Shown here in pieces: positions 1 through 64,000 of a stretch of DNA of 64,000 nucleotides. The notes under the pieces were generated by a model. It worked only from the letters and a program-made list of their open reading frames with translations. It did no database searches and had not been told where the DNA came from. The stretch is from Bacillota bacterium (GTDB lineage: Bacteria; Bacillota; Clostridia; Ch29): the NCBI GenBank assembly GCA_040766775.1, contig JAXGPT010000002.1:34607-98606 (forward strand), in the 5' to 3' direction. Numbering within the stretch: the stretch's first letter is position 1; the number at the start of each line of letters is the position of its first letter. The position numbers and the translations under genes were made by a program.

Positions 1-1059
1 TATGACTTAAGCGAAGGTGGGGCCGATGAAAACAAAACCTTGGCTGGTATATTAAGCGACATAAACAAAAACACTGGCGCTGGAGTGCTAGCCTATTACG
101 ATTCGGTGACCGACAAGATAGTAATTAAGTCAAAGGACTACGGTGTGGGAGCTGAAGTTTCGATAGAAAACCTCGAGGGAAATCTTTTCGGAGCCGGCGG
201 TGCGCTGCAAATTGACGACGGCATAAGCTTTGGCAAGAACTCGCAGATAGAGCTGAACGGGGTTGTAATAAACAAGAACAGCAACAGATTCACAATAGAG
301 GGCTTAAGCTTTTATCTCAAGGAGACCTCCGACGAAACGGTAGTTATTAACGTGGCAAGGGATACCCAGGGGGCCTTCGATGCCATAAAGAACTTCGTGG
401 ATGAGTATAATAAAGTAATAGAAACTATAAACAGCAAGCTGTACGAGGAAAGGTTCAGGGACTATCCACCGCTGACCGATGAGCAGAAGGAAACCATGAG
501 TGACAGGGAAGTGGAATTGTGGGAGCAAAAGGCAAGGAGCGGGCTTTTGAGAAACGACCCCGTGCTGAGCTCGATAGTGAGCCAAATGAGGACCCTTATG
601 TATCAAAAGGTGGAGGGTACCGGTTCGGTTTACAATACTTTAAGCTCCATAGGTATAAAGACAAGGGACTACAAGGAATTTGGCAAGCTCCACATTGACG
701 AGAACAGGCTGAGGGAAGCCCTCAATAACGACCTGGAGGGTGTTGTGAGCCTGTTTAGCCAAAGCGGCGAGGTGGACAGTCAAAGGGGCCTTGCCGTCAG
801 ACTCTACGATGCTGTAAACAGCGGCATTACCCGGCTGTCCGACAAGGCGGGAAGCTCCACCAGCCTCATTACCTATGACAACAGCTATATAGGTAAAAGA
901 ATTAGGGACATGGACAAGAGAATTGAAAGCATGGAGGAATACCTATTCCAGCTTGAGGATAAGTACTGGAGACAATTCACTGCCATGGAGAAGGCATTGA
1001 ACGAGATGTACTCTCAAAGCATGTGGCTTTCACAGCAGCTTATGTTTTGGGGTAATTGA
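1..1059 (+). CDS. fliD: Flagellar filament capping protein FliD (hook-associated protein 2), C-terminal part; 5' end lies outside the window
   Basis: 339-aa ORF with typical FliD C-terminal coiled-coil; followed by fliS and a fliT-like gene as in B. subtilis. Confidence 0.75.
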   Translation, partial: YDLSEGGADENKTLAGILSDINKNTGAGVLAYYDSVTDKIVIKSKDYGVGAEVSIENLEGNLFGAGGALQIDDGISFGKNSQIELNGVVINKNSNRFTIEGLSFYLKETSDETVVINVARDTQGAFDAIKNFVDEYNKVIETINSKLYEERFRDYPPLTDEQKETMSDREVELWEQKARSGLLRNDPVLSSIVSQMRTLMYQKVEGTGSVYNTLSSIGIKTRDYKEFGKLHIDENRLREALNNDLEGVVSLFSQSGEVDSQRGLAVRLYDAVNSGITRLSDKAGSSTSLITYDNSYIGKRIRDMDKRIESMEEYLFQLEDKYWRQFTAMEKALNEMYSQSMWLSQQLMFWGN

Positions 1060-1469
1060 TAAACGGGGGGAGAAGCAAATTGGGAATTCCAAATGCGTAT
1101 AAAAGCTATAAGGAAAACTCGGTGACCACTGCCTGTCCTGAGGAATTGGTGGTGCTGATGTACAGGGGATTGGAAAAGTATATTAAACAGGGACAAATAT
1201 ACATAAAGGAAGGGAATTTCGAAAAAACCAACGAGGTACTGTTGAAGGCCCAGGACATTGTATGCGAACTGATGTTTTCGCTGGACATGGATGTCGAAAT
1301 GTCCGGGCCGTTGTATGCCCTTTATGACTTCTTGCTGAACTGCCTAATAGAAGGCAACATCAAGAAAGAAATCTCCATACTGCAGCAGGCCCTTGGCATA
1401 GTGTCCGGGCTTAGGGAAGCCTGGGAAGACGCTCTTATAAGCGTTAGACAGATAAAATACGGGAAATAG
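1056..1469 (+). CDS. fliS: Flagellar export chaperone FliS
   Basis: 137-aa ORF with FliS-like motifs (NAYKSY...TASPEEL); alternative TTG start near 1080 has a GGGGGAG RBS. Confidence 0.8.
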   Translation: MINGGRSKLGIPNAYKSYKENSVTTACPEELVVLMYRGLEKYIKQGQIYIKEGNFEKTNEVLLKAQDIVCELMFSLDMDVEMSGPLYALYDFLLNCLIEGNIKKEISILQQALGIVSGLREAWEDALISVRQIKYGK

Positions 1470-1483
1470 GGGGATACCTGGGG

Positions 1484-1957
1484 ATGGCCTACCTAAAAAA
1501 ATTAATTAGGTACAGCGAGGAAAAGCTGGATAAGCTGAAACAGATTGAAGAGATTACCATGCAGCAGAAGGCTGCTATTGACAGCCAAGACTATGCGGCG
1601 CTTAGTTCACTTGTTGAGGAAAAACAAAAAGTAATAGACTACATAGACTGGTGTGACAGCGCCTTTCAGGAGGAGCTCGAGAAGGTCAAAAGAAGACTGG
1701 GGGTAAAATCCATTAAGGACATAGGGGAAGCGGAGGACAAGGAAGAAAAGAAGGCCCTTGTTGACATTATTGGAATGGTCATTGAGACAATAGAGAAAAT
1801 ACAAGTCTTGGAAAGGGAGAACCAAAAGAAACTTCTCGAGTCCATGGACCAGGTAAAGGAAAAGTTAAGAAAAATAAGGAACGGGCAAAAAAGCGTTGCG
1901 GTATATGACAGCGGTATGGGCCTGGCATCCGGCAGTTTTTTGGATAAGAAAAAATAG
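1484..1957 (+). CDS. Coiled-coil flagellar protein, FliT/FlgN-like
   Basis: 157-aa charged helical protein in the position after fliS. Confidence 0.5.
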   Translation: MAYLKKLIRYSEEKLDKLKQIEEITMQQKAAIDSQDYAALSSLVEEKQKVIDYIDWCDSAFQEELEKVKRRLGVKSIKDIGEAEDKEEKKALVDIIGMVIETIEKIQVLERENQKKLLESMDQVKEKLRKIRNGQKSVAVYDSGMGLASGSFLDKKK

Positions 1958-1995
1958 GAGAGATTGATGAGAAACGCTGCCGATGGTATAATGAA

Positions 1996-2222
1996 ATTAA
2001 AGTTGAATAAAGCTTATTCGGGTCTGTGGTTGAAAGTCGATGCTAACCGCAGGCGAAGCGACCCACGTAAGCCGGTAAAAGTGCCGGTGAGCATGGTGCG
2101 GTTTAGGTGTAAGTCCTGCCTGCCGGGGATGGTCCCGGTGGAGACGGGGGGTAGTGAGGGCGTAATGCCGGAGCGAGACCTGCAGCAGGCGAGTGTGGGG
2201 TCAAAGACCAGGTCAGCCGAAT
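1996..2222 (+). ncRNA. Candidate structured ncRNA (raiA-motif-like) between fliT and hpf
   Basis: ~227-nt GC-rich block (~60% GC) in an AT-rich intergenic region; ends form a perfect 12-bp closing helix (aagcttattcgg...ccgaataagctt); the raiA motif is known to sit next to raiA/hpf in Firmicutes; the 86-aa ORF 1964..2224 over it looks spurious. Confidence 0.4.
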
Positions 2223-2330
2223 AAGCTTTATTTTTTATTTTACACTATTCGTTTTATTACTTCATATTTTTCCTTTTTGGGGTTAAAGTTGACATTAAAG
2301 TAATGATAATAAGCATAATTCGACATGGAT

Positions 2331-2427
2331 TTATCCACAGGTTTTGGACGCATTATTCACATCTATTAATGCAGAAACATGGGTTATTCACATAGTTATG
2401 CACATTATCCACATTTTTTGTTTCCAC
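2331..2427 (+). promoter_or_regulatory. DnaA-box cluster upstream of hpf
   Basis: TTATCCACA at 2331-2339 and 2405-2413 (perfect); TTATTCACA at 2354-2362 and 2385-2393 (8/9); weaker tTTCCACA at 2419-2427; all same orientation, ~25-30 bp spacing. Confidence 0.55.
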
Positions 2428-2643
2428 AAAACTGAACAATCGACTATCAAAATACTTAACTTTAACAATTCGGTGGTGGTAATATTTTTGTATTTTCCTG
2501 CGAATAGTTTTAATTGGACACAATTGGATATAAATATAATAAAAGATTATAATAAAATCAACACCTCAATACGAATAAACAACACTGCAATCTGGCATGT
2601 CAATTCTTAAAAACCATTACGATTATGATAGCATCTGGATTTT

Positions 2644-3171
2644 ATGCGTATTATTACGAGTGGGAAAAACATGGAAATAACCGATGCCTTTAGGGACACC
2701 ATTGAACGGAAGCTGGGAAAGCTGGGAAAGTTTTTTCATAAGGACACCGAGGCCCAGGTAACGCTCAACGTTGAAAAAAACCGGCACATAATAGAGGTCA
2801 CCATCCCCTTTGACGGAGTACTGATAAGGGCGGAAGAATGCACCGACGATATGTATACGTCCATAGACAAGGCAGTGGATAAACTGGAGCGCCAGATTAG
2901 CAAACATAAAACCAAGCTGGAAAAGAGATTTCGCGGAAGCAAGATGCTCTTTGAAAACATAGAGGCTACAGGGAAAGAGGACCTGGATAGGCCGAAGGTG
3001 GTAAGGACCAAAAGATTCGCCATGAAACCCATGCCCGTAGAAGAGGCTATTCTACAAATGGAACTTTTAGGCCATAACTTCTTTGTTTTTTCAAACGGTG
3101 ATACCGAAGAGGTAAACGTTGTATATAAAAGAAAGGACGGAAATTACGGTTTGATTGAGCCCATGTTCTAA
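2644..3171 (+). CDS. hpf: Ribosome hibernation promoting factor (long HPF/YvyD/RaiA family)
   Basis: 175 aa; N-terminus MRIITSGKNMEITDAFRD matches the YvyD N-terminus; position between fliT and secA as in B. subtilis. Confidence 0.85.
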   Translation: MRIITSGKNMEITDAFRDTIERKLGKLGKFFHKDTEAQVTLNVEKNRHIIEVTIPFDGVLIRAEECTDDMYTSIDKAVDKLERQISKHKTKLEKRFRGSKMLFENIEATGKEDLDRPKVVRTKRFAMKPMPVEEAILQMELLGHNFFVFSNGDTEEVNVVYKRKDGNYGLIEPMF

Positions 3172-3189
3172 ATGTAGTGAGAGAAATGT

Positions 3190-3220
3190 GGCAGTGGAAT
3201 TTATATTCCACTGCCTTTTT
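3190..3220 (+). terminator. Intrinsic terminator of hpf (also the insertion target of intron copy 1)
   Basis: 11-bp stem ggcagtggaat/attccactgcc, 4-nt loop, then TTTTT. Confidence 0.75.
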
Positions 3221-5149
3221 ATGTTCGCCCGACATGGGCAGTAACTAGGCGGTGAAAGTCCGCTATGGGCTTGGTAGTGGGAACCATTAGCTAAACAGCA
3301 AGGGTGTTCACCGTGAGGTGAAATTGAGGAAGCTGCAGGCAAAGTCCTGCACTGACGGACAGGAACTGTGACATAAGGTATACGTGGAACGGACGAGTTT
3401 GCCACCAAAACGAAGTCCAACACTACCCGAATTCCACGGTGTAAATGCAGCGGTGACATGGGATGAAAGTTACTGTTCTTAATCGGGAGGTCTGGGTTGG
3501 CAGGGGTACGTCAGGCAGGGAATGAATTTTCCTCATGATAACCCATGCAGCGATGTATGGCCGAGCCTGTCAGAAGTCAAGAAGAGGTCATAGTACCATA
3601 CCGGATATATACGGAATGGGAAGGACCGAACGGAAGGATGTTTTGGTATTGTGAAGCACACTACGAAATGCGATGAGCGCAGCCAACTTCATACTGAAGA
3701 CTTACCTGTGTGAGGATAGGTGGAACCTGAAAGAAGTATGGAGCGTAGAGCATTTCGTTTACGTCTTCCAAAGACCAAAACGATGGCAAATGAGTATGCT
3801 GGAAGCTTGCTTGATAAAATACTTCTGACCGAGACAACATGAACAAGGCATACAAGAGGGTTAAGTCAAACAAAGGCAGCCATGGAATTGATGGAATGAC
3901 AGTAGATGAACTTCTACAGTTTCTGAAAGAAAAAATGGTGAGCAAATCAGGCAGTGTATCCGAGGGTACTTACGCAAGCCAAAACCTGTGCGGCGGATAG
4001 AGATAACAAAGCTGGCGGGAAAAAGACTACTTGCATACCAACAGTAGTGGACAGAGTAAGTGCAACAGGCAATAGCCCAGGTATTAAGCCCAATCTTGGA
4101 GAAGCGTGTTCTCGGAATTGAGCTTGCGGTTCAGGCCGGGCGACGCAAAACAGGCGGTATTGAAATGCATGAATACATAGAAGCAGGCTACGACTGGGGC
4201 TGTGGATATACGGACTTTGCGAAATACTTTGATACCGTAAACCACGACAAATTGATGGGCCTAATCCATAAAACCGTTAAGGATAGGGAGTAATATCACT
4301 TATCCGCAAATTCTTCAATCAGGAGTAATGATAAATGGAGTAGTGGTGGAAACGGAAGAGGGCTGTCCGCAGGTGGCCCCTTGGCGCCCGCTGCTATCCA
4401 ATATCATGCTGAATGAACTGGATAAGGAACTAGAAAGAAGGGGGCTTAAATTTCTGCCGGTACGATGATGTAAACATATACGTCAGAAGCAGGAAGGCAG
4501 CAGAAAGGGTAATGGCCAGTGTTACACGGTTTATCGAAGACGATTTAAAACTTCTCTAAGGTAAACCGTGAAAAGAGTACTGTTGATACAGGCTATGGCG
4601 GCTGAAATTTTTAGGTTTTCCTTTTACCGTAAAGATAGTGGTATAGGGATAAGGGTGCACCCAAGGTCACTACGAAGCTTAAATCCAAGCACAAAGGAGA
4701 TAACCTCAAGGAGTAATGCTATGAGCATGGAATACAGGATATTTAAACTGAACCAGAGCATTACCGGCTGTAAACTACTTTAGCCTGGCGGACATGAAAG
4801 CAATAGCTGCTAAACTTGACGGGTGGATAAGGCGCAGGATAAGAATGTGCTATTGAAACAGTGGAAGAAAGTTAGTACAAAGCACAGAAACCTTGTAAGG
4901 TTAGGTATAGATAACTACAAGCAAGTGGCTTTAGCAGTATACAACACGAGAAAAGCTACTGGTATACAGCCATTAAAGGCTTTATCCTTATTAAATCCAT
5001 CACCAATGAATACCTAAAAAGTTTGGGTCTAAAAGTCAGTATCCGAAAGATATTCATTAGTCCATTAAATATCTCGCTGAACTGCCGTATGCCGGACGGC
5101 ACGTACTATATGGTGAGAGGACGGGGGTTAATCATCCCTCCTACTCGAT
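3221..5149 (+). mobile_element. Group II intron copy 1 (class-C-like; inserted right after a terminator); reverse-transcriptase/maturase ORF decayed
   Basis: ~1.93 kb, >90% identical to 25371-27298; group II RT motifs (MNKAYKRVKSNKGSHGIDG.., PTVVDRVVQQAIAQVLSPI..) split by many stops/frameshifts; YADD motif deleted in this copy; domain V/VI-like 3' end ...gccgtatgccggacggcacgtac...ctactcgAT. Confidence 0.8.
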
Positions 5150-5309
5150 TTTTGTTGGTAAAATAAAGGAATTCATGAATTTAAGTAGAATTATATAAAT
5201 ATCCGTTTGGAATAGGAACCGGTGTAGTTAACAGTAGACTGATGGGAAGGAAAAGTATACCGGCTTACCATAACTGCTGAAGAGAGGGAAACAATGTGGT
5301 AAAAGCAGA

Positions 5310-5681
5310 ATGTCACAGAGACTGCCTTACAAGAACTTATTAATGATATTGAGGGTAATAGTTTCTTCCAAGGTCAAGCTGGATGATACAGGTAACCTAG
5401 TAGAAATACATGCACTGGCCGACAAGTCTAGGAATGCCAAGCAGATAGTGAGGGATATCCAGTCGGCTGTTACAGCCAAATTTGACCTGGAGATTGACCA
5501 TAGGATAATAAGCATTGCCCAGCTGAGTTGTGACAGTGTAATGCAAAAGGACCTGCGTATTGTATTCAAGGGAATGGAGGTTGCAAGCAAGGGGCTGGAG
5601 CTTGATGTTAAGGTTATGCTTTTCACAGAGAGAAGGATTACTGCGGCAGTCAAAAGGGTATTAACACGACTACCAGCATAA
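5310..5681 (+). CDS. Hypothetical protein
   Basis: 123-aa ORF; no family recognised. Confidence 0.35.
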   Translation: MSQRLPYKNLLMILRVIVSSKVKLDDTGNLVEIHALADKSRNAKQIVRDIQSAVTAKFDLEIDHRIISIAQLSCDSVMQKDLRIVFKGMEVASKGLELDVKVMLFTERRITAAVKRVLTRLPA

Positions 5682-5713
5682 ACAGAACCATAGCCCAGGC
5701 GACACTGAAAGCC

Positions 5714-5938
5714 TTGTCAGATTTTTTAAATATCGGGGAAATCTTTGTGGTGGAGGATGTGGGGACTCTCAACATAGCCAAAACAAATGTGGTGGTGGTA
5801 GCTGTTACGTGTGTCGATAAAAACGGGGAGCAGCTCCTTATAGGTTCTTCTATGAATTTGGGGGATATAAAGGAAGCAGTGGTCAAAGCAACTTTAGACG
5901 CGGTAAACAGAAGGATAACCAAATTAACGGGCAGATAA
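5714..5938 (+). CDS. Hypothetical protein
   Basis: 74-aa ORF directly downstream of 5310..5681; no family recognised. Confidence 0.35.
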   Translation: MSDFLNIGEIFVVEDVGTLNIAKTNVVVVAVTCVDKNGEQLLIGSSMNLGDIKEAVVKATLDAVNRRITKLTGR

Positions 5939-6149
5939 CTCTATAATTCAGGCCGGCACAGATAGCTTAAGCGGAGATGGTATATTATTTAGTTAGGCGT
6001 GAAAGCAGACAAATGAGTAAAGGAGGCTATATCCATGGCAAAGGTAATAAGCGTTCTGTTGTCGTTGATGACTTCTGTACTTAGCTGGCGGCGCCGGCTG
6101 GAGTTGGAAATAAAACCTATTATGCCGGCCTGAATTGGAGTTATGTCAG

Positions 6150-7420
6150 CCTAATGAGAATAAACAATGGACAGACTTCCTGTGAAAGCGTGAAAATTGA
6201 TAATTGGAGCAACTGTTATTATTGCAATAATATTAGGGATATTCTTTTAACGTATGGGGACTGGAAAAAGATATTGGAGAAGTAGTGTTTTTTGTTGTTT
6301 TGGCTACAATAGGCGAGTCATTAAGCATCGCTTTACCTAACCAAATCAGCGTTTCTGTGGTGTTCTCGTACATTTTGTTTGCATTGTAATGCTGTTCAAT
6401 CCTCTGACGGCAGGTTTACTAGTCGGGGGCTGGCCATTTAATGTTTGGTGTATAAGAGAGAAGGAAAATCGGGCAGTCTATTCAATACCCTTTATAAAAC
6501 AGTCTTTAATGTATGCACTGCTTTCGTTTCATCGGTTGTATCCGGTATAGTATACAGCTACCTATATGTGCCCGGGGGATATATAAACCTGGCAAGTGTT
6601 ATACTGCCGATTTCAATAGCATCTCTTGTTTACCTGGCGGTAAATTCTTCCACTGTTGTGCTATTGATTTCAAATCTGTTGAACAAGACCATCAGGTCTA
6701 TTTGGAAACAGAATGTTAATTGCAGGCAAAACTACCTAATAATGTCACCCCTTGGAGTAATACTGGCTATTGCATATCAAAACTACGGGTACTTTGGAAT
6801 ACTTTTATTTTTGGCCCGCTGCTTATGGCAAGATACCTTTAAACTGTATATCGAATTGAAGAGCAGCTACTCCGAAAACCATACAGGCCCTGTCCAGTGG
6901 ACACACTGAGGCCAAGGACCCGGTGACCAGCGGTCATGCCGAGCTGCAAGCTTATATCTTCGACAGTTATAGCCTGGGGGATGGGACTTTCGGAAGCCAG
7001 GATAGACAATATAATGTATGCGGGAATTCTCCACGATATCGGTAAAATAGGTATATCCGACAATGTTTTGCAAAAACCGCAGGCTTACCGGATGAATATG
7101 ATAAGATAAAGGAGCATTCCGCCATTGGTGCAGATATATTAAGGGACATTGACTTCTTAAGGGATGCTTCCAGAATAATCCGGCATCACCATGAGCGCTA
7201 TGACGGTAAAGGATATCCTGACGGTATAGGCGGAGAAGGGGTGCTCATTGAATCATATATCCTTGGAGGGGCCGATGCCTTTGATGCCATGACCAACGAC
7301 AGGCCGTACAGAAAAGCGTTGACAGCGGAAGGTCTTCCGGGATGATTATGAACAGGCGGGAAAGCAGTTCCATCCCCGGGTGGCGGATACTTTTGTTAAA
7401 CTATTTGATAAGGGTTGTTG
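6150..7420 (+). pseudogene. Membrane-anchored HD-GYP phosphodiesterase, multiply frameshifted
   Basis: TM-rich N-terminal pieces (6150-6909) then HD-GYP motifs in shifting frames: LHDIGKIGI, HHERYDGKGYPDG, GADAFDAMTNDRPYRKA. Confidence 0.6.
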
Positions 7421-8013
7421 AAACGTGCTGATTGAAGGCGCCTTGTTTTCGCTAATAATAGGCAAATTACGCGGGGGAAAGTTTAAGAGCTTGTGTAGGT
7501 GACAATACACCACCCATGGATGTTTATACTTCACTTTGTAATAGAATTCGAACCCTGTTTGCGGTAGCGGCCGGTATAATAGAGGTTGGTGCCAGTGACT
7601 GTATATACCTTCATTCCTTGTCATACTTATTCTGTTTATAGCGATAATATCCAACAGGAGCATCCGGCCATGTGGATCTTTTCTTGTGTGCTGTTAAATT
7701 TCATTGTGATATTCATAAACGGAGGGGCAAATGCCCATATCCTTATAAGGCCTGCAGAGGGCGGGACTGAAAAAGAAGCACAGATTATTTCCGCCGGCGG
7801 TATCATTACGCACCAGGCCCCTTACCCCTGGATACCAAGCTCTTTCTTGCGGATGTAATAGTTCTTCCTCCGCCATATCCTTTCCTGCTCGATGAGCATA
7901 GGCGACTTCATTATTTGCCCTAGTAATACTGTTTGTCCAAAAGGCAATGCTGCAAGAAAAATAGCGAGGCAGAGCCGGATGATATGTTTAAATATAAAGC
8001 AGAATCTAAATAT

Positions 8014-8037
8014 CGCCCCGTTAAGGGGTTTTTTTAA
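8014..8037 (+). terminator. Intrinsic terminator inside the ~700-bp non-coding gap upstream of secA
   Basis: cccc-gttaa-gggg hairpin followed by T7. Confidence 0.5.
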
Positions 8038-8144
8038 TGTGCCGCCTCACCTTAATTTTAAAGAGGTATGCCACATTTCTCTTAATTGCCTATTGGTTTA
8101 TTTCATGATAGAATTTACTTTGAATTAAAGACGAGGTGTTGGAT

Positions 8145-10639
8145 ATGGCAAATTTTTTATCAAAAATCCTGGGCAATACTAAATGAGAGGGAAATTAAAA
8201 AGCAACAAAACGGTGGAAGCGATAGAGGCACTGGAGGGGCAGATGAAGGCCCTCAGCGATGAACAGCTTAGGCAAAAGACCGATGAGTTTAAAAAAAGGC
8301 TTGCTGCGGGAGAAACCCTTGACGACCTGCTGGTGGAAGCCTTCGCGGTGGTAAGGGAGGCGTCGGTCAGGGTTCTAAATATGAGGCATTTCCCGGTGCA
8401 GCTTGCGGGAGGCATTGTGCTGCACCAGGCAGGATTGCCGAAATGAAAAACTGGCGGCTGCAAACCCGGTAGCGACACTGCCGGGTTACCTTAACGCCCT
8501 CTCCGGAAAGCGGGTTCATATAGTCACCGTTAACGATTACTTCCGGGAAGCAACAGGGACAGCCAGTGATGGGCGAAGTGTACAAGTTTCTGGGGCTGGA
8601 GGTCGGGTTTACGTCGGCCCGGACTTTGAACAGCGTAAAAAAGTCCTACAACGCTGACATAACCTTCGGTACCAACAACGAGTTTGGTTTTGACTACCTG
8701 AGGGATAACATGGTTATATACAAGGAGCAGATGGTGCAAAGGGGACTTAACTATGCCATAATAGACGAGGTGGACAGCATACTGATAGACGAGGCCAGGA
8801 CCCCGTTGATAATTTCCGGTGTCGGCGAGAAGTCCACCAAGCTTTATTCGGTGGTGGACACCTTTGTAAGGGGTCTAAGACCGGAGGAACACTTCACGGT
8901 GGACGAAAAGGCCAACACCGTAACGCTGACCGAAGAGGGAGTAAGGAAGGCGGAACAATATTTCAACCTGGAAAACCTGGCGGACCCGGAGAACATGGAG
9001 ATATCCCACCATATAAACCAGGCCCTCAAGGCTCACCGGCTTATGTCCCGTGATATTGACTACGTGGTGAAGGACAACCAGGTTATAATAGTTGACGAGT
9101 TTACCGGAAGACTAATGTTCGGCAGGCGGTACAGCGACGGGCTGCACCAGGCCATAGAAGCCAAGGAGAGGGTTAAGGTTGAAAGGGAATCCAAAACCCT
9201 GGCCACCATAACCTTCCAGAATTATTTCAGGATGTACAGCAAATTGGCAGGAATGACGGGTACCGCCAAGACCGAGGAGGAGGAATTCCGGGCTATCTAT
9301 GGCATGGACGTTGTGGAGATACCCACTAACATGCCCATGATAAGGGACGACCTGCCGGATATTGTATACCGGACCACCGAGGGAAAGTTTAAGGCGGTGC
9401 TAGAGGACATTATACAAAGGCATGCGGCTGGGCAGCCTATACTTGTGGGAACCATTAGCATAGAAAAATCAGAACTTTTGAGCAGGATGCTGCAAAGAAG
9501 GGGTGTGCCCCACGAGGTTCTAAACGCCAAGTACCATGAGAAGGAAGCCCAGATTATAGCACAGGCGGGTCAACGGGGTGCGGTGACCATATCCACCAAC
9601 ATGGCGGGCAGGGGTACCGACATAGTTCTCGGTGAAGGCGTTAAGGAACTGGGCGGACTGCATGTAATAGGCACCGAGCGGCATGAGAGCAGGAGGATTG
9701 ACAACCAGCTTCGAGGCCGGTCGGGAAGGCAGGGGGACCCCGGTTCTTCGCAGTTTTACATTTCCATGGAAGATGAACTGATGAGGCTTTTCGGGTCGGA
9801 GCGGATAATGGGCATGATAGACAAACTGGGCTTTGATGACACACAGCCCATTGAACACCCCATCCTGAGCAAGTCGATAGAGAATGCCCAGAAAAAGGTG
9901 GAGGCTCGAAACTTTGATATAAGGAAGCATGTGCTGCAGTATGACGATGTAATGAACAAGCAGAGGGAAGTAATTTATGCCCAGCGCAGAATGGTGCTGG
10001 AGGGGGAGAACCTGAAAGAACAGGTCCTCGAGATGATAAGCGACGTCATAGATTCAATGCTGGATATTTATACCTCCCACAGCCAGTACCCCGAGGAATG
10101 GGACTTAAAGGGCCTTGAAACCTACGCGAGAAAGGTGTTTGTAATTAAAGACCCTCTGCCCTTTGGAAACCCCGAGGACCTAACCCGGGATATTCTTAAG
10201 GATATGCTTATGGAAAAGGCCATTGGAATTTATAACGAGAAGGAAGAAAAGATTGGCTCCGAACAGATGAGGGAACTGGAAAGGGTAATACTGCTCCGGG
10301 TTGTGGACATGAAGTGGATGGAAAACATAGACAACATGGACCAGCTGAGGCAGGGTATTGGCCTTAGGGCGTACGGGCAGGAGGACCCGGTTATAGCGTA
10401 CCAGAAGGAAGGCTACGAGATGTTCCAGGAAATGATAAATTCAATAAAGGAAGACACGGTAAGCTACCTGTTCGGGGTTAGGATAGAGCAGGTGCCAAAA
10501 AGGAAAGGGTGGCCCAGCCGGTGGAGGCAAGCCAGGGGGAAGGAGCCAAGAAACCGGTCAAAAAAGAGGGCAAGGTGGGCAGGAACGACCCCTGTCCCTG
10601 CGGAAGCGGCAAGAAATTCAAAAAGTGCTGTGGTAGGTA
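8145..10639 (+). CDS. secA: Preprotein translocase ATPase SecA (at least 5 frameshifts in this assembly)
   Basis: [10 protein letters not shown].., [62 protein letters not shown] and the Zn-finger tail [18 protein letters not shown] all present but in different frames; RBS before ATG 8145. Confidence 0.85.
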
Positions 10640-10651
10640 AGGAGTGAAATG

Positions 10652-11769
10652 TATGTTGGAATTGGAACAATACAGCCAGCAGATGGAAAGCATTGAGGAA
10701 GATATGCAGGAAATGAGGGTTTCCCTTTGACGTGGACAATGCCGTTCAAAGGATTGCGGAGCTGGAAAAGGAAATGGCGGACCCCGGCTTTTGGAACGAC
10801 AGCGATAGGGCTGCTGCCACGATAGACAGTTTAAAGGGTTTGAAGTCGAGAGTGGACAAATACAACGCCGTTAATAAGGAATTTGAAGATTTAAAGGTGC
10901 TGCTTGAGCTGGCGGTGGAGGAAGAGGACGATGGTGCACTGGCATCCGAGATACAGGATAGTTTTGCCGGGTTTGTTGAACGCTTGGAGCGGCTTAAGAT
11001 TGAAACGCTGCTTAATGGCAAATATGACGATAAAAACGCAATTCTTTCGCTGCACTCGGGTGCCGGCGGGCTGGAGGCCCAGGACTGGGCGGAAATGCTG
11101 ATGAGGATGTATACCCGGTGGGCGGAGGACAAGGGATATAGGGTTAAGGTGCTGGACCTTTTGGCGGACGACGAGGGAGGAATTAAAAGTGCCACTCTGC
11201 TGGTGGAGGGAGAAAACGCCTACGGCTACCTGAAGGCGGAGAAGGGCGTGCACCGGCTGGTTCGGATTTCCCCCTTCGATTCCTCCGGCAGGAGGCATAC
11301 TTCCTTTGCTTCGTTGGATGTAATGCCGGAACTGGACGACACGGTGGAGGTGGATATAGACCCGGACGACCTGAGGATTGACACCTATAGGTCCAGCGGC
11401 GCCGGTGGGCAGCACGTGAACAAAACCGATTCCGCCGTCAGGATAACCCATATTCCCACCGGTATAGTGGTGCAGTGCCAGAACGAAAGGTCCCAGCACA
11501 GCAACCGGGAAACCGCCATGAGAATGCTTAAGTCAAAACTTTTAGAGCTTAAGGAGCGGGAACAAAAAGAAAAGATAGAGGACCTGCAGGGCGAGTACAA
11601 CCAGATTGCCTGGGGCAGCCAGATAAGGTCCTATGTATTTCACCCCTACAGTATGGTCAAGGACCACAGGACCAACGTGGAGGTGGGGAATGTAAACAGG
11701 GTAATGGACGGGGACTTGGACCCGTTTATATTTGCTTATCTTAGGGCGCAAAAGGACAGCGTGGATTAA
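10652..11769 (+). CDS. prfB: Peptide chain release factor 2, with programmed +1 frameshift
   Basis: Frame-0 leader ends at CTT TGA C (10725-10731) preceded by a GAGGG SD-like motif; +1 frame continues DVDNAVQRIAELEKEM...GGQHVNKTDSAVRITH (GGQ motif); one extra indel in the leader near 10680. Confidence 0.85.
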
Positions 11770-11781
11770 GGAGGAGAGTTT

Positions 11782-13146
11782 TTGAAGTATAATTCGAGAT
11801 TGCCTATGGGGTATGGGTACAGGTGGTTGGTATGGGGCACCATGTGCCTGGCCTATGTCATAGTGTTTTTCCACAGGATTGCCACCGGGGTGGTGGCGGA
11901 TAACCTGATGTCCGAGTTCGGGGTCACAGGGGCTGCCCTAGGCAGCTTGGGAGCGGTATACTTTTATGTCTATACCTTTATGCAGATACCCTCGGGCGTT
12001 CTTGCGGATACGCTGGGGGCAAGGATAACGGTTTCCACCGGTGCACTGGTGGCGGGTATTGGCTCAATTGTATTTGGCAGGGCGGCGGGTATAGGAATGG
12101 GCTATGCCGGCCGGTTCCTGGTGGGCCTTGGCGTGTCGGTGGTGTTTGTGGCCATACTTAAGGTGCAGTCCCAGTGGTTCAAGGAGAGCGAGTTTGCCAC
12201 CATATCCGGCCTTACCGCATTCATTGGCAACGGCGGGGCGCTGCTTGCAGGTACACCCCTTGCCCTGGCGGTGGCAAATTTCAGTTGGAGAACGGTGTTT
12301 GCAGGTATGGGCGTAATTTCGATAATGATTGCGGTGCTGTGTTACATGGTGGTAAGAAATAAGCCGGAAGACAGGGGCCTGCCGGGCATGGCCGAAGTTG
12401 AAGGAAATAAGCTCGAGGCTTCCCCGGACAGGCCGCGGATATTAAGCAGCATCGGGACGGTCATTACCAACAGGCACACCTGGCCGGGGTTTATTGCCTT
12501 CGCCGGGCTTTCTGGGTCAATACTGTCCTTCAGCGGCATGTGGGGCGTGCCCTATATAATGACTGTCTACGGCTTGGACAAGGCAGCGGCCTCCTCCTAT
12601 GTAATGGCCGCAACGGCGGGGGTAATGGTTGGAAGCCTCGCTTCCGGCCTTATTTCCGATAAGACGGGGAAAAGGAAGGGCCCCCTTTTGGCGTTTTGCC
12701 TGGCAAACCTTGCCGTATGGTCGGTACTGGTGCTGTGGAATAATGGAAAGCCGCCGGTTGAATTCCTATACCCGCTGCTTTTTATGCTGGGTTTTACAGC
12801 CACCGGGTATGTTATCACCTGGGCTTATGCAAAGGAAGTCAACCCGCCGCATATTGCCGGGATAACGCTGGGCACCTTTAATATAGCCGGTTTTTTGGGG
12901 CCGTCCATACTGCAGCCCCTTATGGGGTTTGTGCTTGACATGAACTGGGCAGGCCAGGTGATGGGCGGAACCAGGGTGTATTCCCAGGCTGCCTATGCAA
13001 AGGCGCTGTCGCTTTGCGCCGCGGCGGTACTTGTATCGGCGGTGGGGGCCGCTTTTGTCAGCGAAACCAATGGTCGGAATGTTTATAACGCAGAGGGGCG
13101 GCGGTCCCTGGACAAAACGGGGGTGTTATCCAATGATGCTAATTAA
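11782..13146 (+). CDS. MFS transporter
   Basis: 454 aa, ~12 predicted TM segments; TTG start with AAGGAGGAG RBS. Confidence 0.7.
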   Translation: MKYNSRLPMGYGYRWLVWGTMCLAYVIVFFHRIATGVVADNLMSEFGVTGAALGSLGAVYFYVYTFMQIPSGVLADTLGARITVSTGALVAGIGSIVFGRAAGIGMGYAGRFLVGLGVSVVFVAILKVQSQWFKESEFATISGLTAFIGNGGALLAGTPLALAVANFSWRTVFAGMGVISIMIAVLCYMVVRNKPEDRGLPGMAEVEGNKLEASPDRPRILSSIGTVITNRHTWPGFIAFAGLSGSILSFSGMWGVPYIMTVYGLDKAAASSYVMAATAGVMVGSLASGLISDKTGKRKGPLLAFCLANLAVWSVLVLWNNGKPPVEFLYPLLFMLGFTATGYVITWAYAKEVNPPHIAGITLGTFNIAGFLGPSILQPLMGFVLDMNWAGQVMGGTRVYSQAAYAKALSLCAAAVLVSAVGAAFVSETNGRNVYNAEGRRSLDKTGVLSNDAN

Positions 13147-14293
13147 GGGTGGAAAGGTTTTTACAATGGAGGGAGAAGTCCTCGACGGGGGATTTGTACT
13201 TATAGAAAAGGGCAGGATATCCAAAGTAGGGCAGGGGGAACCGCCGGGGCGTTACCTTGATATGGCACAGCTAATTGACGCCGAAGGAATGTTCATAATG
13301 CCGGGGTTTGTGGATGCCCACTGCCATATTGGTCTTTTTGAGGACGGCATAGGCTTTGAAGGGGAGGACGGTAACGAGGCGACCGACCCGGTAACGCCCC
13401 ATTTGAGGGCCATAGATGCTATAAACCCCATGGACAGAGCCTTTGAGGAAGCGGTCCGGGGCGGTGTAACCACGGCGGTGACCGGGCCTGGCAGCGCAAA
13501 CGTGCTGGGCGGAGAGTTTGTGGCGATAAAAACGGTGGGCGGCAGCGTTGAGGACATGGTTATAAAAAACCCCGTCGCCATTAAGTGCGCCTTCGGGGAA
13601 AACCCAAAAAGGGTGTACTATGAGAAAAAGACCGCTCCGATGACCCGGATGGCAACGGCGGCCCTGCTGCGGGAAGCCCTTATGAAGGCAAAGAGGTACA
13701 TGGAAAGAAAGGAACGGGCCAAGGAGGACAAGCAGCCGGAACTGGATGTGAAAATGGAATCGCTTGTAAGGGTGCTTAGGAAGGAGCTGCCGCTCAAGGC
13801 CCATGCCCACAGGGCGGATGATATAATGACCGCCCTTAGGATAGCCCGGGAGTTTGACATAGACATGACCATAGAGCACTGCACCGAGGGGCACAGGATA
13901 ACCGAGACGCTGGTGCGCGAGGGACGAGGCCTTGTGGTGGGTCCCGGTCTTAGCTCCCGGTCCAAGTATGAGCTTAGGGACCTAACTTTCAAGACTCCGA
14001 GCATCCTGTCGGCTGCCGGCCTGGATATAGCCATTATGACCGACCATCCGGTGATACCCATACAATACCTGCCGGTGTGCGCGGCCCTTGCGGTGAAGGA
14101 AGGTATGGACGAGTACAAGGCCCTGGAGGCCATTACAATAAATCCAGCCAGGATTACCGGCATAGCCGACAGGGTAGGGAGCCTGTTGCCGGGGAAGGAT
14201 GCGGATATAGCCATTTTTGACGGGCACCCCTTCAACTATACCACCAAGGCCCGGTATGTAATAGTAAACGGCAACCTAGTGTATAGTAATTAG
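13133..14293 (+). CDS. Amidohydrolase-family metal-dependent hydrolase
   Basis: MMLIKGGKVF...FVDAHCHIG, typical amidohydrolase N-terminus; ORF track extends upstream but overlaps the MFS gene. Confidence 0.65.
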   Translation: MMLIKGGKVFTMEGEVLDGGFVLIEKGRISKVGQGEPPGRYLDMAQLIDAEGMFIMPGFVDAHCHIGLFEDGIGFEGEDGNEATDPVTPHLRAIDAINPMDRAFEEAVRGGVTTAVTGPGSANVLGGEFVAIKTVGGSVEDMVIKNPVAIKCAFGENPKRVYYEKKTAPMTRMATAALLREALMKAKRYMERKERAKEDKQPELDVKMESLVRVLRKELPLKAHAHRADDIMTALRIAREFDIDMTIEHCTEGHRITETLVREGRGLVVGPGLSSRSKYELRDLTFKTPSILSAAGLDIAIMTDHPVIPIQYLPVCAALAVKEGMDEYKALEAITINPARITGIADRVGSLLPGKDADIAIFDGHPFNYTTKARYVIVNGNLVYSN

Positions 14294-14341
14294 TGAACTG
14301 TTTCCGGCTGAAGAATATGAACATGGACTGGAAGTGGGTGT

Positions 14342-14821
14342 ATGAAATATTCCTTTGTAAGCAAAAGCCCTGGGGATACCTTGAAGTTTGGCATACGCCT
14401 GGGAAAGCATTTGAAGCCCGGGGACGTGGTATGCCTTGAAGGGGAGCTTGGAGCCGGCAAAACGGTATTAACCGGTGGTATAGCCAAGGGATTGGGTATA
14501 ATAACCGGTGTGACCAGCCCTACCTATACAATTATTAACGAGTACCCGGGCGAGATACCCCTTTACCACATTGACCTTTACCGGCTGGAGGACGGGGATG
14601 AGTTCTACTATATAGGCGGGGAGGACCTTTTGTACGGACAGGGGGTATCGGTGATTGAATGGGCATCCCGGGCGGAGGGGATTCTGCCGGAGGACTGCCT
14701 GTGGATCAGCCTCAAGAGACTTGACGAATCCAAAGATTTTAGGCTTATAGAACTTACGGTTGCCGAAAAACACAGGGACTTTTTGGAGAGGGTGTCAAAG
14801 AGTGAAAATACTGGCCATTGA
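14342..14821 (+). CDS. tsaE: tRNA t6A biosynthesis ATPase TsaE (YdiB/YjeE)
   Basis: P-loop GELGAGKT; size and synteny with tsaB-rimI-tsaD. Confidence 0.85.
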   Translation: MKYSFVSKSPGDTLKFGIRLGKHLKPGDVVCLEGELGAGKTVLTGGIAKGLGIITGVTSPTYTIINEYPGEIPLYHIDLYRLEDGDEFYYIGGEDLLYGQGVSVIEWASRAEGILPEDCLWISLKRLDESKDFRLIELTVAEKHRDFLERVSKSENTGH

Positions 14822-15518
14822 TACTTCCTCAATGGTGGCTTCTGCCGCCGTGATGGATGGGCAAAAACTTTTAGCTGAGTACATAGTAAACCATAAAAGG
14901 ACCCATTCGGAGCAGCTTATGCCCATTATTGAGAAAGTGCTTGAAAGCAGCGGCACCGGCATCCGGGAGATTGACGCAATAGCGGTGGCCAGCGGGCCGG
15001 GGTCCTTCACCGGTCTTAGGATAGGGGCTGCCACCGCAAAGGGGCTGGCCCACGCCCGGGGCATCAAGATTGTGGGAGTTCCCACCCTTGACGGCTTGGC
15101 CTTTAATTTGCCCCACTGCCAGGGTATTATCTGCCCGATAATGGACGCAAGAAGGAACCAGGTATATACCGCCCTTTATAAATGGGATAGGGGGGGCTTT
15201 TACAAGCTAATGACCCACTGCGCAATCGCCCTTTCGGAACTATTAGAGGAAATAAAAAGAAGAGAGGAGAGGGTTGTGTTCCTGGGGGATGGCGTTCCTG
15301 TACACCGGGAAACCATCAAGAAGGAATTGGGGGAAAGGGCCGATTTTGCACCCAAAAACGCCGACAGGCAGAGGGCGTCCTCCATCGCCGAACTAGCCCT
15401 CCAGGCACTGGAGCGGGGGGAAGGCCAGGACCCGGAATCCTTTGTACCATTCTATTTGAGGAAATCCCAAGCCGAAAGGGAATACGACAGAAAAACCAGG
15501 CCGGAGGGCTGCCTATGA
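14802..15518 (+). CDS. tsaB: tRNA t6A biosynthesis protein TsaB (YdiC/YeaZ)
   Basis: KILAIDTSS...GPGSFTGLRIG motif; GTG start at 14802. Confidence 0.8.
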   Translation: MKILAIDTSSMVASAAVMDGQKLLAEYIVNHKRTHSEQLMPIIEKVLESSGTGIREIDAIAVASGPGSFTGLRIGAATAKGLAHARGIKIVGVPTLDGLAFNLPHCQGIICPIMDARRNQVYTALYKWDRGGFYKLMTHCAIALSELLEEIKRREERVVFLGDGVPVHRETIKKELGERADFAPKNADRQRASSIAELALQALERGEGQDPESFVPFYLRKSQAEREYDRKTRPEGCL

Positions 15519-15967
15519 ACAACCCGGCCATTTCACCCATGCGCATAGAGGACCTGGATGATATTGAGACCATTGAGAATTTGAGCTTCCAGGCACCCTG
15601 GCCCAGGCAGGCCTTTGTACGGGAACTCTGCGAAAACACCCTCGCCCGTGATTTTACCGTAAGGGATAACGGCAGGGCGGTGGCCTATGGCGGGATGTGG
15701 CTAATACTGGACGAGGCCCATATAACCAACATCGCGGTGCATCCCCGGTACCGGGGAGAGGGAATAGGCAAGGCACTGCTTAAGGGCATGATTGATTATG
15801 GTATCTCAAAGGGAATAAAAAGCTTTACCCTAGAGGTAAGGGAAAGCAATCATGTGGCCATAGCGCTGTACAGCCGGCTGGGTTTTAAAAGGGTAGGCGC
15901 CAGGAAGGATTATTATTCCGATACGAGGGAAGATGCGATAATAATGTGGCTGCGTATTCCGGATTAA
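15515..15967 (+). CDS. rimI: Ribosomal-protein-alanine N-acetyltransferase RimI (GNAT)
   Basis: GNAT acetyl-CoA motif RGEGIGKALL; between tsaB and tsaD. Confidence 0.8.
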   Translation: MNNPAISPMRIEDLDDIETIENLSFQAPWPRQAFVRELCENTLARDFTVRDNGRAVAYGGMWLILDEAHITNIAVHPRYRGEGIGKALLKGMIDYGISKGIKSFTLEVRESNHVAIALYSRLGFKRVGARKDYYSDTREDAIIMWLRIPD

Positions 15968-16164
15968 GTGGATTCCTTCTTGTTCTCCCGGTCCGGGGAA
16001 TCCTTATCCTTACCGGGGCCCGACAAACTTTTTAGCTGTTCAAAGTCGGTGTTTTGCGGCATGAGGTTTGTACCATCAAGGCTTTCTATCCTGGAAAAGG
16101 CCGCGTCGGTAAACACGTTTGCCCTATACGCCCTCTCGACAAGGGTCTTTTTTCGTTTTCCCAT
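15964..16164 (-). CDS. Small hypothetical protein (66 aa)
   Basis: Strong RBS AAGGAGGG 7 nt before the ATG on the minus strand. Confidence 0.4.
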
Positions 16165-16245
16165 AATATTTCCCTCCTTATATTATTATCTTTTCTCCCG
16201 GTGGTGTATAATATATGTGTGATTTTTTGGAGAAGGGGAAAGGAT

Positions 16246-17313
16246 ATGTCGTATTTGAAAGCAGCGGCAAAAAAATTGGAAAAGTTCAAGAACGGACAGG
16301 ATACAATTATCCTTGCGGTGGAGACTTCCTGTGACGAGACCTCCTGCGCGGTTTTGAAAAACGGCCGGGAGGCCCTTTCAAACGTGATATCCACACAGGT
16401 AGATATTCACAGGAAATACGGCGGTGTGGTTCCCGAGATTGCCTCCCGGAAGCACATAGAGCTTATTGACTACGTGATTGACCAAGCGCTGCGGGAGGCG
16501 GGAGTATCGCTGCGGGATTTGGATGCGGTAGCGGTCACCAACGGCCCGGGGCTTGTGGGGGCGCTGCTGGTGGGTGTTTCCCATGCCAAGGCGATGGCCT
16601 TTGCACTGGGGGTGCCGCTGGTGGGGGTGCATCATATAGAGGGACATATTTGTGCCAATTACGTGCAGCACAAGGACCTGGAGCCCCCCTTCGTCTGCCT
16701 GGTGGTCTCCGGGGGGCACAGCCACCTTGTACATGTCAAGGACTATGGGCGGTATGAGATACTGGGCAGGACAAGGGACGATGCCGCCGGGGAAGCCTTT
16801 GACAAGGTGGCCCGGGCACTGGGACTGGGGTATCCCGGCGGGCCGCTGATTGAAAGGGAAGCCCGAAAGGGCGACCCCGAAGCGGTGGACTTCCCAAGGA
16901 CTTACCTTGAGGCGGGAAGCCTGGACTTCAGTTTCAGCGGCTTAAAGACCGCGGTGTTGAACCATTTGAATCAGTGCAGGCAAACAGGCCGGCCGGTTAA
17001 CACCGCCGATATTGCGGCGAGTTTTCAGAGCGCGGTAGTAGAGGTGCTTGTGAACAAAACCATGGCGGCGGCCAAAAAATGCGGTACCGGTGTTGTGGCC
17101 CTTGCCGGGGGCGTTGCGTCAAACGGAAGGCTGCGCATGGAGTTTGAAAACCGGTGTGCCGACGAAGGACTGCAGCTTAGATACCCTTCCAGGGTCCTGT
17201 GTACCGACAATGCAGCCATGATTGGTGCGGCGGGCTATTACAGGCTTTGCAAGGGGCTGGCAAGCCCTATGACTCTTAATGCGGTAGCTTCAATGGAAAT
17301 TGATTCTTATTAA
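16246..17313 (+). CDS. tsaD: tRNA N6-adenosine threonylcarbamoyltransferase TsaD (Gcp/YgjD)
   Basis: [14 protein letters not shown]...HIEGH motifs; ATG 16246 with GGAGAAGGGGAAAGG RBS; TATAAT at ~16208. Confidence 0.85.
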
Positions 17314-17373
17314 GCAAAAATCTTATGTTTACCTTCCCGGGGAAGTTTTTGTTGGTAACCGGGGTGGGGAATT

Positions 17374-17484
17374 TGTGGATATTGTGGACATGCCCGGCCG
17401 TGACAGCGAAAAACCCTTTTAATTGTTGTGGATAAACTTGTGGACGGTGTGGACAGTTTGCGGAAATATAAATAATTATCCACA
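17374..17484. promoter_or_regulatory. DnaA-box cluster downstream of tsaD/gcp
   Basis: TTATCCACA perfect at 17476-17484 (+) and 17427-17435 (-); near boxes at 17374-82, 17384-92, 17439-47, 17448-56; sits between convergent tsaD and bioY. Confidence 0.6.
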
Positions 17485-17599
17485 AGCTGTGTTGGTTCCA
17501 TAATCTTTATGCAACTATTATATGACGCAAAATGTAAGACCGGCTGTTCTAAACAGCCGGTAGCAATGGTCATTTAGCAGAAGCTTATGAGCCGGAAAT

Positions 17600-18138
17600 A
17601 TTCAAAAGATTTTGCTTTATAAGGATTGTGCGCACGGAGCAGGCAACGGCGGCGCCCAGGGCAATCTTTATGATGGCTATGCCAATAAAGGGGAACACCC
17701 CGGCCATAAAAGCGGCCTTAAGCGTTATATCCAGCACCAGCGAAAGCTGCAGCATACCTGAGTATAGATTACACACAGCCCGCACAGCATGGCAAGAAAT
17801 GTACCGGTCAGCGTGGGAAGGGGCCTTTGTTCCACAATCTTTCCAATAACAAAGGAAGACAGCAAAAAACCCGTTATATAGCCCCCGGTAGGACCCATCA
17901 GCCGGGCAAGTCCGGCGGTACCCCCGGAGAAAACGGGCATTCCGATTATTCCGACGGCTATGTATATTAACTGGGAAAGCGTTGCCAGTCGGCTTCCGAG
18001 TATTGCCGCAGCAAGGCATACCGCCAGTTCCTGCATTGTTATTGGTACAGGACTTATGGGCAGTGGAATTGTAACCTGGGCGAAAATTGCTGTTAGTGCT
18101 GCAAACATTGATACAAGTATCATATCTTTTGTTTTCAC
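17600..18138 (-). CDS. bioY: Biotin transporter BioY (frameshifted near the 3' end)
   Basis: N-terminal 137 aa match BioY (PITMQELAV...GGTAGLARLMGPTGGYITGF); C-terminal part continues in another frame. Confidence 0.65.
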
Positions 18139-18245
18139 TTATTTCATCCTTTCTAACCGGGAAAACGGCTGTTTTGCATTCCTCGCCTAAATATCAGGAG
18201 CGGAGGCGTCGGAAGTCTATTTAATTATAAATGCAGCGGTTGCAA

Positions 18246-18321
18246 TTGTCAACCATAACCCGATGTAAGGTTAACAATAATAATGGTTGATTGACTATAC
18301 ACCGGGGATTGTATACAATAG
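18246..18321 (+). promoter_or_regulatory. Candidate GntR-type operators upstream of the GntR gene
   Basis: ATTGTATACAAT 12-nt perfect palindrome at 18310-18321; inverted repeat TTGTCAACCAT (18246-56) / ATGGTTGATTGAC (18283-95). Confidence 0.45.
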
Positions 18322-18349
18322 AGTCAATAAAGGAGGTTTCGGATGTGCC

Positions 18350-19009
18350 ATGAAAAGAGGGGTCGGCCAGGGAGGGTATTCTCTGAGGGAGAAGATTTTT
18401 CTCAAGCTTCGCCAGGATATTCTTGATGGCAAGTACAAGGCCGGGGACAGCCTGGTTGAGTTGAAACTGGCTGAAGAGATGGGTGTAAGCAGGACGCCGG
18501 TACGAGAAGCCATAAGGCAGTTGGAACTGGAGGGGCTGGTCTACAGCATTCCCAACAAGGGTGTTTTCGTGGAAGGAATCACCGGCCAGGACATTGAGGA
18601 TATATACGCAATACGGGAATGCATGGAAGGCTTGGCAGCCCGGTGGGCAATTGAAAGGATGGACGAACAATCCCTCAAGGAGTTGGAAAATTTATGCGAG
18701 CTGATGGAGTTCTATACCGGTAAGGGCGACCTGGACCGGGTGGGGGAACTAAATTCAAAGTTCCACGACTTGATATTCGAATCAACCAAAAGCAAGCCCC
18801 TGAAGCAGATACTCATCGATTTCCAGTATTACATAGGCAATATCCGGCTTGCTTCATTGAAGTCCCCCGGCAGGGCTGAACAGTCCCTTAAAGAGCACAA
18901 GGCCATAGTAGAGGCTTTTAAGGACAGGGATGTCGAAAGGGGAGAAAGGGTTTTGGTGGAACATATCAGGAATACAAGGCTCAACTATGAGAAAATGCGC
19001 AAGGACTAG
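18350..19009 (+). CDS. GntR/FadR-family transcriptional regulator (HTH + FCD domain)
   Basis: N-terminal winged-HTH ...LAEEMGVSRTPVREAIRQLELEGLV..., C-terminal FCD-like helices. Confidence 0.75.
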   Translation: MKRGVGQGGYSLREKIFLKLRQDILDGKYKAGDSLVELKLAEEMGVSRTPVREAIRQLELEGLVYSIPNKGVFVEGITGQDIEDIYAIRECMEGLAARWAIERMDEQSLKELENLCELMEFYTGKGDLDRVGELNSKFHDLIFESTKSKPLKQILIDFQYYIGNIRLASLKSPGRAEQSLKEHKAIVEAFKDRDVERGERVLVEHIRNTRLNYEKMRKD

Positions 19010-19096
19010 AACCGCTGCTTCCGGCCCGGGAAGATGTAAGCGCTACGGAATAAAGGATGCATAATCAAGGATATTCGGACCCGGCTTCAACCGGGT

Positions 19097-20131
19097 TTGT
19101 TTAATGGGAATTACCAAGCCAATATCAATTTGCAAGGAGTGATTATTATCAAAAGGATAGCTGTAGTTACCACCGGGGGAACCATTGCCATGAAGGCGGA
19201 CCATACCGGTCTTGCCAGTCCCTCCTTAAGCGGCGATGACTTAATAGCTGCCATACCTTCGCTGAAGAAAAGGGCGGCCGTTGACGTGTTTGCTTTCTGT
19301 AATGTTCCCAGTTCATACATTACCATGGACCACCTTGTCCGGTTAAGAAATTATATTGATCAGTTGGGAGAGCAGGGTTATGCAGGAGTAGTTGTAACCC
19401 ATGGCACCGATACAATGGAGGAGACGGCATATTTCCTGGATTTAACGATGCAAAGCAGTATTCCGGTTGTGTTAACCGGTGCCCAGAGGAACCCGTCTCT
19501 GGTTAGTTCCGACGGTCCGGCAAACCTGCTGGATTCAATCCTGGTGGCGGCGGATGACAGGGCGCACGAAATGGGGGTGCTCATTGTTTTTGCTTCCGAA
19601 ATTGTTGCGGCAAGAGAGGCTACCAAGTTTCACAGGACCAGGGTGGACACCTTCAAGAGCTTGGAGTTCGGACCCATGGGGGCAGTAAACAACGACAGGG
19701 TTATATGGTGTAGGAAGCCGCAGCGGGAGCCAAGGTACATAATTGAGAAGGCTGACAAAAGGGTGGACATAGTGAACTGTTATATCGGAGCCGATTCTGC
19801 CATGATATACAGCAGCCTGGAAAAGGGTACCGAGGGTATAGTGATAGAAGCCCTGGGCGCCGGTCACGTGGCACCGGCAATGCTGGAAGGAATAAAAAGC
19901 GCCCTTGAAAAGGGCGTACCGGTGGTGCTGACCTCAAGGGTTCCCGTGGGCAGGCTGCTCACCGATACCTACGGGTACGAAGGGGGCGAGAAGCATGCCT
20001 GCAGCCTGGGGGTAATACTGGGCGAAGACCTTTCGGCATGGAAAGCGAGGATAAAGCTTATTGTACTATTATCCGCAGGCCTATCGCCCACCCAGATAAG
20101 GCGTGAATTCGAGCATAGGTTTTACGACTAG
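19097..20131 (+). CDS. ansA: L-asparaginase
   Basis: IAVVTTGGTIAM...VVTHGTDTMEETAYFL motifs; true start likely internal near 19139. Confidence 0.8.
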   Translation: MFNGNYQANINLQGVIIIKRIAVVTTGGTIAMKADHTGLASPSLSGDDLIAAIPSLKKRAAVDVFAFCNVPSSYITMDHLVRLRNYIDQLGEQGYAGVVVTHGTDTMEETAYFLDLTMQSSIPVVLTGAQRNPSLVSSDGPANLLDSILVAADDRAHEMGVLIVFASEIVAAREATKFHRTRVDTFKSLEFGPMGAVNNDRVIWCRKPQREPRYIIEKADKRVDIVNCYIGADSAMIYSSLEKGTEGIVIEALGAGHVAPAMLEGIKSALEKGVPVVLTSRVPVGRLLTDTYGYEGGEKHACSLGVILGEDLSAWKARIKLIVLLSAGLSPTQIRREFEHRFYD

Positions 20132-22036
20132 AAAGGAAGATTTTTCGATGACTTCTTCCCACTCCGTGTACAGTGAATCCAGTTTATCACGGAGGCCTTT
20201 CAGCTTTTCGTTAAGCTCTTTTATTTTACCAGGGTCAGAATACGCCTCCGGCTGGCACAGGAGATGTTCCAGCCGGGTTATTTCTTCTTCTAACTCGTCA
20301 ATCTCCTTTTCCAGCCTGTCCAGTTTAAGTTTTTCCTGTTTCCTTTTTTCCCGCTCTTCCCTTTCCTTTTTTCTTTGATGTTTCATAGCCGTTTTTGTCG
20401 GGGAGGCTGTTTCGCTGATGCTTGCTTCTTCTTCCTGCTGCTGTTTTTTCATCCGGTAATAGCTGTAGCCTCCGTGGAAAAGGTTTATACCTTCCGGGGT
20501 AAGCTCGGCTGTCTTGCTGGTAACCCGGTCAAGAAAATACCGGTCGTGGGATATTACAAGGACCGTGCCGGTATAATTGCAAAGGGCGTCCTCCAGGGCA
20601 TGCCTTGACTTAATATCAAGGTGATTTGTGGGCTCGTCCAGCAGCAGCAGGTTTGACCGGGACAGCATGAGTTTCGCCAGGGCCACCCTGCTTCTTTCGC
20701 CTCCGCTTAGGCAGTCAATTGTCTTGTACACGTCATCGCCGCTGAACAAAAAGGCTGCAAGTACATTTCTTACCTGGGTGACCGGAAGGTCCGGGCTTTG
20801 GTCCCATACCTCGTCAAGCACCGAATTGGAAAGGTTAAGGTTCTCTTGCTGCTGGTGGTAGTACTCAATATTTGTATTATGGCCCTTTATGATGCTGCCC
20901 GAATCTGGCTGCAATAAGCCGGATATTATGTTAAAAAGGGTGGTTTCCCGATCCGTTGGGGCCAATTATTCCTATCCTTTCGCCCCGATAGACCTTTAAG
21001 TTTACGCCGTAAAACAATTGGCTGCCGGGGAAGGACTTGCAAACGTTCTCCAGCGACAGTACATTCCTTCCGCTTTAGCAAGCGGCTCAAGCTTTATCGA
21101 AATTCCTTCTGTTTCATGCAGGTTGATCCGGCATCTCAATACGGGACAGCAATTTTTCCCGGCTTTTAGCCCTTTTTATTGTTTTTTCCCTGTTATATGA
21201 CTTCAGCTTTTGTATAATTTCCCGCTGTCGGTCCATTTCACTTTGCCTGTTTTTAAAGTCCCTCAGCTGCAGTTCCATCATTACCTGTTTTTGCTTAAGG
21301 AAATCGGTGTAATTGCCCCTGGAACTGGTACAGGGCTGTATCGTCCAGTTCGAATATCCCGGTGCATACCTGTCCAGGAAATACCTGTCGTGGGAAATAA
21401 CCATCACCGCGCCCTCATAGCCGACGAGAAAGTTCTCCAGCCATTCCACCGCATTTAAATCCAGGTAGTTGGTGGGCTCGTCCAGCAGCAGCAGGTGATA
21501 TTTTTTGAGCAATAGTTCCGCCAGCGCGACCCGGGTTTTTTGACCGCCGCTTAGAAGTTCAACCGGCATTTTAAACTGGGCTTCTTCAATACCTAGCCCT
21601 AAGGGCACCCCATCTGGCTTTTGTATTCATAGCCCCCTCTTTCCGCGAACTCCTCGGTAAGGTCCCCGTATTCCTTCATAAGCTGTTCCAGGTCCCTGCC
21701 GGACGCCCTGGCCATGCGGGATTCCAGTTGGGATATTCGGATTTCCATTTCCAGAAGAAATGCGAAGTTTTTAACAAGATGCTCCCACACCGTTACCCCA
21801 GGGTTAAAATGGGGATGCTGGGGCAAAAGCCCTATGGTAGTATCCGCAGCGGTGTATATGCTTCCCGAATCCGGCTGCTCCAGACCGGAGATTATCTTGA
21901 AGAGGGTTGACTTGCCTGCCCCGTTGGCCCCTACCACGCCAATCCTGTCCCCGGGATGTATTCTAAAATTAATATTATTTAATATTGATTCTACACCAAA
22001 ACTTTTTGCTGATATTATTACATGACAGCAGTGCAA
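20081..22036 (-). CDS. ABC-F family ATPase (YdiF/Uup/EttA-like), two ABC domains + C-terminal coiled coil; frameshifted in this assembly
   Basis: Three consecutive minus-strand ORFs: 21599-22045 (domain 1: GANGAGKST), 21114-21608 (LSGGQKTRVALA...LLLDEPTNYLD), 20081-20965 (domain 2: LSGGERSRVALA..LLLDEPTNHLD..ISHDRYFLD + KE-rich coiled coil); TTG start with AAGGAG RBS. Confidence 0.75.
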
Positions 22037-22162
22037 TTCTTTCACTCCTTTTACAGGGGCAGTTGTTTAGCAACTATCGACTACCAACTAAAATGATATA
22101 TATCATTTTAACAAAATGGCAACTGATAATAAAGAAAACTGGGGTAAATGACCAGATTCTTA

Positions 22163-22192
22163 TTGGTAATTATTTAACAAACTGATATAATT
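22163..22192 (+). promoter_or_regulatory. Rex operator overlapping the rex promoter
   Basis: TTGGTAATTATTTAACAA (22163-22180) matches the Rex box TTGTTAA-N4-TTAACAA in 17/18 positions; followed by extended -10 TGATATAAT (22184-22192). Confidence 0.55.
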
Positions 22193-22254
22193 TAATTGAA
22201 GACTGGAAATAGATATTCATAGCAGCGGAATACTATGGGACGAGGAGGGGTAGA

Positions 22255-22890
22255 ATGGAGAAAATGAGAAGCAATATATCCATGGCTGTAATCAGGAGAT
22301 TGCCGAAATACTATAGATACCTCAATGAGCTGATGGAAAAGGGAGTGACAAGAATATCCTCTATGGAATTCGGGAGATCCTGGGATTACCGCTTCGCAGA
22401 TAAGACAGGACCTGAACTGTTTCGGCGGTTTCGGACAGCAGGGCTATGGGTACAACGTAAAGGAGCTTGTGGATGAAATTGCCAATATACTGGGCCTTAA
22501 CAAAACCAATAACGCGATAATAGTGGGTGCGGGCAACCTAGGCCAGGCTATTGCCAACTACAGCGGGTTCCGTGGCTCCGGTTTTATATTAAAAGGCATG
22601 TTCGATATAAACCCAAGACTGGTGGGTATAAGCATCAGGGACATTAAGATAATGGATATTGACGAAATGAGCGAGTTTATTAAAAAAGCCGGATATAAAT
22701 GTTGGCATAATATGCACTCTACGAGGCGCAGGAAGCCGCCGACAGGTTGACCGGCGAAGGGATTAAAGCAATATGGAACTTTGCACCCAGCGACCTGGAC
22801 GTGCCCGAGGATGTAATAGTGGAAAACGTTCACTTAAGCGAGAGCCTCATGGTCTTGGCGTACCTTATGAATCAGAGGGAGAACATGTGA
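22255..22890 (+). CDS. rex: Redox-sensing transcriptional repressor Rex (at least 3 frameshifts)
   Basis: IRRLPKYYRYLNELMEKGVTRISS; ...ITASQIRQDLNCFGGFGQQGYGYNVKELVDEI..IVGAGNLGQAIANY (Rossmann); C-terminal ..IKAIWNFAP..VENVHLSESL in a third frame. Confidence 0.8.
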
Positions 22891-22976
22891 GATAATAAAT
22901 AACATTAACAAGCAAATCGCGGCTGCCCGGAAACGGATTCAAGGCTGCGATTCGGTTTTTCATGGAAGTGAGGTAA

Positions 22977-23795
22977 GTGCCTATGCAGGTGGTATCCTTG
23001 GTTGGGTCCAGTGGGACCGGAAAGAGCTACAGGGCATTGATAGTAGCATATGAAAACGACATCGATTACCTGATTGACGACGGGTTGTTGATAAAGGGGA
23101 ACAAGATTGTTGCCGGGACCTCCGCGAAGAAGGAGAATACCAAAATAGCCGCGGTAAGAAGGGCTCTTTTCATGGAGCCTGCGCACAGGGAAGAGGTAGT
23201 GAAAGCCATTAAGGCCCTTGACCCCGATAGGATGTTAATACTGGGCACATCCGACGAAATGGTTGATAAAATAACCAGGGTCCTAGGCCTTAGCCCGCCC
23301 CAAAAAAGGCTGTACATTGAGGATATAGCCTCAGAGGAGGAGATAGAGCTTGCCCGGCACCAGCGGCGTTCAAAGGGCAAACACGTCATACCGGTTCCTA
23401 CTTTGGAAGTCAAAAAGGACTTTTCCGGGTATTTCCTGGATACCCTTAGAATATTCACCAGGAAGAGGGACGATTCCGTTACCGTTGACGAAAAAACTGT
23501 TGTGCGGCCGACGTACAGCTATCTCGGCAAGTATACCATATACGGCAGGGCTATTATTCAAATAGCCCGGGCGGCGGGCGAGAGGATTGAGGGGATAAAA
23601 AGGATTTTCAATACCGAAGTCGCCATCCATCCCAACGGAATAGTGATAAATACCGACGTGGCGGTGGTCTACGGTACCGCTATTATGGAGAAGATACCCG
23701 CCATGAAAAATGTCATCAAATCTGAGATTGAGCACATGACATCGCTCAACGTGCTGGCCATCAACGTTACGGTAAAGAGTTTGGTTATGGAATAG
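22977..23795 (+). CDS. Two-domain protein: N-terminal P-loop NTPase (GSSGTGKS) fused to C-terminal Asp23/Gls24-like domain
   Basis: Walker A at residues 9-16; C-terminal ~90 aa (TIYGRAIIQIARAAG..VAVVYGTAIMEKIPAMKNVIKSEIEHMTSLNVLAINVTVKSL) resembles the Asp23 family. Confidence 0.55.
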   Translation: MPMQVVSLVGSSGTGKSYRALIVAYENDIDYLIDDGLLIKGNKIVAGTSAKKENTKIAAVRRALFMEPAHREEVVKAIKALDPDRMLILGTSDEMVDKITRVLGLSPPQKRLYIEDIASEEEIELARHQRRSKGKHVIPVPTLEVKKDFSGYFLDTLRIFTRKRDDSVTVDEKTVVRPTYSYLGKYTIYGRAIIQIARAAGERIEGIKRIFNTEVAIHPNGIVINTDVAVVYGTAIMEKIPAMKNVIKSEIEHMTSLNVLAINVTVKSLVME

Positions 23796-24019
23796 AAAGA
23801 ACGGGACCTGTACCGCGGGTCTTTTTTTTTAACCTACATAAAACCTACAGAGATATACTGTTTACAACTATTTTTTAAGGTTTACAATTATTTTTAATAT
23901 GTTATAATTCAAATTGGAGGACTGCCTGTTGTATAATATGGTAGTTTCCCTGAAAACTATAATAGTCAAGCGCTTTTGTTTAGTACTTATCAAAATATAA
24001 TAAGAGGAGGTCATGTGTA

Positions 24020-25271
24020 ATGGCAGAAAAAACTATGAACCCCTTTGAAATTGCCCAGAAGCAAATAAAAGCTGCATGCGACAAACTGGGCGCCGAGCCG
24101 GCTGTATACGAGATTTTGAAACAGCCCATGAAGGTTGTGGAAGTGAGCATCCCTGTGAAGATGGACAACGGCGAGGTAAAAACCTTCATAGGCTACAGGT
24201 CACAGCATAACGACGCCATTGGTCCGGCAAAGGGCGGAATAAGGTATCATCAGGACGTTAACATGGACGAAGTAAAGGCCCTGTCAATGTGGATGACATT
24301 CAAGTGCGGTGTAACGGGTCTTCCTTACGGTGGAGGCAAAGGCGGAATTGTTGTTGACCCGACCCAGCTGTCCCAAGGCGAACTCGAAAGGCTGTCCAGG
24401 GGTTACATAAGGGCCATAGCAAATTTCATCGGTGACAATAAAGATATTCCAGCCCCCGATATGGGCACCAACGCCCAAGTCATGTCCTGGATGATTGACG
24501 AACTCGTGCCGTTATAAGGGGATACAAACGAGTTTGGCGCTATAACCGGAAACCGGTGGGCTTTGGCGGCTCGCTTGCAAGGACCGAAGCGACAGGCTAT
24601 GGTATTGCCAATATGGCAAAAATGGCCGCCGACAAAGTAGGGGTGAAATTTGAAGGCGCAAGAGTAGCGGTACAGGGCTTCGGTAACGGTAGAAGCTTTA
24701 CCTGCAAATACTTAAGCGAACTTGGAGCAAGTGGTTGTATTTCGGACGTCTCCTGTGCGCTGTATAATGAGGACGGTATAGACGTAAAAGCATTGATGGA
24801 ATATGCAAAGGGCAATAAATTCCTAATAACCGGTTTCCCGGGCGCCATGAGCTTCCAGGGAAGATATACTGGGCATGGAAGTGGACATCCTGCTCCCTGC
24901 GCTATGGAAAACCAACTGACCGCCGAAACCGCAGGCAATGTCAAGGCTAAACTGGTGAAGCTGGAGAGCCAAACGGCCCGACCACACCCGAAGGGGACGA
25001 GGTCTTTAAACAAAGAGGAATACCGGTGTTCCCGGATATACTGTGCAATTCCGGAGGAGTTGTAGTATCCTACTTCGAATGGGTACAGAACCTGCAGAAC
25101 TACTACTGGACCTTCGAAGAGGTACAGGAAAAACAGATCATAAAGATGAAAGAGGCCTTCGACGCCATATGGGCGCTTAGGGAAGAGAAAAACGTCGATA
25201 TGCGAACCGCAGCTTACATGATTGCCATCAAGAGGGTTGCGTATGCAATGAAGCTGCGCGGCTGGATCTAG
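24020..25271 (+). CDS. gdhA: NAD(P)-dependent glutamate dehydrogenase (at least 3 frameshifts)
   Basis: [25 protein letters not shown], ..[14 protein letters not shown].., ..VAVQGFGN.., C-terminal [20 protein letters not shown] spread over three frames. Confidence 0.8.
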
Positions 25272-25342
25272 AGAAGGACAGTTAAGGGACAAGGGGACAA
25301 GGGACGGTTCTTTGTCCCAAAAAGCAGCGTAAAAACGGGGCG

Positions 25343-25370
25343 GGGCAGACCGATCGGTCTGCCCTATTTT
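25343..25370 (+). terminator. Intrinsic terminator of gdh (insertion target of intron copy 2)
   Basis: gggcagaccgatcggtctgccc hairpin followed by TATTTT. Confidence 0.7.
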
Positions 25371-27298
25371 ATGTTCGCCTGACATGGGCAGTAACTAGGC
25401 GGTGAAAGTCCGCTATGGGCTTGGTAGTGGGAACCATTAGCTAAACAGCAAGGGTGTTCACCGTGAGGTGAAATCTGGAGGAAGCTGCGGCAGGCAAAAA
25501 AAGTCCCGGCACCCCTGACGACAGGAACTGCATACAAGGCATACGTGGAACGGACGAGTTTGCATAACAAAACGAAGTCCAACACTACCCGAATTCCACG
25601 GTGTAAATGCAGCGGTGACATGGGATGAAAGTTACTGTTCTTAATCGGGAGGTCTGGCAGGTACGTCAGGCAGGGAATGAATTTTCCCCATGATAACCAT
25701 GCAGCGATGTATGGCTGATTGTCAGAAGTCAGCAGAGGTCATAGTACCATACCGGATATATACGGAATGGGAAGGACCGAACGGAAGGATGTTTTGCATT
25801 GTGAAGCACACTACGAAATGCGATGAGCGCAGCCAACTTCATACTGAAGACTACCTGTGTGAGGATAGGGTGGAACCCGAAAGAAGCATGGGATAAAGAG
25901 AGTATTTCGTTTACGTCTTCCAAAGACCAAAACGATGGCAATGAGTATGCCGGAAGCTTGCCGATAAAATACTTGACCGAGACAACATGAACAAGGCATA
26001 CAAGAGGGTTAAGTCAAACAAAGGCAGCCATGGAATTGATGGAACGACAGTAGATGAACTTCTACAGTTTCTGAAAGAAAAATGGTGAGCAAATCAGCAG
26101 CAGCAGGTATCCGGGAGAGGGTACTTACAAGCCAAAACCCGTGCGGCGGATAGAGATACCAAAGCCGGGCGGCGGCAAAAGACTACTTGGCATACCAACA
26201 GTAGTGGACAGAGAGTGCAACAGGCAATAGCCCAGGTATTAAGCCCAATCTTTGAGAAGCAGTTCTCGGAATTGAGCTAGTGGGTTCAGGCCGGGAAGGG
26301 ACGCAAAACAGGCGGTATTGAAATGCAAGGAATACAGAAGCAGGCTACGACTAAGGATATTGACCTTGCGAAATACTTTTGATACCGTAAACCACGACAA
26401 ATTGATGGGCCTAATCCATAAAACCGTTAAGGATAGGGGGAGTAATATCACTTATCCGCAAATTCCTTCAATCAGGAGTAATGATAAATGAGTAGTGGTG
26501 GAAACGGAAGAGGGCTGTCCGCAGGGCATTCCCTTAAGCCCGCTGCTATCCAATATCATGCTGAATGAACTGGATAAGGAACTAGAAAGAAGGGGGCTTA
26601 AATTCTGCCGGTACGCCGATGATGTAAACATATACGTCAGAAGCAGGAAGGCAGCAGAAAGGGTAATGGGCCAGTGTTACACGGTTTATCGAAGACGATT
26701 TAAAAACTTAAGGTAAACCGTGAAAAGAGCAATTGCTGATAGGCCATGGCGGCTGAAATTTTTAGGTTTCTCCTTTTACCGTAAAGATAGTGGTATAGGG
26801 ATAAGGGTGCACCCAAGGTCACTAGCGAAGTTTAAATCCAAGCTAAAGGAGATAACCTCAAGGAGGCAATGCTATGAGCATGGAATACAGGATATTTAAA
26901 CTGAACCAGAGCATTACCGGCTGGGTAAAGTCACTTTAGCCTGGCGGACATGAAAGCAATAGCTGCTAAACTTGACGGGTGGATAAGGCGCAGGATAAGA
27001 ATGTGCTACTGGAAACAGTGGAAGAAAGTTAGTACAAAGCAACAGAAACCTTGTAAGGTTAGGTATAGACAACTACAAGGCATGGCAGTATGCCAACACG
27101 AGGAAAAGCTTACTGGCACACACAATAGCTTTATCCTGATAAATCCATCACCAATGAATACCTAAAAAGTTTGGGTCTAAAGTCAGTATCCGAAAGATAT
27201 TCATTAGTCCATTAATATCTTTTCGAACCGCCGTATGCCGGACGGCACGTACGGTGGTGTGAGAGTGACGGTGGGGTTAATCATCCCTCCTACTCGAT
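25371..27298 (+). mobile_element. Group II intron copy 2 (class-C-like; inserted right after a terminator); RT ORF decayed but keeps YADD
   Basis: Same 5' end as copy 1 directly after the T-tract; RT pieces include ..EGCPQGIPLSPLLSNIMLNELDKELERRGLKFCRYADDVNIYV..; multiple frameshifts; 3' end ...ctactcgAT. Confidence 0.8.
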
Positions 27299-28312
27299 TT
27301 CCTCAACCTTTACTTCGTATGTTTTACCGTTTATTTTAAACCTTAATAGTCTTGTGGAAACCACCTCGCTGGACACACAGGTCTTTTTGATTGCGGATAT
27401 TTTATCCTCCATCTCGCGTATCAGCTGCTGTGCCTCGGGTACCGTCACCTTTACAAACCTTATTTTGTCCCCGGGTTTTGCCTGGGCAATCCTGGGCAGG
27501 TCCGCCCAAATGACGTTTTGCAATCTTGGTATAACCCCCGGTGGTTTGCCGATCGGCCAGCATAATTATTGGCTGCCCGTGGCCCGGCACCTGGACAGCA
27601 CCCATTGCTATTCCGTCCGAAATGATATCCCCGCCCTTGACGTGCTCGATATTTTGCCCTTTAACCTATATCCCATCCTGTCACATTCATTGGTTACCCT
27701 CGTAATAATCAGAGAGGAAGGTATTTATACCATCAATGGTAAAACAGTCCTCCTGGGGGCCTAAAGTAACCCTTAGTTCCAGTGTGGTGGAATATTCGGG
27801 AACAAATTCCGCAGGCGCCTACCCCCAGCCTGGCTGGACTTCGATAGATGCCAACCTCAAGTATGTCCCCCGCTTTTAAAGGTCTGCCCTTAAAACCGCC
27901 GATTTTTCCCCTGGTATAAGTGGATTTGCTTCCCATAACCTCGGGAACTTTTATGCCGCCGGAAAAGGCTATATAGCTCCTGCACCCCGACCAGACCCCT
28001 GAAAGGAAAGTTTGATCCCTTATTTACAATAATGCTTTCCCACATGGGTACCGCTCCGTCGTTTATTACCGGGGACAGGTTGCCGCCGGTGATGGCTATG
28101 GCCATCTGGTCCATAAATTCAATTTGGGGGCCCATCATGGTGGCTTCCAAAACTGCTTCCAGTTCGTCATTCCCCACCAGTATGTTGCTTACCCTGTGGG
28201 AGAAGGTATCCATTACACCGGAAACGGGAACACCATACTGCTGATACCCGTATCTTCCGCTGTCCTCAATCAGCGTTAAAAGGCCCGGGTTTATTATTTT
28301 TACGTTTCCCAT
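27290..28312 (-). CDS. pxpC: 5-oxoprolinase subunit C (PxpC/KipA family), frameshifted
   Basis: N-terminus MGNVKIINPGLLTLIEDSGRYGYQQYGVPVSG..; GQPIIMLADRQTTGGYTKIA and VIWADLPRIAQAKPGDKIRFVKV in other frames; stop codon lies inside the intron 3' end. Confidence 0.7.
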
Positions 28313-28314
28313 TA

Positions 28315-29100
28315 TTGGCCGCCCCCTTTCCCGGTATGGATGGTATACTTATAGGTCCCCTTTTCCACTTCTTCCTTTATCCCGTCATATTCCTCCCGGT
28401 CAATCCTTTTAAACCGGATGTAGTTTCCTGCTTTCAGCAGTATTGATCTTTCCATTGGGCTTCAGAAAAGCTTCAGCGGCGTTCACCAATAATCTGCCAC
28501 CCCCCGGGGCTTTCTATCGGATAAACCCCTTGTCTGGGTCGCGGCAATTCCTACCGACCCCGCGATTATTTTGGTTCTCGGGGGTGCTGGCTCTGGGCGT
28601 AGCAATCCTTTCATCCATGCCGCCCAGGTAGGGGAATCCCGGCGTGAATCCCAGCATATAAATCCATGAAGTCCCTTTGAGGTGTGGATTTCTACCACCT
28701 GCTCAACCGTTAGTCCATTGTGTTTTGCAACGTTTTCTATGTCCGGCCCGAATTCACCGCCGTAGATTGTTGGTATCTCGTAGGTGCAGGGTGATGGCAG
28801 GTCTATGTTTTCCAGCTGTTCTTCCAGCGACTTAAGCCTGTCCAGCTTTTTTTTTTTGCATCGTACCCGATTTTCATTGGGTCGCGCACCATCAGTGACC
28901 TGTGGTAGGTACCGTTTCGGTTATGCCTTCAATTTTGCTGTTTTCTATGGCAATTCCCATGGACCGTATCTTTTTATTGATTTCCTCCGAGATGGAATTT
29001 CCAAACTCCATTACCAGCGCCCTATCCCCGGCTGCCAGGTATTTAGCCTGCTTATACAATTTGCTCCCCCTGACTTATCCCTTATATGTTGGTAAGGCAT
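28315..29100 (-). CDS. pxpB: 5-oxoprolinase subunit B (PxpB/KipI family), frameshifted; 5' limit approximate
   Basis: C-terminus ..LLKAGNYIRFKRIDREEYDGIKEEV..GGQ* ends 3 nt before the pxpC ATG; upstream part broken over frames. Confidence 0.45.
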
Positions 29101-29173
29101 CCGGCCGTATCCATCCTGCCGGTGCTTCCGGATGCCTTACCAGTACGAGAAATCCGGCAGATGTATACCGGGC

Positions 29174-30391
29174 TTACCTTGGTATAAGTTGTGCCATATT
29201 CCGAAGGGACAGTATTCCCGAATACCCGGCCACCAGCACTATTATTACTCCAAATACCAGCAGCCATGTCGGATGATGGTAGTCCCCGACAATATCCTTT
29301 CTCCTGGAAGCCAGCAGCATGGTCCCCAGGGTTACCGGCAGGATAAGCCCGTTAAGGGAACCCGCCAGGATAAGCAGCTTGGCCGGGCTGCCCACCAGCA
29401 CCATTATAAGCGTGGAGGCTATAATAAAGCCGCAAATAACGTATTTTTGATTTTTTTCTATAAATGTGTTCAACGTTTTAAGGAAGGAGACTGATGTAAA
29501 AGCCGCTCCTACCACCGAGGTGATACCCGCCGCCCAAAGGACTATGCCGAAGAACCTGTATCCTAAGTTCCCGGCACCGTGCTGGAAAGCCGAAGCTGCC
29601 GGGTTGGACGGGTCAAGGGCCGCTCCCTTGGAGACAACCCCCAATATGGCCAGGAACAACAGGATACGCATGATGGTCGCAATAAGGATGCCCGTTATTG
29701 AACTCCTGGTGATCTGGTCCAAGTTTTCCTTTCCGGATATGCCGGCGTCAAGCAACCTGTGGCCGCCGGAAAAGGTTATGTAACCTCCCACAGTTCCACC
29801 CAACAGCGTGATGATAGGGAAAAGCAGCGCACCCGGGTTTTCGGGGGCGACGCTTCTTAAAAGGGCTTCCCCTGCCGGGGGTTTGGTTGTGATTGTAACA
29901 TAGCCCACTATTACAATCATAAGCACACCGAGTATCTTGGTGAACTTATCCATAACTGGGCCTGCATCCTTGGACAGGAAAATCAGGATACCTATTACAC
30001 CACAAGCCAGGGCTGCGAAATCCGTATTTATCCCCAAAAGCGCATTCAGACCAAGGGAAGCTCCGCCGATGTTTCCTATGTTAAATGCCAGTCCGCCCAA
30101 GGCCACAAGAATTGCCACAAAATATCCAAGGCCGGGCAGCACTTTGTTTGCAATATCCTGGCCTCTTAATCCTGAAATGCCTATAACTCTCCATACGTTC
30201 ATCTGAGCGCCCAGGGCGAGAAGGATGGAAAACAGTATTACAAAGGCAAAATCTGCCCTATACTGCTCGGTGAAAGCTGCGGTCTGGGTTAAAAAACCCG
30301 GTCCTATCGCGGAAGTGGCCATCAGAAAGGCTGCTCCAAGCAGCGCGCTGGCCTTTTTCTTAAGGTCCGATTCCTTTTTGTTAGAACCCAT
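29174..30391 (-). CDS. NRAMP-like membrane transporter (YcsG-like) in the pxp operon
   Basis: 405 aa, ~11 TM segments; position matches B. subtilis ycsF-ycsG-kipI-kipA. Confidence 0.65.
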   Translation of the reverse strand: MGSNKKESDLKKKASALLGAAFLMATSAIGPGFLTQTAAFTEQYRADFAFVILFSILLALGAQMNVWRVIGISGLRGQDIANKVLPGLGYFVAILVALGGLAFNIGNIGGASLGLNALLGINTDFAALACGVIGILIFLSKDAGPVMDKFTKILGVLMIVIVGYVTITTKPPAGEALLRSVAPENPGALLFPIITLLGGTVGGYITFSGGHRLLDAGISGKENLDQITRSSITGILIATIMRILLFLAILGVVSKGAALDPSNPAASAFQHGAGNLGYRFFGIVLWAAGITSVVGAAFTSVSFLKTLNTFIEKNQKYVICGFIIASTLIMVLVGSPAKLLILAGSLNGLILPVTLGTMLLASRRKDIVGDYHHPTWLLVFGVIIVLVAGYSGILSLRNMAQLIPR

Positions 30392-30407
30392 TTACTATCC
30401 CTCCATT

Positions 30408-31187
30408 CTACTTAATAAAATTTGAAACGGCGGTTACTTCTACACCTTCCTGTTCCAGCCTGGCTCTTATTCTTTTTGTGAACTCCACCGCTTCCGGATT
30501 ATCGCCGTGAACACAGATTGAATCTGCCTTGATTTCGATATCCTCGCCGTTCACGGCCTGTACCTTTCCTTCCTTTACCATGCGTACCACCCTGGAGATG
30601 GCAAGGTCTGCATCGTGAATCACCGCCCCTGGGAGCTTCCTGGATACCAGCGTCCCGTCGGGGTTGTAGGCCCGGTCGGCAAACACTTCGTTGGCTGTCT
30701 TAAGCCCCATTTCCTTCCCGGCATTGATCATTTCGCTGTTGGCCAACCCCATCAGAATGATGTTTCGGTCCACTTCACGGATTGCCTCGGCTATGGCCGC
30801 CGCCAGCTTGGCATCCTTTGCCGCCATGTTGTACAATGCACCGTGGGCCTTAACGTGCTGAATGGCGGCTCCGCTTGCCTTTGCGAAGGCCATTAGGGCT
30901 CCCAACTGGTATTTGACGTATGCCTTTACCTCCTCCGGTGTGGCGGCCAGATTCCTCCTGCCAAAACCCAAAAGGTCCGGGAATCCGGGATGGGCTCCTA
31001 TGGCCGTTCCTTCACGGAGTGCAGCTTTTACCGTCCTGTCCATTACCAGCGGGTCCCCTGCATGCCATCCGCAGGCGATGTTTACCGATGTAACGTGTTT
31101 TATAACCTGGTCGTCCATTCCCAAAGTGTAACTGCCAAAACTCTCTCCAAGGTCGCTGTTTAGGTCCACTCTAAAAATGCTTATCAC
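30408..31187 (-). CDS. pxpA: 5-oxoprolinase subunit A (PxpA, LamB/YcsF family)
   Basis: [11 protein letters not shown]...[11 protein letters not shown]...[15 protein letters not shown] motifs. Confidence 0.85.
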
Positions 31188-31512
31188 CTCCTTTTAGAAA
31201 ATTTTGAAAGCCCGGTTTCTATGAGTATTGAGTATTATGAAGGGAGAACAAAATACCGGGAACTCTCCTTGTCTATAATATGCGCAAAAGAAATGTTAAT
31301 ATATTCAATTCTAGAATTATTTATGATAATTTTGACATTAATTATCTAATTTGTTAAATATACTCACCCCTTGACAATTCCCAACGTGATGGTATTATAT
31401 GTATCCAAGGATTGGTTGCGGGCAGGGCCGGGCAAGGGACGGTCACTTGGGCGAGAGACGGTCATCTGGCCGGCGGATAAATCAGTTGCATTTTTCAAAG
31501 GAGGATTGAAAA

Positions 31513-32344
31513 ATGAATGTGGCTGTGCTGCAGTTGAGGTAAATGCTGAAGAGACGAAGGATGAGCGTATAACCTATGTTGTAGACATTTTGAGGGCATG
31601 TACCGGGGATACAGGTGTCCCCACTGTATTAAGCGTTCCTGAAATATGGGGCACGGGTTTCTTTAATTTTGACAGTCATCAAAAAAGAGGCTGAAGAGAT
31701 ACAGGGACAGACATATTCAGCCTTTGCTCCCATGGCGGAAAAACTGTGGGTGTTAGCATCCTGACCAGAAGCCCGTGGAGCGGGAGGGCAGCACCTTACA
31801 ACACCTCCCTTCTTATTGACCCGGAAGGAAATATAGCGGCCCGGTACAGGAAAATTCACCTGTTCGGCTATAAGTCCAGGGAGACCCCGAAATACTTACA
31901 CCGGGTAAGGACATAACTGTGGTTGATACAGAGCTGGGCGTATGGGCGGAACCCACCTGCTACGACCCAGGTTCCCCGAACTGTTCCGAGCCATGGATAA
32001 AGGCGCCTAGGTTTTCTTGGTGGTAGCGGCATGGGTTGCTACCAGGTTGACCACTGGTCCTTACTCAATAAGGCAAGGGCGATTGAAAACCAGTGTTACC
32101 TTATATCCTGCAACTGTGCCGGTATCCACGGTGGAGTGACCTTCGGAGGACGCAGCATGGTTGTGGACCCCTGGGGTGTTGCCGTGGCCTCGGGGGGAGA
32201 CAGGGAAACGGTGGTCTGGGCAAGTATTGACCTTGAAGAGGTGGAAAAACCGCAGCGCCTTTCCGGCGCTTGTGGACCGGGTTCTTTAACCCGGATTACT
32301 TCCCGCTTGACATTTGGAGCAGCGGTGGTATTATATATGTGACA
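31513..32344 (+). pseudogene. Carbon-nitrogen hydrolase (nitrilase/omega-amidase family), about 6 frameshifts
   Basis: MNVAVLQL.., ..VLSVPEIWGTGF.., ..IHLFGYKSRE.., ..RFPELFRAMDKGA.VFLVVAAW.., ..LLNKARAIENQCYLISCNCAG..GGRSMVVDPWG in different frames; strong TTGACA-16-TATTAT promoter at 31371-31398. Confidence 0.6.
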
Positions 32345-32486
32345 AGACAGGTGTATATACATTATACTGCCATGAATCTTATACATTAATTAGCGGGGAG
32401 AGGTTGAATTGGAAAAAATAGCAGGTTTTTTAAAAAGAAAACATCGAAATTTCACTGCATAGGACGGTATTCAAGCCCTTGGGGCT

Positions 32487-33415
32487 ATGGCCCAGGGGCT
32501 GTTTGCAACCCTTATTATAGGACTTATACTGAAGGTTATTGGAGAAAACTTAAATATTCCTTTTCTTTACGAAGTGGTATATCCCGCGGCACAGCAAATG
32601 ACCGGCCCGGCAATAGCGGTGGCGGTGGCCTACGGACTGCAGGCCCCGCCCCTTGTACTGTTCGCCTCCACCGTCACCGGAATGGTGGAACCATTTGGAG
32701 GCCCGGTGGGGGCCTTGTGGCGGCGGTAATAGGTGCGGAATTTGCAAATGGTATCAAAGGAGACCAAGGTGGATATACCGGTGACGACGGCGGTCACCAT
32801 AGTAACGGGAGTACTGGCGGGCATGCTGGTGGTCCCGGTATCATCCCTTATGACCGGTCTAGGGCGGTGGATAATGTGGGCTACCGAGCTGCACCGATAC
32901 CAATGGGTATTTTCGTCTCGGTGCTGATGGGAATGGTTCTTACGCCGCCCAAGCAAGGTGCGGCTCTTGCAATAATGCTGGAGTTGGGCGGGCTTGCCGC
33001 CGGGGCGGCTACCGTTGGCTGTAGCACCCAGATGGTAGGTTTCGCGGTGGCCAGCTACAGGGGAAATGGGTGGGGAGGGCTGATTTCATTACAGGGTCTC
33101 GGAACGTCTATGCTGCAGGGTGCCCAATATTGTGAAAAATCCCCGGATATGGATTCCCCCACTCTGGCCTCGGCGATTATAGGTCCCTTTGCCACCACGC
33201 TGTTTAGGATGGAAAACATACCCATGGAGCGGGATGGGTACCAGCGGCCTGGTGGGTCAGTTCGGGACGGTGGCGGCTATGGGGACAAGCGCTGCCGTTT
33301 TTGGAAAGATGCTGCTTTTGCATATCGCCGCACCGGCGGTATTGACCCCGTTATTTCCGAATACATGAGAAAAATTGGCTGGATAAAAGCCGGCGATATG
33401 AAGTTACCCGAGTGA
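32487..33415 (+). CDS. Integral membrane protein, unidentified family, frameshifted
   Basis: Hydrophobic ORFs in two frames (32487-32729, 32717-33415). Confidence 0.35.
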
Positions 33416-33503
33416 AGTGGGATGTGGGAAGTGGGATGTGGAAAATATGATGTGAGATGCGATAGTATATGTCCTGTCACCTGAACTCAAGGAGGGCCGT
33501 CAT

Positions 33504-34391
33504 TGGACTATAGAATTACAGAAAACGGAATACTTGTCAAGAACGCAAGGGACTTTGAGCCGGAGCATATATTCGAGTTGTGGTCATGCTTCCGCTGGAA
33601 CAAAATGCCAGACGGAAGCTACAGGGTAAATGCCGGCGGAAGAATCCTATGCGGAAAAAAGGGGCGGCGATATACTCCTTGACGGGACCGATGAGAAAGA
33701 GTTCACTAGGAGTACTGGGGCCCGGTACTTTGACCTGGAGAGGGACTACGGTCAAATCAAACAGGCATTATCCCGCGACCCGGTGCTTAAAAGGGCGGTG
33801 AAATTGGAAGCGGAATACGCATCCTCAATCAGGATACCTGGGAGACGCTTATTTCTTATAATCTCTGCCAACAACAGGATCCCGAGGATAAAGACAACCA
33901 TAGAAAGGTTGTGCCGCTGTTTTGGCAGTCAAGGAGAAGCAAAGGGGGAAACCTTTTTCGACTTTCCCACCCCGCAGCGCCTGTCGAGGCTGGACGAGCA
34001 GGATATACGCTCCTGCGGCTGCGGTTTTAGGGCAAGGTACGTGCTCCAAGCTGCAAGAATGGTGGAGGAAGGAAGGGTGAACCTTGCATCACTGGAGCGT
34101 ATGTCCACCTCGGAGGCGAGGTCGGTGCTCTTAAGTTTCCCCGGTGTAGGGCCCAAGGTTGCGGACTGCATCCTGCTCTTTTCCATGGCCCGGTTCGAAG
34201 TTTTCCCGGTGGACGTATGGGTAAAAAGGGTGATGGAGCATTATTATTTGAAAGGGGATGCTCCCCTGGCGGAGGTCAGGCGGTATGCCGAGGAAAGGTT
34301 CGGCTCCCTTGCCGGGGCGGCGCAGCAGTACCTGTTCTATTATGCGAGGAGCACCATGGGCAGGGGACCCCGGATAGTAATGGAATGTTGA
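33504..34391 (+). CDS. ogg: 8-oxoguanine DNA glycosylase (HhH-GPD family), frameshifted at the 5' end
   Basis: N-terminal ..CGQCFRWNKMPDGSYRV.. in one frame; HhH-GPD ..LLSFPGVGPKVADCILLFSMARFEVFPVDVWVKRVM.. in the 253-aa ORF. Confidence 0.7.
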
Positions 34392-34490
34392 AAAGTCGCA
34401 TAATTAATGGATAGAAAGAGAAATAGCGGCACATTCTGCTGTCACTTGGTATTTTAACCGTTTTTGGCTCAATTTTAGCCGGAACAGGGT

Positions 34491-34558
34491 TTGATTACTC
34501 TGCCGGCTTTTAATATTATATAAACTGTAATTAGCACTCGCCAATGGCGAGTGCTAAC
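34491..34558 (+). promoter_or_regulatory. groESL promoter plus CIRCE (HrcA operator)
   Basis: TTGATT-17-TATTAT, then perfect CIRCE TTAGCACTC-gccaatggc-GAGTGCTAA at 34532-34558. Confidence 0.9.
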
Positions 34559-34601
34559 AAACGCCAAACCAAACCATACATATAGGATAGGAGGGTAAAA
34601 T

Positions 34602-34886
34602 ATGAACATCAAACCACTTGGAGACAGGGTAGTAGTAAGGGTGCTGGAAAAAGAGGAAACCACCAAGAGTGGGATTGTGCTGCCCGAAGCCGCGAAGGAA
34701 AAACCCCAGGAAGGTGAAGTGCTGGCGGTGGGAAGCGGAGAATTGATAGAGGGCAAGAGGATTCCCCTGGAAGTCAAGGTTGGGGACAGGGTTATTTATT
34801 CAAAGTATGCGGGCACCGAAGTCAAAATGGACGACCAGGAATACCTTATCCTAAGGCAGAGCGATATACTTGCCATTATTGAATAG
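34602..34886 (+). CDS. groES: Co-chaperonin GroES
   Basis: 94 aa, canonical GroES. Confidence 0.95.
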
Positions 34887-34908
34887 GCAAAACCAATAAA
34901 AGGAGTGA

Positions 34909-36537
<1,629 letters not shown>

Positions 36538-36546
36538 TAGAAAAAA

Positions 36547-36572
36547 GAAGCCGTTTTCACGGCTTCTTTTTT
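36547..36572. terminator. Bidirectional intrinsic terminator (groEL and convergent cotF-like gene)
   Basis: gaagccg-ttttca-cggcttc followed by TTTTTT. Confidence 0.75.
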
Positions 36573-36838
36573 CAGCTTATGGGGGTGGCAAACCTTCGCT
36601 TCAGCATCTCAATATCCTGGCTGCTGGCGTTTCTTGTTTTATGCCATCCCCTTTTTTGTATGGCCTTTAGTATGTCAAGACGCATCCTGTGGGTTTCATT
36701 CAAAATATTCTCCAATATATGGCTAAAAGCTTCCCCCGTGCTCTCGTTTATGCACCCGTTATACGAGCTTGAAAGCTGTTTTTCCGAAAGCAAAAGGTCT
36801 ATCAGGATTTCCCTGTCTCCAAAATAGCCGGTATCCAT
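36572..36838 (-). CDS. Spore coat protein, Coat F domain family
   Basis: ..DLLLSEKQLSSSYNGCINES..RMRLDILKAIQKRGWH.. matches the Coat_F pattern. Confidence 0.65.
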   Translation of the reverse strand: MDTGYFGDREILIDLLLSEKQLSSSYNGCINESTGEAFSHILENILNETHRMRLDILKAIQKRGWHKTRNASSQDIEMLKRRFATPIS

Positions 36839-36853
36839 CGTAGGGAAACCTCC

Positions 36854-37084
36854 TTAATTGTTGTCGCTGTGGGATACTACGTAACTTAATAGGGTTTCAT
36901 AATGCCTCTTGTGCTTCTCGGCCAGGCTGCTGCATAGGTTTTTAAGCTCGGAATCGCTGCACTGCCTGGAATACTGCCTAAGCTTTGATATCATCAGTGA
37001 TTCCTGGGATAATTGTTCCTCCAGTATGGACAAGTTTTTGGATGACAGCGGTTCAAAGGCTTCCTCTGGATAGGGATTTTCCAT
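36854..37084 (-). CDS. Small spore-coat-associated protein (partner of the Coat-F protein)
   Basis: 76 aa from MENPYPEE.. with GGAGG RBS; the longer track ORF (to 37195) has no RBS. Confidence 0.45.
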   Translation of the reverse strand: MENPYPEEAFEPLSSKNLSILEEQLSQESLMISKLRQYSRQCSDSELKNLCSSLAEKHKRHYETLLSYVVSHSDNN

Positions 37085-37276
37085 CCGGTGACCTCCCCTT
37101 ATATTTTTTTTCTTTTGTATATTATTGTCTTCCGTTGTTTTTTTATTTGGGTAAAATGTTTCCCATATAGATATAATACTCCTTAATTGGGACATTTCGC
37201 ACTTTTTTGGTATAATATTAATATTAAACCCGCTGCCGGGTGAAGCACCCGCCCGGGTTAAAGACCAATAAAGTAT

Positions 37277-37305
37277 TTGACAAGGTATTCTAATTTGACT
37301 ATAAT
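37277..37305 (+). promoter_or_regulatory. Sigma-A promoter of guaB
   Basis: TTGACA-17-TATAAT perfect consensus. Confidence 0.7.
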
Positions 37306-37321
37306 ACTCAAAAATACCTGA

Positions 37322-38842
<1,521 letters not shown>

Positions 38843-38857
38843 GAAAGGGGTATAAAG

Positions 38858-39856
38858 ATGCCACAGCCTTATGACAGCGGGCTTAGTGAACAACACCGCA
38901 GGCAGGATATTGACGTGGAAAAATTTATTGAGGACCAGGTTAGGACCATACGGGAGACGGTCGGGGACAAAAGGGCCCTGTGTGCCCTAAGCGGCGGCGT
39001 GGATTCATCGGTGGCGGCGGTGCTGGTGCACAAGGCTATTGGCGACCGGCTAAGCTGCATTTTTGTAAACCACGGTCTTCTTAGGAAGGACGAAGAGGCA
39101 GAGGTGGAAAGGGTATTCGGGGACATGTTCAACATGAACCTAGTAACGGTGGATGCAGCCGACAGGTTTTTGAGCCGGCTTGAGGGTGTAACCGACCCGG
39201 AAGCAAAGAGAAAGATAATCGGCGAGGAATTCATAAGGGTGTTCGAGGAAGAGGCCGACAAGCTGGGCAGGGTGGACTTCCTGGTACAGGGCACCATATA
39301 CCCCGATGTGGTTGAAAGCGGCAGCAAGGGAGCGACTGTAATAAAGAGCCACCACAACGTGGGTGGGCTGCCGGAGAACATGACCCTTTCACTCATAGAG
39401 CCCCTAAGGTCGCTTTACAAGTACCAGGTAAGGGAGGTAGGCTTAGGCCTTGGGCTTCCGGAGCATCAAGTATGGCGCCAGCCCTTCCCCGGGCCCGGCC
39501 TTGCCGTAAGGACAATAGGGAAGGTCACCAGGGAAAGGCTCCAGCTGCTTAAGGAGGCGGATGCGATAGTCAGGGAGGAAATAGCGAAGGCCGGCCTTGA
39601 AAGGGACATATGGCAGTACTTCGCAGTGCTTTTGGACATAAAATCCGTCGGTGTAAAAAAGGACGAGCGCACCTATGACCACGTGGTGGCAATAAGGGCC
39701 GTGAACAGTTCCGATGGAATGACGGCGGACTGGGTGAAGATACCCCATGATGTACTGGGAAGGATTTCGTCAAGGATCGTAAACAATGTAAAGGGCATCA
39801 ACAGGGTTGTTTATGATATTACGACCAAACCGCCGGGAACCATAGAGTGGGAATAG
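38858..39856 (+). CDS. guaA: GMP synthase ATP-pyrophosphatase domain only (GuaA subunit-B-like); no GATase domain
   Basis: Starts at the PP-loop region ([10 protein letters not shown] at residues ~44-53) and runs to the canonical C-terminus ..TIEWE. Confidence 0.8.
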
Positions 39857-39957
39857 AAAGCAAAAGAACCCGGAAACCTGGGCAAATAAAGGGTTATCGC
39901 CCACAGGGATAGCAAATGAACCGGGGGGTAACCGGTACGGGGCAGCAAGGAAATCAA

Positions 39958-39995
39958 AAAGCCAGTCACGCTTAAATTGTGTGACTGGCTTTTTA
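39958..39995. terminator. Bidirectional terminator between guaA and the SLH-protein gene
   Basis: agccagtcac...gtgactggct hairpin with T-tracts on both strands. Confidence 0.7.
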
Positions 39996-40025
39996 ATTCT
40001 AATGGTCTGCTTTAATTGTTACGGA

Positions 40026-43000
40026 TTACTTACCCAGCAGGTTATACAGCACCTGTGCCATTTCGGCACGGGTGGTTGTGCCCTGTGGTGTGAGCTTCCC
40101 ATCGCTGCCGCCCAAGGTGCCGGCCTCGACCAGCAGCTTCATGGCACCTTTTGCCCAGGGAGCGATGGCATCCGAGTCGGCGAAGTCGGCAAGAGTCTTG
40201 CCGGAACTGCCTTCGGGTAACTGCCCGATCACCTTGAGGGCATTATGCAGCAGGGTGAACATCTCCTGGCGGGTGATTTCCTTCTCAGGAGCGAACAGGT
40301 TGTTGCCTATGCCTGCGGATATGCCAAGCCTCTTGGCTGCGGCCAGGTAGCCGGTGTACCAGGTGCTGCCCGCATCGGAGAAGTTATCCTTCGGATTAGC
40401 GTCGGGAGCCATGCCGTACGCCTTCATCAGCATGACGATGAACTGCCCCCTGGTCAGCTTTGCTTCCGGGCTGAAATTGCCGCTCCCCGTACCGGTGGTG
40501 ATCTCCCTTGCGGCGATAAAGGAAACCGCTCTTTCATACCACGCATCCGCCGCTACATCGCTGAAGCTTACCTGCTTGTAGCTTACGGCATAGTAACTGA
40601 AGTGTGTGGTGGTGAAGGTCACGTTTCCGGTAGCCGGGTCATAGTGCCCGTTGGGTATGGTAACAACATTACCGGAACCGTCGATGTACCATACGACAAT
40701 GCTTTCAGGATTGGCAAGCTCCTCACCGTGGGGGTATAAGGTATGCTCACAGTAACGGGCGCGTCCGGATTGTTCCATTCGGTCTGCCTGCCGTCAATGG
40801 ACAGCGTGAGCTGAATGAGGGGCTTATCGCCTATGGCGGACTTCACATCGTCGGGCAGATTGTCTTTATCCCCATGCGGTGCTGATCTCTGCCTGGCTTC
40901 CGTTTATACCCGAAATGCCGGTCAGGATATTGGACGGAACAATGATAGTGCCCTGAGCCGTTTCGACAGTCAGGCCTTCCTGGCCCGCGGTGGCAAGATT
41001 CTGAACCGGTATTCCGACAGAATAAGTGTCCACATCGGGGATCGAAGGTATTGTAATAACAGTCCCTTCTGATGTGAGTTTATGAGAGCCTATGTCTATA
41101 TGGGCGGTTCCGCTTTTTGTGTCAACGGTCACCGGAAGAGTTGCCGCAGGGCCGCTTCCTGCCTGAATAACGGCGTTAAAGGCCGGAGTAGTCGGCGTTG
41201 ACTTAGTAGTGCTTCCGCCACCGCCACCGCCGCCACCGCCGCTATATGTCCATTTAGCGTAGACGGTCATCGCGGCGTTCACAGGCGTTTCAGAGGTAAA
41301 CTGGGTGCCGGTGCCGTTTTCTCCCGTGAACCAGCCCCCGAAGGTATAATTGTTTCTCGCGGGATTAGCCGGCCAGGCAGCGTTTCCTATACTCTCGCCC
41401 GCATTGACGGTTTTGGTGGCATAAACTGAGCCGTTGCTTTCAAAAGTGACGGTATAGGTTGCGACTGGTACGGCATCCACTGTGAAGCTTGCCGTAAAGG
41501 TCTGCGCTGTTATATTGCCGCCGCCGGACACCGTGACCGTCGCCGTATATGTCCCGGCCGCCAGGCCCATTTTCGGAACCACGGTGAAAGTGTCGCTGCC
41601 GCCCACGGCTATGCTGTCGACGGCGGTATTGGACAGGGTGTAGCTGTTGGGGTCAGTTCCGCCCAGGGTACAAGTCAGGTCTCCCGTCGCCTGATTGCCT
41701 ACGTTGGTGATTGTTACGGTCAGCGGAGTAACGGAATCGTAGCCGGCGGTCTTGCCGGTGAAGGTGTGTATGCCGGTCTTATCCAGATCTATACCGTAGG
41801 TCGCCGGGTTTACCGTAAAGGACAGGCCGGCTGTCAGGGAAATGCCATTGTCGCCTGTGATGGTGAGCGTGTCTGTGTAGGTCCCGGCCGCAAGTCCCGT
41901 TTTGGGCCGGACGCTCACTGTAGCCGTACCGCCTGCGTTGAGGCTACTGGCAGATAAAGCCGCACTGATCTCAAAGTTCTCTCCGGATAGAACAGCCGAA
42001 AGGCCGGTGATCGTCCCCGTTCCGGTATTAGTGATGGTAAACTCCTGTGCGGCCTGCTGGGAGTAGTTCACCACCGCCGCCGTGAATGTTTTGCTTGCCG
42101 GGTCGATGTTGGCAATATATGTAGTGTCCGGGATATCCTCCCAGATGGCATACAGCGTCAGGTTATTTGCGGGCATGGCCACTGTCGTGTTGGCGGAATA
42201 AGCTGTCCCGGTACCGTCCGCCGCCGTGTTCCACTCCTTGAACTGCTTGCCGGGCGGTGGAGTGAAGGTGTTCCACGGCGCTGTGGTAAAGGTTTCAGCT
42301 GCATCCAGATATTCCTTGGCAGGGGCGGTACCGGTTCCACCGTTGGCGTCATAAGTAAGGCTGTAAACCACCTCTACCGGAATAGTTAGTTTAAGAAAAG
42401 CATCTTCGCCTGATTTTCTGCCGGATAAAACAAGAACATAGTCTCCGGCTGCTGTAGGGGCTATGGGGAAAGTCGTTGAGTTCTCCTTGCTGGCGTTTAA
42501 TTCGGCAGAAGTATTTTCAGTGTCAACTGTGTAATCAAATTCACTTGTGTCATATCCCATCACTCTTACATATTTCGTTTCCCCCACAGCCAATTTTTGA
42601 GGTCCGGGCAGGCTGTCAAAACAGCTTGAACCCTTATAAAACAAAGGCGCATGAGCGGATATTACCAGGTCTTCCGTTGAGGTGATTTCGTTATTGGTCG
42701 GACCCTCTTGGATATATATGCCGTAATTCTCGCTTTCATTTGTCGTGTTCATTATGGTGCCCCCGGTCAGCGTCAGAGCGCCGCCGTTAATAAAGATGCT
42801 GCCGTAAGAATTGCCGGTGATGGTTCCCCCGCTGACAGTAACCGTACAGCCGCCGGCCACATACAGCCCGTATTCTCCTGATATCGCTACATCTTTGCCG
42901 GAAATGATAATGGCACTACTAGAACCATAAACGCCATACAATGTTCCCATTATTTCAGCATCACCGCTGATCGAGACGCTTTACCGAGTCGATGCTATGA

Positions 43001-44035
43001 CGTTTATGCCGACAGAGCCGCTGAACGTTCCACCGCTGATGGCAGTATCACCGCAACCACCGAGGCCAATTACATCATTGGAGCTTGTAAAAGTACCGCC
43101 GCTGATTTCAACTGTACCTGGTTATTCAGGATGATATTATTAAAAGTTCCTCCGGTAATGGTGACTGTATTGGTATCAGAAATATCGATATAGCCGTTAA
43201 CCGTTCCGCCGCTGATCACAGTTGGGCAAGTATCCAGACTGAGGTTGCCGTTAATCGTTCCGTCGCTGATATCCATGGAACCGACATCTACGGCAACCGG
43301 AAACAGGGCGTTGATTTCCGCATCTCCGTCAATCTTCACATTCCCTTTTTCAACCCTAACTCCATACGTCTGTGCCGCTGTTTCAGGAACGGTGGTTGTA
43401 ATGGTACCACCGCTGACGGTTACTGTGCTTCTGCTGTCTGTTGAATCGTAATGGAAAAGTTTAATGCCGTGTGAATAGCCTGTGATTACTCCGCCGCTGA
43501 CATTCACCGTAACGATGCCCCCATTTGCATAGATGGCCCCTTCAGAAAATTTGTTGTACAGATCCAGGACGGCCCCGCCGTTAATGTTAACCGTGCCGCC
43601 GTCCTCTATATATATCGCGGAATGCCAGTCTTACTCAGAGATTCGATGGTACCGTTCTCAAGGGTAAATATGCCGTTGTCCTTCACTCTTATTGTCTGTT
43701 CTCCGCTGCCCGTTATGGTGAGAGCGCCGTCGACGGTCAGATTGCCGCGCGAGGCAACTATAAGGGAATAACCGGCTGTATCCAGGGTGATGGCATCCCC
43801 CCCGGAGAGGGTAACCGCTCTGCTTACAGTTATGTTTTTAGTTAAGGTAATATCGCCGGTAAGCGTGATGACATCATCAGTACCGCCTAGAGCGGCTTCC
43901 AATCCGGCTTGGTCAGAAACTTCCGCCGCCCGGGCGCTGCCTCCAGCAGAAGAATACAGCCAAGGCCAGGATTGTCCCAGAAAGCAGTTTCAACAATGTT
44001 TTTGCCTGATTATGCCTAATCATTGTTTCACTCAT
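40026..44035 (-). CDS. Large secreted surface protein: signal peptide, parallel beta-helix repeats, Flg_new (Listeria-Bacteroides) repeats, poly-Gly linker, Ig-like region, three C-terminal SLH domains; frameshifted
   Basis: Minus-strand ORFs 43913-44107 (signal), 43606-43902, 43070-43507, 40866-42950, 40026-40778 are contiguous pieces; ...GGTITG../..GGTVNG.. repeats; YSLTYDANGGTG.. and YTVTFESNGSVY.. repeats; G11 tract (41221-41250); SLH x3 at the C-terminus. Confidence 0.7.
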
Positions 44036-44653
44036 TTTTTTCCTCACTTTCTGTTCTTGGTTTTTTCTTTTATGGTTTTTGCTATCGCGCCGTCGCGCAT
44101 CGCACATGCAAATACCGATGGGGTCATAGGGCGTCCGCTCCCGGTAAAACCAGCCGCAACCGCCGCAGCCGCCGGGCGGCGGCTTCCCCGCTGACTTTGG
44201 CTTGCAGTTAGGGCAGCTCTCCTGCTCCGCCGTGGCAAAGGGCCTGCCTTCATCGGTATACTCCGGGTGCTCCCAAAGTCGGGATAGGCCGGATAGCTCT
44301 CGCCAAGCTGCTCGTCGTATTCAAGGTAAACGGGAAACTCCCGGCCTCCCGCCCGGAACACCTTGTATGGTTTCTTTTGCCCGGGGCACATTCACTACGC
44401 TCCTTTCGGGTAAGGAAAACAAAAACCCCTACGATAGTTTTTTTATTTACTATCATAGGGGCAAATGCATGTTTCCGGTAGTGACTTTTTGCCCTCAAAA
44501 AGTCACGTTTTTTTGGCGGATTAGATACTTGTTTCGCTGTTATTTGCAGGGCTATATAGGAAAACTTTACCGAAAAACCGCATACTGGGGCCCTTTTTAG
44601 CATGTATGGCGGCGGCTTAATAGTCGTTTGAACGACTATTTTTTAATCGCGGT

Positions 44654-45130
44654 TTACGCTGCGTTACACATGCCGGCATAAAGCACCGCGCAGGTCGCAA
44701 AAGCGCCCAGCATTGCGGAAAACACGCTTTTAAGCACGATATAGAGGTAAAACGGGACCGAGGTCATACCCAGCAGTGCAAATAACAAAGCCGTCAGAGA
44801 GGATAGAATGAGCGCAGCACCCAGGCCGAGTGATACAATAAGCAGCACGGGGCGGCGGAAAAGCCGCGCCAGCAGGCGTGCCGGAGGTGCCTTTGCAGCG
44901 AGAACGCCCCCGGTTTTGTCTCTGTGCAGGCTTGTTCTGCAGAAGGGCGCGGTGATGGCGAAGGTCAGCAGGCAGGTGATGGTTATATCGATGGTAGTGC
45001 TGACTGCGTCTGCAGGCACGAAATCCGCCTTATGGTAGATAAGGGCCGCGGCCATGCCGCCAATAAAGAAACTGAAGGCGGCGGAGACCGATGCCTGAAT
45101 GCGCAGATAAACGGCAAGCTCCCTGTTCAT
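44654..45130 (-). CDS. Small integral membrane protein (4 TM)
   Basis: 158 aa; GC-rich; overlaps the next gene by 4 nt. Confidence 0.5.
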   Translation of the reverse strand: MNRELAVYLRIQASVSAAFSFFIGGMAAALIYHKADFVPADAVSTTIDITITCLLTFAITAPFCRTSLHRDKTGGVLAAKAPPARLLARLFRRPVLLIVSLGLGAALILSSLTALLFALLGMTSVPFYLYIVLKSVFSAMLGAFATCAVLYAGMCNAA

Positions 45131-46296
45131 GACCCGTCTCCTTTATTCGTCATTAAAACGTACTGCGCAAGCTCATCCCGGCTGGATATATACAGCTTTT
45201 CGTAGATTTCCAGCATGATATTCTTTAGCCTTCCGACGGAAATATTATTCTGCTTTGCGATTTTTGCATAAGGAACGCGGCGCGCCACCAGCTGTGCCAG
45301 ATGTGCTTCCCGCAGGGAAAGAATCAATGTGATGTTATCCTTGGTGAAATGGTTGTGAAAGGTGACCCAATTTTTAACCGTGCGCTTCCACTGCTCTATG
45401 ACGGCATCGAAGCAGGCGGGGAACGCCTCCTCCAGGCACTGCTCCATAAGGCCGCCGAAATCGGAAACAAGTTCCGCAAAGGGTGTGATAAAGCCGTGGG
45501 GCAGGGCAATACCCATGGTTCCCAGCAGCCGGCGCCTGGCCTCATCCTTGCGTCCAAGGCAATGACAGGCAAGAGCGCATACTACCCGCAGATAAAGCTC
45601 CGGGAACGTGATACCCCGCTCCGGGGGGCTAAAGGCCAGCGCTGACTGCGCCACGGCCAGCGCGATTTCATATTTCCCGATGCACATAAAATATTTTGCT
45701 CGCAAATAGAGCATGTACGGCGGTTTCACCTGCGGCGGCAAAGTGCTGAAATCTCCCGCCGACAGCCACCCGGGAACCATGTTCGGGGCGGCCACGCTAA
45801 CAGCGACGCTGGCCAGCGCAAGCTCCGCGATAGCGGAAATGTCACTGCCGCGGCTCGCGTCCAAAAAGCTTTTGAGATAAGCCTCGATCTTTAGATACGC
45901 AGGGTAGTCTCCCAGGCTGATAGCCGCTGCGACTGCTGCCAGGGACGCACGCAGCCTTGCCGCTTCGTCCCCTTCGGTCATATCGTAGCAGCGCATTGTG
46001 CGTGCGAAATCGCCCCGCAGGTAGGCAAGCTCGCCCTCGTATTGAAGCCGCAGCTTTTCCTCCTTCACGGTTTTCAAAACCGCATCAGGGTCATGGGCAG
46101 GCATGGGTAAGGAAGTTGCTTCAATCACACGGGCAAGCTCGGAGGACAGCGATTGTCCCGGCGGCTTTTTCCCTTTGCGCGGATCGGCGGGTTTTTCCGC
46201 GTCGTCAGGAATCATCCACGACCTTCCGTATTTTTTGGCACGGGGTATCCGGTTATCGGATAAAAGCCGCTGCACCTGCCTGAGGATACGCCCCAT
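45127..46296 (-). CDS. Transcriptional regulator with N-terminal excisionase-like HTH and C-terminal LuxR-type HTH
   Basis: N-terminus ..IPRAKKYGRSWMIPDDAE.. (HTH_17-like); C-terminus ..LSLREAHLAQLVARRVPYAKIAKQNNISVGRLKNIMLEIYEKL.. (LuxR/GerE); helical middle. Confidence 0.6.
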   Translation of the reverse strand: MGRILRQVQRLLSDNRIPRAKKYGRSWMIPDDAEKPADPRKGKKPPGQSLSSELARVIEATSLPMPAHDPDAVLKTVKEEKLRLQYEGELAYLRGDFARTMRCYDMTEGDEAARLRASLAAVAAAISLGDYPAYLKIEAYLKSFLDASRGSDISAIAELALASVAVSVAAPNMVPGWLSAGDFSTLPPQVKPPYMLYLRAKYFMCIGKYEIALAVAQSALAFSPPERGITFPELYLRVVCALACHCLGRKDEARRRLLGTMGIALPHGFITPFAELVSDFGGLMEQCLEEAFPACFDAVIEQWKRTVKNWVTFHNHFTKDNITLILSLREAHLAQLVARRVPYAKIAKQNNISVGRLKNIMLEIYEKLYISSRDELAQYVLMTNKGDGS

Positions 46297-46689
46297 TTTT
46301 CGGAAGCCTCTGCAGCCGATATGTATTCCATCCTCAAACGGACCTTTCTATTGGAAAATTATAGATTTATTATAGTCGTTTGAACGGCGTTTTGCAACTG
46401 CATTGGAACAGCTTTTCCATATCGCCTTGTTTTTCCGAGCCTTGCGTACGGCTGTTTAACTTTGGGTGAGCATGTTCCTTCCTGTGGCGTTGCCCGGGCC
46501 GTATAAGGCCAAACAAAAAACAATTTATGGCCGGAAGCTCTCTCCGGGCGGAAGAAATATTGAATCCTGCTATTACATATGCTACACTCATTTTGCGGTG
46601 TTAAACAAACGGCACGGTGTAAATAATATACTAAAGGGATTACTGTTTAAATAACAGGCGGCTATTGAAAGGGACAAAAAGAAAAGGAA

Positions 46690-47937
46690 ATGACAGAAAT
46701 TAAACCAAGGTGGGAGGATGCGGGTATGGATACGGACGGAATCATGGAAGGCTTAATAAAGGAGAATAATTCAAAGATCGTGATGGTGGTGATGGACGGC
46801 CTGGGGGATATCCCCTGCCCGGAGTTTGATAACAAAACGCCGCTGGAGTACGCAAAAACCCCCAACATGGACGCGCTGGCAAGGGAATCGGTATGTGGAA
46901 GGCACATCCCGGTTATGCCGGGAATAACCCCCGGCAGCGGTCCCGGTCACCTGGGCATTTTCGGGTATGACCCCAAAAAAGTCGTGATTGGCAGGGGCGT
47001 GCTGGAGGCGGTGGGGCTTGGGCTGGAACTCAAGCACGGAGACGTTGCCGCCAGGGCGAACTTTGCCACGCTGGATGACAGCGGGCGCATAACCGACCGA
47101 AGGGCGGGAAGGATACCCACTGAGAAGAATAAAGAACTTTGCGGCATACTGGGTGAAATAAGGGAAATAGACGGCGTGGAGATAATAGTCCGGCCGGGCA
47201 AGGGGCACCGGTTTGTGGTAATACTTAGGGGTGACAACCTGAACCCCGCCGTGGACGATACCGACCCGCAGCACGAGGGACATGCCCCCCTTCAGGCAAA
47301 GCCTCAGAAGGAAGAGGCGGCCTTTACAGCGGGCATAATAAACAAGTTTGTTGAAAGGGCTGAGAGGCTTTTACATAACCATCATCCGGCCAACGGGATA
47401 CTGCTTCGGGGCATATCCTCAAGGCCGAAGATTCCCGGGTTTAAGGAGAAATACAAGCTGGAAGCCGCGGCCATTGCTTCCTACCCGATGTACCGGGGCA
47501 TAGCCGACCTTTTGGGAATGACGCTGCTTCCCGCGCCGGATTCGATAGAGGGATTGTTTAAGACCTACCTGGAGTTTCACAACAAGTACGACTTTTTCTT
47601 CATACACGTAAAGGGCACCGACCAGGCGGGGGAAGACGGGGAGTTCCTTACAAAGGTGAACGTTATTGAAAAGGTGGACAGGGCCCTGCCCATACTGCTT
47701 GAAAAGAAGCCCAACGTGCTGGCCATAACCGGCGACCATTCATCGCCCTGCCCTATGCGGTCCCACAGCTGGCACCCGGTGCCGGTGCTTGTGAACTCGC
47801 AGTTCTGCGGCAGCGACGACGCGGTCCGTTTTACCGAGAACCAGTGCAACATCGGTGGCCTTGGCTTCTTTGAAAGCAGGCACCTTATGCCGCTTCTCAT
47901 GGCAAACGCGCTTCGCCTTGACAAGTACGGCGCTTAA
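46690..47937 (+). CDS. apgM: Cofactor-independent phosphoglycerate mutase, archaeal type (ApgM family)
   Basis: ..MVVMDGLGD...HSWHPVPVLV.. motifs; intact. Confidence 0.8.
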   Translation: MTEIKPRWEDAGMDTDGIMEGLIKENNSKIVMVVMDGLGDIPCPEFDNKTPLEYAKTPNMDALARESVCGRHIPVMPGITPGSGPGHLGIFGYDPKKVVIGRGVLEAVGLGLELKHGDVAARANFATLDDSGRITDRRAGRIPTEKNKELCGILGEIREIDGVEIIVRPGKGHRFVVILRGDNLNPAVDDTDPQHEGHAPLQAKPQKEEAAFTAGIINKFVERAERLLHNHHPANGILLRGISSRPKIPGFKEKYKLEAAAIASYPMYRGIADLLGMTLLPAPDSIEGLFKTYLEFHNKYDFFFIHVKGTDQAGEDGEFLTKVNVIEKVDRALPILLEKKPNVLAITGDHSSPCPMRSHSWHPVPVLVNSQFCGSDDAVRFTENQCNIGGLGFFESRHLMPLLMANALRLDKYGA

Positions 47938-47987
47938 AGCATTTTCAGATAAGCGGGTATTCATGAAGCCTAAATATACTTTATCTA

Positions 47988-48030
47988 TAAGCCGAATCTC
48001 TGCTGTATGCAGTACCTAGTATATGGCAGA
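47988..48030. terminator. Terminator between apgM and the convergent leuB-like gene
   Basis: ctctgc...gcagag hairpin followed by TTTTTA. Confidence 0.5.
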
Positions 48031-48046
48031 GTTTTTATTTACACTG

Positions 48047-49120
48047 CTACCGCAGGGCAGCGGCAAGGGCGCTGCATATCATATCCCCCACGCCTGAGGT
48101 GGTTCCCTTTCCGCCCAGGTCGGGGGTCAGCTTTTCTTTATACTTGAGTACCTCTGTGACTGCGTCCATTATAGCTGTGCCTTCCCGTTCGTGGCCTAAA
48201 AAGTCCAGCATCAGCTTAACCGTCCATATCATGGCTATCGGGTTGGATATCCCCCTGCCCGCAATGTTCGGGGCGGAGCCGTGGACCGGTTCGAACATTG
48301 ACGGGTACTTACTCTCGGGGTTTAGGTTTGCCCCCGCGGCAAATCCCAGCCCTCCCTGGAGTGCCGCCCCAAGGTCGGTGAGTATATCGCCGAAGAGATT
48401 GGAAGCCACCACCACGTCAAAGTCCTCCGGATTCTGGACCATGTACATTGCCGCCGCATCCACGTGGAAGGATTGGGTTTCTATATCGGGATACCTTTCG
48501 GAAAGTTCCCTAAACACCCTGTCCCAGAACACCATGCTGTAGTTCATCGCGTTGGATTTGGTAATGCTGGTAAGTTTTTTGCCCCTATTTCGGGCCAGCC
48601 TGAAGGCGTAGTCCATAACCCTTTCGGTGTTTTTCCTGGTGAAAACGCTGGTCTGAAGCGCCGTTTCCTCGGCGGTGCCCTGCCTTATAAAGCCGCCGAT
48701 GCCGGCGTACTCCCCTTCGGTGTTTTCCCTGACAAAAACCATGTCAATGTCCGCCGGTCCCTTGTTTTTTACCGGGCACTCAATACCGGGCAAAAGTTTT
48801 ACAGGCCTTAGGTTTATGTACTGGTCAAATCCCTGCCTTATTTTAAGGAGAAGGTCCCTTAAAGATATGTGGTCGGGGACTCCGGGAAAGCCTACCGCCC
48901 CCAAAAGGATAGCGTCGTATCCTCTTAGAATGTCCAGCCCGTCCTCCGCCATCATTCTGCCGTGTTTCAGGTAATATTCGCATCCCCAGTCGTAATGGTC
49001 GGTTTCAAAGTAAAGGCCGCCGTGCAGCCGCGCGATTTCATTCAAGACCTTTATTCCTTCCCGCATTACCTCTTTTCCCGCGCCGTCCCCGGGAATGACC
49101 GCTATTTTATATTTTTTCAT
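48047..49120 (-). CDS. Isopropylmalate/tartrate dehydrogenase family oxidoreductase (LeuB/TtuC-like)
   Basis: KIAVIPGDGAGKEV N-terminus, 357 aa; cannot tell LeuB from tartrate/D-malate dehydrogenase. Confidence 0.75.
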   Translation of the reverse strand: MKKYKIAVIPGDGAGKEVMREGIKVLNEIARLHGGLYFETDHYDWGCEYYLKHGRMMAEDGLDILRGYDAILLGAVGFPGVPDHISLRDLLLKIRQGFDQYINLRPVKLLPGIECPVKNKGPADIDMVFVRENTEGEYAGIGGFIRQGTAEETALQTSVFTRKNTERVMDYAFRLARNRGKKLTSITKSNAMNYSMVFWDRVFRELSERYPDIETQSFHVDAAAMYMVQNPEDFDVVVASNLFGDILTDLGAALQGGLGFAAGANLNPESKYPSMFEPVHGSAPNIAGRGISNPIAMIWTVKLMLDFLGHEREGTAIMDAVTEVLKYKEKLTPDLGGKGTTSGVGDMICSALAAALR

Positions 49121-49376
49121 ATTAAAACCCCCTCAAAACGCTGTCAAAAGAATTCTACCAGAAATGCCGCCGGTTTACCAGCAGGCCGCGCTTAGATTAT
49201 TTCCGCGGATTCCAGTTGACAAAACACGAACATTAGAATTCAAAAATTAATAAATATACGTTATATAATATACAAACCGGCGATTCTAAAGAGATTTATT
49301 CGTTATTCCTATTGACACTGACAAGCCCCTTTGTTAATATTTAAAATAAAGGAAAGAATATAGCTGAATAAGTGTT

Positions 49377-49552
49377 TCGCTCATATAATGGCGGGAATTG
49401 GCCCGCGAGTTTCTACCAGGCGACCGTAAATCGCCTGACTATGGGTGAAAGCGGGTTTCTTACGTTTTAAACCCGTGTACGTTTTGTACCCCCCGTAAGA
49501 TAAACCCTGCGGAGGTTTCACCTGTATACACCGCAGGGTTTGTACATTTTTC
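49377..49552 (+). ncRNA. Guanine riboswitch (aptamer 49377-49447) with terminator-type expression platform, leader of the pur operon
   Basis: cucAUAUAAUggcGGGAAUUGGCCCGCgAGUUUCUACCaGGCgACCGUAAAUcGCCuGACUAUGggug matches the xpt/purE guanine aptamer with C in GACUAUG; then accctgcgg...ccgcagggt hairpin plus U-tract. Confidence 0.9.
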
Positions 49553-49569
49553 GAAAGGAGTTTTGATGT

Positions 49570-50067
49570 ATGCCAAAGGTTGCGGTTGTAATGGGAAGCG
49601 ATTCCGACCTTCCGGTGCTGGAAAAGGCTATCGACCTGCTGGCGGATTTTGGTATCCAGAGGGAGCTAAGGGTTATATCCGCCCACAGGACCCCGGATGC
49701 GGCGGTGAAGTTTGCCAAGGGAGCGCAGCGGTCGGGAGTGGAGCTAATAATTGCGGCCGCCGGAAAGGCCGCTCATCTTCCCGGGGTGCTGGCATCAATG
49801 ACAACCATTCCTGTTATTGGAGTGCCGGTTAAGTCGTCCTTCATGGACGGGCTGGATTCGCTTCTTTCCATGGTGCAGATGCCCAGCGGCGTACCGGTGG
49901 CTACGGTGGGCATAAACGCCGCCGAGAACGCCGCGCTGCTGGCGGTGCAAATGCTTGCGCTGAAGCACCCCGAGCTGGAAGAAAAACTGGCAAAACATAG
50001 GGCTGAAATGGCGGATGCGGTAAAGGAAAAGGATGCAAAAATCAGCGGTCAAATGGGAGGTAGATAA
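49570..50067 (+). CDS. purE: N5-carboxyaminoimidazole ribonucleotide mutase
   Basis: Canonical PurE (..GSDSDLPV..AHRTPD..). Confidence 0.9.
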   Translation: MPKVAVVMGSDSDLPVLEKAIDLLADFGIQRELRVISAHRTPDAAVKFAKGAQRSGVELIIAAAGKAAHLPGVLASMTTIPVIGVPVKSSFMDGLDSLLSMVQMPSGVPVATVGINAAENAALLAVQMLALKHPELEEKLAKHRAEMADAVKEKDAKISGQMGGR

Positions 50068-50068
50068 C

Positions 50069-50323
50069 ATGTTTTACGCAAAGGTGTTTGTAACACTAAA
50101 GAAAAGCATAGCCGACCCCCAGGGAAACGCGATAAAAGGGGCACTTCTGTTCATGGGATACGACGGCGTGAAGGACGTCCGCATGGGAAAACTGATAGAG
50201 ATTAAGCTGGAGGACTGCTGCAGCGCGAAGGCACGGGAGAAGGTGGAGAAAATGTGCAATACACTGCTGGCAAACGCGGTGATTGAGGATTACTCATACG
50301 AAATAACGGAGGTACAGCCATGA
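50069..50323 (+). CDS. purS: FGAM synthase subunit PurS
   Basis: 84 aa from [14 protein letters not shown].. Confidence 0.8.
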
Positions 50324-51039
50324 GGTTCGGAGTGGTGGTTTTCCCGGGTTCCAATTGTGATGTTGACTGCTACCATGCCCTAAGGGACGTTATGGGACAG
50401 GACGCCGAATACATCTGGCATAAGGCCGACAGCCTGGATTCCTTTGACTGCATAGTGCTGCCGGGGGGGTCCACTTACGGCGGCTACCTCCGGAGCGGCG
50501 CCATTGCAAGGTTTTCCCCGGTAATGGAAAGGGTTGTAGAGTTTGCCCTAAGCGGCAAACCGGTTATAGGGATTTCCGACGGGTTTCATGTGCTGACCGA
50601 GGCCGGCCTGCTGCCGGGGGCCATGCTCCGTAACAAGAGCATGAAGTTCATATGTGACAATGTGTATATAAAGGTGGAAAGCTCCGGCACTCCCTTTACA
50701 AACCTATGCAGGGACGGGCAGGTGCTGAAAATGCCTATAGCCCACTGGGACGGGAACTATTACGCGGACAGTGATACGCTGAGGGAAATGGAACAAAACA
50801 AGCAGGTGGTATTCAGGTACTGCAGCCCGAAAGGGCATATAAGCGGCGAATCCAATCCCAACGGCTCACTGCAAAATATTGCCGGTGTCTGCAACCGGGA
50901 AGGGAATGTTTTGGGGATGATGCCTCACCCTGAAAGGTGCGTGGAAGAGATACTTGGCGGCAGGGACGGAATAGTGATTTTCCAATCGATAATCAACTAC
51001 TTGAAGGGAGGCATGGCCGGTGGAAAAGAAACCCTATGA
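50320..51039 (+). CDS. purQ: FGAM synthase glutaminase subunit PurQ (nucleophile motif reads SDGFH, not CNGFQ)
   Basis: VVFPGSNCD.., ..[14 protein letters not shown].., ..MMPHPER.. present. Confidence 0.8.
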
Positions 51040-53220
51040 AAAGGTGGGGCTCACCAGAGAGGAGTACCAAAGAATCCTGGACATACTGGGAAGGGAGCCC
51101 AACGAGCTGGAACTGAACATGTACGGTGTTATGTGGTCGGAGCACTGCAGCTACAAGAACTCAAAGCCGGTTCTTAAAATGTTTCCCACCTCCGGCGAAA
51201 GGGTACTGCAGGGGCCGGGGGAGAATGCGGGCATAGTGGACATCGGCGACGGCCTTGCGGTGGTAATGAAGATTGAAAGCCACAACCACCCATCGGCGGT
51301 GGAGCCTTACCAGGGCGCAGCCACCGGGGTGGGCGGCATTGTAAGGGATATTTTCACAATGGGGGCAAGGCCGGTGGCGCTGCTAGGTTCGCTGCGGTTT
51401 GGCGAACTGGACAATGAAAGGACAAAGTACCTTTTCGAAAAGGTTATAGAGGGTATTGCAGGGTACGGCAACTCATTAGGAATACCCACCGTGGGCGGAG
51501 AGGTGTATTTCAACGACTGTTACCGGGGCAATCCGCTGGTAAACGCCATGGGTGTAGGCCTTATCCGTCACGATGATATAAAGCGTGGTACCGCCGCCGG
51601 GGCGGGGAACGCGGTAATGATTGTAGGGGCTTTTACCGGCAGGGACGGAATAGGGGTGCCAGCTTTGCATCGACGGAATTAAACGAAGAATCCGAGGAAA
51701 AACGTTCGCCGATGCAGGTGGGGGACCCCTTCATGGAAAAGCTTCTGCTGGAGGCGTGCCTTGAGCTGTTTAAAACCGGGTACGTAGTGGGAATGCAGGA
51801 CCTGGGAGCGGCGGGGCTTACGTCGGCCTCCAGCGAGACCGCAAGCCGCGGCGACAGTGGAATTGAAATTGACGTCGCATTGGTACCCAGGAGGGAAACC
51901 GGCATGATACCGGTGGAGGTTATGATTTCGGAATCCCAGGAGCGCATGCTGGTAATAGTGGAAAAGGGAAAGGAACAAGAAGTAACAGACATATTTGAAA
52001 AATGGGGCCTTCACTCGGCGGTTATCGGAAGAGTGACCACTGATGGGATGCTTACCATAAGGGAAAACGGCGAAGTGGTGGGAAGGGTCCCGGCAAAGTC
52101 ATTGGCGGAGGATGCTCCGGTCTATCATAGGGAGTATAAGGAACCGGCTTACTATAAGCAGCTTAAAGACCTGGATATGGAAAGCCTTGAAATGCCGGAC
52201 GACTTTAACGATGTGCTTGTTAGACTATTAAGAAGTCCCAATATCGCCAGCAGGGAATGGGCATACCGCCAGTTCGACCACATGGTGGGGACCTGTACCG
52301 CCGTAGGCCCCGGGTCCGACGCGGCGGTGATAAGGATAAGGGGAACCGAAAAGGCCATAGCCTTAACCACCGACTGCAACAGCAGGTACTGCTACCTTGA
52401 CCCGGGGACGGGCGGCGCCCTTGCGGTGGCGGAGGCTGCCCGGAACCTGGTGTGCAGCGGGGCAAGGCCGCTGGCGGCGACCGACTGCCTGAACTTTGGC
52501 AACCCGGAAAAGCCGGAGGTGTTCTGGCAGTTCCGCCTAGCGGTGTCCGGGATGAGCGAAGCGTGCCGGGCGCTGGATACGCCGATTATAAGTGGCAATG
52601 TAAGTTTCTACAACGAAACGGATACCGACGCGGTGTTCCCCACGCCGGTGGTGGGCATGGTGGGGCTTATAGAGGACACGGCCCATATCACCACCCAGGC
52701 CTTCAAAGACCGGGGGGATGTTATAGTGCTGCTGGGCGAAAACGGCGAAGAGGCCGGGGGCAGCGAGTACCTGAAGGTTATTCACGGCCTGGAGAAGGGC
52801 AGCGTGCCGGTCCTTGACCTTGGGCGGGAAAAGAAAGTGCAGGACTGCTGCCTTGAACTCATAAGGAACGGGCTTGTAAAATCCGCCCATGACTGCAGCG
52901 AGGGCGGTATTGCGGTAGCCCTTGCCGAAAGCTGCATATCCGGGGGCAAAGGGGCCCGGGTGGCCTTTGAAGGCTGCGGCCGCAGCGATTTGCTGCTGTT
53001 CGGTGAAACCCAGTCCAGGATACTGGTCACGGTGGAGGAGGACCGCCTGGAGGACCTTTTGGAAACCGCCGGCCGGCTTGGAGTGTCCGCCGCGGTGCTG
53101 GGACGGGTTGAGGATGAAGGCTTGGAAATATCGGTAGATGGTCAAAAATTGATAGGGCTTTCTGTTAAGGAATTGGAAACCAACTGGCGGGAGGCTTTGC
53201 AATGTATTATGGCAAAGTAG
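51020..53220 (+). CDS. purL: FGAM synthase large subunit PurL (one frameshift near 51655)
   Basis: Two ORFs (51020-51682, 51712-53220) joining at ..GVPAlhrr|[25 protein letters not shown].. Confidence 0.85.
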
Positions 53221-54581
53221 CGGACAATAAGCTGCATGAGGAATGCGGCGTTTTCGGGATATATGGAGTAGAAGGCATGGACATTTCCAGGACAACCTAT
53301 TACGGGTTGTACGCGCTGCAGCACCGGGGCCAGGAAAGCGCCGGCATAGCGGTGGCGGCAGCAGGTAAAATCAAGTATTACAAGCAGATGGGCCTTGTGT
53401 CGGAGGTGTTCGACGATCTGATACTGGAGAGCCTGGAGGGATGTATTTCCTGCGGCCATGTGAGGTATTCCACCATCGGGGACAGCCACGTCATAAACTC
53501 CCAGCCGCTGGTGGTAAAATACAGGAACGGCAGCCTTGCGGTGGCCCATAACGGTAGCCTGGTTAATGCGGATAAGCTGCGGGGGGAGCTGGAGCAGGAG
53601 GGGGTAATTTTCCAGACCACGGTGGACAGCGAGGTGATTACAAACCTGGTGGCGCGAAAGGACCGCGGTGACATCCTGGAGGCTGTCCTGGAGACCATGG
53701 ACTGCATAAGAGGAGCCTATGCCCTGATAATAATGACCGGCGACAAGCTGATAGGGGTAAGGGACCCCAACGGGATACGTCCCCTAAGCATAGGCAGGAA
53801 GAACGATTTTTACATGCTATCCTCAGAAAGCTGTGCCTTTGACACGGTAGGGGCAAAGCTTTTAAGGGACGTTGAGCCGGGGGAAATTGTGGTTATTGAC
53901 CGGGAGGGGCTTCGCAGCTTTCACTACGGCGGGCCCAGGGCAAGCAACCTGTGCGTGTTTGAGTTCATATACTTCGGCAGGCCGGACAGCGTAATAGCAG
54001 GCAAAAATATTTATATGGCCCGCCGCAGGGCGGGAGCCAGCCTTTACAGGGAATGCCCGGCGGATGCCGATATAGTGATTTCGGTACCGGACTCCGGTAC
54101 CGCCGCGGCCATAGGTTATTCGGAGGCTTCCGGGATCCCCTTTATGGAGGGGCTGGTAAAAAACCGGTACGTGGGCAGGACCTTCATTCAGCCGAGGCAG
54201 AGGCAGCGGGAGATAGGCGTGGCGTTAAAGTTGAACGTCCTGGGGGACATGGTAAAGGGCAAGAGGGTTGTAATGGTAGATGATTCGATAGTAAGGGGTA
54301 CCACCAGTCGCAACCTGGTCAGGATGCTGAAGAACGCCGGCGCGGTGGAGGTGCATTTCCGGGTGAGTTCCCCGCCGGTGCAGCACCCTTGCTACTATGG
54401 GATAGATACTCCGACCAGGGAAAACCTGGTGGGCGCAAACCTCAGCGTTGAGGAGATAAGGGACAGAATAGAGGCGGACAGCCTGGGGTACTTGAGCCTG
54501 GAAGGGCTGCTGGAGGCGGTAGGGGAAAGTACCGGGTACTGCCACGCGTGCTTCAGCGGCAACTACCCGATTGAGAAGTGA
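53202..54581 (+). CDS. purF: Amidophosphoribosyltransferase
   Basis: N-terminal ..CGVFGIYG.. (Ntn Cys), PRTase motif; intact. Confidence 0.9.
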   Translation: MYYGKVADNKLHEECGVFGIYGVEGMDISRTTYYGLYALQHRGQESAGIAVAAAGKIKYYKQMGLVSEVFDDLILESLEGCISCGHVRYSTIGDSHVINSQPLVVKYRNGSLAVAHNGSLVNADKLRGELEQEGVIFQTTVDSEVITNLVARKDRGDILEAVLETMDCIRGAYALIIMTGDKLIGVRDPNGIRPLSIGRKNDFYMLSSESCAFDTVGAKLLRDVEPGEIVVIDREGLRSFHYGGPRASNLCVFEFIYFGRPDSVIAGKNIYMARRRAGASLYRECPADADIVISVPDSGTAAAIGYSEASGIPFMEGLVKNRYVGRTFIQPRQRQREIGVALKLNVLGDMVKGKRVVMVDDSIVRGTTSRNLVRMLKNAGAVEVHFRVSSPPVQHPCYYGIDTPTRENLVGANLSVEEIRDRIEADSLGYLSLEGLLEAVGESTGYCHACFSGNYPIEK

Positions 54582-54613
54582 GAAGTGAGAAGTGAGAGGT
54601 GAGAGGTGAGAGG
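54572..54613 (+). repeat. Six tandem copies of heptamer GAGARGT spanning the purF stop codon
   Basis: gagaagt gagaagt gagaagt gagaggt gagaggt gagagg. Confidence 0.8.
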
Positions 54614-54638
54614 CGGTAAGAAGAATGGGAGGGTTATT

Positions 54639-55655
54639 ATGGAGAGGATGACCTACAGGGATTCCGGGGTGGACATCGACGCCGGCGCCAAGGCGGTGGA
54701 GCTTATGAAGGGGTACGTTGCGAAAACTCGTACTCCGGGGGTTATAAGCGGCATAGGGGGGTTTGGCGCAGCCTTCCGGCCGGACCTTACCGGCTACAGG
54801 GAACCGGTTCTGGTGTCGGGTACCGACGGTGTGGGTACCAAGCTGAAGATTGCCTTTATGATGGACAGGCACGATACCATAGGTATAGACTGTGTGGCCA
54901 TGTGCGTGAATGATATCGCCTGCATGGGTGCAAGGACGTTATTTTTCCTGGACTATATAGCCACCGGGAAACTGGAGCCGCAAAAGGTTGCGGACATTGT
55001 AAAGGGTATATCCGAGGGCTGTTGCGAGGCGGGGTGCGCCCTTATAGGCGGTGAAACGGCGGAAATGCCCGGCTTTTACAGCCCCGGCGAGTACGACCTG
55101 GCGGGCTTTGCGGTGGGCATCGTAGACCGGGAAAGTATAATAGACGGCAGCAGTATTAAGGAGGGGGACCTATTGGTGGGCCTGCCCTCCTCGGGACTTC
55201 ACAGCAACGGCTATTCGCTGGTCAGGAAAGTATTGTTCGAAAAGGAGGGTATGTCTGTCCAAACCTATGTGGAGGACTTCGGCTGCTCCCTCGGCGAGGA
55301 ACTCTTAAAGCCCACCAGGATTTATGTTAAACAGGTATTGAAGGCGGTGAAAACTGCCGATGTAAAGGGTATAGCCCATATTACCGGCGGCGGGTTCTTT
55401 GAGAACATTCCCAGGATAATACCCGACGGATTAAGGGCGGATATTTACCCGGACCGCTGGAAGGTACCGGAGGTATTTAAGTTCATCCAGCACCGGGGCG
55501 GTATCGGGCAGCAGGAAATGTTCAGAACCTTCAACATGGGAATAGGCCTCGTCCTGGCGGCGGACCCGGGGCAGGCGGAAAAACTGCTTGAAAGTCTGCA
55601 AAGCGACGGCGCCGTGGTGATAGGGCGTATATCCCCGGGAACCGGAGGAATAAAA
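54639..55655 (+). CDS. purM: Phosphoribosylformylglycinamidine cyclo-ligase (AIR synthetase)
   Basis: ..DSGVDIDAG..GIGGFG..GTDGVGTK.. ; reads through into purN in the track ORF because of an indel. Confidence 0.8.
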
Positions 55656-55658
55656 CTA

Positions 55659-56291
55659 TGGCGCATAAAAAGGATAGCAGTGCTGGCGTCCGGCAGGGGT
55701 ACCAACCTGCAAGCGGTAATGGACGGAATAAAATCCGGCAGCGTCAGGAATGCGGACGCTAGGGTGGTGGTTTCGGACAACCCGAAGGCCTATGCGCTGG
55801 AGAGGGCAAGGGCAAGCGGCATAGAGGCGCTGTGGATAAACCCTGCGGCCTTCCCGGGCCGGGAGGAGTATAACCTGGAGTTAATAGAACGAGCTAGAAA
55901 AGGCAAGTAGACCTGGTGGTGCTGGCGGGGTATATGAGGATTTTGACAGCGGAATTTGTCAGGTCCTTTAAAGATGCCATAATAAATGTCCATCCATCGC
56001 TTATACCCTCCTTCTGCGGAAAGGGATATTACGGCGAGAGAGTGCACAGAGAAGCGCTGGAATACGGCGTGAAGGTCACCGGCGCCACGGTGCGACTTCG
56101 TGGACGAAGGGACCGATACCGGGCCGATAATAATGCAGCAGGCGGTGGAAGTGCTGCCGGAGGATACGGTGGAAAGCCTTGCCAAAAGGGTGCTGGAGGT
56201 TGAACACCTTTTGCTTCCCCGGGCGGTGGACCTGTACTGCAGGGACTGCCTTAAAATAGAAGGAAGAAGGGTATGGATTAAGGCGGATTGA
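55659..56291 (+). CDS. purN: Phosphoribosylglycinamide formyltransferase PurN (frameshifted)
   Basis: ATG 55659 with GGAGG RBS gives [19 protein letters not shown] once one extra g is removed; continues ..[20 protein letters not shown].. and ..[12 protein letters not shown].. in other frames. Confidence 0.7.
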
Positions 56292-56347
56292 AGGTTGGTA
56301 CCGAGCGGTCGGCCCCATTACCCGGCAAAAAAACACGGAGGTGCATT

Positions 56348-57888
56348 ATGCGAAAGAGAGCGTTGATCAGCGTTTCAAACAAGGAAGGCATAGTGGAACT
56401 GGCAAAGGGACTGGAACAGTTGGGCTTTGAAGTAATTTCAACCGGCGGCACCGCCAGGGTATTGGAGGAAGCCGGAATAACCGTTACCGCAATTTCGGAG
56501 GTCACGGGTTTCCCGAATGCCTGGACGGAAGGGTGAAAACGCTTCATCCCAACATTCATGCCGGGCTGCTTGCCAAGAGGGATAACTGCCAGCACATGAA
56601 GCAGCTTGAAGAGCTTAACATAAAGCCCATTGACCTGGTGGTTATAAACCTGTACCCCTTTAAAGAAACCATACAAAAACCGGGCGTCAGCCTGGAGGAG
56701 GCCATTGAGAACATAGACATAGGCGGGCCCACCATGCTGAGGGCCGCGGCCAAAAACTACCAGGATGTGGCGGTGGTGGTGGACCCGGCGGATTACGGCA
56801 GCATCCTGAAGGAGCTAAGGGAAAAGGGCGAGGTATCGCTGGAGACCAAGTTTGAACTCTGTGCCAAGGTGTTCATGCACACCGCCCATTACGACGCGCT
56901 TATTACCGATTACTTCAGCCGCAAAAAAGGCGTAGATTTCCCAAATTACCTAACCTTGACCTATGAAAAGGTCCAGGACCTCCGTTACGGGGAAAACCCG
57001 CACCAGAGGGCTGCCTTCTACAGGGAAATAGGAAAAAGGGAAGGGTCCCTTGTGGAAGCGCAGCAGTTGCACGGCAAGGAGCTTTCGTTCAATAATATTA
57101 ATGATACCAATGGTGCCCTGGACCTTTTGAAGGAGTTCGAACCGACGAAACCGGTGGTTATAGGGGTTAAGCATACAAACCCCTGCGGCGTGGGAATGGG
57201 AGACACCGTGTATGAGGCCTGGCAGAAGGCCTACCAGGCGGACCCGGTTTCCATATTTGGCGGTATCGTCGCGGCCAACTGCCAAGTGGATGAAAAAACG
57301 GCAAAGGAAATTAACGAGATATTCATAGAGATAGTTGTGGCCCCGTCCTATACCGAAGGAGCGCTGGAAATACTAAAGAGCAAGAAGAACATAAGGATAC
57401 TTAAGCTGGACAACATAGCGGGCGTAAGGAGCAGCTCGATGATGGACCTTAAGAAGGTGAACGGCGGCCTCCTGGTCCAGGACAGCGACCTGCTGCTGCT
57501 CGACGACCTGAAGGTTGTCACCCGGGAAAAACCCGATGCGGAAACACTGGGTGACCTGCTGTTCGCGTGGAGGGTGGTAAAACACATCAAGTCCAACGGC
57601 ATAGTGCTGGCAAAGGACGGGCAGACGCTGGGAATAGGTCCCGGCCAGGTAAACAGGATTTGGGCGGTGGAAAACGCCATCAGGCAGTCAAGGAAGGACC
57701 TTAAGGGGGCTGTAATGGCATCGGATGCATTCTTCCCCTTCCCCGACTGCGTGGAAGCGGCGGCAAAGGCCGGCATCAAGGCTATAATACAGCCGGGGGG
57801 CTCGCTGAAGGATGAAGAATCCATACAGGCGGCGGACAGGCTGGGAATAGCCATGGTGTTCACCGGCATGAGGCACTTCAAACACTAA
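56348..57888 (+). CDS. purH: Bifunctional AICAR transformylase/IMP cyclohydrolase PurH (frameshift near 56520)
   Basis: [20 protein letters not shown].. then ..[13 protein letters not shown].. in a second frame. Confidence 0.85.
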
Positions 57889-57986
57889 TCATGGGGACGG
57901 TTCTTTTGATTTGATATGCGCTTAGAGGACATTCAATTGTGAAGTGGGATAAGTGTCCCCATTCCATAATAGAAAGGAGTGCGGAT

Positions 57987-59236
57987 ATGAAAGTACTTAT
58001 TGTGGGCAGCGGGGGTAGAGAGCACACCCTCGCGTGGAAGATTGCCCAAAGCCCCCTCGTGGAAAAAATCTACGCTGCCCCCGGCAACGGCGGCATCGCG
58101 GAAATAGCGGAGTGCGTGGACATAAAGGACACCGACATAAAGGCCCTTGCCGGGTTTGCCAAAAAAGAGAGTATTGACCTGACGGTGGTGGGCCCGGAGG
58201 CACCCCTTGTGGCGGGGATTGCCGACGAGTTTGAAAAACAAGGGTCCAGGGTCTTTGGACCCAAGGACGGGGCCGCCCGCTTGGAAGGGAGCAAGGTTTT
58301 TGCAAAGGAGTTCATGAGAAGGCACGGTATTCCCACCGGAGACTTTAGGGTGTTCACCGATTACGACCGGGCGGTGGAGCAGGTGGATGTGTTCGGTTTC
58401 CCGGTGGTGATAAAGGCGGACGGTTTAGCGGCAGGAAAAGGCGTTATTATAGCCGAGGATAGGGCGGAAGCCGAGGCGGCCCTTAGGGAGATTATGCTGG
58501 ATAAAAAGTTCGGCAGTGCCGGCGACAGGGTGCTGGTGGAGGAATTCCTGGAAGGCACCGAGATGACCATGCTGTGTTTTGTGGACGGGAAAACCATTGT
58601 TCCGATGGAAAGCGCCAGGGACTACAAGAGAATTTTCGACGGCGACAGGGGACCCAATACCGGCGGTATGGGAACCTTCTCCCCCAACGACGTTTATACT
58701 CCCGACATAGAGCGCCGGTCTAAAAACGATATAATGCTCCCCGTTCTTGAGGCCTTGAACCGTGAAGGCATTGAGTACAAAGGCGTCCTGTACTTCGGGG
58801 CTTATGGTAACCCGGGACGGCATAAAGATTTTGGAATTAACTGCCGCTTCGGGGACCCCGAAACCAGGTAATACTGCCGCGGCTTGACTATGACCTTGTG
58901 GAAGTTATGAATTCGGTGGTGGACGGAAGATTGTCCAGTCAGCAAATCCGGCTGGTCGGACAAGTCCTGTGTATGCGTGGTGCTGGCCTCCGGCGGTTAC
59001 CCTGGCAGCGACAAAAAGGAGTTCACGAGGGCCTTGACACCGTTGACCGGGACGGGGTTTTGGTTTTCCGCAAAGTGGGGACCGTTCTTAAGGACGGCAG
59101 GCACTATACCAACGGGGGCAGGGTACTGGGAATAGCCGCCCTGGGCTCCGACAGGGAAGAGGCCCGAAAAGGCGTATCGCCCGCGGCCAGGGTAATTTTT
59201 ACGGGCGTTCAGTACAGAAAGGACATAGCAAAATGA
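57987..59236 (+). CDS. purD: Phosphoribosylamine-glycine ligase PurD (frameshifts near 58800-58990)
   Basis: MKVLIVGSGGREHTLAWKI.., ATP-grasp core; C-terminal ..TNGGRVLGIAALG..QYRKDIA in another frame. Confidence 0.85.
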
Positions 59237-59906
59237 CGGCAAAAAGAAAGCGGAATCGGGACAGAACCCGATCTCTGTCCGATTCATCGACGTTTTGCCT
59301 GACAAACAGGTAATAGGCGTTATAGGCCAGTACCACCAGGCCGACTATAGAATTAAAAAATGCCCTGCTAGTCTCATCCATAAGGCCCCAGAAGTTTACG
59401 GCCGCAAGTACAGCACCAACAACTACGTGTATCAGATGAAAAGTGGTCAACATTTCACCTCCCGTTGTGGCAGTATTCTCGTCCGGTAATAGGATGTCGT
59501 ATTCCTCGTGGAAATTATTCCCCGTGTATGTTATCAGTCTTGAATTTCACCGGACAAATCGTCTCCCCTCAGCACTTCTTCGTCGTCGATAAGCTTTAGC
59601 GGAAAAACCAGTGCATTTGTGGTCCTATAGATTGTGGGGTGTTTTTCGGGATTGTAGCCTTCAAATACTTCGCTGGTCCGGCAAGCGGCCGTAATCGCCG
59701 TAGTCCTTATGCCAGCCTTTTTCGTCAACGGTCATTTTGCTCATCCTTTCATGTAATAATCATTATTTTTTGCAGCCCGGACAATCCTATTCCAGTGATT
59801 GTGCGGGAAATTATGGAGATTTCAAAATTTTACTGATAAAAGTATTAAAGTATTAAAGTTTTTAGGGTTATAATTACTGTATAAAAGAATAAGGGGGAGA
59901 TGGAGA

Positions 59907-60200
59907 ATGGCCGTTAACCCGAAACTTAAGGATGAAGAGACCGACCACCTTTTCAGAGCCATACTGCAGCTTGTGAACACAGACGAGGTTAAGCATGTTC
60001 TTCGAGGATATCTGCACCATAACCGAGCTGAAGGCCCTGGCCCAGAGGTTTACCGTGGCGTATATGCTAAAGAACGGCAAGACCTATAACGAAATAGTGG
60101 AGGCCACCGGTGCCAGTTCGGCCACCATAAGCAGGGTAAACCGGTTCATAAAGTACGGGGCGGACGGGTATAATTGCAGGCGAGCAAGCTGGCGCAGACG
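59907..60200 (+). CDS. yerC: YerC/YecD family (TrpR-like) protein, frameshifted; 3' limit approximate
   Basis: MAVNPKLKDEETDHLFRAILQL.. then ..FFEDICTITELKALAQRFTVAYML..GASSATISRVNR.. in a second frame; located after purD as in B. subtilis. Confidence 0.6.
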
Positions 60201-60309
60201 CCCGGGAATGAAAGGGAGTACAAGCCTGAATGAAAAAATCGGCGGCCGCCGTTTACCGAGCGGGGATGTAAAGGTGTAACTATAAAATAGAAAACATTGA
60301 GGTAGAGAT

Positions 60310-61230
60310 ATGGTAAAGGTTGTATGTACTTATACGCTGACGGAGGAACAGTTGGGCAGGATTAAAAGCCGGCTTGGTGACAGGGCAGAGCTGGTGAAGG
60401 TGAAGGACTTTGATGAAGCCGGCGACGTGCTGTCGGAGGCCCGGGTACTTCTTACAAACCAGTTTACCATCGACCAAAAGGACCTGAAAAAAATGAATAA
60501 CCTGGAATGGATACAGTGTGTTTTTCGTATAAAACCATTTTCCCCTCGGCTACCTAAAGGACAAAGGGGTTATACTTACCAACGCAAGGGGAAGCGTACA
60601 GGATACAGATGTCGGAGTTTATAGTCAGCCTTTTGCTCTCCATAGTAAGAAGGTCCTATCACTATACGAAGGCCCATCTTAACAGGAAATGGGACCCGAT
60701 TAAGATTGATGAGCTGTACGGTAAAACCATCGGGTTTATCGGTGTGGGCGCGGTAGCTCGGGAGACCGCAAGGAAGTTGCGGCCCTTGACGTGCGGATAC
60801 CGGTGTTAAAAATAATGTTGAGCCGGTTGAATACTTTGACGAAATATACAGCGGCGATGGACTGGACAAATTACTGGAAGAGAGCGATTTCGTGATCACC
60901 CTTGTGCCGCTTACCGATGAAACTAAGGGAATGATCGGCGAAGACCAGTTCAGAAGGATGAAAAAAACCTCCTGGTTTATTAACGTGGCCCGGGGTCCCA
61001 TAGTGGACGAGGGAGCGCTGGTAAAGGCCCTCAAGGAAGGCTGGATAGCGGGGGCGGGACTGGACGTGTTCGAGAAGCGGAACTGCTGCCGGAGGAAAGC
61101 CCGCTGTGGGACTTGGACAACGTGATAATCACCCCGCATATAGCCGGGCCGACGCCGCACTACATGGACCGGCTGATGGATTTGTTCATAGACAACCTGG
61201 AGGCCTTTGTTGAGGGCCGCACCGACAAAA
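60310..61230 (+). CDS. D-isomer-specific 2-hydroxyacid dehydrogenase family protein, multiply frameshifted
   Basis: ..[13 protein letters not shown].. (NAD-binding), ..[58 protein letters not shown].. in several frames. Confidence 0.6.
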
Positions 61231-61461
61231 TGGTAAATGTAATCGATTATGATAAACGTATTAGGAAGAATGGCAAGTGTGATAGACTATGATAAACGGT
61301 ATAAGAAGCAGGGGAAGCAAGAAAACCGTTCCCTGCTTCTTTTTCTTTTGTTGAAAACACTGCTTGTTTCTTATAATATATACTTACTAATATGTGGTGA
61401 CGCGGGAATATACTGGATGGGCCTTAAACAAACCACATGGATAGAGTATTAGGTTGAACAG

Positions 61462-62902
61462 GGGGGTATGGTTCGGTTAACAGCTTCAACGAGCTAAAAG
61501 ACTTCTATGACGAGCGGGGCATCAAGTTTGTGGACTTTTTAAGGTGGTTGACCAAGGAAGATGGCATCATCTTACAATGCCAATACGAAGCTTTACCGAG
61601 GAGGTATTAACCGACGGGGTTGGTTTTGACGGGTCAAGTTACGGGTTCCTGACGGTGGAAAAGTCGGATATGGTATTCATACCCGATATCAAGAGCGCCT
61701 TTGTGGACCCCTTTTCCCGGGAGTCTATCCTTACCATGATAGGGGATATCCACACCCTCGACGGCGGACGGGAAAGGTACGAGGGGGACCCGCGGTACGT
61801 AGCGGAAAAGGCGGAAGAGTATTTACAAAAAAGCGGCATAGCCGATACCTGCCTTCTGGGCCCGGAGCTTGAATTTTATATCCTGGACCACGTTTCCTAC
61901 AGGAATTCCCCGAACCACATGGAAGTGTTCCTGGATTCGGTCCAGGCGGAATGGAACTCCGCCGACAGGGAGGCCAAAAACCTAGGGTACAAGGTTCCGG
62001 CCCATGGCGGTTACCATGTAGACCTGCCCATGGACATAACTTTCGACCTGAGGAATGAAATGGTGGCAAATATGGAAAAACTGGGCGTACCGGTAAAATA
62101 CCACCACAGCGAAAACGGCGGCCCGGGGCAGGTTGAAATAGAACTGGGCTTTGGCCCCGTCAGGACAAGCGCCGACTGGACCATGCTTTTAAAGTACGTG
62201 GTGAAAAACACTGCCATAGCCAACAACAAGACGGTAACCTTCATGCCCAAGCCCTTTTTCGGCGAAGCGGGAAGCGGCATGCACGTACATATTCAACTTT
62301 TCAAGGAAGGAAAGCCCGTATTTTACGACCCCGACGGGTATTCGGCCCTGAGCGATACCGCTCTATACGCCATAGGGGGTATCCTAAAACATTCCCCGGC
62401 CATAATGGCCTTTACCAATCCCAGCACCAACTCGTACAAGCGCCTGGTGCCCGGGTACGAAGCGCCGGTCAGCCTGTGCTTTGGCACCGCAAACAGGAGT
62501 TCCGTAATAAGGATACCGGGATATGCCACCGAACCGGGCGAAAAAAGGTTTGAGTTCCGGCCGCTGGACGCGACTTCCAACCCCTACACCGCTTACGCGG
62601 CACTGCTGATGGCGGCAATTGACGGTATCAAGAACAAAATAGACCCCACCGCCGAAGGTTTCGGTCCCTATGATATTAACGTGTACGCTTTAAGCGAAGA
62701 AGAACGGTCCAAGATTAAAAGCCTTCCCAAGTCGCTGGATGAGGCCGCCGACTGCCTGCAGAAAGACCACGGCTTCCTGCTGGAGGGCGGAGTTTTCACC
62801 GAGGGCATAATAAGGGACCAGCTAAAGGGTATAAGGGAGGACGCGTTAAGGGTGGGCATAACCCCGCATCCCCTGGAATACCAGCTGTACTACGACCTGT
62901 AA
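61462..62902 (+). CDS. glnA: Glutamine synthetase type I (frameshifts in the first ~150 nt)
   Basis: 452-aa ORF with GS motifs (GFDGSSYGF.., ..KPFFGEAGSGMHVH.., ..NPYTAYAALLMAA..); N-terminal ..FNELKDFYDERGIKFVDF.. in another frame. Confidence 0.85.
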
Positions 62903-63117
62903 CAAAAAGCCCCATGCAAGGATTTAAGTATATCAAAAAAATGATGTTGGGTTTTACATTGGCAAAATAAAGCGTAACATCAATAAAAAGGTAAAAAGTT
63001 CTTTATTTTACCTTGGAAAAATATTAATATATAGGGTAGTACAACCATAAAATGGGGGTGATATGGGGGAAAACGGCATAAATGAGTTCGAAGAAGATTA
63101 AAAAGGAGGGTCTTAAA

Positions 63118-64000
63118 GTGAAAAAAAGAGTTGCACTGTTAATAGGCTGTGCGATGATAACTCTAAGCCTGGTCTTGACCGGATGTACTCCTGCAGCGCC
63201 CACCGAGACTCCGGCCGAAGAAGAGCCGGAAGTGGTCAAGGTCGGGTGGATAGGTTCACTTACCGGAGACCAAGCAGTGTGGGGCACCTGTGAACTCAAT
63301 ACTGTGAAGATGCTGTTTGAAGACATAAATGAAAAGGGAGGCCTTTTGGGCAAACAGGTCGAGGTTATAGGGTACGACACCCGCGGCGACGCAACCGAGG
63401 CCGTTAACGCGGTAAGAAGGCTCACGGCCCAGGATAAGGTTATTGCGGTTTTGGGTCCCAATGCCAGCGGTCAGGCTTTATCAATCTCGTCGGTGCTGGA
63501 AGAGATGCAGGTACCGGATATAGCGACCGTTGCTACAAACCCGAAGGTAACGGTGAACGATGACGGCAGCGTAAAACCCTTCAACTTCAGGGTATGCTTC
63601 ATTGACCCCTACCAGGGTGCGGTGGCTGCCGGGTACGCCTACGATATACTTGGTTTCAGGAAGGCAGCCCTTTTGTATGACGTGGCGGATGACTACTCCC
63701 AGGGGCTTACCGAGTTCTTTGAGAAGCACTTTGTTGAAAAAGGCGGCGAAATCGTAGCAAAGGAAGCCTTCAAGTACGGGGACGTAGACTTCAGGCCGCA
63801 GCTTAGCAAAATAAAAGAAGCGGGGCCCGAGATAATATTCATGCCCTATTATTACAAGGAGGTTGCCCTAAGCGCCAACCAGGCCAGGGAGCTTGGCATA
63901 GACGCGGTGCTCATGGGCGGGGACGGGTGGCCCTCGGAGGTACTGCTTGAGATGGCCAAGGACGCCGTGGAAGGATGCTACTTTGTCAACCACCTGGACT
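63118..64000 (+). CDS. ABC transporter substrate-binding lipoprotein, branched-chain amino-acid (LivJ/LivK) family; 3' end outside the window
   Basis: Lipoprotein signal MKKRVALLIGCAMITLSLVLTGC; periplasmic binding protein type I pattern; GTG start with AAGGAGGG RBS. Confidence 0.75.
   Translation, partial: MKKRVALLIGCAMITLSLVLTGCTPAAPTETPAEEEPEVVKVGWIGSLTGDQAVWGTCELNTVKMLFEDINEKGGLLGKQVEVIGYDTRGDATEAVNAVRRLTAQDKVIAVLGPNASGQALSISSVLEEMQVPDIATVATNPKVTVNDDGSVKPFNFRVCFIDPYQGAVAAGYAYDILGFRKAALLYDVADDYSQGLTEFFEKHFVEKGGEIVAKEAFKYGDVDFRPQLSKIKEAGPEIIFMPYYYKEVALSANQARELGIDAVLMGGDGWPSEVLLEMAKDAVEGCYFVNHLD

Follow-up and report, generated by a model that had tools for sequence, protein, structure and literature searches.

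A raiA motif (ModT) RNA gene, very probably transcribed from its own promoter, between flgN and hpf of a Bacillota bacterium

Genes and features at the locus

We analyzed a stretch of 64,000 nucleotides from a Bacillota bacterium (GCA_040766775.1, JAXGPT010000002.1:34607-98606), hereafter called the window, in which positions are counted from the first letter. Close to its beginning, a group of flagellar genes is followed by a GC-rich RNA element and by hpf, encoding a long-form HPF, with secA and prfB located further downstream (Table 1). The gene immediately upstream of the element had been labeled fliT in the initial annotation; its product scores above the Pfam cut-off for the FlgN family and below that for FliT (18.3 vs. 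29.5), and the gene is referred to as flgN in the following. It occupies the place that fliT has in the B. subtilis gene order. On the other side, 419 nt separate the end of the element at 2225 from the start of hpf at 2644, in agreement with the earlier estimate of ∼420 nt. The hpf side represents the known neighborhood of raiA motif RNAs, and the flagellar genes stand in the place of comFC. Within this RNA family, a location upstream of hpf/raiA (66%) or downstream of comFC (74%) is frequent, not strictly defining (PMC10861870), and motility as well as cyclic-dinucleotide genes have been noted near raiA by Soares et al. (PMC10861870). In relatives of the organism studied here, a MASE9/HD-GYP-type gene is found two genes downstream of hpf.

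Based on the composition of the window, positions 1996-2222 have a GC content of 0.573 and positions 2013-2225 one of 0.601; the spacer 2226-2643 reaches 0.282, and the genes on either side 43-44%. The GC-rich block in an AT-rich spacer described in the initial annotation is therefore real (57.3% vs. 28.2%), and so is the 12-bp helix it had reported for the two ends of the block. This helix is contained in a longer inverted repeat consisting of AATAAAGCTTATTCGG (2006-2021) and CCGAATAAGCTTTATT (2217-2232), which pair perfectly over 16 of 16 bp. When the region 1950-2300 was shuffled (n = 300), the longest perfect inverted repeat obtained was 12, and a length of at least 13 was reached in none of the 300 shuffles. 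The predicted fold of 1999-2245 has a free energy of –97.7 kcal/mol (z = –3.64), a value not matched by any of 200 dinucleotide shuffles. Minimum-free-energy folding was used for this z-score only; as a candidate for the native structure it was rejected, since it recovers P1 and misses the pseudoknot-containing core. The 5′ boundary of the block had to be moved: the structured RNA begins at about 2006/2013 instead of 1996, and 1964-1992 is a promoter.

Table 1. Features of the flgN-hpf region and neighboring genes in the window
Feature	Position	Strand	Basis or remark
FliD, C-terminal part	40-1059
FliS	1056-1469
FlgN-family protein	1484-1957		Pfam, 58.9 bits (cut-off 30.5)
86-codon ORF, judged spurious	1964-2224	+	overlaps promoter and RNA
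σA (σ70)-type promoter	1964-1992	+	consensus scan, 10/12 with TG extension
Predicted primary transcript, ∼238-245 nt	1999-2243	+	inferred from promoter spacing and U-tract after P1
raiA motif RNA, full model match	2013-2225	+	Rfam RF03072
P1 extension, 7 bp, lineage-specific	2006-2012/2226-2232	+	part of the 16/16 inverted repeat
P1a	2013-2021/2217-2225	+	compensatory changes in 8/9 pairs, 28 homologues
GU bulge (P1a/P1b)	2022-2023	+	P1 feature of PMC12968392; invariant in 28 homologues
P1b, 5′ strand CUG	2024-2026/2214-2216	+	mapping; invariant in 28 homologues
GGU bulge (P1b/P1c)	2211-2213	+	mapping
P1c, 5′ strand UGGU	2027-2030/2207-2210	+	mapping; invariant in 28 homologues
U-GAA-A junction (UGAAA) replacing P2, GAA(A) tetraloop-like turn	2031-2035	+	sequence; 3D fold inferred
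P3 hairpin	2036-2062	+	mapping
P3a, GUCG/CGAC	2036-2039/2059-2062	+	100% paired, 2 compensatory pairs
P3 A-rich asymmetric internal loop, AU/GAAG	between P3a and P3b	+	mapping
P3b, GC/GC	2042-2043/2053-2054	+	compensatory change present
PK1, ACCGCA/UGCGGU, 6 bp, P3b apical loop with P5-P6 linker	2046-2051/2097-2102	+	100% paired in 28 homologues
P4, CCAC/GUGG	2063-2066/2195-2198	+	invariant in 28/28 homologues
P5 hairpin	2067-2092: 2067-2068/2091-2092, 2071-2075/2084-2088	+	5 pairs with compensatory change
PK2, UG/CA, within 8-nt linker GGUCAAAG (2199-2206)	2094-2095/2202-2203	+	mapping onto PMC12968392
Conserved single-stranded linker, UUUAGGUGUAAGU-type, PK1 to P6	2103-2114	+	aligned to model UAGAaGUAAGu
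P6-P7-P8 three-way domain	2115-2189	+	mapping and covariation
P6	2115-2119/2185-2189	+	100% paired, 3/5 pairs compensatory
P7, predicted 9 bp, loop AUGG	2120-2128/2133-2141	+	inner part covaries
P8	2145-2148/2179-2182, 2154-2155/2173-2174, 2159-2161/2167-2169	+	P8a compensatory in 4/4 pairs
U-rich tract UUUAUUUUUUAUUUU, putative intrinsic termination site	2227-2243	+	overlaps/follows 3′ strand of extended P1
Promoter-like site before hpf	2525-2553
Long-form HPF (hpf)	2644-3171
Group II intron	3226-5147		inserted relative to the related contig L125
MASE9 fragment	6445-6909
secA	8566-10647
prfB	10732-11769

The element is a member of the raiA motif RNA family

When the whole window was compared with Rfam 15, a single match to the raiA family (RF03072) was obtained, located at 2013-2225 on the plus strand and unique within the 64 kb. 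The match reaches 182.3 bits, the gathering score being 101.3 (cmscan, E = 2.1e-46), and spans the complete model (1-209 of 209). In a permissive scan of both strands of the region 1850-2700, no other Rfam family was detected at E ≤ 1, including 6S RNA, SRP RNA and RNase P, the other identities for which the initial annotation had suggested a model search and which are hence rejected. Together with the conservation of the closing helix and the lack of a conserved translated ORF described below, the strong full-length covariance-model match bears out the raiA-like reading that had been put forward from the sequence.

raiA RNA, termed ModT in Clostridioides difficile, is found in Bacillota and Actinomycetota as a large, highly structured noncoding RNA that acts in trans, and the family ranks among the most widespread orphan RNAs of bacteria. 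The element thus belongs to an already known and curated RNA class and is not new. The nearest named raiA (L113) is 80% identical. Coming from an uncultured lineage of anaerobic digesters, the RNA adds a data point to the family and opens no new question; it is notable for its unusually long perfect P1 and for its flagellar-gene neighbor.

Anatomy of the RNA and comparison with homologues

We mapped the published architecture, as described by Soares et al. 2024 (PMC10861870) and in the cryo-EM study of He et al. 2026 (PMC12968392), onto the sequence. Every core element could be placed: P1a/b/c, P3a/b, PK1, P4, P5, PK2, P6, P7 and P8 (Table 1). The RNA belongs to the P2-less, P8-containing subtype, which is also that of C. 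acetobutylicum raiA RNA (Ca-raiA), for which the U-GAA-A subtype has been described (PMC12968392). Both RNAs share P1a/b/c including the GU and GGU bulges, U-GAA-A in place of P2, P3a/b with the A-rich internal loop, a 6-bp PK1, P5 and, as predicted elements, P4, PK2 in the GGUCAAAG linker and the P6-P7-P8 junction. The setting upstream of hpf, with secA and prfB further downstream, is shared as well. Compared with Ca-raiA, the RNA in the window has seven additional perfect P1 pairs and a P7 predicted to comprise 9 bp, whereas 4 bp are reported for Ca-raiA. A P6-P7-P8 domain with an E-loop in P8 is present in 68% of the family; the corresponding E-loop letters here read GGUA/GAGA instead of the consensus AGUA/GAAA, with A165 being a G in the window. 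In the upstream position, fliD-fliS-flgN are found instead of comFC.

To this mapping we added a comparison with distant homologues. A search pattern built on the conserved 3′ segment yielded 120 genome loci, among which 77 distinct RNAs carry both end motifs. From the P2-less, P8-containing subtype, 28 RNAs were aligned with the structure imposed; the alignment is poor in distal P7 and P8. The imposed structure pairs in 92.3% of the cells, in contrast to 79.3% in shuffles and 31-40% when the partners were slid by 1-3 columns. Changes on both sides occur in 36 of the 64 pairs, and none of 500 shuffles reached the observed value for any measure. The initial annotation had suggested a covariation check of the fold; in the closing helix, eight of the nine P1a pairs show such changes across the 28 distant homologues. 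PK1 carries double changes at four of its six pairs, and P6, inner P7 and P8a covary as well.

The window sequence itself departs from near-invariant positions at three sites, and at two of them the pairing partner has changed in a compensating way (A2046-U2102 and C2145-G2182); in the latter, the G-C pair of the consensus is reversed. Within PK1, both deviations from the consensus, A2046-U2102 and C2047-G2101, are compensated. The letters of P4 and PK2 fit the published model; all of them are invariant and hence carry no covariation signal in either direction. Seven positions of the single-stranded linker between PK1 and P6 (U92, A93, G94, G97, U98, A100 and G101) are also invariant in the 28 homologues. 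For P1b, P1c and the PK2 linker, invariance is partly circular, because these elements belonged to the retrieval pattern. An additional 3-bp helix of the Rfam consensus (2040-2042/2194-2196) shows no covariation and is broken in 6 of the 28 RNAs; for this reason it was rejected, and the P3b/P4 assignment of the cryo-EM structure is preferred.

Conservation in close relatives

Eight close relatives (L124-L131) were collected from the contigs of the ORF-product matches described below and from contigs encoding an identical FlgN. The identical FlgN sequence occurs in GCA_900198705.1 and GCA_050952605.1 of NCBI and in JGI metagenomes; two related contigs originate from biogas-fermenter and fermentation metagenomes. 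The order fliD-fliS-flgN-RNA-hpf is common to all eight. The four flgN-hpf spacers that were scanned (L124, L125, L129 and L130) contain raiA by Rfam with 181-184 bits, and the closing helix is conserved in these orthologous spacers. A more distant locus (L121) consists of a gene with a Pribosyltran domain (comFC-like), raiA (175 bits), hpf, secA and prfB. Across the eight relatives, 6 of the 213 positions of the RNA vary. None of them lies outside the P5, P7 and P8 hairpin loops, and three are in the P5 loop; in the adjoining spacer, ∼45 of 287 positions vary.

Possible role of the folded RNA

The transcript is predicted to fold into the P2-less, P8-containing form, in which a long P1 arm, interrupted by the GU and GGU bulges, is closed by 16 perfect pairs. 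In the core, a kinked P3 would come together with PK1, P4 and PK2 as well as with P5 and the P6-P7-P8 junction. In C. difficile, ModT is very abundant and stable, can be complemented in trans and has a short isoform ending after P1; a delayed entry into stationary phase has been reported, and loss of modT alters c-di-GMP and sporulation (PMC11706538). Loss of raiA in C. acetobutylicum leads to sporulation and aggregation defects that are rescued from a plasmid (PMC10861870). Abundance, stability and action in trans at the transition to stationary phase are properties reported from C. acetobutylicum, C. difficile and relatives only (PMC10861870, PMC11706538). For four raiA RNAs, in vitro binding by the KhpA-KhpB heterodimer at about 2 µM has been reported (PMC12968392). 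We tentatively propose that the rigid core and the P1 arm could serve as a protein-binding platform and would not regulate hpf in cis, and regard this as possible without calling it probable.

The RNA could instead be a ribozyme or a receptor for a small molecule such as a cyclic dinucleotide, roles that are favored by Soares et al. (PMC10861870). Conservation exceeds 97% at about 25% of the positions, the compact core resembles a pocket, loss of ModT alters c-di-GMP (PMC11706538), and the relatives harbor the MASE9/HD-GYP-type gene mentioned above. Yet the raiA literature searched reports neither a catalytic activity nor a ligand, and we consider such a role possible, if slightly less likely than a protein-binding platform. 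With 6S RNA and other abundant housekeeping noncoding RNAs, the RNA shares a probably single-copy gene with its own promoter and orthologues that are very abundant and linked to the growth phase, whereas its fold is unrelated and it matches no 6S, SRP or RNase P model.

Promoter and 3′ end

Upstream of the RNA we identified a sequence motif of the σA type, composed of a –35 box TTGATG (1964-1969), a 17-nt spacer and an extended –10 element TGgTATAAT (1984-1992). Both hexamers are invariant in the eight close relatives, whose 17-nt spacer varies at 5 positions. Of 44 low-GC homologues, 31 have a promoter scoring at least 9/12 in the 70 nt that precede raiA, compared with 4 of 38 control regions. 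From this promoter the RNA would be transcribed on its own, with a predicted transcription start at about 1999-2001. A single mapped σA start site is known for ModT of C. difficile (PMC11706538), and the two loci share the intergenic σA promoter directly upstream as well as a GC content far above that of the surroundings.

A scan found no terminator between flgN and the RNA, and read-through from the flagellar operon may therefore contribute to its synthesis. Such read-through could even be the sole source, the RNA then having no promoter of its own and representing the processed 3′ end of a fliD-fliS-flgN transcript, a view that the distance of only 6 nt between the flgN stop codon (1955-1957) and the –35 box would suit. 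This is very unlikely in light of the invariant promoter boxes flanking a variable spacer, of the same promoter placement in homologues whose upstream genes are unrelated, and of the start site mapped in C. difficile: read-through may add to transcription from the promoter, and is not expected to replace it.

The perfect 16-bp P1 is followed by UUUUAUUUU, and the length of the T-run differs by ±1 among relatives; the base of the P1 stem is A/U-rich. The terminator scan made no call at P1 and the U-tract, because the "loop" would be the entire 195-nt RNA. P1 would act as the terminator stem and the RNA would probably end at the U-tract right after its 3′ strand, at a length of ∼240 nt, as in the short isoform of ModT, ModT(S), whose 3′ end likewise lies directly behind P1. 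This is the weakest step of the reconstruction. P1 followed by a U-tract occurs in 2 of 20 low-GC homologues, compared with a separate hairpin terminator in 6 and nothing recognizable in 12, and was rejected as a general end of raiA RNAs. A second hairpin terminator further downstream, which generates the long isoform of ModT, was not seen in the window by the terminator scan.

The proximity of P1 and the U-tract, as in the expression platform of a terminator, also brings to mind a riboswitch or attenuator in which ligand-dependent formation of P1 and the U-tract would terminate transcription ahead of hpf. The RNA is indeed located upstream of hpf in the same orientation, Rfam lists the family under the type "Cis-reg; riboswitch", and it shares with riboswitches a large, conserved fold of aptamer type on the 5′ side of a same-strand gene. 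But hpf is separated from the RNA by the 419-nt AT-rich spacer, which contains a promoter-like site of its own and the DnaA-box array described below; the 16-bp helix P1 is constitutive, no alternative pairing being visible; and across the family, distance and orientation relative to the neighboring gene are variable and complementation in trans is complete (PMC10861870, PMC11706538). Unlike in riboswitches, no aptamer is coupled to an expression platform in the hpf leader and the orthologues act in trans, which makes control of hpf in cis highly improbable.

The overlapping open reading frame

The promoter and the RNA are overlapped by an ORF of 86 codons, and gene callers annotate a corresponding ORF of 85-86 amino acids in several relatives. 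The initial annotation had considered this ORF spurious. No Pfam family matches its product, and only four related proteins were found in 5.8 billion protein clusters, all of them encoded over raiA of relatives; the two distant ones share with it only the stretches that correspond to conserved RNA segments. Among the 77 raiA homologues, the frame is open in four and both open and frame-preserving in two, and length differences between homologues are not multiples of three but spread evenly over 0, 1 and 2 (mod 3). By comparison, an open forward frame arises in 14.5% of shuffles of the RNA sequence. All six substitutions within the RNA among close relatives fall into RNA loops, and, reading the codons by eye, all six change the amino acid.

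In one respect the initial annotation had to be amended: it had stated that a ribosome-binding site is absent, whereas AGGAG occupies 1956-1960, with ATG1967 following after 6 nt, both in the window and in L124 and L128-L131. The site is not conserved, as the position reads AGCGAG in L125-L127. In addition, the ATG1967 start codon is located within the –35 box of the RNA's own promoter, so that the transcript of the RNA cannot carry it. A small basic protein (1964/1967-2224) would have to be made from read-through mRNA of the flagellar operon, and although an open frame, an AGGAG ahead of the ATG in six sequences and gene calls in relatives speak for it, it is hardly credible given the lack of a family, the few open frames and out-of-phase indels among homologues, the loop-confined substitutions that all alter the protein and the loss of AGGAG in three relatives. 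Judged from the sequence, the ORF of 86 codons is no gene but a by-product of the RNA sequence with its high GC content.

Taken together, these results indicate that 2006-2232 (+) is very probably the gene for a raiA motif (ModT) RNA transcribed from its own promoter, with the ORF being an artefact. For the annotation of this and related genomes, a false protein gene thereby gives way to an RNA gene that has correct boundaries, a promoter and a probable end.

A DnaA-box array upstream of hpf

The spacer between raiA and hpf contains five matches to the DnaA box (TTATCCACA, at most one mismatch) on the plus strand within 83 bp (2331-2413). Including a sixth, weaker box at about 2421-2430, the array extends from 2331 to 2430. 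Its conserved part is a three-box module, TTATNCACA-N3-TTATNCACA-TTATCCACA. In the whole window, 35 DnaA-box matches are found compared with 14.3 ± 4 expected. By hand count, 2 of 53 positions within boxes are variable among close relatives, compared with 11 of 47 between boxes. The 500 nt downstream of raiA in 22 low-GC loci contain 31 boxes, in contrast to 3.8 ± 1.9 in dinucleotide shuffles, and six of these 22 loci have at least three boxes.

A metagenome scan with the three-box module yielded 120 loci, 99 of them with enough downstream DNA. In 17 of these 99, a start of hpf on the same strand follows 150-360 nt downstream, these hpf genes being 43-97% identical to that of the window. raiA is present in only 3 of the 13 module-hpf loci with enough upstream DNA, and the idea that the boxes are part of raiA was therefore rejected. 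Since the module precedes hpf mostly without raiA, the array, as far as sequence comparison goes, is in many Bacillota a feature of the region ahead of hpf, and not one of the RNA.

A literature search found no paper linking DnaA boxes to hpf/yvyD, and yvyD/hpf is absent from the main text of two papers on DnaA binding in B. subtilis (PMC3245932, PMC4447404). Putative DnaA binding ahead of hpf, be it for direct control of the ribosome-hibernation factor or for titration of DnaA as by the B. subtilis clusters, appears quite possible, if somewhat short of an even chance. If true, the raiA RNA gene in Clostridia would adjoin a sensor of replication status, and the array is the only element at this locus that could lead somewhere new. 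A second cluster of DnaA boxes, at 17374-17484, lies just behind tsaD (gcp), where B. subtilis has one of its known DnaA-box clusters (PMC3245932, PMC4447404), an agreement that supports the motifs in the window as real DnaA sites.

DnaA boxes upstream of hpf

The spacer between the raiA-motif (ModT) RNA gene (Rfam RF03072) and hpf carries an array of DnaA boxes at 2331-2430, all of them on the plus strand (see the table). Contained in this array is a module of the form box-N3-box-box. Among 99 metagenome loci bearing this module, hpf lies 150-360 nt downstream of it in 17, and most of these hpf-linked loci lack raiA. We found no report of such an array or module upstream of hpf in the literature searched.

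Five nucleotides upstream of the first box, we observed the heptamer TTCGACA (2319-2325), the reverse complement of the Spo0A-box core, TGTCGAA. The heptamer is unchanged across the close relatives, and the corresponding spacer of Paraclostridium (locus L052) contains two copies.

A second cluster of DnaA boxes, three in number, on opposite strands and two of them perfect, is located at 17374-17484, directly downstream of tsaD/gcp (16054-17313). Its position equals that of the B. subtilis gcp-ydiF DnaA-box cluster (PMC3245932; PMC4447404).

Positions of DnaA boxes upstream of hpf and of RNA elements in the window and in two other loci
Feature	Position	Strand	Source and score
DnaA box TTATCCACA	2331 and 2405	+	
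DnaA boxes with one mismatch	2353, 2384, 2396	+	
DnaA box TTTCCACA	~2421-2430	+	
Group II intron D1-D4	3307-3626 and 25457-25777		Rfam
Purine riboswitch aptamer, RF00167	49361-49461	+	Rfam, 83.8 bits
HEARO RNA in L121 (more distant relative)	13596-13807	-	Rfam, 106.8 bits
c-di-AMP riboswitch in L184 (other fetched locus), upstream of hpf region	4406-4552	+	Rfam, 101.6 bits

Ribosome-binding sequences

In every relative with sequence at the position corresponding to 2629-2634, the Shine-Dalgarno sequence of hpf is GAGAGGAGC. The window itself reads GATAGCATC, with three substitutions (2629, 2632 and 2634) in a region otherwise 99.6% identical to three of the close relatives (L128, L130 and L131). 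This genome may have impaired translation of hpf, or the sequence may have been altered or contain an error here.

An AGGAG (1956-1960) directly follows the flgN stop codon, 6 nt upstream of ATG1967 in the 86-codon frame overlying the RNA gene and its promoter, which we judged to be an artefact. L124 and L128-L131 keep this pentamer; L125-L127 have lost it.

Group II introns and the genes downstream of hpf

A group II intron occurs twice in the window, at 3226-5147 and ~25367-27300; the copies share 90% identity with numerous indels. With the close relative L125 as reference, the first copy is inserted directly after the hpf terminator (3190-3215); its reverse-transcriptase frame is split into short ORFs.

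On the 3′ side of this copy, 5148-10647 aligns to L125 with 86% identity and 112 gaps, and several genes appear fragmented in comparison with the relatives. The MASE9/HD-GYP gene, encoding 424 amino acids in the relatives, is represented by an ORF of 154 amino acids, and the start of the secA ORF falls near residue 138 of the DEAD domain. The fragmented genes would be either pseudogenes or products of indel errors in the assembly.

Follow-up and report, generated by a model that had tools for sequence, protein, structure and literature searches.

A conserved array of DnaA boxes upstream of the ribosome hibernation gene hpf in Clostridia and Tissierellia

Introduction

Clusters of DnaA boxes outside the replication origin are known, as is the role of DnaA as a transcription factor. 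In Bacillus subtilis these clusters comprise 4-12 sites each (PMC4447404), and DnaA bound to them activates sda and represses ywlC, yydA, vpr and trmE (PMC4447404, PMC3245932). The clusters jointly restrain initiation of replication; their deletion leads to early initiation, which is partly rescued by a single cluster even when this is located at the terminus (PMC3245932). At the gcp/ydiF cluster, binding of DnaA has been proven experimentally (PMC4447404). In Escherichia coli, pairs of boxes that are 2-3 bp apart, the 'double DnaA box', were found by ChIP-seq and mutagenesis to be required for binding of DnaA in vivo (PMC11317965), and the DnaA regulon, which includes no hibernation factor, takes in genes of replication, repair and nucleotide synthesis as well as rne (PMC11317965; Stringer, Fitzgerald and Wade 2024). 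In the case of the E. coli cluster datA, a highly expressed RNA operon is located upstream, and read-through from this operon modulates datA (PMC10950094). The known targets of DnaA thus belong to replication, nucleotide supply and, in Bacillus, entry into sporulation.

The hibernation-promoting factor gene hpf is regulated by sigma-B and sigma-H in B. subtilis, and in Staphylococcus aureus it is also under sigma-B. Control of S. aureus hpf by CodY has been described (PMC6256015). Between the raiA/ModT RNA gene and raiA/hpf, several hundred nucleotides of spacer have been noted without an explanation (PMC10861870); DnaA is unmentioned in the raiA/ModT papers, including this one, and a full-text literature search found no report of DnaA, or of DnaA boxes, in the regulation of hpf or of hibernation factors. 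Here we describe an array of DnaA boxes that lies in this spacer and we compare it with the clusters known from B. subtilis and E. coli.

Results

Layout of the DnaA-box array

All coordinates are positions in the window, by which we mean the whole 64 kb stretch of DNA that was analysed, and L-numbers denote the other loci with which it was compared. Annotation with Pfam and Rfam gave the gene order fliD (40-1059), fliS (1056-1469), a FlgN-family gene (1484-1957), a raiA RNA, the array, hpf and a group II intron. Between the raiA RNA and hpf, the DnaA-box consensus TTATNCACA has five matches on the plus strand, starting at 2331, 2353, 2384, 2396 and 2405, and these are followed by a weaker box. 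The features of the region are given below, where all promoter assignments are consensus matches.

1964-1992, plus strand: promoter-like site of the sigma-70 type (TTGATG, 17 bp, TATAAT, with TG), predicted by a consensus scan (10/12)
2013-2225, plus strand: raiA-motif ncRNA gene, RF03072 (Rfam 182.3 bits against a gathering score of 101.3; full length, 1-209)
2283-2319, plus strand: conserved block TTAAAGTTGACATTAAAGTAATGATAAT..CATAAT, possible distal promoter with -35 TTGACA at 2289-2294 and -10 CATAAT at 2314-2319
2320-2326, minus strand: Spo0A-box-like heptamer TTCGACA (reverse complement of TGTCGAA), 4 bp ahead of box 1, putative binding site
2331-2339, plus strand: DnaA box 1, TTATCCACA (perfect), kept in five of five relatives, once as ATATCCACA
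2353-2361, plus strand: DnaA box 2, TTATTCACA, a consensus match that varies among relatives
2384-2392, plus strand: DnaA box 3, TTATTCACA, which opens the triple module
2396-2404, plus strand: DnaA box 4, TTATGCACA, 3 bp past box 3, with which it forms a 'double DnaA box'
2405-2413, plus strand: DnaA box 5, TTATCCACA (perfect), abutting box 4 with a 0 bp gap
2420-2428, plus strand: weak DnaA box 6, GTTTCCACA, with two mismatches to the consensus and a TCCACA core in all five relatives
2524-2553, plus strand: proximal hpf promoter-like site (TTGGAT/TGGATA, 17-18 bp, TATAAT), predicted by a consensus scan (10/12)
2644-3171, plus strand: hpf, encoding a long-form hibernation-promoting factor of 175 aa (Pfam Ribosomal_S30AE, E 5.8e-30; Ribosom_S30AE_C, E 2.5e-31)
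3190-3215, plus strand: intrinsic-terminator-like hairpin 3' of hpf, with an 11-bp stem and then a T-run

An earlier note on this DNA had described four boxes on the same strand with a spacing of ~25-30 bp. The array is confirmed, and its boxes do share one strand, but their number is five consensus boxes and one weak box, the box at 2396 and its abutment with the next one having been missed, and the spacing is not uniform, with 22, 31, 12, 9 and 15 bp from start to start for boxes 1 to 6. Boxes 3 to 5 form a triple module (box, 3 bp, box, 0 bp, box; 2384-2413), which reads TTATTCACAtagTTATGCACATTATCCACA in the window. Two boxes in the same orientation with a gap of 2-3 bp are taken as a cooperative pair, and boxes 3 and 4 are arranged in this manner.

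On both strands of the window there are eight matches to TTATNCACA, compared with 1.95 +/- 1.27 in shuffled sequences (maximum 6). Five of the eight sit in 83 bp of a single strand (Poisson probability from the shuffle mean, ~1e-13), and two of the other three fall in a second cluster at 17374-17484. With a cluster defined as at least 3-4 matches to TTATNCACA per ~100-200 bp, above chance, the array has five exact boxes and one weak box in 98 bp. Chance, or AT-rich composition, as the source of the array is ruled out by these shuffles and by the 200 permuted motifs described below. An open reading frame of 88 aa (2344-2610) overlaps the array and was rejected as a gene because relatives have indels in it, including a 36-nt insertion, the identity of the spacers is ~50% and conservation is confined to the 9-mers.

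Comparison with five close relatives, whose Hpf is 81-90% identical, gave a pairwise identity of 91% across the six boxes, counted at their eight specified positions, and of 49% across the spacers within the array. The changes in box 2 affect mainly the degenerate fifth position (T/T/A/C/A), as expected under selection on TTATNCACA, and in L202 also position 3 (TTTTCCACA). The difference in identity between boxes and spacers, together with the changes in box 2, indicates a footprint of selection on DnaA boxes.

Promoter-like sites and sequence quality around the array

The sigma-70-type site is located ~20 nt 5' of the Rfam match for the raiA RNA, and a T-run is found 3' of the closing helix of this RNA. 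Ahead of the boxes, the region 2283-2330 shows 78% pairwise identity among the five relatives, against 49-54% in neutral spacers. The block at 2283-2319 is possibly a distal promoter, with a 19-bp spacer, which is long, and a -35 that is missing in L002; any transcript starting there would have to traverse the array. The Spo0A-box-like heptamer is kept in four of the five close relatives, and 10 of the 80 loci analysed below have TTCGACA upstream of hpf, where ~1.4 would be expected from background counts. The proximal promoter-like site begins 111 bp past box 5, and the block at 2511-2556 is 76% identical among the relatives.

Although the window seems error-prone or decaying downstream of hpf, the boxes of the array are backed by the relatives. 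Four genes that follow hpf (5300-8630; a 214-aa protein, a MASE9-HD protein, DUF5317 and the secA N-terminus) are intact in relatives and split over two or three frames in the window, and the reverse-transcriptase ORF of the group II intron (~3840-4300) is fragmented too, which suggests an indel-prone assembly or pseudogenisation. The group II intron is present in two copies, at ~3240-5100 and ~25400-25800 (Rfam D1-D4 at 3307-3626 and 25457-25777), and the first of these sits directly past the hpf terminator, where L201 and L202 have no intron. The Shine-Dalgarno region of hpf (2625-2643) reads GATAGCATCTGG in the window and GAGAGGAGCTGG in all relatives (L205 230-248), even in one that has a 97%-identical Hpf and matches the window at every other position of the 250 nt upstream; these three clustered substitutions in the ribosome-binding site may reflect a sequencing or assembly error or a translational down-mutation. 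A purine riboswitch aptamer was also identified at 49361-49461 (Rfam RF00167, 83.8 bits).

Conservation of the array upstream of hpf

The sample for comparison consisted of the best 80 relatives of Hpf, on contigs from one genome per species and with loci of ~8.5 kb; these are close and mostly uncultured relatives, and the 80 loci are phylogenetically related, with spacers that have diverged. Within 600 bp upstream of hpf we found 136 of the 184 matches to TTATNCACA in these loci, and in most of the 80 nearly all of the matches are at that distance (≤600 bp). The upstream regions, 47 kb in total, have 112 matches on the hpf strand and 24 on the opposite strand, compared with 48 in the remaining 571 kb. 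When 200 permuted motifs of the same composition were counted in the same regions, the means were 1.3 and 1.9 in place of 112 and 24, and the only permuted motif with a high score was the DnaA box displaced by one base. The orientation bias of 112 to 24 relative to hpf argues for a directional function. An unbiased search for 7-mers enriched upstream of hpf ranked pieces of the DnaA box at the top, with TATCCAC in 42 of the 80 loci and the box-junction heptamer CACATTA in 32 of the 80 (1.9 expected), followed by words from the raiA RNA and the ribosome-binding site.

At least two exact boxes on the same strand are present upstream of hpf in 43 of 81 loci, the window included, and ~40% of the sampled hpf loci have no array. 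The carriers include Tissierella, Sporanaerobacter, Soehngenia, Alkaliphilus, Caloranaerobacter, Caloramator, Ruminiclostridium and Anaerobacterium, as well as one Hungateiclostridiaceae genome, Ca. Formimonas and Pelotomaculum. They belong to several orders and families from both Clostridia and Tissierellia, which are two separate classes, and with so many genera the array cannot be called lineage-specific, which the earlier note had considered possible. No array is present in Clostridium sensu stricto, Sedimentibacter and some other taxa, and within this sample the lack of one in Clostridium sensu stricto, as in B. subtilis, seems to be exceptional.

The arrangement of the boxes recurs as well. 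Across loci, successive boxes on the same strand are spaced almost only by 9, 12, 21-23 or 30-32 bp, of which 12 bp is the commonest, and the recurring core consists of box, 3 bp, box, 0 bp, box with one or two more boxes two to three helical turns upstream. Several lineages have a convergent minus-strand box after the plus-strand array. In Oscillospiraceae-like lineages (L042, L045, L046, L060, L077, L115, L122 and L189) the plus-strand boxes are followed by a conserved palindrome, CACAAAACAnnTGTTTTGTG, which may represent paired convergent weak DnaA boxes or the site of another dimeric regulator.

Genes that accompany the array

A search with nhmmer placed a raiA RNA upstream of hpf in 30 of the 80 loci. 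Seventeen box-bearing loci have no raiA RNA (Rfam), and in 12 Clostridium sensu stricto loci the raiA RNA is present and the boxes are absent; as each occurs without the other, we rejected the array as an accessory of the raiA RNA gene. The upstream neighbour of the array is not constant, being a flgN-like gene, a ~225-250-aa ORF (comFC-sized), minus-strand genes or a 943-aa ORF. This variation and the independence from the raiA RNA indicate that the array goes with hpf and not with its neighbours.

In seven loci the array heads a three-gene operon for a polar-amino-acid ABC transporter (binding protein, permease and ATPase) that adjoins hpf.

Arrays at the ABC-transporter operon: L023 492-575 (Caldicoprobacter), L029 (Caldicoprobacter), L033, L066 1485-1515, L074 7596-7613, L167 and L181 (both metagenome)

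Co-transcription is likely in L066, since hpf begins there ~55 bp past the ATPase gene, and in L074 the operon and the array are convergent with hpf. These seven loci indicate that the array can be kept without directly preceding hpf; it would then mark the 5' edge of a unit in which hpf is the first gene in most cases but not in all. The amino-acid ABC transporter is a second candidate for membership in the predicted DnaA regulon.

We also searched metagenome contigs for the abutting pair TTATNCACATTATCCACA alone, which returned at least 120 contigs. Among the matches listed, at least 12 contigs have hpf within ~500 bp, with the same triple layout and in 11 cases with motif and gene in one orientation; at least 20 have a gene with a DnaB_2 domain (dnaD-like) directly downstream, usually followed by a DnaC/IstB-like gene; at least seven have dnaA nearby, often with dnaN; and at least seven have a WecG-like gene downstream. 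The recurrence of hpf in a search that started from the motif supports the association of the array with this gene, and the replication genes among these contexts support the assignment of the motif to DnaA.

The operon of dnaD-like and dnaC/IstB-like genes adjoins murC and has one or two abutting pairs 100-300 bp upstream (at least 20 loci, for example L095, L159 and L194). The third box at the 12-bp offset is absent from these loci, and many of the contigs are from human-gut metagenomes. The operon is likely to be a DnaA-regulated helicase-loader operon. A triple array with a box ~53 bp upstream, as at hpf, precedes the gene for a ~223-aa protein in L137, L146, L157, L162, L169, L171 and L184; the protein is like WecG/TagA by eye, and its gene lies downstream of an NlpC/P60 gene. 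Along with the helicase-loader operon and the ABC transporter, this WecG-like gene is a candidate for the predicted regulon.

A second cluster near tsaD/gcp

The second cluster of the window (17374-17484) comprises six boxes, including two perfect ones, in which the offsets of 9 and 12 bp recur. It is flanked by the 3' ends of tsaD/gcp (16054-17313) and of bioY (17725-18138), which is on the minus strand.

Second cluster, minus strand: TGTGGATAT/TGTGGACAT abutting, then TGTGGATAA, 3 bp, TGTGGACGG/TGTGGACAG abutting
Second cluster, plus strand: TTATCCACA at 17476

As judged from its place just 3' of tsaD/gcp, this is the positional homologue of the B. subtilis gcp/ydiF cluster and serves as an internal control: the organism keeps a cluster where binding of DnaA is established in a relative.

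Discussion

Proposed role of the array

We propose that the array is a non-origin DnaA-box cluster in a regulatory region which places the hpf transcription unit under the control of DnaA, and we would put the probability of this at about 0.6. What is read directly from the DNA is a set of conserved boxes with a non-random, directional and helically phased layout that stays attached to hpf on its 5' side, and this supports the assignment of the array as a non-origin DnaA-box cluster; from it we infer binding of DnaA and an effect, of either sign, on hpf transcription. DnaA would bind the triple module at 2384-2413 cooperatively and head to tail, together with the helically phased flanking boxes ~22 and 31 bp off, and an oligomer of ~six protomers would thus assemble ~100-200 bp ahead of the hpf core promoter, where it would modulate hpf transcription. 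Ribosome hibernation would then track the amount or activity of the initiator, along with other global regulators. The array must also sequester some DnaA as a by-product.

As for the sign, we lean slightly towards repression, or a roadblock, during growth: bound DnaA would hold hpf low in active growth, by blocking the distal promoter or read-through from strongly transcribed upstream genes, and hpf would rise as the activity of DnaA drops. Activation of the kind seen at sda appears nearly as plausible. Schaefer and Messer reportedly described a DnaA-dependent termination of transcription in E. coli, with a dependence on orientation. Across the loci, the distance from the array to the start codon of hpf is 129-619 bp and the offset to the best predicted promoter is 16-298 bp; a fixed activator or repressor geometry was rejected in the absence of a constant offset between array and promoter, and with both distances variable the sign of regulation cannot be called from the layout.

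Alternative explanations

The array could instead be a titration or DnaA-cycle locus that times initiation, in the manner of the DnaA-box clusters of B. subtilis and of E. coli datA/DARS, with the adjacency to hpf a frozen syntenic accident and no direct effect on hpf. We consider this less likely than control of hpf, but a serious rival, and several observations would suit it. Five to six high-quality boxes are comparable to the 4-12 sites of the B. subtilis clusters (PMC4447404), for which the early initiation upon deletion and its partial rescue by one cluster at the terminus have been described (PMC3245932); the array persists where the ABC-transporter operon lies between it and hpf, or is convergent with hpf; its distance to the promoter is not fixed; and the convergent minus-strand box that several lineages add is loosely like the mixed orientations reported for DARS. 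Against titration, the same gene follows the array in two classes while the upstream gene changes, and the orientation of the boxes is tied to the downstream gene, which would be needless for a pure sink. The position of the array relative to the start of the record is also inconsistent, with hpf at ~17%, 24%, 51% and 59% of complete genome records. These widely differing positions, to which the array follows hpf, count also against a chromosomal or secondary replication origin, a reading that we rejected and regard as barely credible. Multiple tandem boxes in the same orientation, two of them perfect, with AT-rich flanks, might be expected of an origin, but the 64 kb window has no DnaA homologue by tblastn (best E 0.32) with a B. 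subtilis DnaA query, which is valid in that it detects DnaA in seven metagenome loci. The GC skew is positive on either side of the array (+0.23 at 1-2000 and +0.17 at 2001-4000), no lasting switch is seen across the 64 kb, over which the cumulative skew climbs almost steadily with small local dips, and the genes that flank the array on both sides are co-directional. By inspection, there is no DnaA-trio-like run or AT-rich unwinding element beside the boxes and there are no TAG/TAA trios after boxes 5-6, and the relatives do not preserve trios in the TAA-phased block ahead of box 1. The marks of oriC, namely adjacency of dnaA/dnaN, a change in the sign of the skew, and a trio run with an unwinding element, are therefore lacking at the array, and the view of the earlier note that no dnaA is nearby and that this is not oriC holds within the 64 kb window.

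It is also improbable that the repeats are bound by a different regulator, such as Spo0A or one of the Rex/CRP type, or that they are without function and arise from the AT richness of the intergenic sequence. The intergenic DNA is indeed AT-rich, but permuted motifs of the same composition are not enriched. With respect to a different regulator, TCCACA is one base apart from TCGACA, the core of the Spo0A box, and some lineages have a TTCACA...TGTGAA palindrome beside the array; against this, conservation extends over the full 9-mer TTATNCACA and most of the variation falls on its N position, the repeats are direct and not palindromic, and the same abutting pair is found beside dnaA and upstream of the dnaD-like/dnaC-like operon. 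In the case of Spo0A, a genuine TTCGACA heptamer is present separately.

Significance

The cluster stands out for its unusually deep conservation and, if DnaA controls hpf as we propose, for an unexpected target. The recurrence of the array across Clostridia and Tissierellia suggests a link between replication status and ribosome shutdown that has not been described before. The replication initiator would then be tied directly to translation shutdown and dormancy, with a bearing on persistence, on the physiology of sporulation and on how DNA and protein synthesis are kept in step. The array occupies part of the unexplained spacer between the raiA/ModT RNA and hpf (PMC10861870), and its compact signature, TTATNCACNNNNTTATNCACATTATCCACA, allows the clostridial DnaA regulon to be predicted. 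Culturable carriers of the array include Ruminiclostridium cellobioparum, Tissierella praeacuta, Alkaliphilus spp. and Caloramator fervidus.

Comparison with known systems

The array has in common with the B. subtilis clusters (sda, ywlC, yydA, ywcI/vpr, trmE and gcp/ydiF) that it is an intergenic, non-oriC cluster of TTATNCACA in a Bacillota genome; those clusters are cooperatively bound by DnaA and often lie beside a DnaA-regulated gene. As stated in the earlier note, hpf/yvyD is not a reported target in B. subtilis: yvyD/hpf is not one of the eight high-affinity regions, and neither this gene nor its neighbours appear in the table of 269 regions bound in vitro, in which control names were found (PMC4447404, on which this comparison rests). 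The positions of the Bacillus clusters are reported to differ between species, whereas the hpf array stays before the same gene in two classes, which makes its constancy unusual, and unlike those clusters it has a stereotyped triple module in one orientation. It shares with the E. coli 'double DnaA box' the pair of boxes 3 and 4 (TTATTCACAtagTTATGCACA), in the same orientation with a 3-bp gap, and adds to it a third abutting box and phased flanking boxes. E. coli datA, DARS1 and DARS2 are, like the array, non-origin DnaA-box clusters. Their function requires IHF and Fis and consists in altering the nucleotide state of DnaA. With a raiA RNA gene upstream, the hpf array loosely echoes the geometry of datA, although it also exists without this RNA.

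Regulation of hpf as known in Bacillota involves global growth and stress regulators that act via a long upstream region, and the locus described here is similar in this respect, with a Spo0A-like box in the window. Two Caloramator loci, L053 (~3930-3950) and L061, contain AATTTTCAGAAAATATT ~60 bp after the triple box; this near-perfect CodY box overlaps the predicted hpf promoter, in agreement with the control of hpf by CodY in S. aureus cited above.

Taken more broadly, DnaA may be a direct and ancient regulator of ribosome hibernation in Clostridia and Tissierellia, with hpf, and in some lineages the ABC transporter, as a core member of its regulon; this extension is tentative, and we would give it slightly less than an even chance. 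The outcome would be a replication-to-translation checkpoint, which we liken to the DnaA-Sda sporulation checkpoint of Bacillus.

Follow-up and report, generated by a model that had tools for sequence, protein, structure and literature searches.

The 64,000-nt window analysed here (contig JAXGPT010000002.1 of assembly GCA_040766775.1) comes from an uncultured lineage of Clostridia that inhabits anaerobic digesters; among named organisms, Thermosediminibacter and Tepidanaerobacter have the closest SecA proteins, with identities of about 67%. The locus of interest shows the gene order fliD, a flgN-like gene, hpf, a group II intron, a gene for a 214-aa protein, a MASE9/HD-GYP gene, a DUF5317 gene and secA. 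The hpf gene (2644–3171, + strand) is intact and encodes a ribosome hibernation promoting factor of 175 aa (Pfam Ribosomal_S30AE and Ribosom_S30AE_C); directly 5' of it lies a raiA-motif RNA (2013–2225, + strand; Rfam RF03072, 182 bits), which marks the start of a transcription unit reading toward the intron. Behind hpf stand the 11-bp hairpin of an intrinsic terminator (3190–3215, + strand; dG -19.4) and the T-run TTTTTAT (3216–3222, + strand), the last four bases of which, TTAT (3219–3222), are the intron-binding site IBS1 and the end of the 5' exon; the hairpin is the structural part of the DNA/RNA target of the intron, which is of class C (IIC), and occupies the position of IBS2. Exact-protein look-ups returned matches for the FlgN-like and Nramp proteins and none for the hpf product or for the 272-aa ORF at 22977–23795. 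Farther downstream, the window contains a purine riboswitch aptamer (49361–49461, 84 bits).

The Rfam models RF02001 and RF01998 for domains I–IV of group II introns match the window twice on the + strand, at 3307–3626 and 25457–25777. The regions around these matches, 3223–5149 (copy 1, 1927 nt as written) and 25373–27298 (copy 2, 1926 nt as written), represent a single element present twice, in each case starting 7 nt past a strong terminator hairpin. For copy 2, this is the terminator of the glutamate dehydrogenase gene gdh (25343–25372, + strand), with the hairpin at 25343–25364 followed by TATTTTAT and with IBS1 TTAT at 25369–25372. A scan of a genome collection with 25 nt of the intron 5' region produced 15 loci from diverse Firmicutes; all 13 related copies in other genomes start with GTTYG (GTTCG or GTTTG), and the sequences upstream of them diverge immediately before the first G, so that the intron begins at G3223 in copy 1 and at G25373 in copy 2. 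The 3' end, …CUACUCGAU, falls at 5149 in copy 1 and at 27298 in copy 2, where the Rfam model for domains V–VI stops exactly. The first-pass annotation of this DNA had placed an intron behind the hpf terminator, with its 3' end at 5149 and a second copy at the same type of junction. All of this holds (for copy 1, given the hairpin at 3190–3215, the TTTTTAT run and the RF02001 and RF01998 matches), but both 5' ends have to be shifted downstream: the junction is not TTTT|ATGTTCG at 3221 but, according to the relatives and the empty site, TTAT|GTTCG at 3223, 2 nt farther on, and copy 2 starts at 25373 rather than at 25371.

The empty site comes from five assemblies (L028–L032) whose identity to the window is 99.5% across positions 1–3170 and 99.5–100% in the flanks, and in which the hpf site reads …TTTTTAT|TTTTATTGG…. 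The empty allele in these assemblies is …CTGTCTTTTTAT|TTTTATTGGTAAAATAAAGG (in a longer context, …GGCAGCGGGATTTAAACTCCGCTGTCTTTTTAT|TTTTATTGGTAAAATAAAGG…), and the occupied allele of the window is …CTGCCTTTTTAT[intron]TTTTGTTGGTAAAATAAAGG…; the comparison of the two fixes both intron boundaries and shows that there is no target-site duplication. The 3' exon of copy 1 (5150–5160, + strand) starts with T (IBS3) and extends the T-run of the terminator (TTTTGTTGG). A metagenome scan with the hpf hairpin yielded occupied alleles only, because the hairpin of the empty allele is different; the empty allele was found through the FlgN-like protein. The boundaries of copy 1 thus derive from the Rfam matches, the alignment of the two copies, the 5' ends of the relatives and the empty site.

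Several loci from the scan depart from the common pattern. At L002, L006 and L007, the terminator is followed by the first ~50–110 nt of the intron 5' end and then by unrelated sequence; these loci may be truncated copies or may belong to another intron subfamily that shares the 5' end. L015 (JABVCK010000012.1, ~330–1810 in the orientation of the intron) is a related intron in which the protein frame switches after ~292 aa into the C-terminal part of a different reverse transcriptase (RT) (…FERYADDGIIHC…); nesting or recombination of introns may explain it. Within the window, GC skew is positive nearly throughout, and the + strand, which carries both intron copies, is probably the leading one; the orientation of the introns fits insertion into the lagging-strand template, an observation of low weight given that there are two copies and that the host genes are co-oriented.

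The established hallmarks of IIC introns are a CGC triad in place of AGC in domain V, with a distal stem 2 bp shorter, a conserved AGGAA in an unpaired bulge of domain I, an IBS1–EBS1 pairing of only 3–4 bp (PMC1702495), replacement of IBS2 by a terminator stem-loop, with no EBS2, and a single EBS3–IBS3 pair. Copy 2 displays the domain V features (27228–27257, + strand): AACCGCCGUAU aligns to the RF00029 consensus gaGAGCCGUAU with CGC replacing AGC, the distal stem-loop is 4 nt shorter than in the general model, the domain folds at -33.2 kcal/mol (z -2.9), and the same domain V sequence is present in L020, an intact metagenomic intron of the family. RF00029, which covers domains V–VI, matches copy 2 with 43 bits (threshold 40), and domain VI (27261–27298, + strand) has its branch A at 27292. 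Domains V and VI of copy 1 (5082–5149, + strand) include an intact domain VI with the bulged A at 5143; its domain V as written has no canonical fold, and a search of it with RF00029 gave no match, which we attribute to sequence error. The AGGAA motif appears as AAUCUGGAGGAA in copy 2 and as AAUU--GAGGAA in copy 1 (3320–3333, + strand), both aligned to the unpaired UCUGAAGGAA of RF02001.

The EBS1–IBS1 pairing spans 4 bp. EBS1 of copy 2 is AUAA (25564–25567, + strand), and the TTAT of the hpf site is complementary to it, as well as to the AUAA of L005 and L020; in L005, three of the four EBS1–IBS1 pairs form. EBS1 and IBS1 covary between genomes, with AUAA/UUAU in copy 2 versus UCAA/UUGA in the Ruminococcus copies L003 and L011. 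The first base of the 3' exon is T in all eight copies with a 3' flank, consistent with a fixed EBS3 = A. In the EBS1 stem-loop of copy 1 (3395–3415, + strand), the window reads CACC, not AUAA. The domain I–III core of copy 1 (3307–3626, + strand) scores 109 bits with RF02001 (3307–3477) and 53 bits with RF01998 (3539–3626), compared to 155 and 72 bits in intact relatives; with RF02001, both copies reach 109–110 bits, about 45 bits below those relatives.

The intron protein was reconstructed, at 425 aa, by joining the reading frames of both copies. RVT_1 and GIIM are its sole domain matches, TIGR04416 also matches, and no endonuclease domain is present, the end of the protein coinciding with the C-terminus of the GsI-IIC RT; the reconstruction is 98% identical to P0001, the intact metagenomic protein of the L020 intron. 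Among solved structures, the GsI-IIC RT scores highest (493 bits), followed by the E. rectale IIC maturase (471 bits), both aligned end to end. Altogether, four IIC chains representing three IIC RTs score 493, 471, 355 and 349 bits (GsI-IIC, the full-length and N-terminal fragment chains of E. rectale, and an R. intestinalis fragment), while LtrA (class IIA) and a IIB maturase reach 157 and 139 bits. This comparison, which measures similarity and is not a tree, agrees with the class C behaviour proposed in the first-pass annotation: by its similarity to labelled structures, the protein appears to belong to clade C, and, taken together with the RNA hallmarks, this similarity makes the assignment of the intron to class C well supported.

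Target choice was assessed by folding the 45 nt upstream of 15 copies of the family, which represent 14 distinct sites, and recording a hairpin of dG <= -9 ending at most 11 nt from the junction, together with at least 5 T among the last 9 nt. This combination occurs upstream of 14 of the 15 copies but at only 1.4% of 3000 control positions, and the mean upstream dG is -21.6 kcal/mol at the family sites versus -8.0 kcal/mol at the controls, so the preference for terminators anticipated from the two junctions of the window extends to other genomic copies. The intact L020 copy adds one further terminator site, again ending in TTAT. There was no sign of the attC targeting that characterises the IIC-attC subclass among the sites examined, all of which are hairpins with T-runs 3' of ordinary genes, and no integron context was seen at the inspected loci.

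As written in the window, neither copy encodes a complete protein. The RT/maturase frame of copy 1 (3783–5068, + strand) is broken by ~17–19 frameshifts, and copy 2 contains ~15 frameshifts and one stop. The earlier reading of a fragmented intron protein is accurate as a description of the frames in this sequence, but the breakage is almost certainly a matter of sequence quality and not a property of the element. The YADD region, also reported as lost, is there in both copies: copy 2 has RYADDV (26612–26623, + strand), and copy 1 has RY-DDV (4461–4469, within the segment 4458–4475), where a single Ala codon is absent. Compared with the 1913-nt intron of L020, which we use as the intact master, copy 1 shows 80 substitutions and 39 indel events; for copy 2, the counts are 49 and 28. 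The two copies share only 6 substitutions and 3 indels, and each of these 3 alters the length of a homopolymer (of A, G or C); the remaining differences are private. Among the private substitutions, transitions outnumber transversions 1.5–1.9 to 1, against a ratio of 2.2 in the flanks, a difference that cannot tell error from mutation.

Independent same-strain assemblies cover part of the damaged sequence. At the site of copy 2, the short-read assemblies L024 (GCA_900198705.1) and L026 contain the final 143 nt of the intron and match L020 there at 100% identity, and the window has three 1-nt indels in the same stretch. Inside both intron copies, short-read same-strain assemblies break or hold Ns: in L024 (FZPS01000165.1), 100 Ns (13245–13344) follow the 143 nt of the intron 3' end, and L025 carries 1873 Ns (6230–8103 in reverse-complement coordinates) across the intron interior. 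Because the same-strain references thus stop short of both interiors, the intactness of these is inferred rather than seen.

The damage is not confined to the introns. The first difference in copy 1 appears 103 nt into the intron, at 3325, and up to that point the junction (3171–3324) follows cleanly on hpf. Beginning at 3325, a dense tract with ~3% indel events extends over ~5.6 kb (3325–8900, no strand assigned), through the intron interior, the 214-aa gene, the MASE9/HD-GYP gene and DUF5317, that is, three further genes past copy 1, and into the first ~140 codons of secA, up to the Walker A region. In this essential housekeeping gene (8183–10647), the initial codons, including Walker A, are split over frames (residues 21–97 and 141–790 lie in different frames, with the Walker A segment between them scrambled), after which 693 aa are intact. 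Past ~8900, 4.8 kb of the window are identical to L023, L028, L029 and L031, except for one indel and one substitution. Around copy 2, the comparison with the same-strain scaffold L025 reveals stretches with zero differences alternating with patches in which indels equal or outnumber substitutions (24.5–25.0, 27.5–29.5 and 31.0–34.0 kb); genes inside the patches, among them gdh (417 aa), pxpB and pxpC, which are intact in L024 and L025, look like pseudogenes in the window. Comparison with same-strain contigs was used for this purpose in place of a codon-usage Viterbi frameshift scan, which proved too crude, confusing gene boundaries with frameshifts and missing the intron ORF. A further error-rich patch of this kind lies at 19500–22900, and frame-switch counts alone point to a possible one at 58900–61100. 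A segment of a different kind, 36500–36999, differs from L025 by 18 substitutions and no indels within an otherwise identical stretch and resembles a natural variable spot.

What could have produced this damage? Under one explanation, both copies are genuinely decayed relics with a frameshifted RT, immobile unless an intact copy elsewhere supplies the protein, as the first-pass annotation had supposed. Bacterial genomes often contain fragmented group II introns, the ~19 and ~15 frameshifts as written and the RF02001 scores of 109–110 bits against 155 in intact relatives would fit such a history, and the transition bias of the private substitutions also fits real mutation; moreover, copy 1 has no domain V match and a mutated EBS1 and, if its sequence were real, would be dead as a ribozyme. 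However, relic introns do not account for damage that continues through four neighbouring genes, including Walker A of secA, and then gives way to 100% same-strain identity, nor for the patches in gdh, in pxpB and pxpC and at 31–34 kb, affecting genes that are intact in same-strain assemblies. The spectrum is also discordant: indel events about equal or exceed substitutions, in contrast to the 211 substitutions and 2 gaps that separate the clean flank from a relative of ~93% identity. Furthermore, the indels common to both copies are homopolymer lengths, and the 3' end of copy 2 is intact in independent assemblies. Thus, decay of the copies themselves is very improbable, and the claim of a decayed RT and a probably immobile copy is not supported, given the private nature of the indels, the extension of the damage through the neighbours and the intact sequence in same-strain assemblies. 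A degenerate intron was rejected as a candidate on the grounds that the indels reach neighbouring genes, including secA, and are absent from overlapping same-strain assemblies; likewise, natural pseudogenisation or localised hypermutation as the source of the indel tracts was rejected in view of secA, the abrupt return to 100% identity and the intact same-strain genes.

Such a pattern would be expected of a long-read assembly that is hybrid or was poorly polished, in which raw-read errors would be kept in repeats and adjacent stretches and unique regions would be exact. In the organism itself, both copies are probably intact and match the 1913-nt master at more than 99.5% identity. Taking the evidence together, we are confident that the window contains a bona fide IIC retroelement twice, and that the apparent decay of both copies most likely reflects assembly error.

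The hpf locus raises a separate question, namely, whether copy 1 belongs to this strain at all. The 52 nt between the hpf stop codon and the intron show 0–1 differences from intron-bearing relatives of ~93% identity (L013 and L016–L019 carry the intron at hpf) and 30 differences from the near-identical strains, in which the site is empty and the terminator hairpin is different. Copy 1 could then be an assembly chimera, in which a read from a co-occurring relative that bears the intron was used to bridge the gap between hpf and secA; these 52 nt, and the five assemblies that are 99.5–100% identical in the flanks with an empty hpf site and a different hairpin, speak for such an origin. Yet the junction at 3171–3324 shows a clean, unbroken transition from hpf, and, on the right side of the dirty tract, 18 of the 19 informative sites in the window have the same-strain allele, which ties the intron-containing sequence to the right flank of this strain. 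In addition, hpf itself (2620–3170) is a third haplotype, with 12 differences from the near-identical strains, 21–24 from the ~93% relatives and no indels, which is better explained by natural recombination or polymorphism than by a chimeric join. We consider a chimera very improbable, about as much so as decay.

The surroundings of the occupied allele (2620–3222) look like a recombination mosaic, and, because the occupied allele carries the hairpin of the ~93% relatives, the polymorphism has the look of an allele that is old or was exchanged, not of a recent insertion; the alignments suggest a joint transfer of the intron and its terminator from one lineage to another through homologous recombination. 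That two lineages each gained the intron at the hpf terminator by a separate insertion was considered and is disfavoured, given that the occupied allele of the window has the hairpin of the other lineage. Once corrected for error, the copies behind at least four terminators (those of hpf and gdh and the L008 and L020 sites) would differ by less than 0.5%. It is a closer call whether the family is active at present in these uncultured Clostridia from digesters: we regard current activity as a serious possibility that falls a little short of being probable.

Copy 2 also reaches into a protein-coding gene. The 3' end of the convergent pxpC-like gene (27290–27523, - strand) places its stop codon 9 nt inside the intron, so that the protein ends in …EEIE*; reading the codons of the predicted empty site, it would end in …EEIK*, with the stop two codons later. 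The insertion thus exchanges the final two codons of the convergent gene, along with its stop, without harm. A reading of this ORF as a truncated biotin-carrier gene, which would have implied a rearrangement at the 3' end of copy 2, was rejected; the ORF forms the C-terminal end of pxpC, whose product has 343 aa in L024 and L025.

Extrapolating from the mechanism described for IIC introns, the life cycle of this element can be outlined as follows (PMC1702495, PMC4424553, PMC10190682). Transcription would reach the intron by running past the hpf or gdh terminator, and the intron protein, acting as a maturase, would assist splicing. The resulting ribonucleoprotein (RNP) would recognise a DNA stem-loop followed by TTAT/T and reverse-splice into single-stranded DNA at the folded terminator; cDNA synthesis would presumably be primed by nascent strands at the replication fork, since the intron protein has no endonuclease domain. 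Positions behind terminators would entail little harm to the host. The element offers a natural example of EBS1/IBS1 covariation together with an occupied-versus-empty polymorphism at the terminator of a housekeeping gene. On the practical side, it would be a mistake to take mobile elements, gdh, pxpB/C or secA for pseudogenes on the strength of this assembly.

The intron itself is real and typical of class IIC, a kind that is already known. In the Oceanobacillus iheyensis intron O.i.I1, on which IIC crystal structures are based, domain V and the EBS1 loop (AUAA/UUAU) are presumably nearly identical to those of the window intron. O.i.I1 was studied as an ORF-less construct, whereas the window element carries the full gene for the intron protein. 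Bacillus halodurans B.h.I1 resembles it in inserting a few nt past a terminator stem-loop, with copies behind different terminators, and shares the 3–4 bp IBS1–EBS1 pairing, the CGC triad, the shortened domain V, the AGGAA bulge and the endonuclease-less RT/maturase (PMC1702495); the two differ in host lineage and in the 5' end, which is GUUCG here rather than the usual GUGYG. The GsI-IIC RT of Geobacillus stearothermophilus (PDB 6AR1) aligns with the reconstructed protein over residues 52–466 versus 2–415 (488–493 bits), with the same domain order and YADD, but is a different member of the family, and the 98%-identical protein P0001 comes from metagenomes only. With respect to both B.h.I1 and the Eubacterium rectale IIC intron, the window element differs in being known from sequence alone. 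The E. rectale protein, MarathonRT, aligns end to end with 468–471 bits (PDB 7UIM/7UIN; 7UIM is the E. rectale IIC RNP), and, although EBS1 is AUAA here, the structure embodies the same target logic, that is, a DNA stem-loop, a 4-bp EBS1–IBS1 pairing and a single EBS3–IBS3 pair (PMC10190682).

Follow-up and report, generated by a model that had tools for sequence, protein, structure and literature searches.

The window, by which we mean the whole 64,000-nucleotide stretch of Clostridia DNA analysed here, presents secA (8145-10640, plus strand) as a series of fragments in different reading frames, and groEL, several pur genes, rex, gdh and glnA are cut in a similar way. Are these lesions carried by the organism, or did they arise when its genome was sequenced and assembled? 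Comparison with other assemblies of the same species leads us to regard the frameshifts as very probably a technical artefact, that is, as errors of sequencing or assembly. The indels are private to the window, show no selection for reading frame and, when reverted, give back full-length ORFs. The original prediction of assembly indel errors is thus supported, since independent same-species assemblies are intact at the same loci.

The damage to secA can be followed in detail. The gene starts with an ATG at 8145 and its true stop lies at 10638-10640; the N-terminus meets a TGA at 8183-8185 and the coding sequence then continues in other frames, in ORF pieces at 8183-8446, 8403-8657 and 8566-10647, with the zinc-finger C-terminus encoded in 10509-10640. 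Taken in order, the pieces lie in frames 3, 2, 3, 1 and 3. When the longest piece was used as a query, the best matches were intact SecA proteins of 832 aa with 98, 95 and 94% identity. The contigs encoding the top two matches (L001 and L002) are 97.3% and 93.5-95% identical to the window at the nucleotide level, and when the window is aligned to them a string of 1-5-nt gaps appears between 8183 and 8644, plus one at about 10503.

A same-species reference set was assembled from public sequence. Relatives drawn from the GTDB representative genomes, in a scan with the intact IMP dehydrogenase of the window, reach a best identity of at most 96% and are Clostridia MAGs, several of them apparently from anaerobic-digester or bioreactor samples; the source genome is thus not itself one of these representatives. 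Exact-sequence look-ups of the window's intact PrfB, GroES and 239-aa PurQ gave 22 loci from 14 independent sources, and the addition of contig L001, found through the secA search, brought the references to 23 loci from 15 sources. These include three NCBI assemblies (GCA_900198705.1, with a 2.6-Mb contig; GCA_050952605.1; and GCA_025563055.1), four ENA SPAdes assemblies (25-34x coverage), one Logan assembly and seven JGI metagenomes; a metagenome scan with PurH found a single close contig, L083. The references cover positions 1-3170, 5148-21957 and 24616-61033 at a depth of one to eight sources per position, and positions 3171-5147, 21958-24615 and 61034-64000 have no same-species reference. 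We called a difference private when the window was contradicted by at least 75% of the covering sources. In clean stretches the window is 99.96-100% identical to the same-species references (for example, 2 mismatches in 7,121 bp at 8830-15950, and none in 8,091 bp at 44700-52790 against six references). Based on this identity, the references belong to the same species and in places are effectively the same strain. The comparison with close relatives that had been suggested as a check proved decisive: with up to eight sources per position and 15 in total, the genes are intact. The references encode the window's broken genes without interruption wherever they cover them, except for a few breaks of their own at other positions.

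In secA, three to six same-species references contradict the window at twelve indels, ten of which break the frame and two of which do not. Those in the first half of the series lie at 8183 (+1), 8204 (-2), 8430 (-1), 8452 (+1), 8468 (-2) and 8543 (+3), and those in the second half at 8549 (+2), 8569 (-1), 8613 (-1), 8615 (-3), 8642 (+1) and 10504 (-1). The earlier count of at least five frameshifts in this gene was therefore conservative. Eleven of the twelve fall within 8183-8642, where the Walker A codons (GEGKT, about 8452-8468) are scrambled, and the twelfth is the one at 10504. Private substitutions are distributed in the same manner: 38 of 43 are in the first 520 bp and the other five are all at 8802-8829, so that in the last 1.8 kb past 8829 the deletion of 1 nt at 10504 is the sole private difference. 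When the private differences are reverted, the SecA ORF is 832 aa long and identical to the SecA of contig L164 at 831 of 833 positions. Within the damaged 5' end, 28 of the 44 coding private substitutions are synonymous, so a real divergent allele lies beneath the errors there.

Could the cell read through such shifts? Biological recoding, by programmed ribosomal frameshifting or transcriptional slippage, would yield full-length proteins from a broken reading frame, and a real case adjoins secA. The gene prfB (10653-11766, plus strand) carries what by its sequence is a genuine RF2-type programmed +1 frameshift: a 25-codon ORF0 (10653-10730) ends in the site CTT TGA C at 10725-10731, with a Shine-Dalgarno-like GAGGG upstream. 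Seven relatives match the window exactly over a 41-mer spanning the site, and L002, which is more distant, retains the motif, so that all eight covering relatives have it. Because this real frameshift is common to the relatives while the other shifts are private, prfB serves as an internal control. The frame change in prfB is real, has the canonical motif and is conserved in 8/8 relatives, whereas the other shifts of the window have neither property; a search of secA, groEL and the other shifted genes against the references for a conserved RF2-type site found it in prfB only. A few indels do fall in stretches of A or T where slippage is conceivable in principle. However, no shift other than that of prfB is shared with relatives, and secA would need about ten shifts (+1, -1, +2 and -2) without a common motif, across Walker A codons that are themselves scrambled. 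We assign recoding a negligible probability. The prfB frameshift, although adjacent to secA, was absent from the original prediction.

The pattern seen in secA extends over the window. The pile-up holds 1,011 private substitutions, 97 private insertion events and 141 private deletion events; each of the 238 indel events is contradicted by at least 75% of the one to eight references covering it, drawn from the 15 sources. By size, 1-nt events are the most frequent (153), followed by 2-nt (55) and 3-nt (20) events. Their density is 3.9 per kb in coding DNA versus 6.4 per kb in non-coding DNA, and the share that would break a frame is 92% in the former versus 88% in the latter, a match from which we conclude that selection for frame is lacking. 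Among the 47 genes for which a same-species reference exists, 23 carry one or more private frame-breaking indels, a frequency of broken genes far above chance. Between 44700 and 52790, the window departs from six references at just two points, both of them 1-nt deletions and both breaking a gene.

A second alternative is genuine pseudogenisation, in which a degenerating lineage (a hypermutator or a dependent symbiont) would survive on functional copies elsewhere or on those of a partner. The frameshifts are physically in the sequence, every affected gene has premature stops, and some patches of the window hold real, synonymous-biased divergence that points to a distinct haplotype, all of which this explanation would accommodate. 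Pseudogene-rich reductive genomes, such as those of Mycobacterium leprae and recently host-restricted symbionts, have inherited lesions that are shared among strains, spare essential genes such as secA and groEL, and are under relaxed selection genome-wide. The window resembles the M. leprae type in the large share of its genes with frameshifts and premature stops, but differs from it in that the lesions are private, lie in essential genes and adjoin sequence that is 100% identical to intact relatives. Gene-wide decay, looked for in secA and groEL, was not found: the damage to secA is in its 5' end, and groEL has two indels and no substitutions. Decay would have to halt in the middle of a gene, as the 3' 2 kb of secA has only five private substitutions and one 1-nt deletion. 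Patches with about 3-15 differences per 100 bp adjoin stretches with 99.96-100% identity, a contrast that neutral decay over time could not produce; a natural pseudogene is implausible where about 9 differences per 100 bp adjoin kilobases that are 100% identical to intact relatives. In addition, non-coding DNA is struck at a similar rate.

The closest strain bears on this most directly. GCA_050952605.1 shares 368 strain-specific substitutions with the window and is on that basis its nearest relative. In the region that the two have in common, the window has 127 private indel positions, and at nearly all of them GCA_050952605.1 has the reference state; its own 28 private indels lie elsewhere. 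Inheritance of the lesions, as expected of pseudogenes, was thus not found against this strain; the 127 indel positions are the window's only, despite the shared substitutions, and so the lesions are not common even to the closest strain. Compared with GCA_050952605.1, private indels and private substitutions stand at a ratio of about 1:2, far above the ratios known from natural bacterial variation. Other same-species assemblies are broken as well, in different genes (Nramp in a JGI contig, purM and purH). Taken with the intact references, these observations make pseudogenisation very improbable, and we return to sequencing or assembly error for the individual genes.

In groEL (34909-36534, plus strand), where two frameshifts had been called, we confirm exactly two private differences, both indels: a deletion of 1 nt at 35999, which shortens an A5 run to A4, and a deletion of 2 nt at 36079. 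These put 27 codons out of frame with a stop at 36034-36036, leave both large pieces in frame 1 and truncate the product to 375 aa. Looked up by exact sequence, this truncated protein has no match on record, and neither do the window's 505-aa IMP dehydrogenase or the 272- and 270-aa ORFs at 22977/22983. All eight references have an intact groEL of 541-543 aa, and reversion restores 543 aa. In purL (51020-53217, plus strand) the single frameshift proposed earlier is a 1-nt deletion in a G-run at 51652, within an 8-kb stretch that has no substitutions against six references; the reverted gene has 738 codons. Elsewhere in the purine genes, private frame-breaking indels number one in purM, four in purN, one in purH (56511) and seven in purD, so that the several shifts expected in both purD and purH are found in purD, but purH has only one inside the gene. 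At purN a single extra base in a homopolymer had been proposed. A private extra base is indeed present at about 55662, but its context, GGC[G]CAT, is not a homopolymer. This base at first appeared to be common to the window and GCA_050952605.1, a hint of a real purM-purN fusion, and direct alignment then showed the sharing to be an alignment artefact, the base being private to the window. PurN, PurH and PurD are also full-length after reversion, as is a surface protein of 1,339 aa (1,342 codons).

For the regions that have no same-species reference, we called shifts in rex, the 5' part of gdh and glnA from HMM pieces and inspection of the frames, and in all three the earlier calls are borne out. 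The Rex profile matches rex (22255-22887, plus strand) in three pieces with an uncovered gap: frame 1 holds profile positions 3-39 and 159-211, and frame 2 holds the middle piece, 43-144. In gdh (24020-25268, plus strand), for which at least three shifts were expected, the pieces cover profile positions 4-159, 181-315 and 319-417 in three different frames, and eight private frame-breaking indels fall within 24689-24970, a segment covered by one or two references only. The body of glnA (61470-62902, plus strand) is intact at 61544-62902 and the N-terminal 25 or so codons are shifted; frame inspection identifies at least two shifts here, one of which is an extra T in a T-run near 61537. The suggestion that the artefact extends to the HD-GYP gene, the C-N hydrolase and the intron reverse transcriptases also holds, with 20 private frame-breaking indels in the first, 18 in the second and 23 in the reverse transcriptase of intron copy 2. 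Further counts are 17 in DUF5317, 16 in the PTS EIIC gene, 7 in ogg, 8 in the ABC-F gene and 8 in the surface protein. The corresponding intact reference proteins are PurL (733 aa), PurN (210 aa), PurH (513 aa), PurD (417 aa), OGG (296 aa), the C-N hydrolase (260 aa), the HD-GYP protein (424 aa) and the surface protein (1,339 aa), and PurM is intact in the references too.

The errors are not spread evenly. It had been proposed that nearly every frameshift or pseudogene call in the window may be at least partly artefact, and the artefact reading stands, but the errors cluster in about four patches. Short indels occur at 11.0 per kb in these patches (16.4 kb) versus 0.68 per kb in the other 39.8 kb, where there are occasional isolated single-base errors. 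The patches carry roughly 5-15 differences per 100 bp, including substitution errors and some real strain divergence, and their edges lie inside genes. The first (5154-8667) reaches about 9-15 differences per 100 bp in sub-stretches; it contains a gene for a 214-aa hypothetical protein, the HD-GYP gene, DUF5317 and the first 520 bp of secA, inside which it ends, and it probably extends leftwards through group II intron copy 1 (3217-5151). The second (24689-29203) contains the 3' part of gdh, group II intron copy 2 and pxpC/pxpB. Its start probably lies further left, since rex and the 5' part of gdh are also shifted and 21958-24615 has no reference. The third (31358-33855) contains the C-N hydrolase, the PTS EIIC gene and the 5' part of ogg. 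The fourth (55121-60996) contains the end of purM, purN, purH, purD, yerC and a 2-hydroxyacid dehydrogenase gene; its 33 private indels lie atop a genuinely divergent haplotype common to the window and GCA_050952605.1, and it probably reaches to about 61540, where the glnA N-terminus is shifted. Localised damage of this kind might also be imagined as a recent burst of real, error-prone mutagenesis, for example in repair-associated patches of several kb, with survival on second copies or partners; such a burst would have knocked out secA, groEL and many more genes and yet spared the adjoining DNA, which stayed identical to that of relatives. We hold this to be exceedingly improbable.

Patchiness and real divergence also bring in another technical origin, the collapse of co-existing strains into one consensus. 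If reads from two or more haplotypes differing by several percent were merged, column-wise voting would yield a mosaic in which indels arise spuriously, and raw-read noise left by incomplete polishing would not be the main cause. The references are indeed 2.7-fold more diverse in the patches (0.0145) than outside them (0.0053), the secA 5' patch and the patch at 55-61 kb hold real divergent alleles, and the private indels of GCA_050952605.1 likewise lie at 27-30 kb and 55-61 kb, the segments in which that strain's haplotype is divergent. Of all patch alleles, 22% are found again in outgroup lineages. From 32 kb on, the third patch is an exception, and patchiness is tied to population diversity only loosely. 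In this patch the references are nearly invariant among themselves, and from 32 kb on all eight are identical. The private substitutions of this patch look random, falling 14, 16 and 13 times at codon positions 1, 2 and 3, with 13 of 43 synonymous (30%) versus 23% expected at random. Conversely, two strongly divergent blocks (15954-17505 and 52794-53444) are free of indels, and isolated single-base deletions occur in invariant sequence. We therefore consider strain collapse unlikely as the origin of the errors. Neither strain divergence nor polishing failure suffices as the sole cause of the patches, given the invariant sequence of the third patch from 32 kb and the two divergent, error-free blocks.

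Within a technical origin, we asked whether breakpoints fall in homopolymers. Indels of 1 nt lie in runs of at least four bases in 20-27% of cases versus a background of 9%, and among indels of 1-2 nt, 26% in patches and 37% outside them alter runs of at least three bases. Many events are complex, as in the scrambled Walker A codons. There is thus a modest enrichment but not a pure homopolymer signature, and this test supports the artefact reading only weakly.

Based on these data, we propose that the window belongs to a flawed consensus, assembled from metagenomes of anaerobic digesters or bioreactors, for a Clostridia bacterium that is uncultivated; noisy long reads, corrected only in part, are its most likely raw material. 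Where correction succeeded, the sequence would have reached 99.96-100% identity to other assemblies of the strain with occasional single-base errors left behind; where it failed, in about four patches amounting to some 16 kb, about 1.1 short indels per 100 bp would have persisted together with substitution errors. These residual errors would account for the frame pieces in which secA, groEL, the pur genes, rex, gdh, glnA and others now lie. The patchiness may reflect low long-read depth, failed short-read polishing in repeats (the intron copies) or in strain-divergent segments, or gap filling with raw reads.

Several published observations are similar. Indel errors in long-read assemblies (nanopore or PacBio CLR) fragment predicted proteins (Watson & Warr 2019, as cited in PMC6487183; Kastor, PMC12007338; Polypolish, PMC8812927), and like such error-laden assemblies the window has many indels of 1-2 nt with no preference for multiples of three, and truncated or split genes that are full-length in near-identical relatives. 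Residual errors after short-read polishing concentrate in repeats (PMC8812927); in the window, both group II intron copies are error-rich, and the two differ from each other by 9.7% with 68 gap openings. The window's rates are of the order published for nanopore metagenome assemblies: MinION assemblies carry 474 indels per 100 kb before polishing and 23 afterwards (PMC6487183), compared with about 1,100 in the patches and 68 outside them. Unlike polished nanopore assemblies, which are described as dominated by homopolymer errors, only a quarter to a third of the window's short indels are changes in homopolymer length, and unlike the known long-read cases its errors are strongly patchy and mixed with substitution errors and real divergence. 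The modest homopolymer association, the real divergence within patches, the loose tie of the patchiness to population diversity and a patch indel rate about twice the published unpolished rate weigh against our explanation.

The consequences are mainly for annotation. False breaks affect at least 23 of the 47 checkable genes; rex, gdh, glnA and intron copy 1, also broken, come on top of these. Pseudogene calls in the window, including those for the HD-GYP gene, the C-N hydrolase and the intron reverse transcriptases, are to be disregarded. Findings that rest on domains cut short, degenerate introns or odd fusions, of which the apparent one between purM and purN at 55662 is an example, should also be discounted. 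The frameshifts are of little biological interest and matter for quality control only, where their value as a warning is considerable. The comparison also offers a recipe that needs no reads: the protein of an intact neighbouring gene is looked up exactly, the same-species contigs that it leads to are piled up against the sequence, and errors are sorted from real variation.

Some unusual features of the window, by contrast, are real rather than artefacts, since they are shared with relatives or with another lineage. These are the prfB frameshift, a C-terminal-only guaA and the two substitution-only blocks, which the sequence comparison identifies as recombination imports and not error. Most same-species references differ from the first block (15954-17505) by about 7%, and of its 79 window alleles 75 occur in the L002 lineage as well; the second (52794-53444) is strongly divergent, also without indels. 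Likewise, the two group II intron insertions are not indel artefacts, judging from an intact intron in GCA_050952605.1 at the same site as copy 2 and from the recognition of both copies by Rfam. As a minor observation, IMP dehydrogenase is 505 aa long in the window and is called at 485 aa in the references, probably a mismatch of start codons.

The only genuine frameshift of the neighborhood is the one in prfB (10653-11766), which encodes release factor 2 and carries the classical programmed +1 frameshift. Its ORF0 consists of 25 codons and ends at CTT TGA C (frameshift site 10725-10731), with a GAGGG 5' of the site, and the +1 site is kept in all 8 relatives that we examined.

Private indels, those found in the window and contradicted by the same-species references, can also join or break up genes. 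For instance, the apparent PurM-PurN fusion ORF at 54606-55910 arises because of a private extra base at ~55662. The references instead encode purM and purN separately, as two genes that overlap and are read in different frames. In a second example, the gene for a surface protein of ~1,339 aa with SLH, CARDB, and Flg_new domains (40029-44043, minus strand) is broken up by 8 private frame-breaking indels; across 39868-44274, the content differs in the more distant relative L003. 

The guaA gene, which adjoins guaB, encodes the C-terminal ATP-pyrophosphatase domain only (38858-39853; 332 aa). This C-terminal-only form is common to all close relatives, and in more distant relatives (L007 and L008) guaA is full-length, at 517-584 aa. 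The glutamine amidotransferase domain seems to have been naturally split off or lost, and the short guaA does not look like an artefact.

Other public same-species assemblies also contain private indels of their own. In the nearest strain (GCA_050952605.1; L170/L179) and in JGI 3300053716 (L174), these lie at positions other than those of the window, and gene calls for Nramp, guaA, purM, and purH are missing or broken. Therefore, the indel problem is not confined to the window's assembly.

Two indel-free blocks, 15954-17505 and 52794-53444, differ from most same-species references by substitutions only (~7-12 differences per 100 bp). Of the 79 window alleles in the first block, 75 agree with the more distant L002 lineage, and a 190-bp segment within this block (15980-16169) is absent in the same-species references. 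Both blocks were apparently imported by recombination.

A group II intron is present twice, at 3217-5151 and 25367-27300, and both copies have Rfam D1-D4 matches and are rich in errors; aligned to one another within the window, they share 90.3% identity with 68 gap openings. Copy 1 sits 3' of hpf, a site at which the same-species GCA_900198705.1 has no intron, and the insertion is thus polymorphic within the species. An intact group II intron RT of 469 aa is encoded by GCA_050952605.1.

Lastly, two full-length RNA elements lie in clean sequence: a raiA RNA motif 5' of hpf (2013-2225; 182 bits) and a purine riboswitch 5' of purE (49361-49461; 84 bits).

Follow-up and report, generated by a model that had tools for sequence, protein, structure and literature searches.

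The stretch of DNA analysed here, referred to as the window, comprises 64,000 nucleotides of a contig (JAXGPT010000002.1, positions 34,607 to 98,606) from an uncultured bacterium of the class Clostridia. It carries the genes tsaE (14342-14821), tsaB (14760-15518) and rimI (15515-15967), followed by tsaD (the ortholog of gcp/ydiE; plus strand, 16246-17313; Pfam TsaD, E=1e-98) as the last gene of this tsaE-tsaB-rimI-tsaD series. The likely start of tsaD, judged from its translation, is the ATG at 16246, and homologs of 355 aa match it over the full length. Directly after tsaD there is a weak terminator-like hairpin with a T-run (plus strand, 17333-17355; 5-bp stem, the hairpin itself at 17333-17345), which is not conserved and is absent in the relatives L082, L085 and L086. 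The next gene, bioY (minus strand, 17585-18138), is convergent with tsaD and is followed by a strong intrinsic terminator (minus strand, 17539-17561; 10-bp stem, with the T-run on the minus strand). The stop codons of tsaD (17313) and bioY (17585) are separated by a 271-bp spacer, and it is within this spacer, flanked by the tsaD hairpin and the bioY terminator, that a DnaA-box array is found, in agreement with the initial annotation, which had located it between convergent tsaD and bioY.

Beyond bioY, the window encodes a GntR/FCD regulator and an asparaginase, then an ABC-F ATPase that is the ortholog of ydiF (minus strand, 20081-22045; broken into three ORFs; Pfam ABC_tran, ABC_tran_Xtn and ABC_tran_CTD, and tblastn) and rex, the ydiH ortholog (plus strand, about 22255-22885; tblastn with the Rex of L082, 74-80% identity in three pieces). 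Both genes had been expected nearby, and both are there. Downstream of rex follow gdh, groEL, guaB, guaA, a purine riboswitch and the pur operon; the riboswitch aptamer (RF00167, 83.8 bits) lies at 49361-49461, ahead of purE. Group II intron RNA domains (D1-D4) occur in two copies, at 3307-3626 after hpf and at 25457-25777 after gdh.

Many genes of the window are split or frameshifted, including the 5' end of secA (8016-8640), bioY (17585-18138, split over two frames with Pfam BioY on both ORFs), the ABC-F gene (20081-22045), rex (22255-22885), gdh (24020-25065), groEL (34909-36537) and purL (51020-53220). Between 3.2 and 8.5 kb, genes present in relatives (a 213-aa protein, MASE9-HD and DUF5317) are missing or found in pieces only. 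The genes broken in the window stay whole in the contig of the relative L081 and in other relatives; bioY, for example, is a 204-aa gene in L081, and the ABC-F gene is intact there with 634 aa. The window's frameshifts look like the product of an error-prone assembly rather than real decay, because the indels are locally dense relative to this 94%-identical contig.

GC skew is positive along the entire window and the cumulative skew climbs monotonically, which makes the plus strand the leading one and places oriC to the left of the window, with neither origin nor terminus inside it. A replication origin was accordingly rejected as an identity for the array, the scanned ORFs of the window also yielding neither a DnaA nor a DnaN domain. 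For orientation, in the related complete genome CP121688.1 tsaD lies at 735 kb of 4.08 Mb, counted from the start point of the record as given.

Six DnaA boxes are present at 17374-17484, of which two are perfect copies of TTATCCACA and one has a single mismatch. The box scan therefore returns the number of boxes, and of perfect ones, that had been described before; the mixed orientation described with them holds in that both strands are used, the actual split being five boxes on one strand and one on the other. Two further weak positions, 17350 and 17459, were recognised by comparison with relatives. When the whole of 17350-17484 is counted, three to five weaker boxes with a TCCACA core are found besides the stronger ones, and 7 of the 8 boxes lie on one strand.

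The first, degenerate position (box 0; minus strand, 17350-17358) reads TTACCAACA, with two mismatches, and relatives keep the box-like TTATTCACA, TTATTAACA and TTATCAACA there. Boxes 1 and 2 form an abutting pair on the minus strand: box 1 (17374-17382) is ATATCCACA, with one mismatch and a TGTGGAT core that is invariant in the alignment, and box 2 (17383-17391) is ATGTCCACA, with two mismatches and a TGTGGAC that is invariant in relatives. The pair is followed by a spacer (17392-17426) whose length (34-35 bp), not its sequence, is conserved in the alignment, and then by a triplet, also on the minus strand. The triplet starts with box 3 (17427-17435), a perfect TTATCCACA that is invariant in the alignment; its weak middle member, box 4 (17439-17447), is CCGTCCACA, with three mismatches and the TCCACA core only, at a position conserved across lineages; box 5 (17448-17456) is CTGTCCACA, with two mismatches, and is a perfect TTATCCACA in L082, L085 and L086. 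Box 6 (minus strand, 17459-17467) is mutated in the window to ATTTCCGCA, where relatives have ATTTCCACA. Finally, box 7 (plus strand, 17476-17484) is an inverted, perfect TTATCCACA that belongs to the window's family only and is absent from distant arrays.

Two conserved blocks that are not boxes flank the array in the window's family. One is CTTATGTTTACC (plus strand, 17322-17333), which is unique within the window and of which TTATGTT.ACC is invariant in six relatives. The other is GGTTCCATAATCTTTATGCAACTA (plus strand, 17494-17517), which contains the palindrome CATAA-N3-TTATG and is kept in L086 although bioY has been lost there. In relatives, this second block overlaps a weak promoter-like match that has box 7 as its -35 element. 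We considered whether the motif GGTTyCATAA-N3-TTATGCAAC could be a dif/Xer site; its arms are dif-like, but the centre measures 3 bp instead of 6 and the skew of the chromosome arm is uniform, and the candidate was rejected. A BirA operator for bioY was likewise rejected, the half-site-like TGTTTACC and GGTTTCA being about 165 bp apart and at the 3' end of bioY.

The box density of the array after tsaD is beyond chance. In windows simulated with a first-order Markov model, at least three boxes of one mismatch or less fell within 111 bp in 19 of 5000 cases, and two perfect boxes fell within 60 bp in 3 of 5000. The window as a whole holds 35 boxes with at most one mismatch, compared with 14.3 +/- 4.0 in shuffles, and sliding box counts pick out two sites in it: the array that follows tsaD and another one at 2331-2413.

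The second array (2331-2428) lies entirely on the plus strand, between a raiA-motif RNA and hpf, and consists of perfect boxes at 2331 and 2405, boxes with one mismatch at 2353, 2384 and 2396, and one with two mismatches at 2420. It has the same offsets from the hpf start in L089 and L090 and is shifted in L091. The raiA-motif RNA upstream of hpf is full-length (2013-2225; Rfam RF03072, 182 bits against a gathering score of 101), with a promoter-like site ahead of it at 1964-1992. DnaA might affect the expression of hpf, which encodes the ribosome hibernation factor; we know of no link between DnaA and hpf in B. subtilis.

Conservation of the array after tsaD was assessed in close relatives, that is, uncultured Clostridia whose TsaD homologs are 74-98% identical. 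Gene order on their contigs matches that of the window, bioY and the ABC-F gene being unbroken (except for the loss of bioY in L086), and the array lies directly 3' of tsaD in all six that were examined. No variation is seen in the TGTGGA cores of the alignment; the spacers vary in sequence and not in length. This pattern of invariant cores among diverged spacers is, as read from the alignment, that of a phylogenetic footprint. The initial annotation had held that absence of the boxes from orthologous positions in relatives would count against it; each of the six close relatives has them, as do many distant Clostridia. The window and L081, whose TsaD is 98% identical, carry a somewhat eroded copy, boxes 1, 5 and 6 being at or near consensus in L082, L085 and L086. 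Other kinds of conserved element in the spacer were rejected. For a structured RNA or riboswitch, there was no Rfam match at E <= 1, and the covariation term of +0.14 kcal/mol amounts to none; for a small sda-like protein, stop-free frames are present, but their sequences are not conserved between relatives, leaving no conserved ORF in the spacer.

The strength of the array was gauged with the density criterion of Ishikawa et al., in which at least four clustered boxes within one mismatch of TTATNCACA are required, and a value A, obtained by adding up the affinities (4/2/1.5/1) of four consecutive boxes and dividing the total by their mean gap, must exceed 0.3. In B. subtilis, this threshold divided bound from unbound sites (PMC2533591), and our script gives the published entry for the cluster between gcp and ydiF exactly (d 5.3, sum 5, A 0.94). 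The window's array after tsaD, with three qualifying boxes (17374, 17427 and 17476), scores 0.08 and thus falls short of the density of stable B. subtilis clusters, as does that of its closest relative L081 (about 0.05), whereas most relatives pass: L087 (0.43), L085 (0.51), L082 (0.60), L086 (0.62) and L088 (3.25). The window's own hpf-upstream array passes as well (0.80). It should be kept in mind that the criterion disregards boxes with two mismatches and an intact TCCACA core, of which the window's array has three; sub-threshold as it is, this array keeps its two perfect boxes, and its weak positions still have an intact TCCACA core.

The low score invites the explanation that the boxes are a chance or decaying remnant devoid of present function, or else sites of another protein that recognises TGTGGA. 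Boxes 1, 5 and 6 of the window copy stand further from the consensus than they do in relatives, and many neighbour genes are frameshifted, both of which would be in keeping with decay. However, the two perfect 9-mers and the conserved cores persist, chance is excluded by the simulations and by conservation, the conserved unit is the full 9-mer TTATCCACA and so extends beyond TGTGGA, and the frameshifts resemble assembly errors. We therefore regard this explanation as very improbable.

A counterpart of the array is known in B. subtilis, where a DnaA-box cluster, DBC[gcp-ydiF], occupies the interval between gcp (tsaD) and ydiF; binding of DnaA to it has been shown both in vivo and in vitro (Ishikawa 2007; Okumura 2012; Smith and Grossman 2015; PMC2533591, PMC3245932, PMC4447404). 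The initial annotation had pointed to this cluster, and its existence is confirmed both by these papers and by direct view of the B. subtilis-group locus L092. Binding in vivo is stable (PMC2533591); in vitro, the Kd is 0.15 uM, ATP-DnaA is preferred 16-fold at 55 nM, and the region is among the strongest DnaA-binding regions of the B. subtilis chromosome outside oriC (PMC4447404). The neighbourhood is shared too. L092 carries tsaE-tsaB-rimI-tsaD, ydiF, moaC, rex, tatAY/CY and groES, and the gene order of the window mirrors the 640-710 kb region of B. subtilis, so that the synteny that had been proposed extends to groESL, guaA and the pur operon.

In both organisms, the cluster lies directly after tsaD/gcp with tsaE-tsaB-rimI-tsaD, ABC-F/ydiF, rex and groESL as neighbours, it is a non-promoter site at 3' ends, its boxes are tightly packed and mostly on the tsaD strand, and the abutting pair TGTGGATATTGTG is identical. 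There are also differences. In the window, bioY, the GntR regulator and the asparaginase gene stand between the array and the ABC-F gene, and near-consensus boxes are fewer (A 0.08 vs 0.94). The B. subtilis-group locus L092 does not have the internal layout described below, and instead has two pairs and singles, with three plus-strand boxes at the start. Moreover, DnaA binding has been demonstrated in B. subtilis alone, while the window's array is known from its sequence. With its position right after tsaD in a conserved neighbourhood and the conservation of the cluster in relatives, the array is best explained as a putative ortholog of DBC[gcp-ydiF] in an uncultured Clostridia bacterium, and the interpretation of the initial annotation, a cluster conserved at this locus as a putative DnaA sink, is supported. 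What is new here is the presence of the cluster in Clostridia including this genome, its statistical association with tsaD, and its conserved internal layout and orientation.

The association with tsaD emerged from a TsaD search of species-representative genomes, which yielded at least 80 loci (49-65% identity among the matches listed). Across 87 loci (1.33 Mb, among the matches listed), 22 clusters of at least three boxes were found, 20 of which are located at the 3' end of tsaD; of the remaining two, one is the array upstream of hpf in the window, and the other is a weak cluster inside a gene. The boxes of the tsaD clusters share the orientation of tsaD in 73 of 82 cases (among the loci listed), reading TGTGGATAA in the tsaD direction. 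Among the matches listed, about 67 Firmicutes loci come from species-representative genomes, and 13 of these have an array after tsaD, the carriers being Alkaliphilus peptidifermentans, several 'Clostridiaceae' and 'Clostridia' MAGs, a Carboxydocellales MAG, a soil Bacillota MAG and three Syntrophomonadaceae. No cluster was found after tsaD in the 13 non-Firmicutes loci, in about 30 Lachnospiraceae loci, or in the Oscillospiraceae and Negativicutes loci (all among the matches listed). Absence from the non-Firmicutes and Lachnospiraceae loci indicates that the signal is lineage-specific and not compositional. As a separate observation, about 20 Lachnospiraceae MAG contigs (L001-L020, L026, L029, L030), all devoid of a cluster after tsaD, end 1-2.5 kb after the gene, which suggests a repeat there, perhaps an rRNA operon.

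The array keeps to tsaD whatever gene comes next. The downstream partner is the ABC-F gene in L023, L088 and B. subtilis, bioY in the window's family, and elsewhere a lytic-transglycosylase-like gene or co-directional genes; L023 and L088 have the exact order tsaD, array, convergent ABC-F gene, rex. Of the tie to the ydiF locus that had been suggested, the conservation of a cluster at this locus therefore stands, but the conserved partner is tsaD and not ydiF.

Internally, the arrays are built on a common layout. Distances between adjacent same-strand boxes peak at 9, 12, 11, 21 and 43 bp, and anchored alignments resolve these into two abutting boxes, a 34-bp spacer of free sequence, and a triplet made of a strong box, 3 bp, a weak box and an abutting strong box (12+9 start-to-start), often with an additional box 11 bp beyond. 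This layout was found in the window's family and in L023, L038, L031, L027, L033, L050, L016 and L087. A start-to-start distance of 43-44 bp from pair to triplet recurs in L023, L031, L038, L027, L087 and L016, and the offsets from the tsaD stop match between the window (61/70/114/126) and L023 (62/71/113/125). Strong and weak boxes alternate along the array, and by simple arithmetic the boxes at -53, 0, +21 and +32 from the first box of the triplet are in helical phase (10.5 bp/turn).

A motif-first scan, in which metagenome contigs were searched with the 12+9 triplet, returned 120 stretches. In 16 of them, representing at least nine distinct sequences, tsaD ends 66-430 bp upstream on the same strand; one adjoins dnaA, and the remainder are in other contexts, such as between jag and mnmG or downstream of spo0A. 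The triplet occurs at so many loci other than tsaD that it is a generic DnaA-box module, and the idea that it is specific to tsaD was rejected. In contrast, a pair, or a single box, placed the fixed 34 bp upstream of the triplet turned up exclusively downstream of tsaD (0 of about 100 other contexts), so it is the full pair-plus-triplet layout that is found only there. The recurrence of the triplet TGTGGATAA-N3-TGTGGANNN-TGTGGATAA in the metagenome loci L093-L212 (jag/mnmG, downstream of spo0A, prfC and an amidase gene, dnaA) suggests a wider set of Clostridia DnaA-box clusters built on one module.

A fixed spacer length with helical phasing and free spacer sequence is typical of a defined nucleoprotein structure, and one may ask whether the array is an architectural site, at which DnaA oligomers pair or loop with oriC or other clusters and stabilise the origin-proximal domain, the reservoir being a by-product. 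Stabilisation of the domain around oriC was proposed by Ishikawa et al. (PMC2533591), and the rescue by an ectopic cluster in B. subtilis depended on position (PMC3245932). Cooperative oligomerisation of DnaA alone would, however, explain the same constraints, and we consider an architectural role improbable.

Known DnaA-box systems provide further points of comparison. DnaA-regulated promoters of the sda, ywlC and yydA type have their clusters upstream of the genes they regulate, as does DBC[thdF-jag]; these clusters share DnaA-box units with the tsaD array, and the 12+9 triplet also occurs between jag and mnmG in Clostridia. The tsaD array, on the other hand, lies at a 3' end and adds the upstream pair at the fixed 34-bp distance. 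In the window, both flanking genes show their 3' ends to it, and the sole promoter-like match at the array is weak and overlaps box 7. The array is not the operator of a downstream promoter in the window because it lies between the 3' ends of convergent genes; an operator role is conceivable where the next gene is co-directional, as in Syntrophomonas, L033, L050 and L086. In B. subtilis, gcp-ydiF is the only one of the eight stable sites that lies at convergent 3' ends and not beside a promoter.

The arrays of oriC resemble the tsaD array in that strong boxes have weak boxes of the same orientation beside them at a short, fixed spacing, an arrangement suited to the cooperative loading of ATP-DnaA. 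They differ from it in having an unwinding element, nearby dnaA/dnaN and a GC-skew inversion. E. coli datA is likewise a DnaA-box cluster outside oriC and promoters, and it lowers the initiation potential; it acts by IHF-dependent hydrolysis of DnaA-ATP, has another arrangement of boxes, and has neither sequence nor positional homology with the tsaD array, for which an IHF site or hydrolysis activity is not to be deduced from the comparison.

Taken as a same-oriented DnaA-box array right after tsaD, the element is most likely one of several chromosomal reservoirs of DnaA. The predicted strong boxes at 17374, 17427 and 17476, together with 17448, which is also strong in relatives, would nucleate DnaA; ATP-DnaA would then cooperatively fill the neighbouring weak boxes at 17383 and 17439, and an oligomer would be assembled on the scaffold of pair, 34-bp spacer and triplet. 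The alternation of strong and weak boxes and their helical phase would fit such nucleation followed by cooperative filling by ATP-DnaA. Several reservoirs may jointly lower the free or active DnaA and hold back early re-initiation at oriC. We infer from B. subtilis that in this organism, too, DnaA would bind the array, ATP-DnaA would be preferred, and the clusters would collectively restrain initiation.

In B. subtilis, deletion of all six clusters raises oriC/terC up to 1.37 and advances initiation (PMC3245932). Deletion of the gcp-ydiF cluster alone leaves oriC/terC unchanged at 0.99, and its re-addition alone to the strain lacking all six does not restore control (1.35 vs 1.37) (PMC3245932). 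A titration role for a cluster of the gcp-ydiF type by itself is weakly supported, because the single deletion was without effect and the single re-addition without rescue. It also counts against a generic sink that such a sink would need no fixed gene neighbour, orientation or spacer length.

These constraints give weight to a different explanation, that the array acts on the transcription of tsaD and not on replication. In one version, DnaA bound past the stop codon would form a roadblock that terminates or insulates read-through from tsaE-tsaB-rimI-tsaD, with the consequence that replication status feeds into the expression of the t6A machinery or of neighbouring genes; in the converse version, transcription of the operon would strip DnaA from the array and so tune DnaA availability to growth. 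Among the loci listed, 15 of the 20 array-positive ones run from the tsaD stop to the first box without an intervening intrinsic terminator, which points to an interplay with tsaD transcription. A plus-strand terminator follows the array in L092 (the B. subtilis group), L088 and L086, and in Syntrophomonas, L031 and L023 the first box overlaps the tsaD stop or lies within 10 nt of it. The fixed box orientation relative to tsaD and the fidelity of the array to tsaD irrespective of the downstream gene point the same way. Repression by a DnaA roadblock has been suggested for B. subtilis (PMC2533591), where DnaA also represses ywlC, that is tsaC, another t6A gene (PMC2533591, PMC8203912, PMC2685093); the literature search found no paper linking DnaA, ywlC and t6A. 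Yet the boxes are preceded by a terminator-like hairpin in the window, and by a strong one in L016 and L033; tsaD is co-oriented with replication, so that the fixed orientation may equally reflect fork direction; and in B. subtilis, array signals at gcp-ydiF were too weak for an effect on expression to be detected (PMC2533591). On balance, an action on tsaD transcription seems unlikely, though it deserves to be taken seriously.

The same observations can be cast more broadly, and no less tentatively, as an ancient, geometry-constrained Firmicutes device and not a generic sink: the pair, 34-bp spacer and 12+9 triplet, usually in the tsaD 3' UTR, would physically couple DnaA-ATP status to transcription of the t6A operon. 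In this doubtful but specific form, the array would always be co-oriented with tsaD, and either DnaA would act as roadblock or terminator or transcription would evict DnaA. Were it true, then together with the repression of tsaC (ywlC) the initiation of replication would be linked to translational fidelity and capacity.

Whether as a DnaA reservoir, the reading we prefer, or otherwise, the array has persisted downstream of tsaD in Clostridia long separated from Bacilli, with its orientation, spacer length and strong/weak pattern fixed, which speaks for selection on a property more specific than titration in bulk. For the annotation of Firmicutes genomes, the array provides a recognisable non-coding landmark.

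Follow-up and report, generated by a model that had tools for sequence, protein, structure and literature searches.

What is a nucleotide-binding motif doing in an Asp23-type protein? Proteins of the Asp23/Gls24/YloU group are abundant and widespread in Gram-positives, where they have been tied to virulence as well as to envelope stress and lipid synthesis. Canonical Asp23 proteins are stand-alone, acidic, and about 120-170 aa long, some of them with an AmaP anchor partner. In the window, by which we mean the whole 64-kb stretch of DNA analyzed here, the original prediction described a single gene next to rex in which a Walker A domain precedes an Asp23-like C-terminal half. It called this fusion unusual and named two findings that would speak against it: domain searches that fail to support the Asp23 homology, and an N-terminal half that belongs to a separate upstream gene. 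It also proposed an HMM search, structure prediction, and a survey of the phylogenetic distribution.

A single gene behind rex

The open reading frame is uninterrupted from 22977 to 23795 on the + strand, both in the ORF list and in the sequence. Two start codons come into question: GTG 22977 lies 2 nt from the Shine-Dalgarno GAGGT (22970-22974), and ATG 22983 lies 8 nt from it. Database homologues are 270 aa long and begin with MQVV, MEVV, or MKV at the same methionine as ATG 22983. Based on the Shine-Dalgarno spacing and the homologue N-termini, we take ATG 22983, not GTG 22977, as the true start; of the predicted gene limits, the stop at 23795 stands, but the start moves from 22977 to 22983. 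The gene and the signals around it are as follows.

22163..22191, + strand: promoter-like site 5' of rex, overlapping a Rex-box-like site (22163-22180, 1 mismatch)
22255..22890, + strand: rex, redox-sensing repressor (Put_DNA-bind_N plus CoA_binding), frameshifted in the window only
22911..22960, + strand: imperfect hairpin plus U5 in the spacer between rex and the fusion gene (-24 kcal/mol, z = -1.7, not significant)
22964..22974, + strand: ribosome-binding site GGAAGTGAGGT, 8 nt 5' of ATG 22983, as read from the sequence
22983..23795, + strand: coding sequence of the P-loop-Asp23 fusion protein, 270 aa plus stop, ATG start
23803..23832, + strand: intrinsic terminator, a 9-bp stem and then a T-run

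The gene is adjacent to rex, which ends 92 bp upstream, and has its own terminator, with the hairpin at 23803-23823 and the T-run directly after it at the 3' end of the gene; both points had been predicted. No paralogue was found within the 64-kb window. The 92-bp spacer contains no promoter-like site, and the rex promoter carries a Rex-box-like site, so the fusion gene is probably read through from rex, i.e., the promoter 5' of rex probably drives both genes, and we infer that they are co-transcribed. The spacer hairpin is possibly a leaky rex terminator. We rejected a leader RNA in the spacer (no Rfam match at E ≤1; hairpin z -1.7), as well as a Rex operator directly 5' of the fusion gene, where none was found: Rex-box-like sites occur only at the rex promoter and, with 2 mismatches, upstream of gdh.

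The window is a noisy copy of a GCA_900198705.1-type genome. A 270-aa protein (P0001) that differs from the window protein only at codon 23 is present in several assemblies of one uncultured Clostridia bacterium, e.g., GCA_900198705.1 (2.6-Mb contig); the codon is TAT (Tyr) in the window and AAG in the reference (Lys, the family consensus). Over 8 kb, the window is 99.07% identical to this assembly with 41 gap openings, and 22 of the 34 difference patches are frameshifting. In the window, rex, the ABC-F gene, and gdh are broken by frameshifts, and the fusion gene contains a single patch. In GCA_900198705.1, the neighbors are intact: ABC-F (641 aa, opposite strand), rex (217 aa), the fusion gene, and gdh (417 aa). 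The gene had been described as intact in an error-prone region, and with one codon difference against 34 patches in 8 kb, this is what we see. The intact frame needs no special explanation, since error-free stretches of ~1.5 kb exist elsewhere in the window (18466-19995).

With about one indel per 200 bp relative to the reference assembly, could a sequencing error have merged two neighboring genes and so created the fusion artificially? Four independent assemblies of the organism carry this ORF in one piece, and so do hundreds of species, in which the identity is 45-93%, the hinge is conserved, and no stop interrupts the frame. This explanation is refuted. Nor does the N-terminal half belong to a separate upstream gene, as it lies in the same ORF in the window and in the relatives from other species. 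The protein is laid out as follows.

22983..23375, + strand: P-loop NTPase core, aa 1-131 (AF2 model pLDDT 89.5; invariant residues in 126 representatives)
23004..23027, + strand: Walker A GSSGTGKS, aa 8-15 (G8, G11, G13, K14, and S15 invariant in 126 representatives)
23076..23084, + strand: DDG, aa 32-34, at the end of strand 2; invariant, aligned with cytidylate kinase IDTG by hhalign
23376..23453, + strand: conserved segment A, GKHVIPVPTLEVKKDFSGYFLDTLRI, aa 132-157 (H134 and P137 invariant; low AF2 confidence)
23454..23489, + strand: linker between the modules, aa 158-169, of variable length and sequence in the alignment
23490..23525, + strand: conserved segment B, EKTVVRPTYSYL, aa 170-181, immediately before the Asp23 domain
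23526..23786, + strand: Asp23/Gls24-type domain, aa 182-268 (PF03780; predicted helix-strand-strand-helix-strand)

Profile matches show the C-terminal 87 aa to be homologous to Asp23. PF03780 matches aa 213-266 (profile positions 50-106) with 30.6 bits against a gathering score of 28 (E 4.7e-07), and the same match is found in 26 of 26 aligned homologues, with a best E of 1.1e-13. In one homologue (P0136), it spans profile positions 3-105 of 108, from which we judge the domain to start at about G182. The core of the original prediction is thereby confirmed, as a single ORF combines a Walker A at aa 8-15 with an Asp23 match above threshold, and the Asp23 homology on which it depended holds in the window protein and its relatives alike. 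The same HMM search returned no P-loop family above threshold.

A clostridial family

How widespread is this architecture? With a homology search we obtained 7,222 proteins (E ≤1e-3). The top 120 all have lengths of 267-301 aa and a query coverage of 94-100%. We also searched with the N-module alone (aa 1-158) against 1.84 billion representatives of 50%-identity clusters, which gave 799 clusters at E ≤1e-3. Among the 150 of these that were listed, nearly all are proteins of ~270 aa matched at the N-terminus, and the few shorter ones are apparently truncated. Because a search with the N-module returns almost only fused proteins of ~270 aa, the N-module and the Asp23 part essentially always occur together. 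When one genome per GTDB species was scanned, at least 585 species genomes contained a relative, and the named hosts among them are all Bacillota/Clostridia. Host taxa include Geosporobacter, Alkaliphilus, Natronincola, Thermotalea, Ruminiclostridium, Caldicoprobacter, Thermaerobacter, Mahellales, Acetivibrionales, and Oscillospiraceae, and the family is also found in many gut and rumen Oscillospiraceae/Clostridiales MAGs. An Oscillospiraceae/Clostridiales subfamily has a low-complexity N-terminal extension and a length of 340-570 aa. One family locus lies in a MAG labeled Candidatus Sumerlaeota.

Far from being special to this locus, the fusion defines an obligate family that is widespread in Clostridia. 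The description of it as unusual is apt relative to stand-alone Asp23 proteins, but not within the Clostridia, where the surveyed distribution shows the architecture to be widespread and obligate. The proteins are already in databases under automatic names, either "Asp23/Gls24 family envelope stress response protein" or "ATP-binding protein"; the JGI name is [quoted passage not shown] What is new is that Asp23 is permanently coupled to an undescribed P-loop module. A literature search (Asp23 with P-loop, Walker A, ATPase, or Clostridium) found no paper on this fusion architecture.

The genomic neighborhood gives a less uniform picture. We clustered the three nearest ORFs on each side of 80 loci, and the neighbors are mostly co-directional with the fusion gene. 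A universal gene partner was rejected by this clustering, as the syntenies are lineage specific. Directly downstream are cmk followed by, or fused to, plsC (15 loci), gdh (13), ogg (8), and DUF6062 (6); directly upstream are ytxC (12), a MarR-type gene (7), and rex (5). Within three genes upstream, rex is found in 16 of the 80 loci. The order in the window's lineage is ABC-F (opposite strand), rex, the fusion gene, and gdh; in distant relatives, rex lies 0-5 genes upstream, and gdh, ogg, and groESL lie downstream. The rex adjacency is itself a lineage-specific synteny. In the Oscillospiraceae/Clostridiales MAG loci examined, the gene forms a tight array with yebC before it and DUF6062 after it, with stop and start codons overlapping or abutting. 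DUF6062, the sole recurrent uncharacterized neighbor, is found no more than 6 kb away at 15 of ~90 loci, in either orientation, and a literature search found nothing on it.

Many of the hosts are spore formers, and ytxC, SASP, gerA, and Coat_F genes are among the neighbors in some lineages, so one might suspect a sporulation-specific protein of endospore-forming Clostridia. The upstream regions of 86 relatives argue against this: an extended -10 of the sigma-A type (TGnTAnAAT) is present in 34 of them, against 4.5 expected, and sigma-F/G/E/K consensus patterns are not enriched. In addition, the gene is carried by many of the gut and rumen MAGs noted above, and the spore-related neighbors are not conserved. 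We consider a sporulation-specific role very improbable.

The P-loop module and a proposed function

Which part of the protein is under selection? In an alignment of 126 representatives of 50%-identity clusters, mean column conservation is 0.57 in the N-module (aa 1-131), 0.54 in the hinge (132-185), and 0.33 in the Asp23 part (186-270). The main targets of selection are therefore the P-loop module and two hinge motifs specific to the family, GKHVIPVPTxExKKDFSGYF (132-151) and EKTVVRPT[FY]SYLG (170-182). Residues conserved at ≥97% are G8, G11, G13, K14, S15, D32, D33, G34, I37, G45, S47, A48, K49, and A61 in the first part of the protein (aa 8-61) and F63, T89, S90, M93, I97, L101, I112, A124, R128, H134, P137, P176, and G182 farther on (aa 63-182). 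The invariant polar residues outside Walker A are D32, D33, K49, T89, S90, R128, and H134. In segment B, E170, K171, R175, P176, T177, S179, and Y180 are invariant in the homologue alignment, with P176 at 99% in the 126 representatives. The linker between the two motifs tolerates change; P0136 has a Ser/Thr-rich insertion of ~80 aa there.

Modeled alone, the N-module reaches an AF2 pLDDT of 89.5. The predicted elements are strand 2-7, P-loop, helix 14-24, strand 29-32, hairpin 35-45, helix 54-61, helix 66-79, strand 83-88, helix 91-101, strand 108-111, and helix 118-131. Walker A sits between strand 2-7 and helix 14-24, the hairpin contains a GxSAK motif, LILGTS forms strand 3, and R128 is on the last helix. 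A canonical Walker B (hhhhD) is absent from strand 3: strand 83-88 ends in G-T-S and has no conserved acid, and D32-D33 end strand 29-32, as in DxD-type kinases. DDG is a candidate acidic pair for binding Mg2+ or the substrate. Conserved NKxD and DxxG motifs are absent from the family alignment, and since there is no conserved NKxD, the nucleotide is more likely ATP than GTP. One homologue (P0176) has an insertion of ~145 aa exactly between the K and the S of Walker A, which starts with Cys and ends with His-Asn before the Ser; an Intein_splicing match is sub-threshold. We read the insertion as a probable mini-intein. Inteins typically occupy functionally critical sites, and this one would point to Walker A as such a site.

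The N-module has no match to any Pfam, NCBIfam, or PDB family at threshold. Pfam scans of 29 N-modules and a PDB profile search gave generic P-loop matches, all of them sub-threshold (ABC_tran, AAA, AAA_22, AAA_33). Kinase families of Pfam (SKI, Cytidylate_kin, ADK, AAA_33, and others) gave nothing above threshold; below it, AAA_33 matches 16 of the 29 members (best E 1.7e-4) and Cytidylate_kin 2. PDB phmmer and profile searches found nothing significant for the N-module or the Asp23 module, and PADLOC (best E 0.025) and PHROGs (best E 0.0065) gave matches to short stretches but to no defence or phage family. Two specific identities were rejected. An HprK/P-like P-loop had seemed a lead from the G-x-S-G-x-G-K-S ... 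D-D spacing; Hpr_kinase_C matches 3 of 29 members (best E 0.005) and is absent from the best 60 of 95 PDB profile matches and from the top 50 Foldseek matches. The ABC ATPase family (PF00005) scores 15.8-17.7 bits against a cutoff of 25 (members' best E 6.7e-05), and the match covers only profile positions 12-98, without a signature motif or Walker B.

Structure comparison is similarly generic. The top 50 Foldseek matches of the N-module in the PDB are all P-loop proteins (prob up to 0.97, best E 4e-3, TM ≤0.46) and include FtsY, the GPN GTPase PAB0955, and cytidylate, gluconate, adenylate, uridine, APS, and shikimate kinases. In BFVD (viral predicted structures), polynucleotide, uridine, and thymidylate kinases come out on top, at E ≥0.017. 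P-loop kinases make up the bulk of both lists, and profile matches cover the first 35-40 residues. An hhalign comparison with cytidylate kinases encoded by neighboring genes aligns 31 columns (prob 84%), i.e., strand 1, the P-loop, helix 1, strand 2, and D-x-G, where the likeness ends. Structure prediction thus gives a well-modeled N-module with weak P-loop fold matches. The N-module is best described, from its motifs and predicted fold, as an orphan, compact, kinase-like P-loop domain. The kinase likeness is weak (best E 4e-3, TM <0.5), and with SIMIBI GTPases at the top of the PDB list, the choice of a kinase over a switch NTPase is tentative.

The P-loop module could instead be a SIMIBI/MinD-like nucleotide switch that toggles dimerization or polymerization of the Asp23 module, or its partner binding, with no phosphotransfer. 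The top PDB fold matches, FtsY and the GPN-loop GTPase PAB0955, are of this kind, and a conserved hinge modeled at low confidence is what would be expected of a segment ordered only in a complex. Asp23 also forms oligomers (PMC6954212). However, the family has neither the signature lysine of a deviant Walker A nor DxxG or NKxD, the TM-scores are ≤0.45, and the many invariant polar residues at the predicted active site are more suggestive of a substrate pocket. We consider a switch unlikely.

The proteins are basic, with a pI of 9.15 here and a family median of 9.4, which might suggest a nucleic-acid- or ribosome-associated enzyme, i.e., a polynucleotide-kinase-like or Era-like NTPase with an RNA-binding C-terminal domain. 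Era is the best full-length Foldseek match (E 3e-4), and phage polynucleotide kinases rank 1 and 6 in BFVD. However, the Era match, with a TM of 0.22 and an rmsd of ~20 Å, reflects just a P-loop plus a small domain, and the polynucleotide kinase matches are at E>0.01. By sequence, the C-domain belongs to Asp23, a family without a known RNA role. YebC is a translation factor, and in Oscillospiraceae the gene directly follows yebC in a tight operon, but this linkage is confined to some lineages (11 of ~90 loci). We regard an RNA-associated enzyme as quite improbable.

The reading we prefer, at a probability of roughly 45% for the whole, is a kinase-like, ATP-using enzyme that is assembled or targeted by its Asp23-fold module. 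The protein is basic (pI ~9.2) and two-module; it would be soluble and the product of a core, vertically inherited clostridial gene. Residues 1-131 would form a compact P-loop NTPase whose nearest structural look-alikes are P-loop kinases. K14 and S15 of Walker A would bind ATP, and D32-D33 would handle Mg2+ and the acceptor, by analogy with the acids after strand 2 in gluconate, shikimate, and cytidylate kinases. The substrate pocket may be lined by the G45-x-S47-A48-K49 hairpin motif and T89-S90, with R128 and the GKH134-VIPVP segment closing over it as a lid. A lid or a hinge is a possible role for segment A. The linker of variable length would tether the enzyme to the Asp23-fold module (aa 182-268), which follows the conserved EKTVVRPTYSYL strand. 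In the full-length AF2 model (mean pLDDT 74), the Asp23 domain has values of 76-92, and aa 134-185 fall below 50, so any mechanism between the modules is a guess.

What would the Asp23-fold module contribute? It is the least constrained part and may be a self-association or targeting device. An operon link joins yloU to fakA. Asp23 has been found to oligomerize in vivo (PMC6954212), and another protein of the Asp23 family, YqhY, has links to acetyl-CoA carboxylase and lipid synthesis (PMC5437119). We assign self-association or targeting to this module because Asp23 proteins oligomerize and sit near membrane and lipid-synthesis machinery. The P-loop module would then be the working part: organized in an Asp23-type assembly, it would carry out ATP-dependent phosphotransfer or hydrolysis and serve envelope, lipid, or stress homeostasis as a housekeeping function. 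The gene most likely occupies the second place of a rex operon in this organism and would hence be tied to redox state; in most other lineages, it would have its own sigma-A-type promoter.

A membrane or envelope role is an extrapolation, given a basic family and neighborhoods free of an AmaP-like anchor: none of the 14 largest neighbor clusters (80 loci) is an AmaP anchor, a small membrane protein, fakA, or acc. The fusion protein itself (GRAVY -0.08) has no hydrophobic anchor segment. An amphipathic membrane-targeting helix at aa 147-160 was rejected as unconvincing (moment 0.58 in the window protein, family mean 0.37).

It is tempting to go one step further, to an N-module that founds an undescribed P-loop enzyme family, with an envelope or lipid precursor or a protein partner as substrate and Asp23 permanently recruited for assembly or targeting. 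We hold this extended form to be doubtful. If it is true, the family would be a near-universal housekeeping system of Clostridia, and the first case of an Asp23-family domain physically coupled to catalysis, giving a handle on what the Asp23 domain does. The fusion protein is one of many conserved proteins without an assigned function, and it is a testable entry into Asp23 function. With an Asp23 fold always fused to a strongly conserved ATP-binding enzyme module, biochemistry can start from nucleotide binding, the substrate, and the partners. Hundreds of clostridial species carry members of the family, gut and rumen lineages among them, and the N-module fills a gap in domain databases, where no model covers it.

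Comparison with known systems

The N-module shares Walker A GxxGxGKS, the following helix, and a strand 2 that ends in conserved acids with the P-loop kinases, namely phage polynucleotide kinase, gluconate kinase (1ko4/1knq), shikimate kinase (2iyu/1via), cytidylate kinase (3r8c), adenylate kinase (2bwj), and APS kinase (8a8h). It differs from them in its unique GxSAK hairpin, in GTS in place of the Walker B Asp on strand 3, and in having only four core strands and a lid-like GKHVIPVP segment; all matches to them are weak (E ≥4e-3, TM ≤0.47). The SIMIBI GTPases (FtsY NG domain, 2q9a; PAB0955, 1yr6) are its top PDB Foldseek matches at prob 0.91-0.97, but the TM is ~0.40-0.45 and the rmsd 8-11 Å, and the N-module is much smaller and lacks G4 (NKxD) and DxxG. 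Era (1ega, 7c1o) has the same plan of a P-loop domain followed by a small alpha/beta domain. However, the full-length TM is 0.22, the fusion C-domain is Asp23 rather than KH by sequence, and GTPase motifs are missing.

The fold of the C-module is similar to that of the cytoplasmic C-terminal domain of the MamM CDF transporter (3w5x and others), with a target-normalized TM of ~0.7 and an rmsd of 3 Å over ~80 columns. The MamM domain dimerizes, and its identity to the fusion C-module is 11-13%. On the predicted model, this likeness is one of shared fold, with no evidence of homology. The NCBIfam model NF033218 for AmaP, the alkaline shock response membrane anchor protein, aligns aa 184-266 with its C-terminal part at 18.4 bits, against a cutoff of 55; with this sub-threshold score and no hydrophobic anchor segment, AmaP membership was rejected.

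The C-terminal 87 aa match the Asp23/Gls24/YloU/YqhY family (PF03780, DUF322), with a compact alpha/beta fold predicted. Compared with canonical Asp23 proteins, the fusion protein is longer, at 270 aa, and basic, and it has a P-loop module at its N-terminus as well as two hinge motifs particular to the family. The Asp23 part is its least conserved region, and it is on this least conserved third that the annotation "envelope stress response protein" rests.

Sequence errors and an intron polymorphism

Comparison of window positions 17500-25500 with a Clostridia MAG genome from the same organism (GCA_900198705.1) gave 99.07% identity. Over these 8 kb the alignment opens 41 gaps, and 22 patches shift the reading frame; they disrupt rex and gdh as well as the ABC-F gene and the asparaginase region. 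This segment is an error-rich copy of the known genome, and the frameshifts relative to it indicate that the seeming pseudogenes here are sequence errors, not biology. The P-loop-Asp23 fusion gene also differs: its codon 23 (window 23049-23051) reads TAT (Tyr), where the reference assembly has AAG (Lys), the family consensus. The Tyr codon probably reflects an error patch in the window, not true sequence variation.

Downstream of gdh lies a group II intron, recognized by Rfam matches and by fragments of a reverse-transcriptase ORF.

Group II intron features in the window
25457-27200, + strand: group II intron
25457-25639, + strand: Rfam group-II-D1D4-3, 110.5 bits
25693-25777, + strand: Rfam D1D4-1, 61.9 bits

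On the 3' side of the Rfam matches, the reverse-transcriptase ORF is in frameshifted pieces, with a YADD motif at about 26495-26716. At the intron position, another assembly of the same organism (locus L003) carries an intact 469-aa RVT_1+GIIM ORF, while a third (L002) has no such ORF; the intron is therefore an insertion polymorphism.

Rex-operator-like and Fur-box-like sites

A search of the window for the Rex-operator pattern TTGTTAAN4TTAACAA gave 5 matches against 3.4 expected by chance, so there is no window-wide enrichment, and only the positions of two sites are suggestive.

Rex-operator-like sites in the window
22163-22180, + strand: 1 mismatch, overlapping the predicted rex promoter
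23976-23993, + strand: 2 mismatches, ∼30 nt before the start of gdh

In relatives, a near-perfect Fur-box-like palindrome, TAATGATnATCATTg, was repeatedly found 40-210 nt 5' of the family gene (loci L006/L012, L013, L015, L016, L020, L027, L029, L033, L034, L043, L056 and L083), in hosts including Geosporobacter, Alkaliphilus, Natronincola, Thermotalea and Anaerophilus. Often the gene on the other side of the palindrome is transcribed divergently from the family gene and encodes a small ferredoxin or MarR. The window lacks this palindrome.

Gene neighbors and a Walker A insertion in relatives

In one gut-associated Clostridia lineage, a cytidylate kinase gene lies directly downstream of the family gene (loci L039, L050, L057, L058, L061, L062, L065, L072, L073, L075, L076, L078, L081, L082 and L084). 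The kinase and a PlsC-type acyltransferase form one fused protein (∼430-440 aa) in 8 of these 15 loci, and a separate plsC follows the kinase in at least 4 of the remaining 7. Both are phospholipid-precursor genes.

Three Oscillospiraceae/Clostridiales MAG loci (L089, L090 and L091) encode a subfamily with a low-complexity N-terminal extension, its gene inside a tight yebC-gene-DUF6062 operon. The family gene overlaps DUF6062 by 4 bp in L089 and L090, where a weak DsrE-like small ORF follows the operon, and is separated from it by 1 bp in L091. DUF6062, a Cys-rich protein of ∼250 aa on which a literature search found nothing, is encoded near the family gene in 15 of ∼90 loci overall, including Acetivibrionales-type loci, where it is sometimes convergent.

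One family member, P0176 (425 aa), has a ∼145-aa insertion between the Lys and Ser of Walker A (GTGK|C...THN|S). Pfam Intein_splicing matches this protein at 23.4 bits, under the cutoff of 35.8; judged from its sequence, the insertion is a probable mini-intein.
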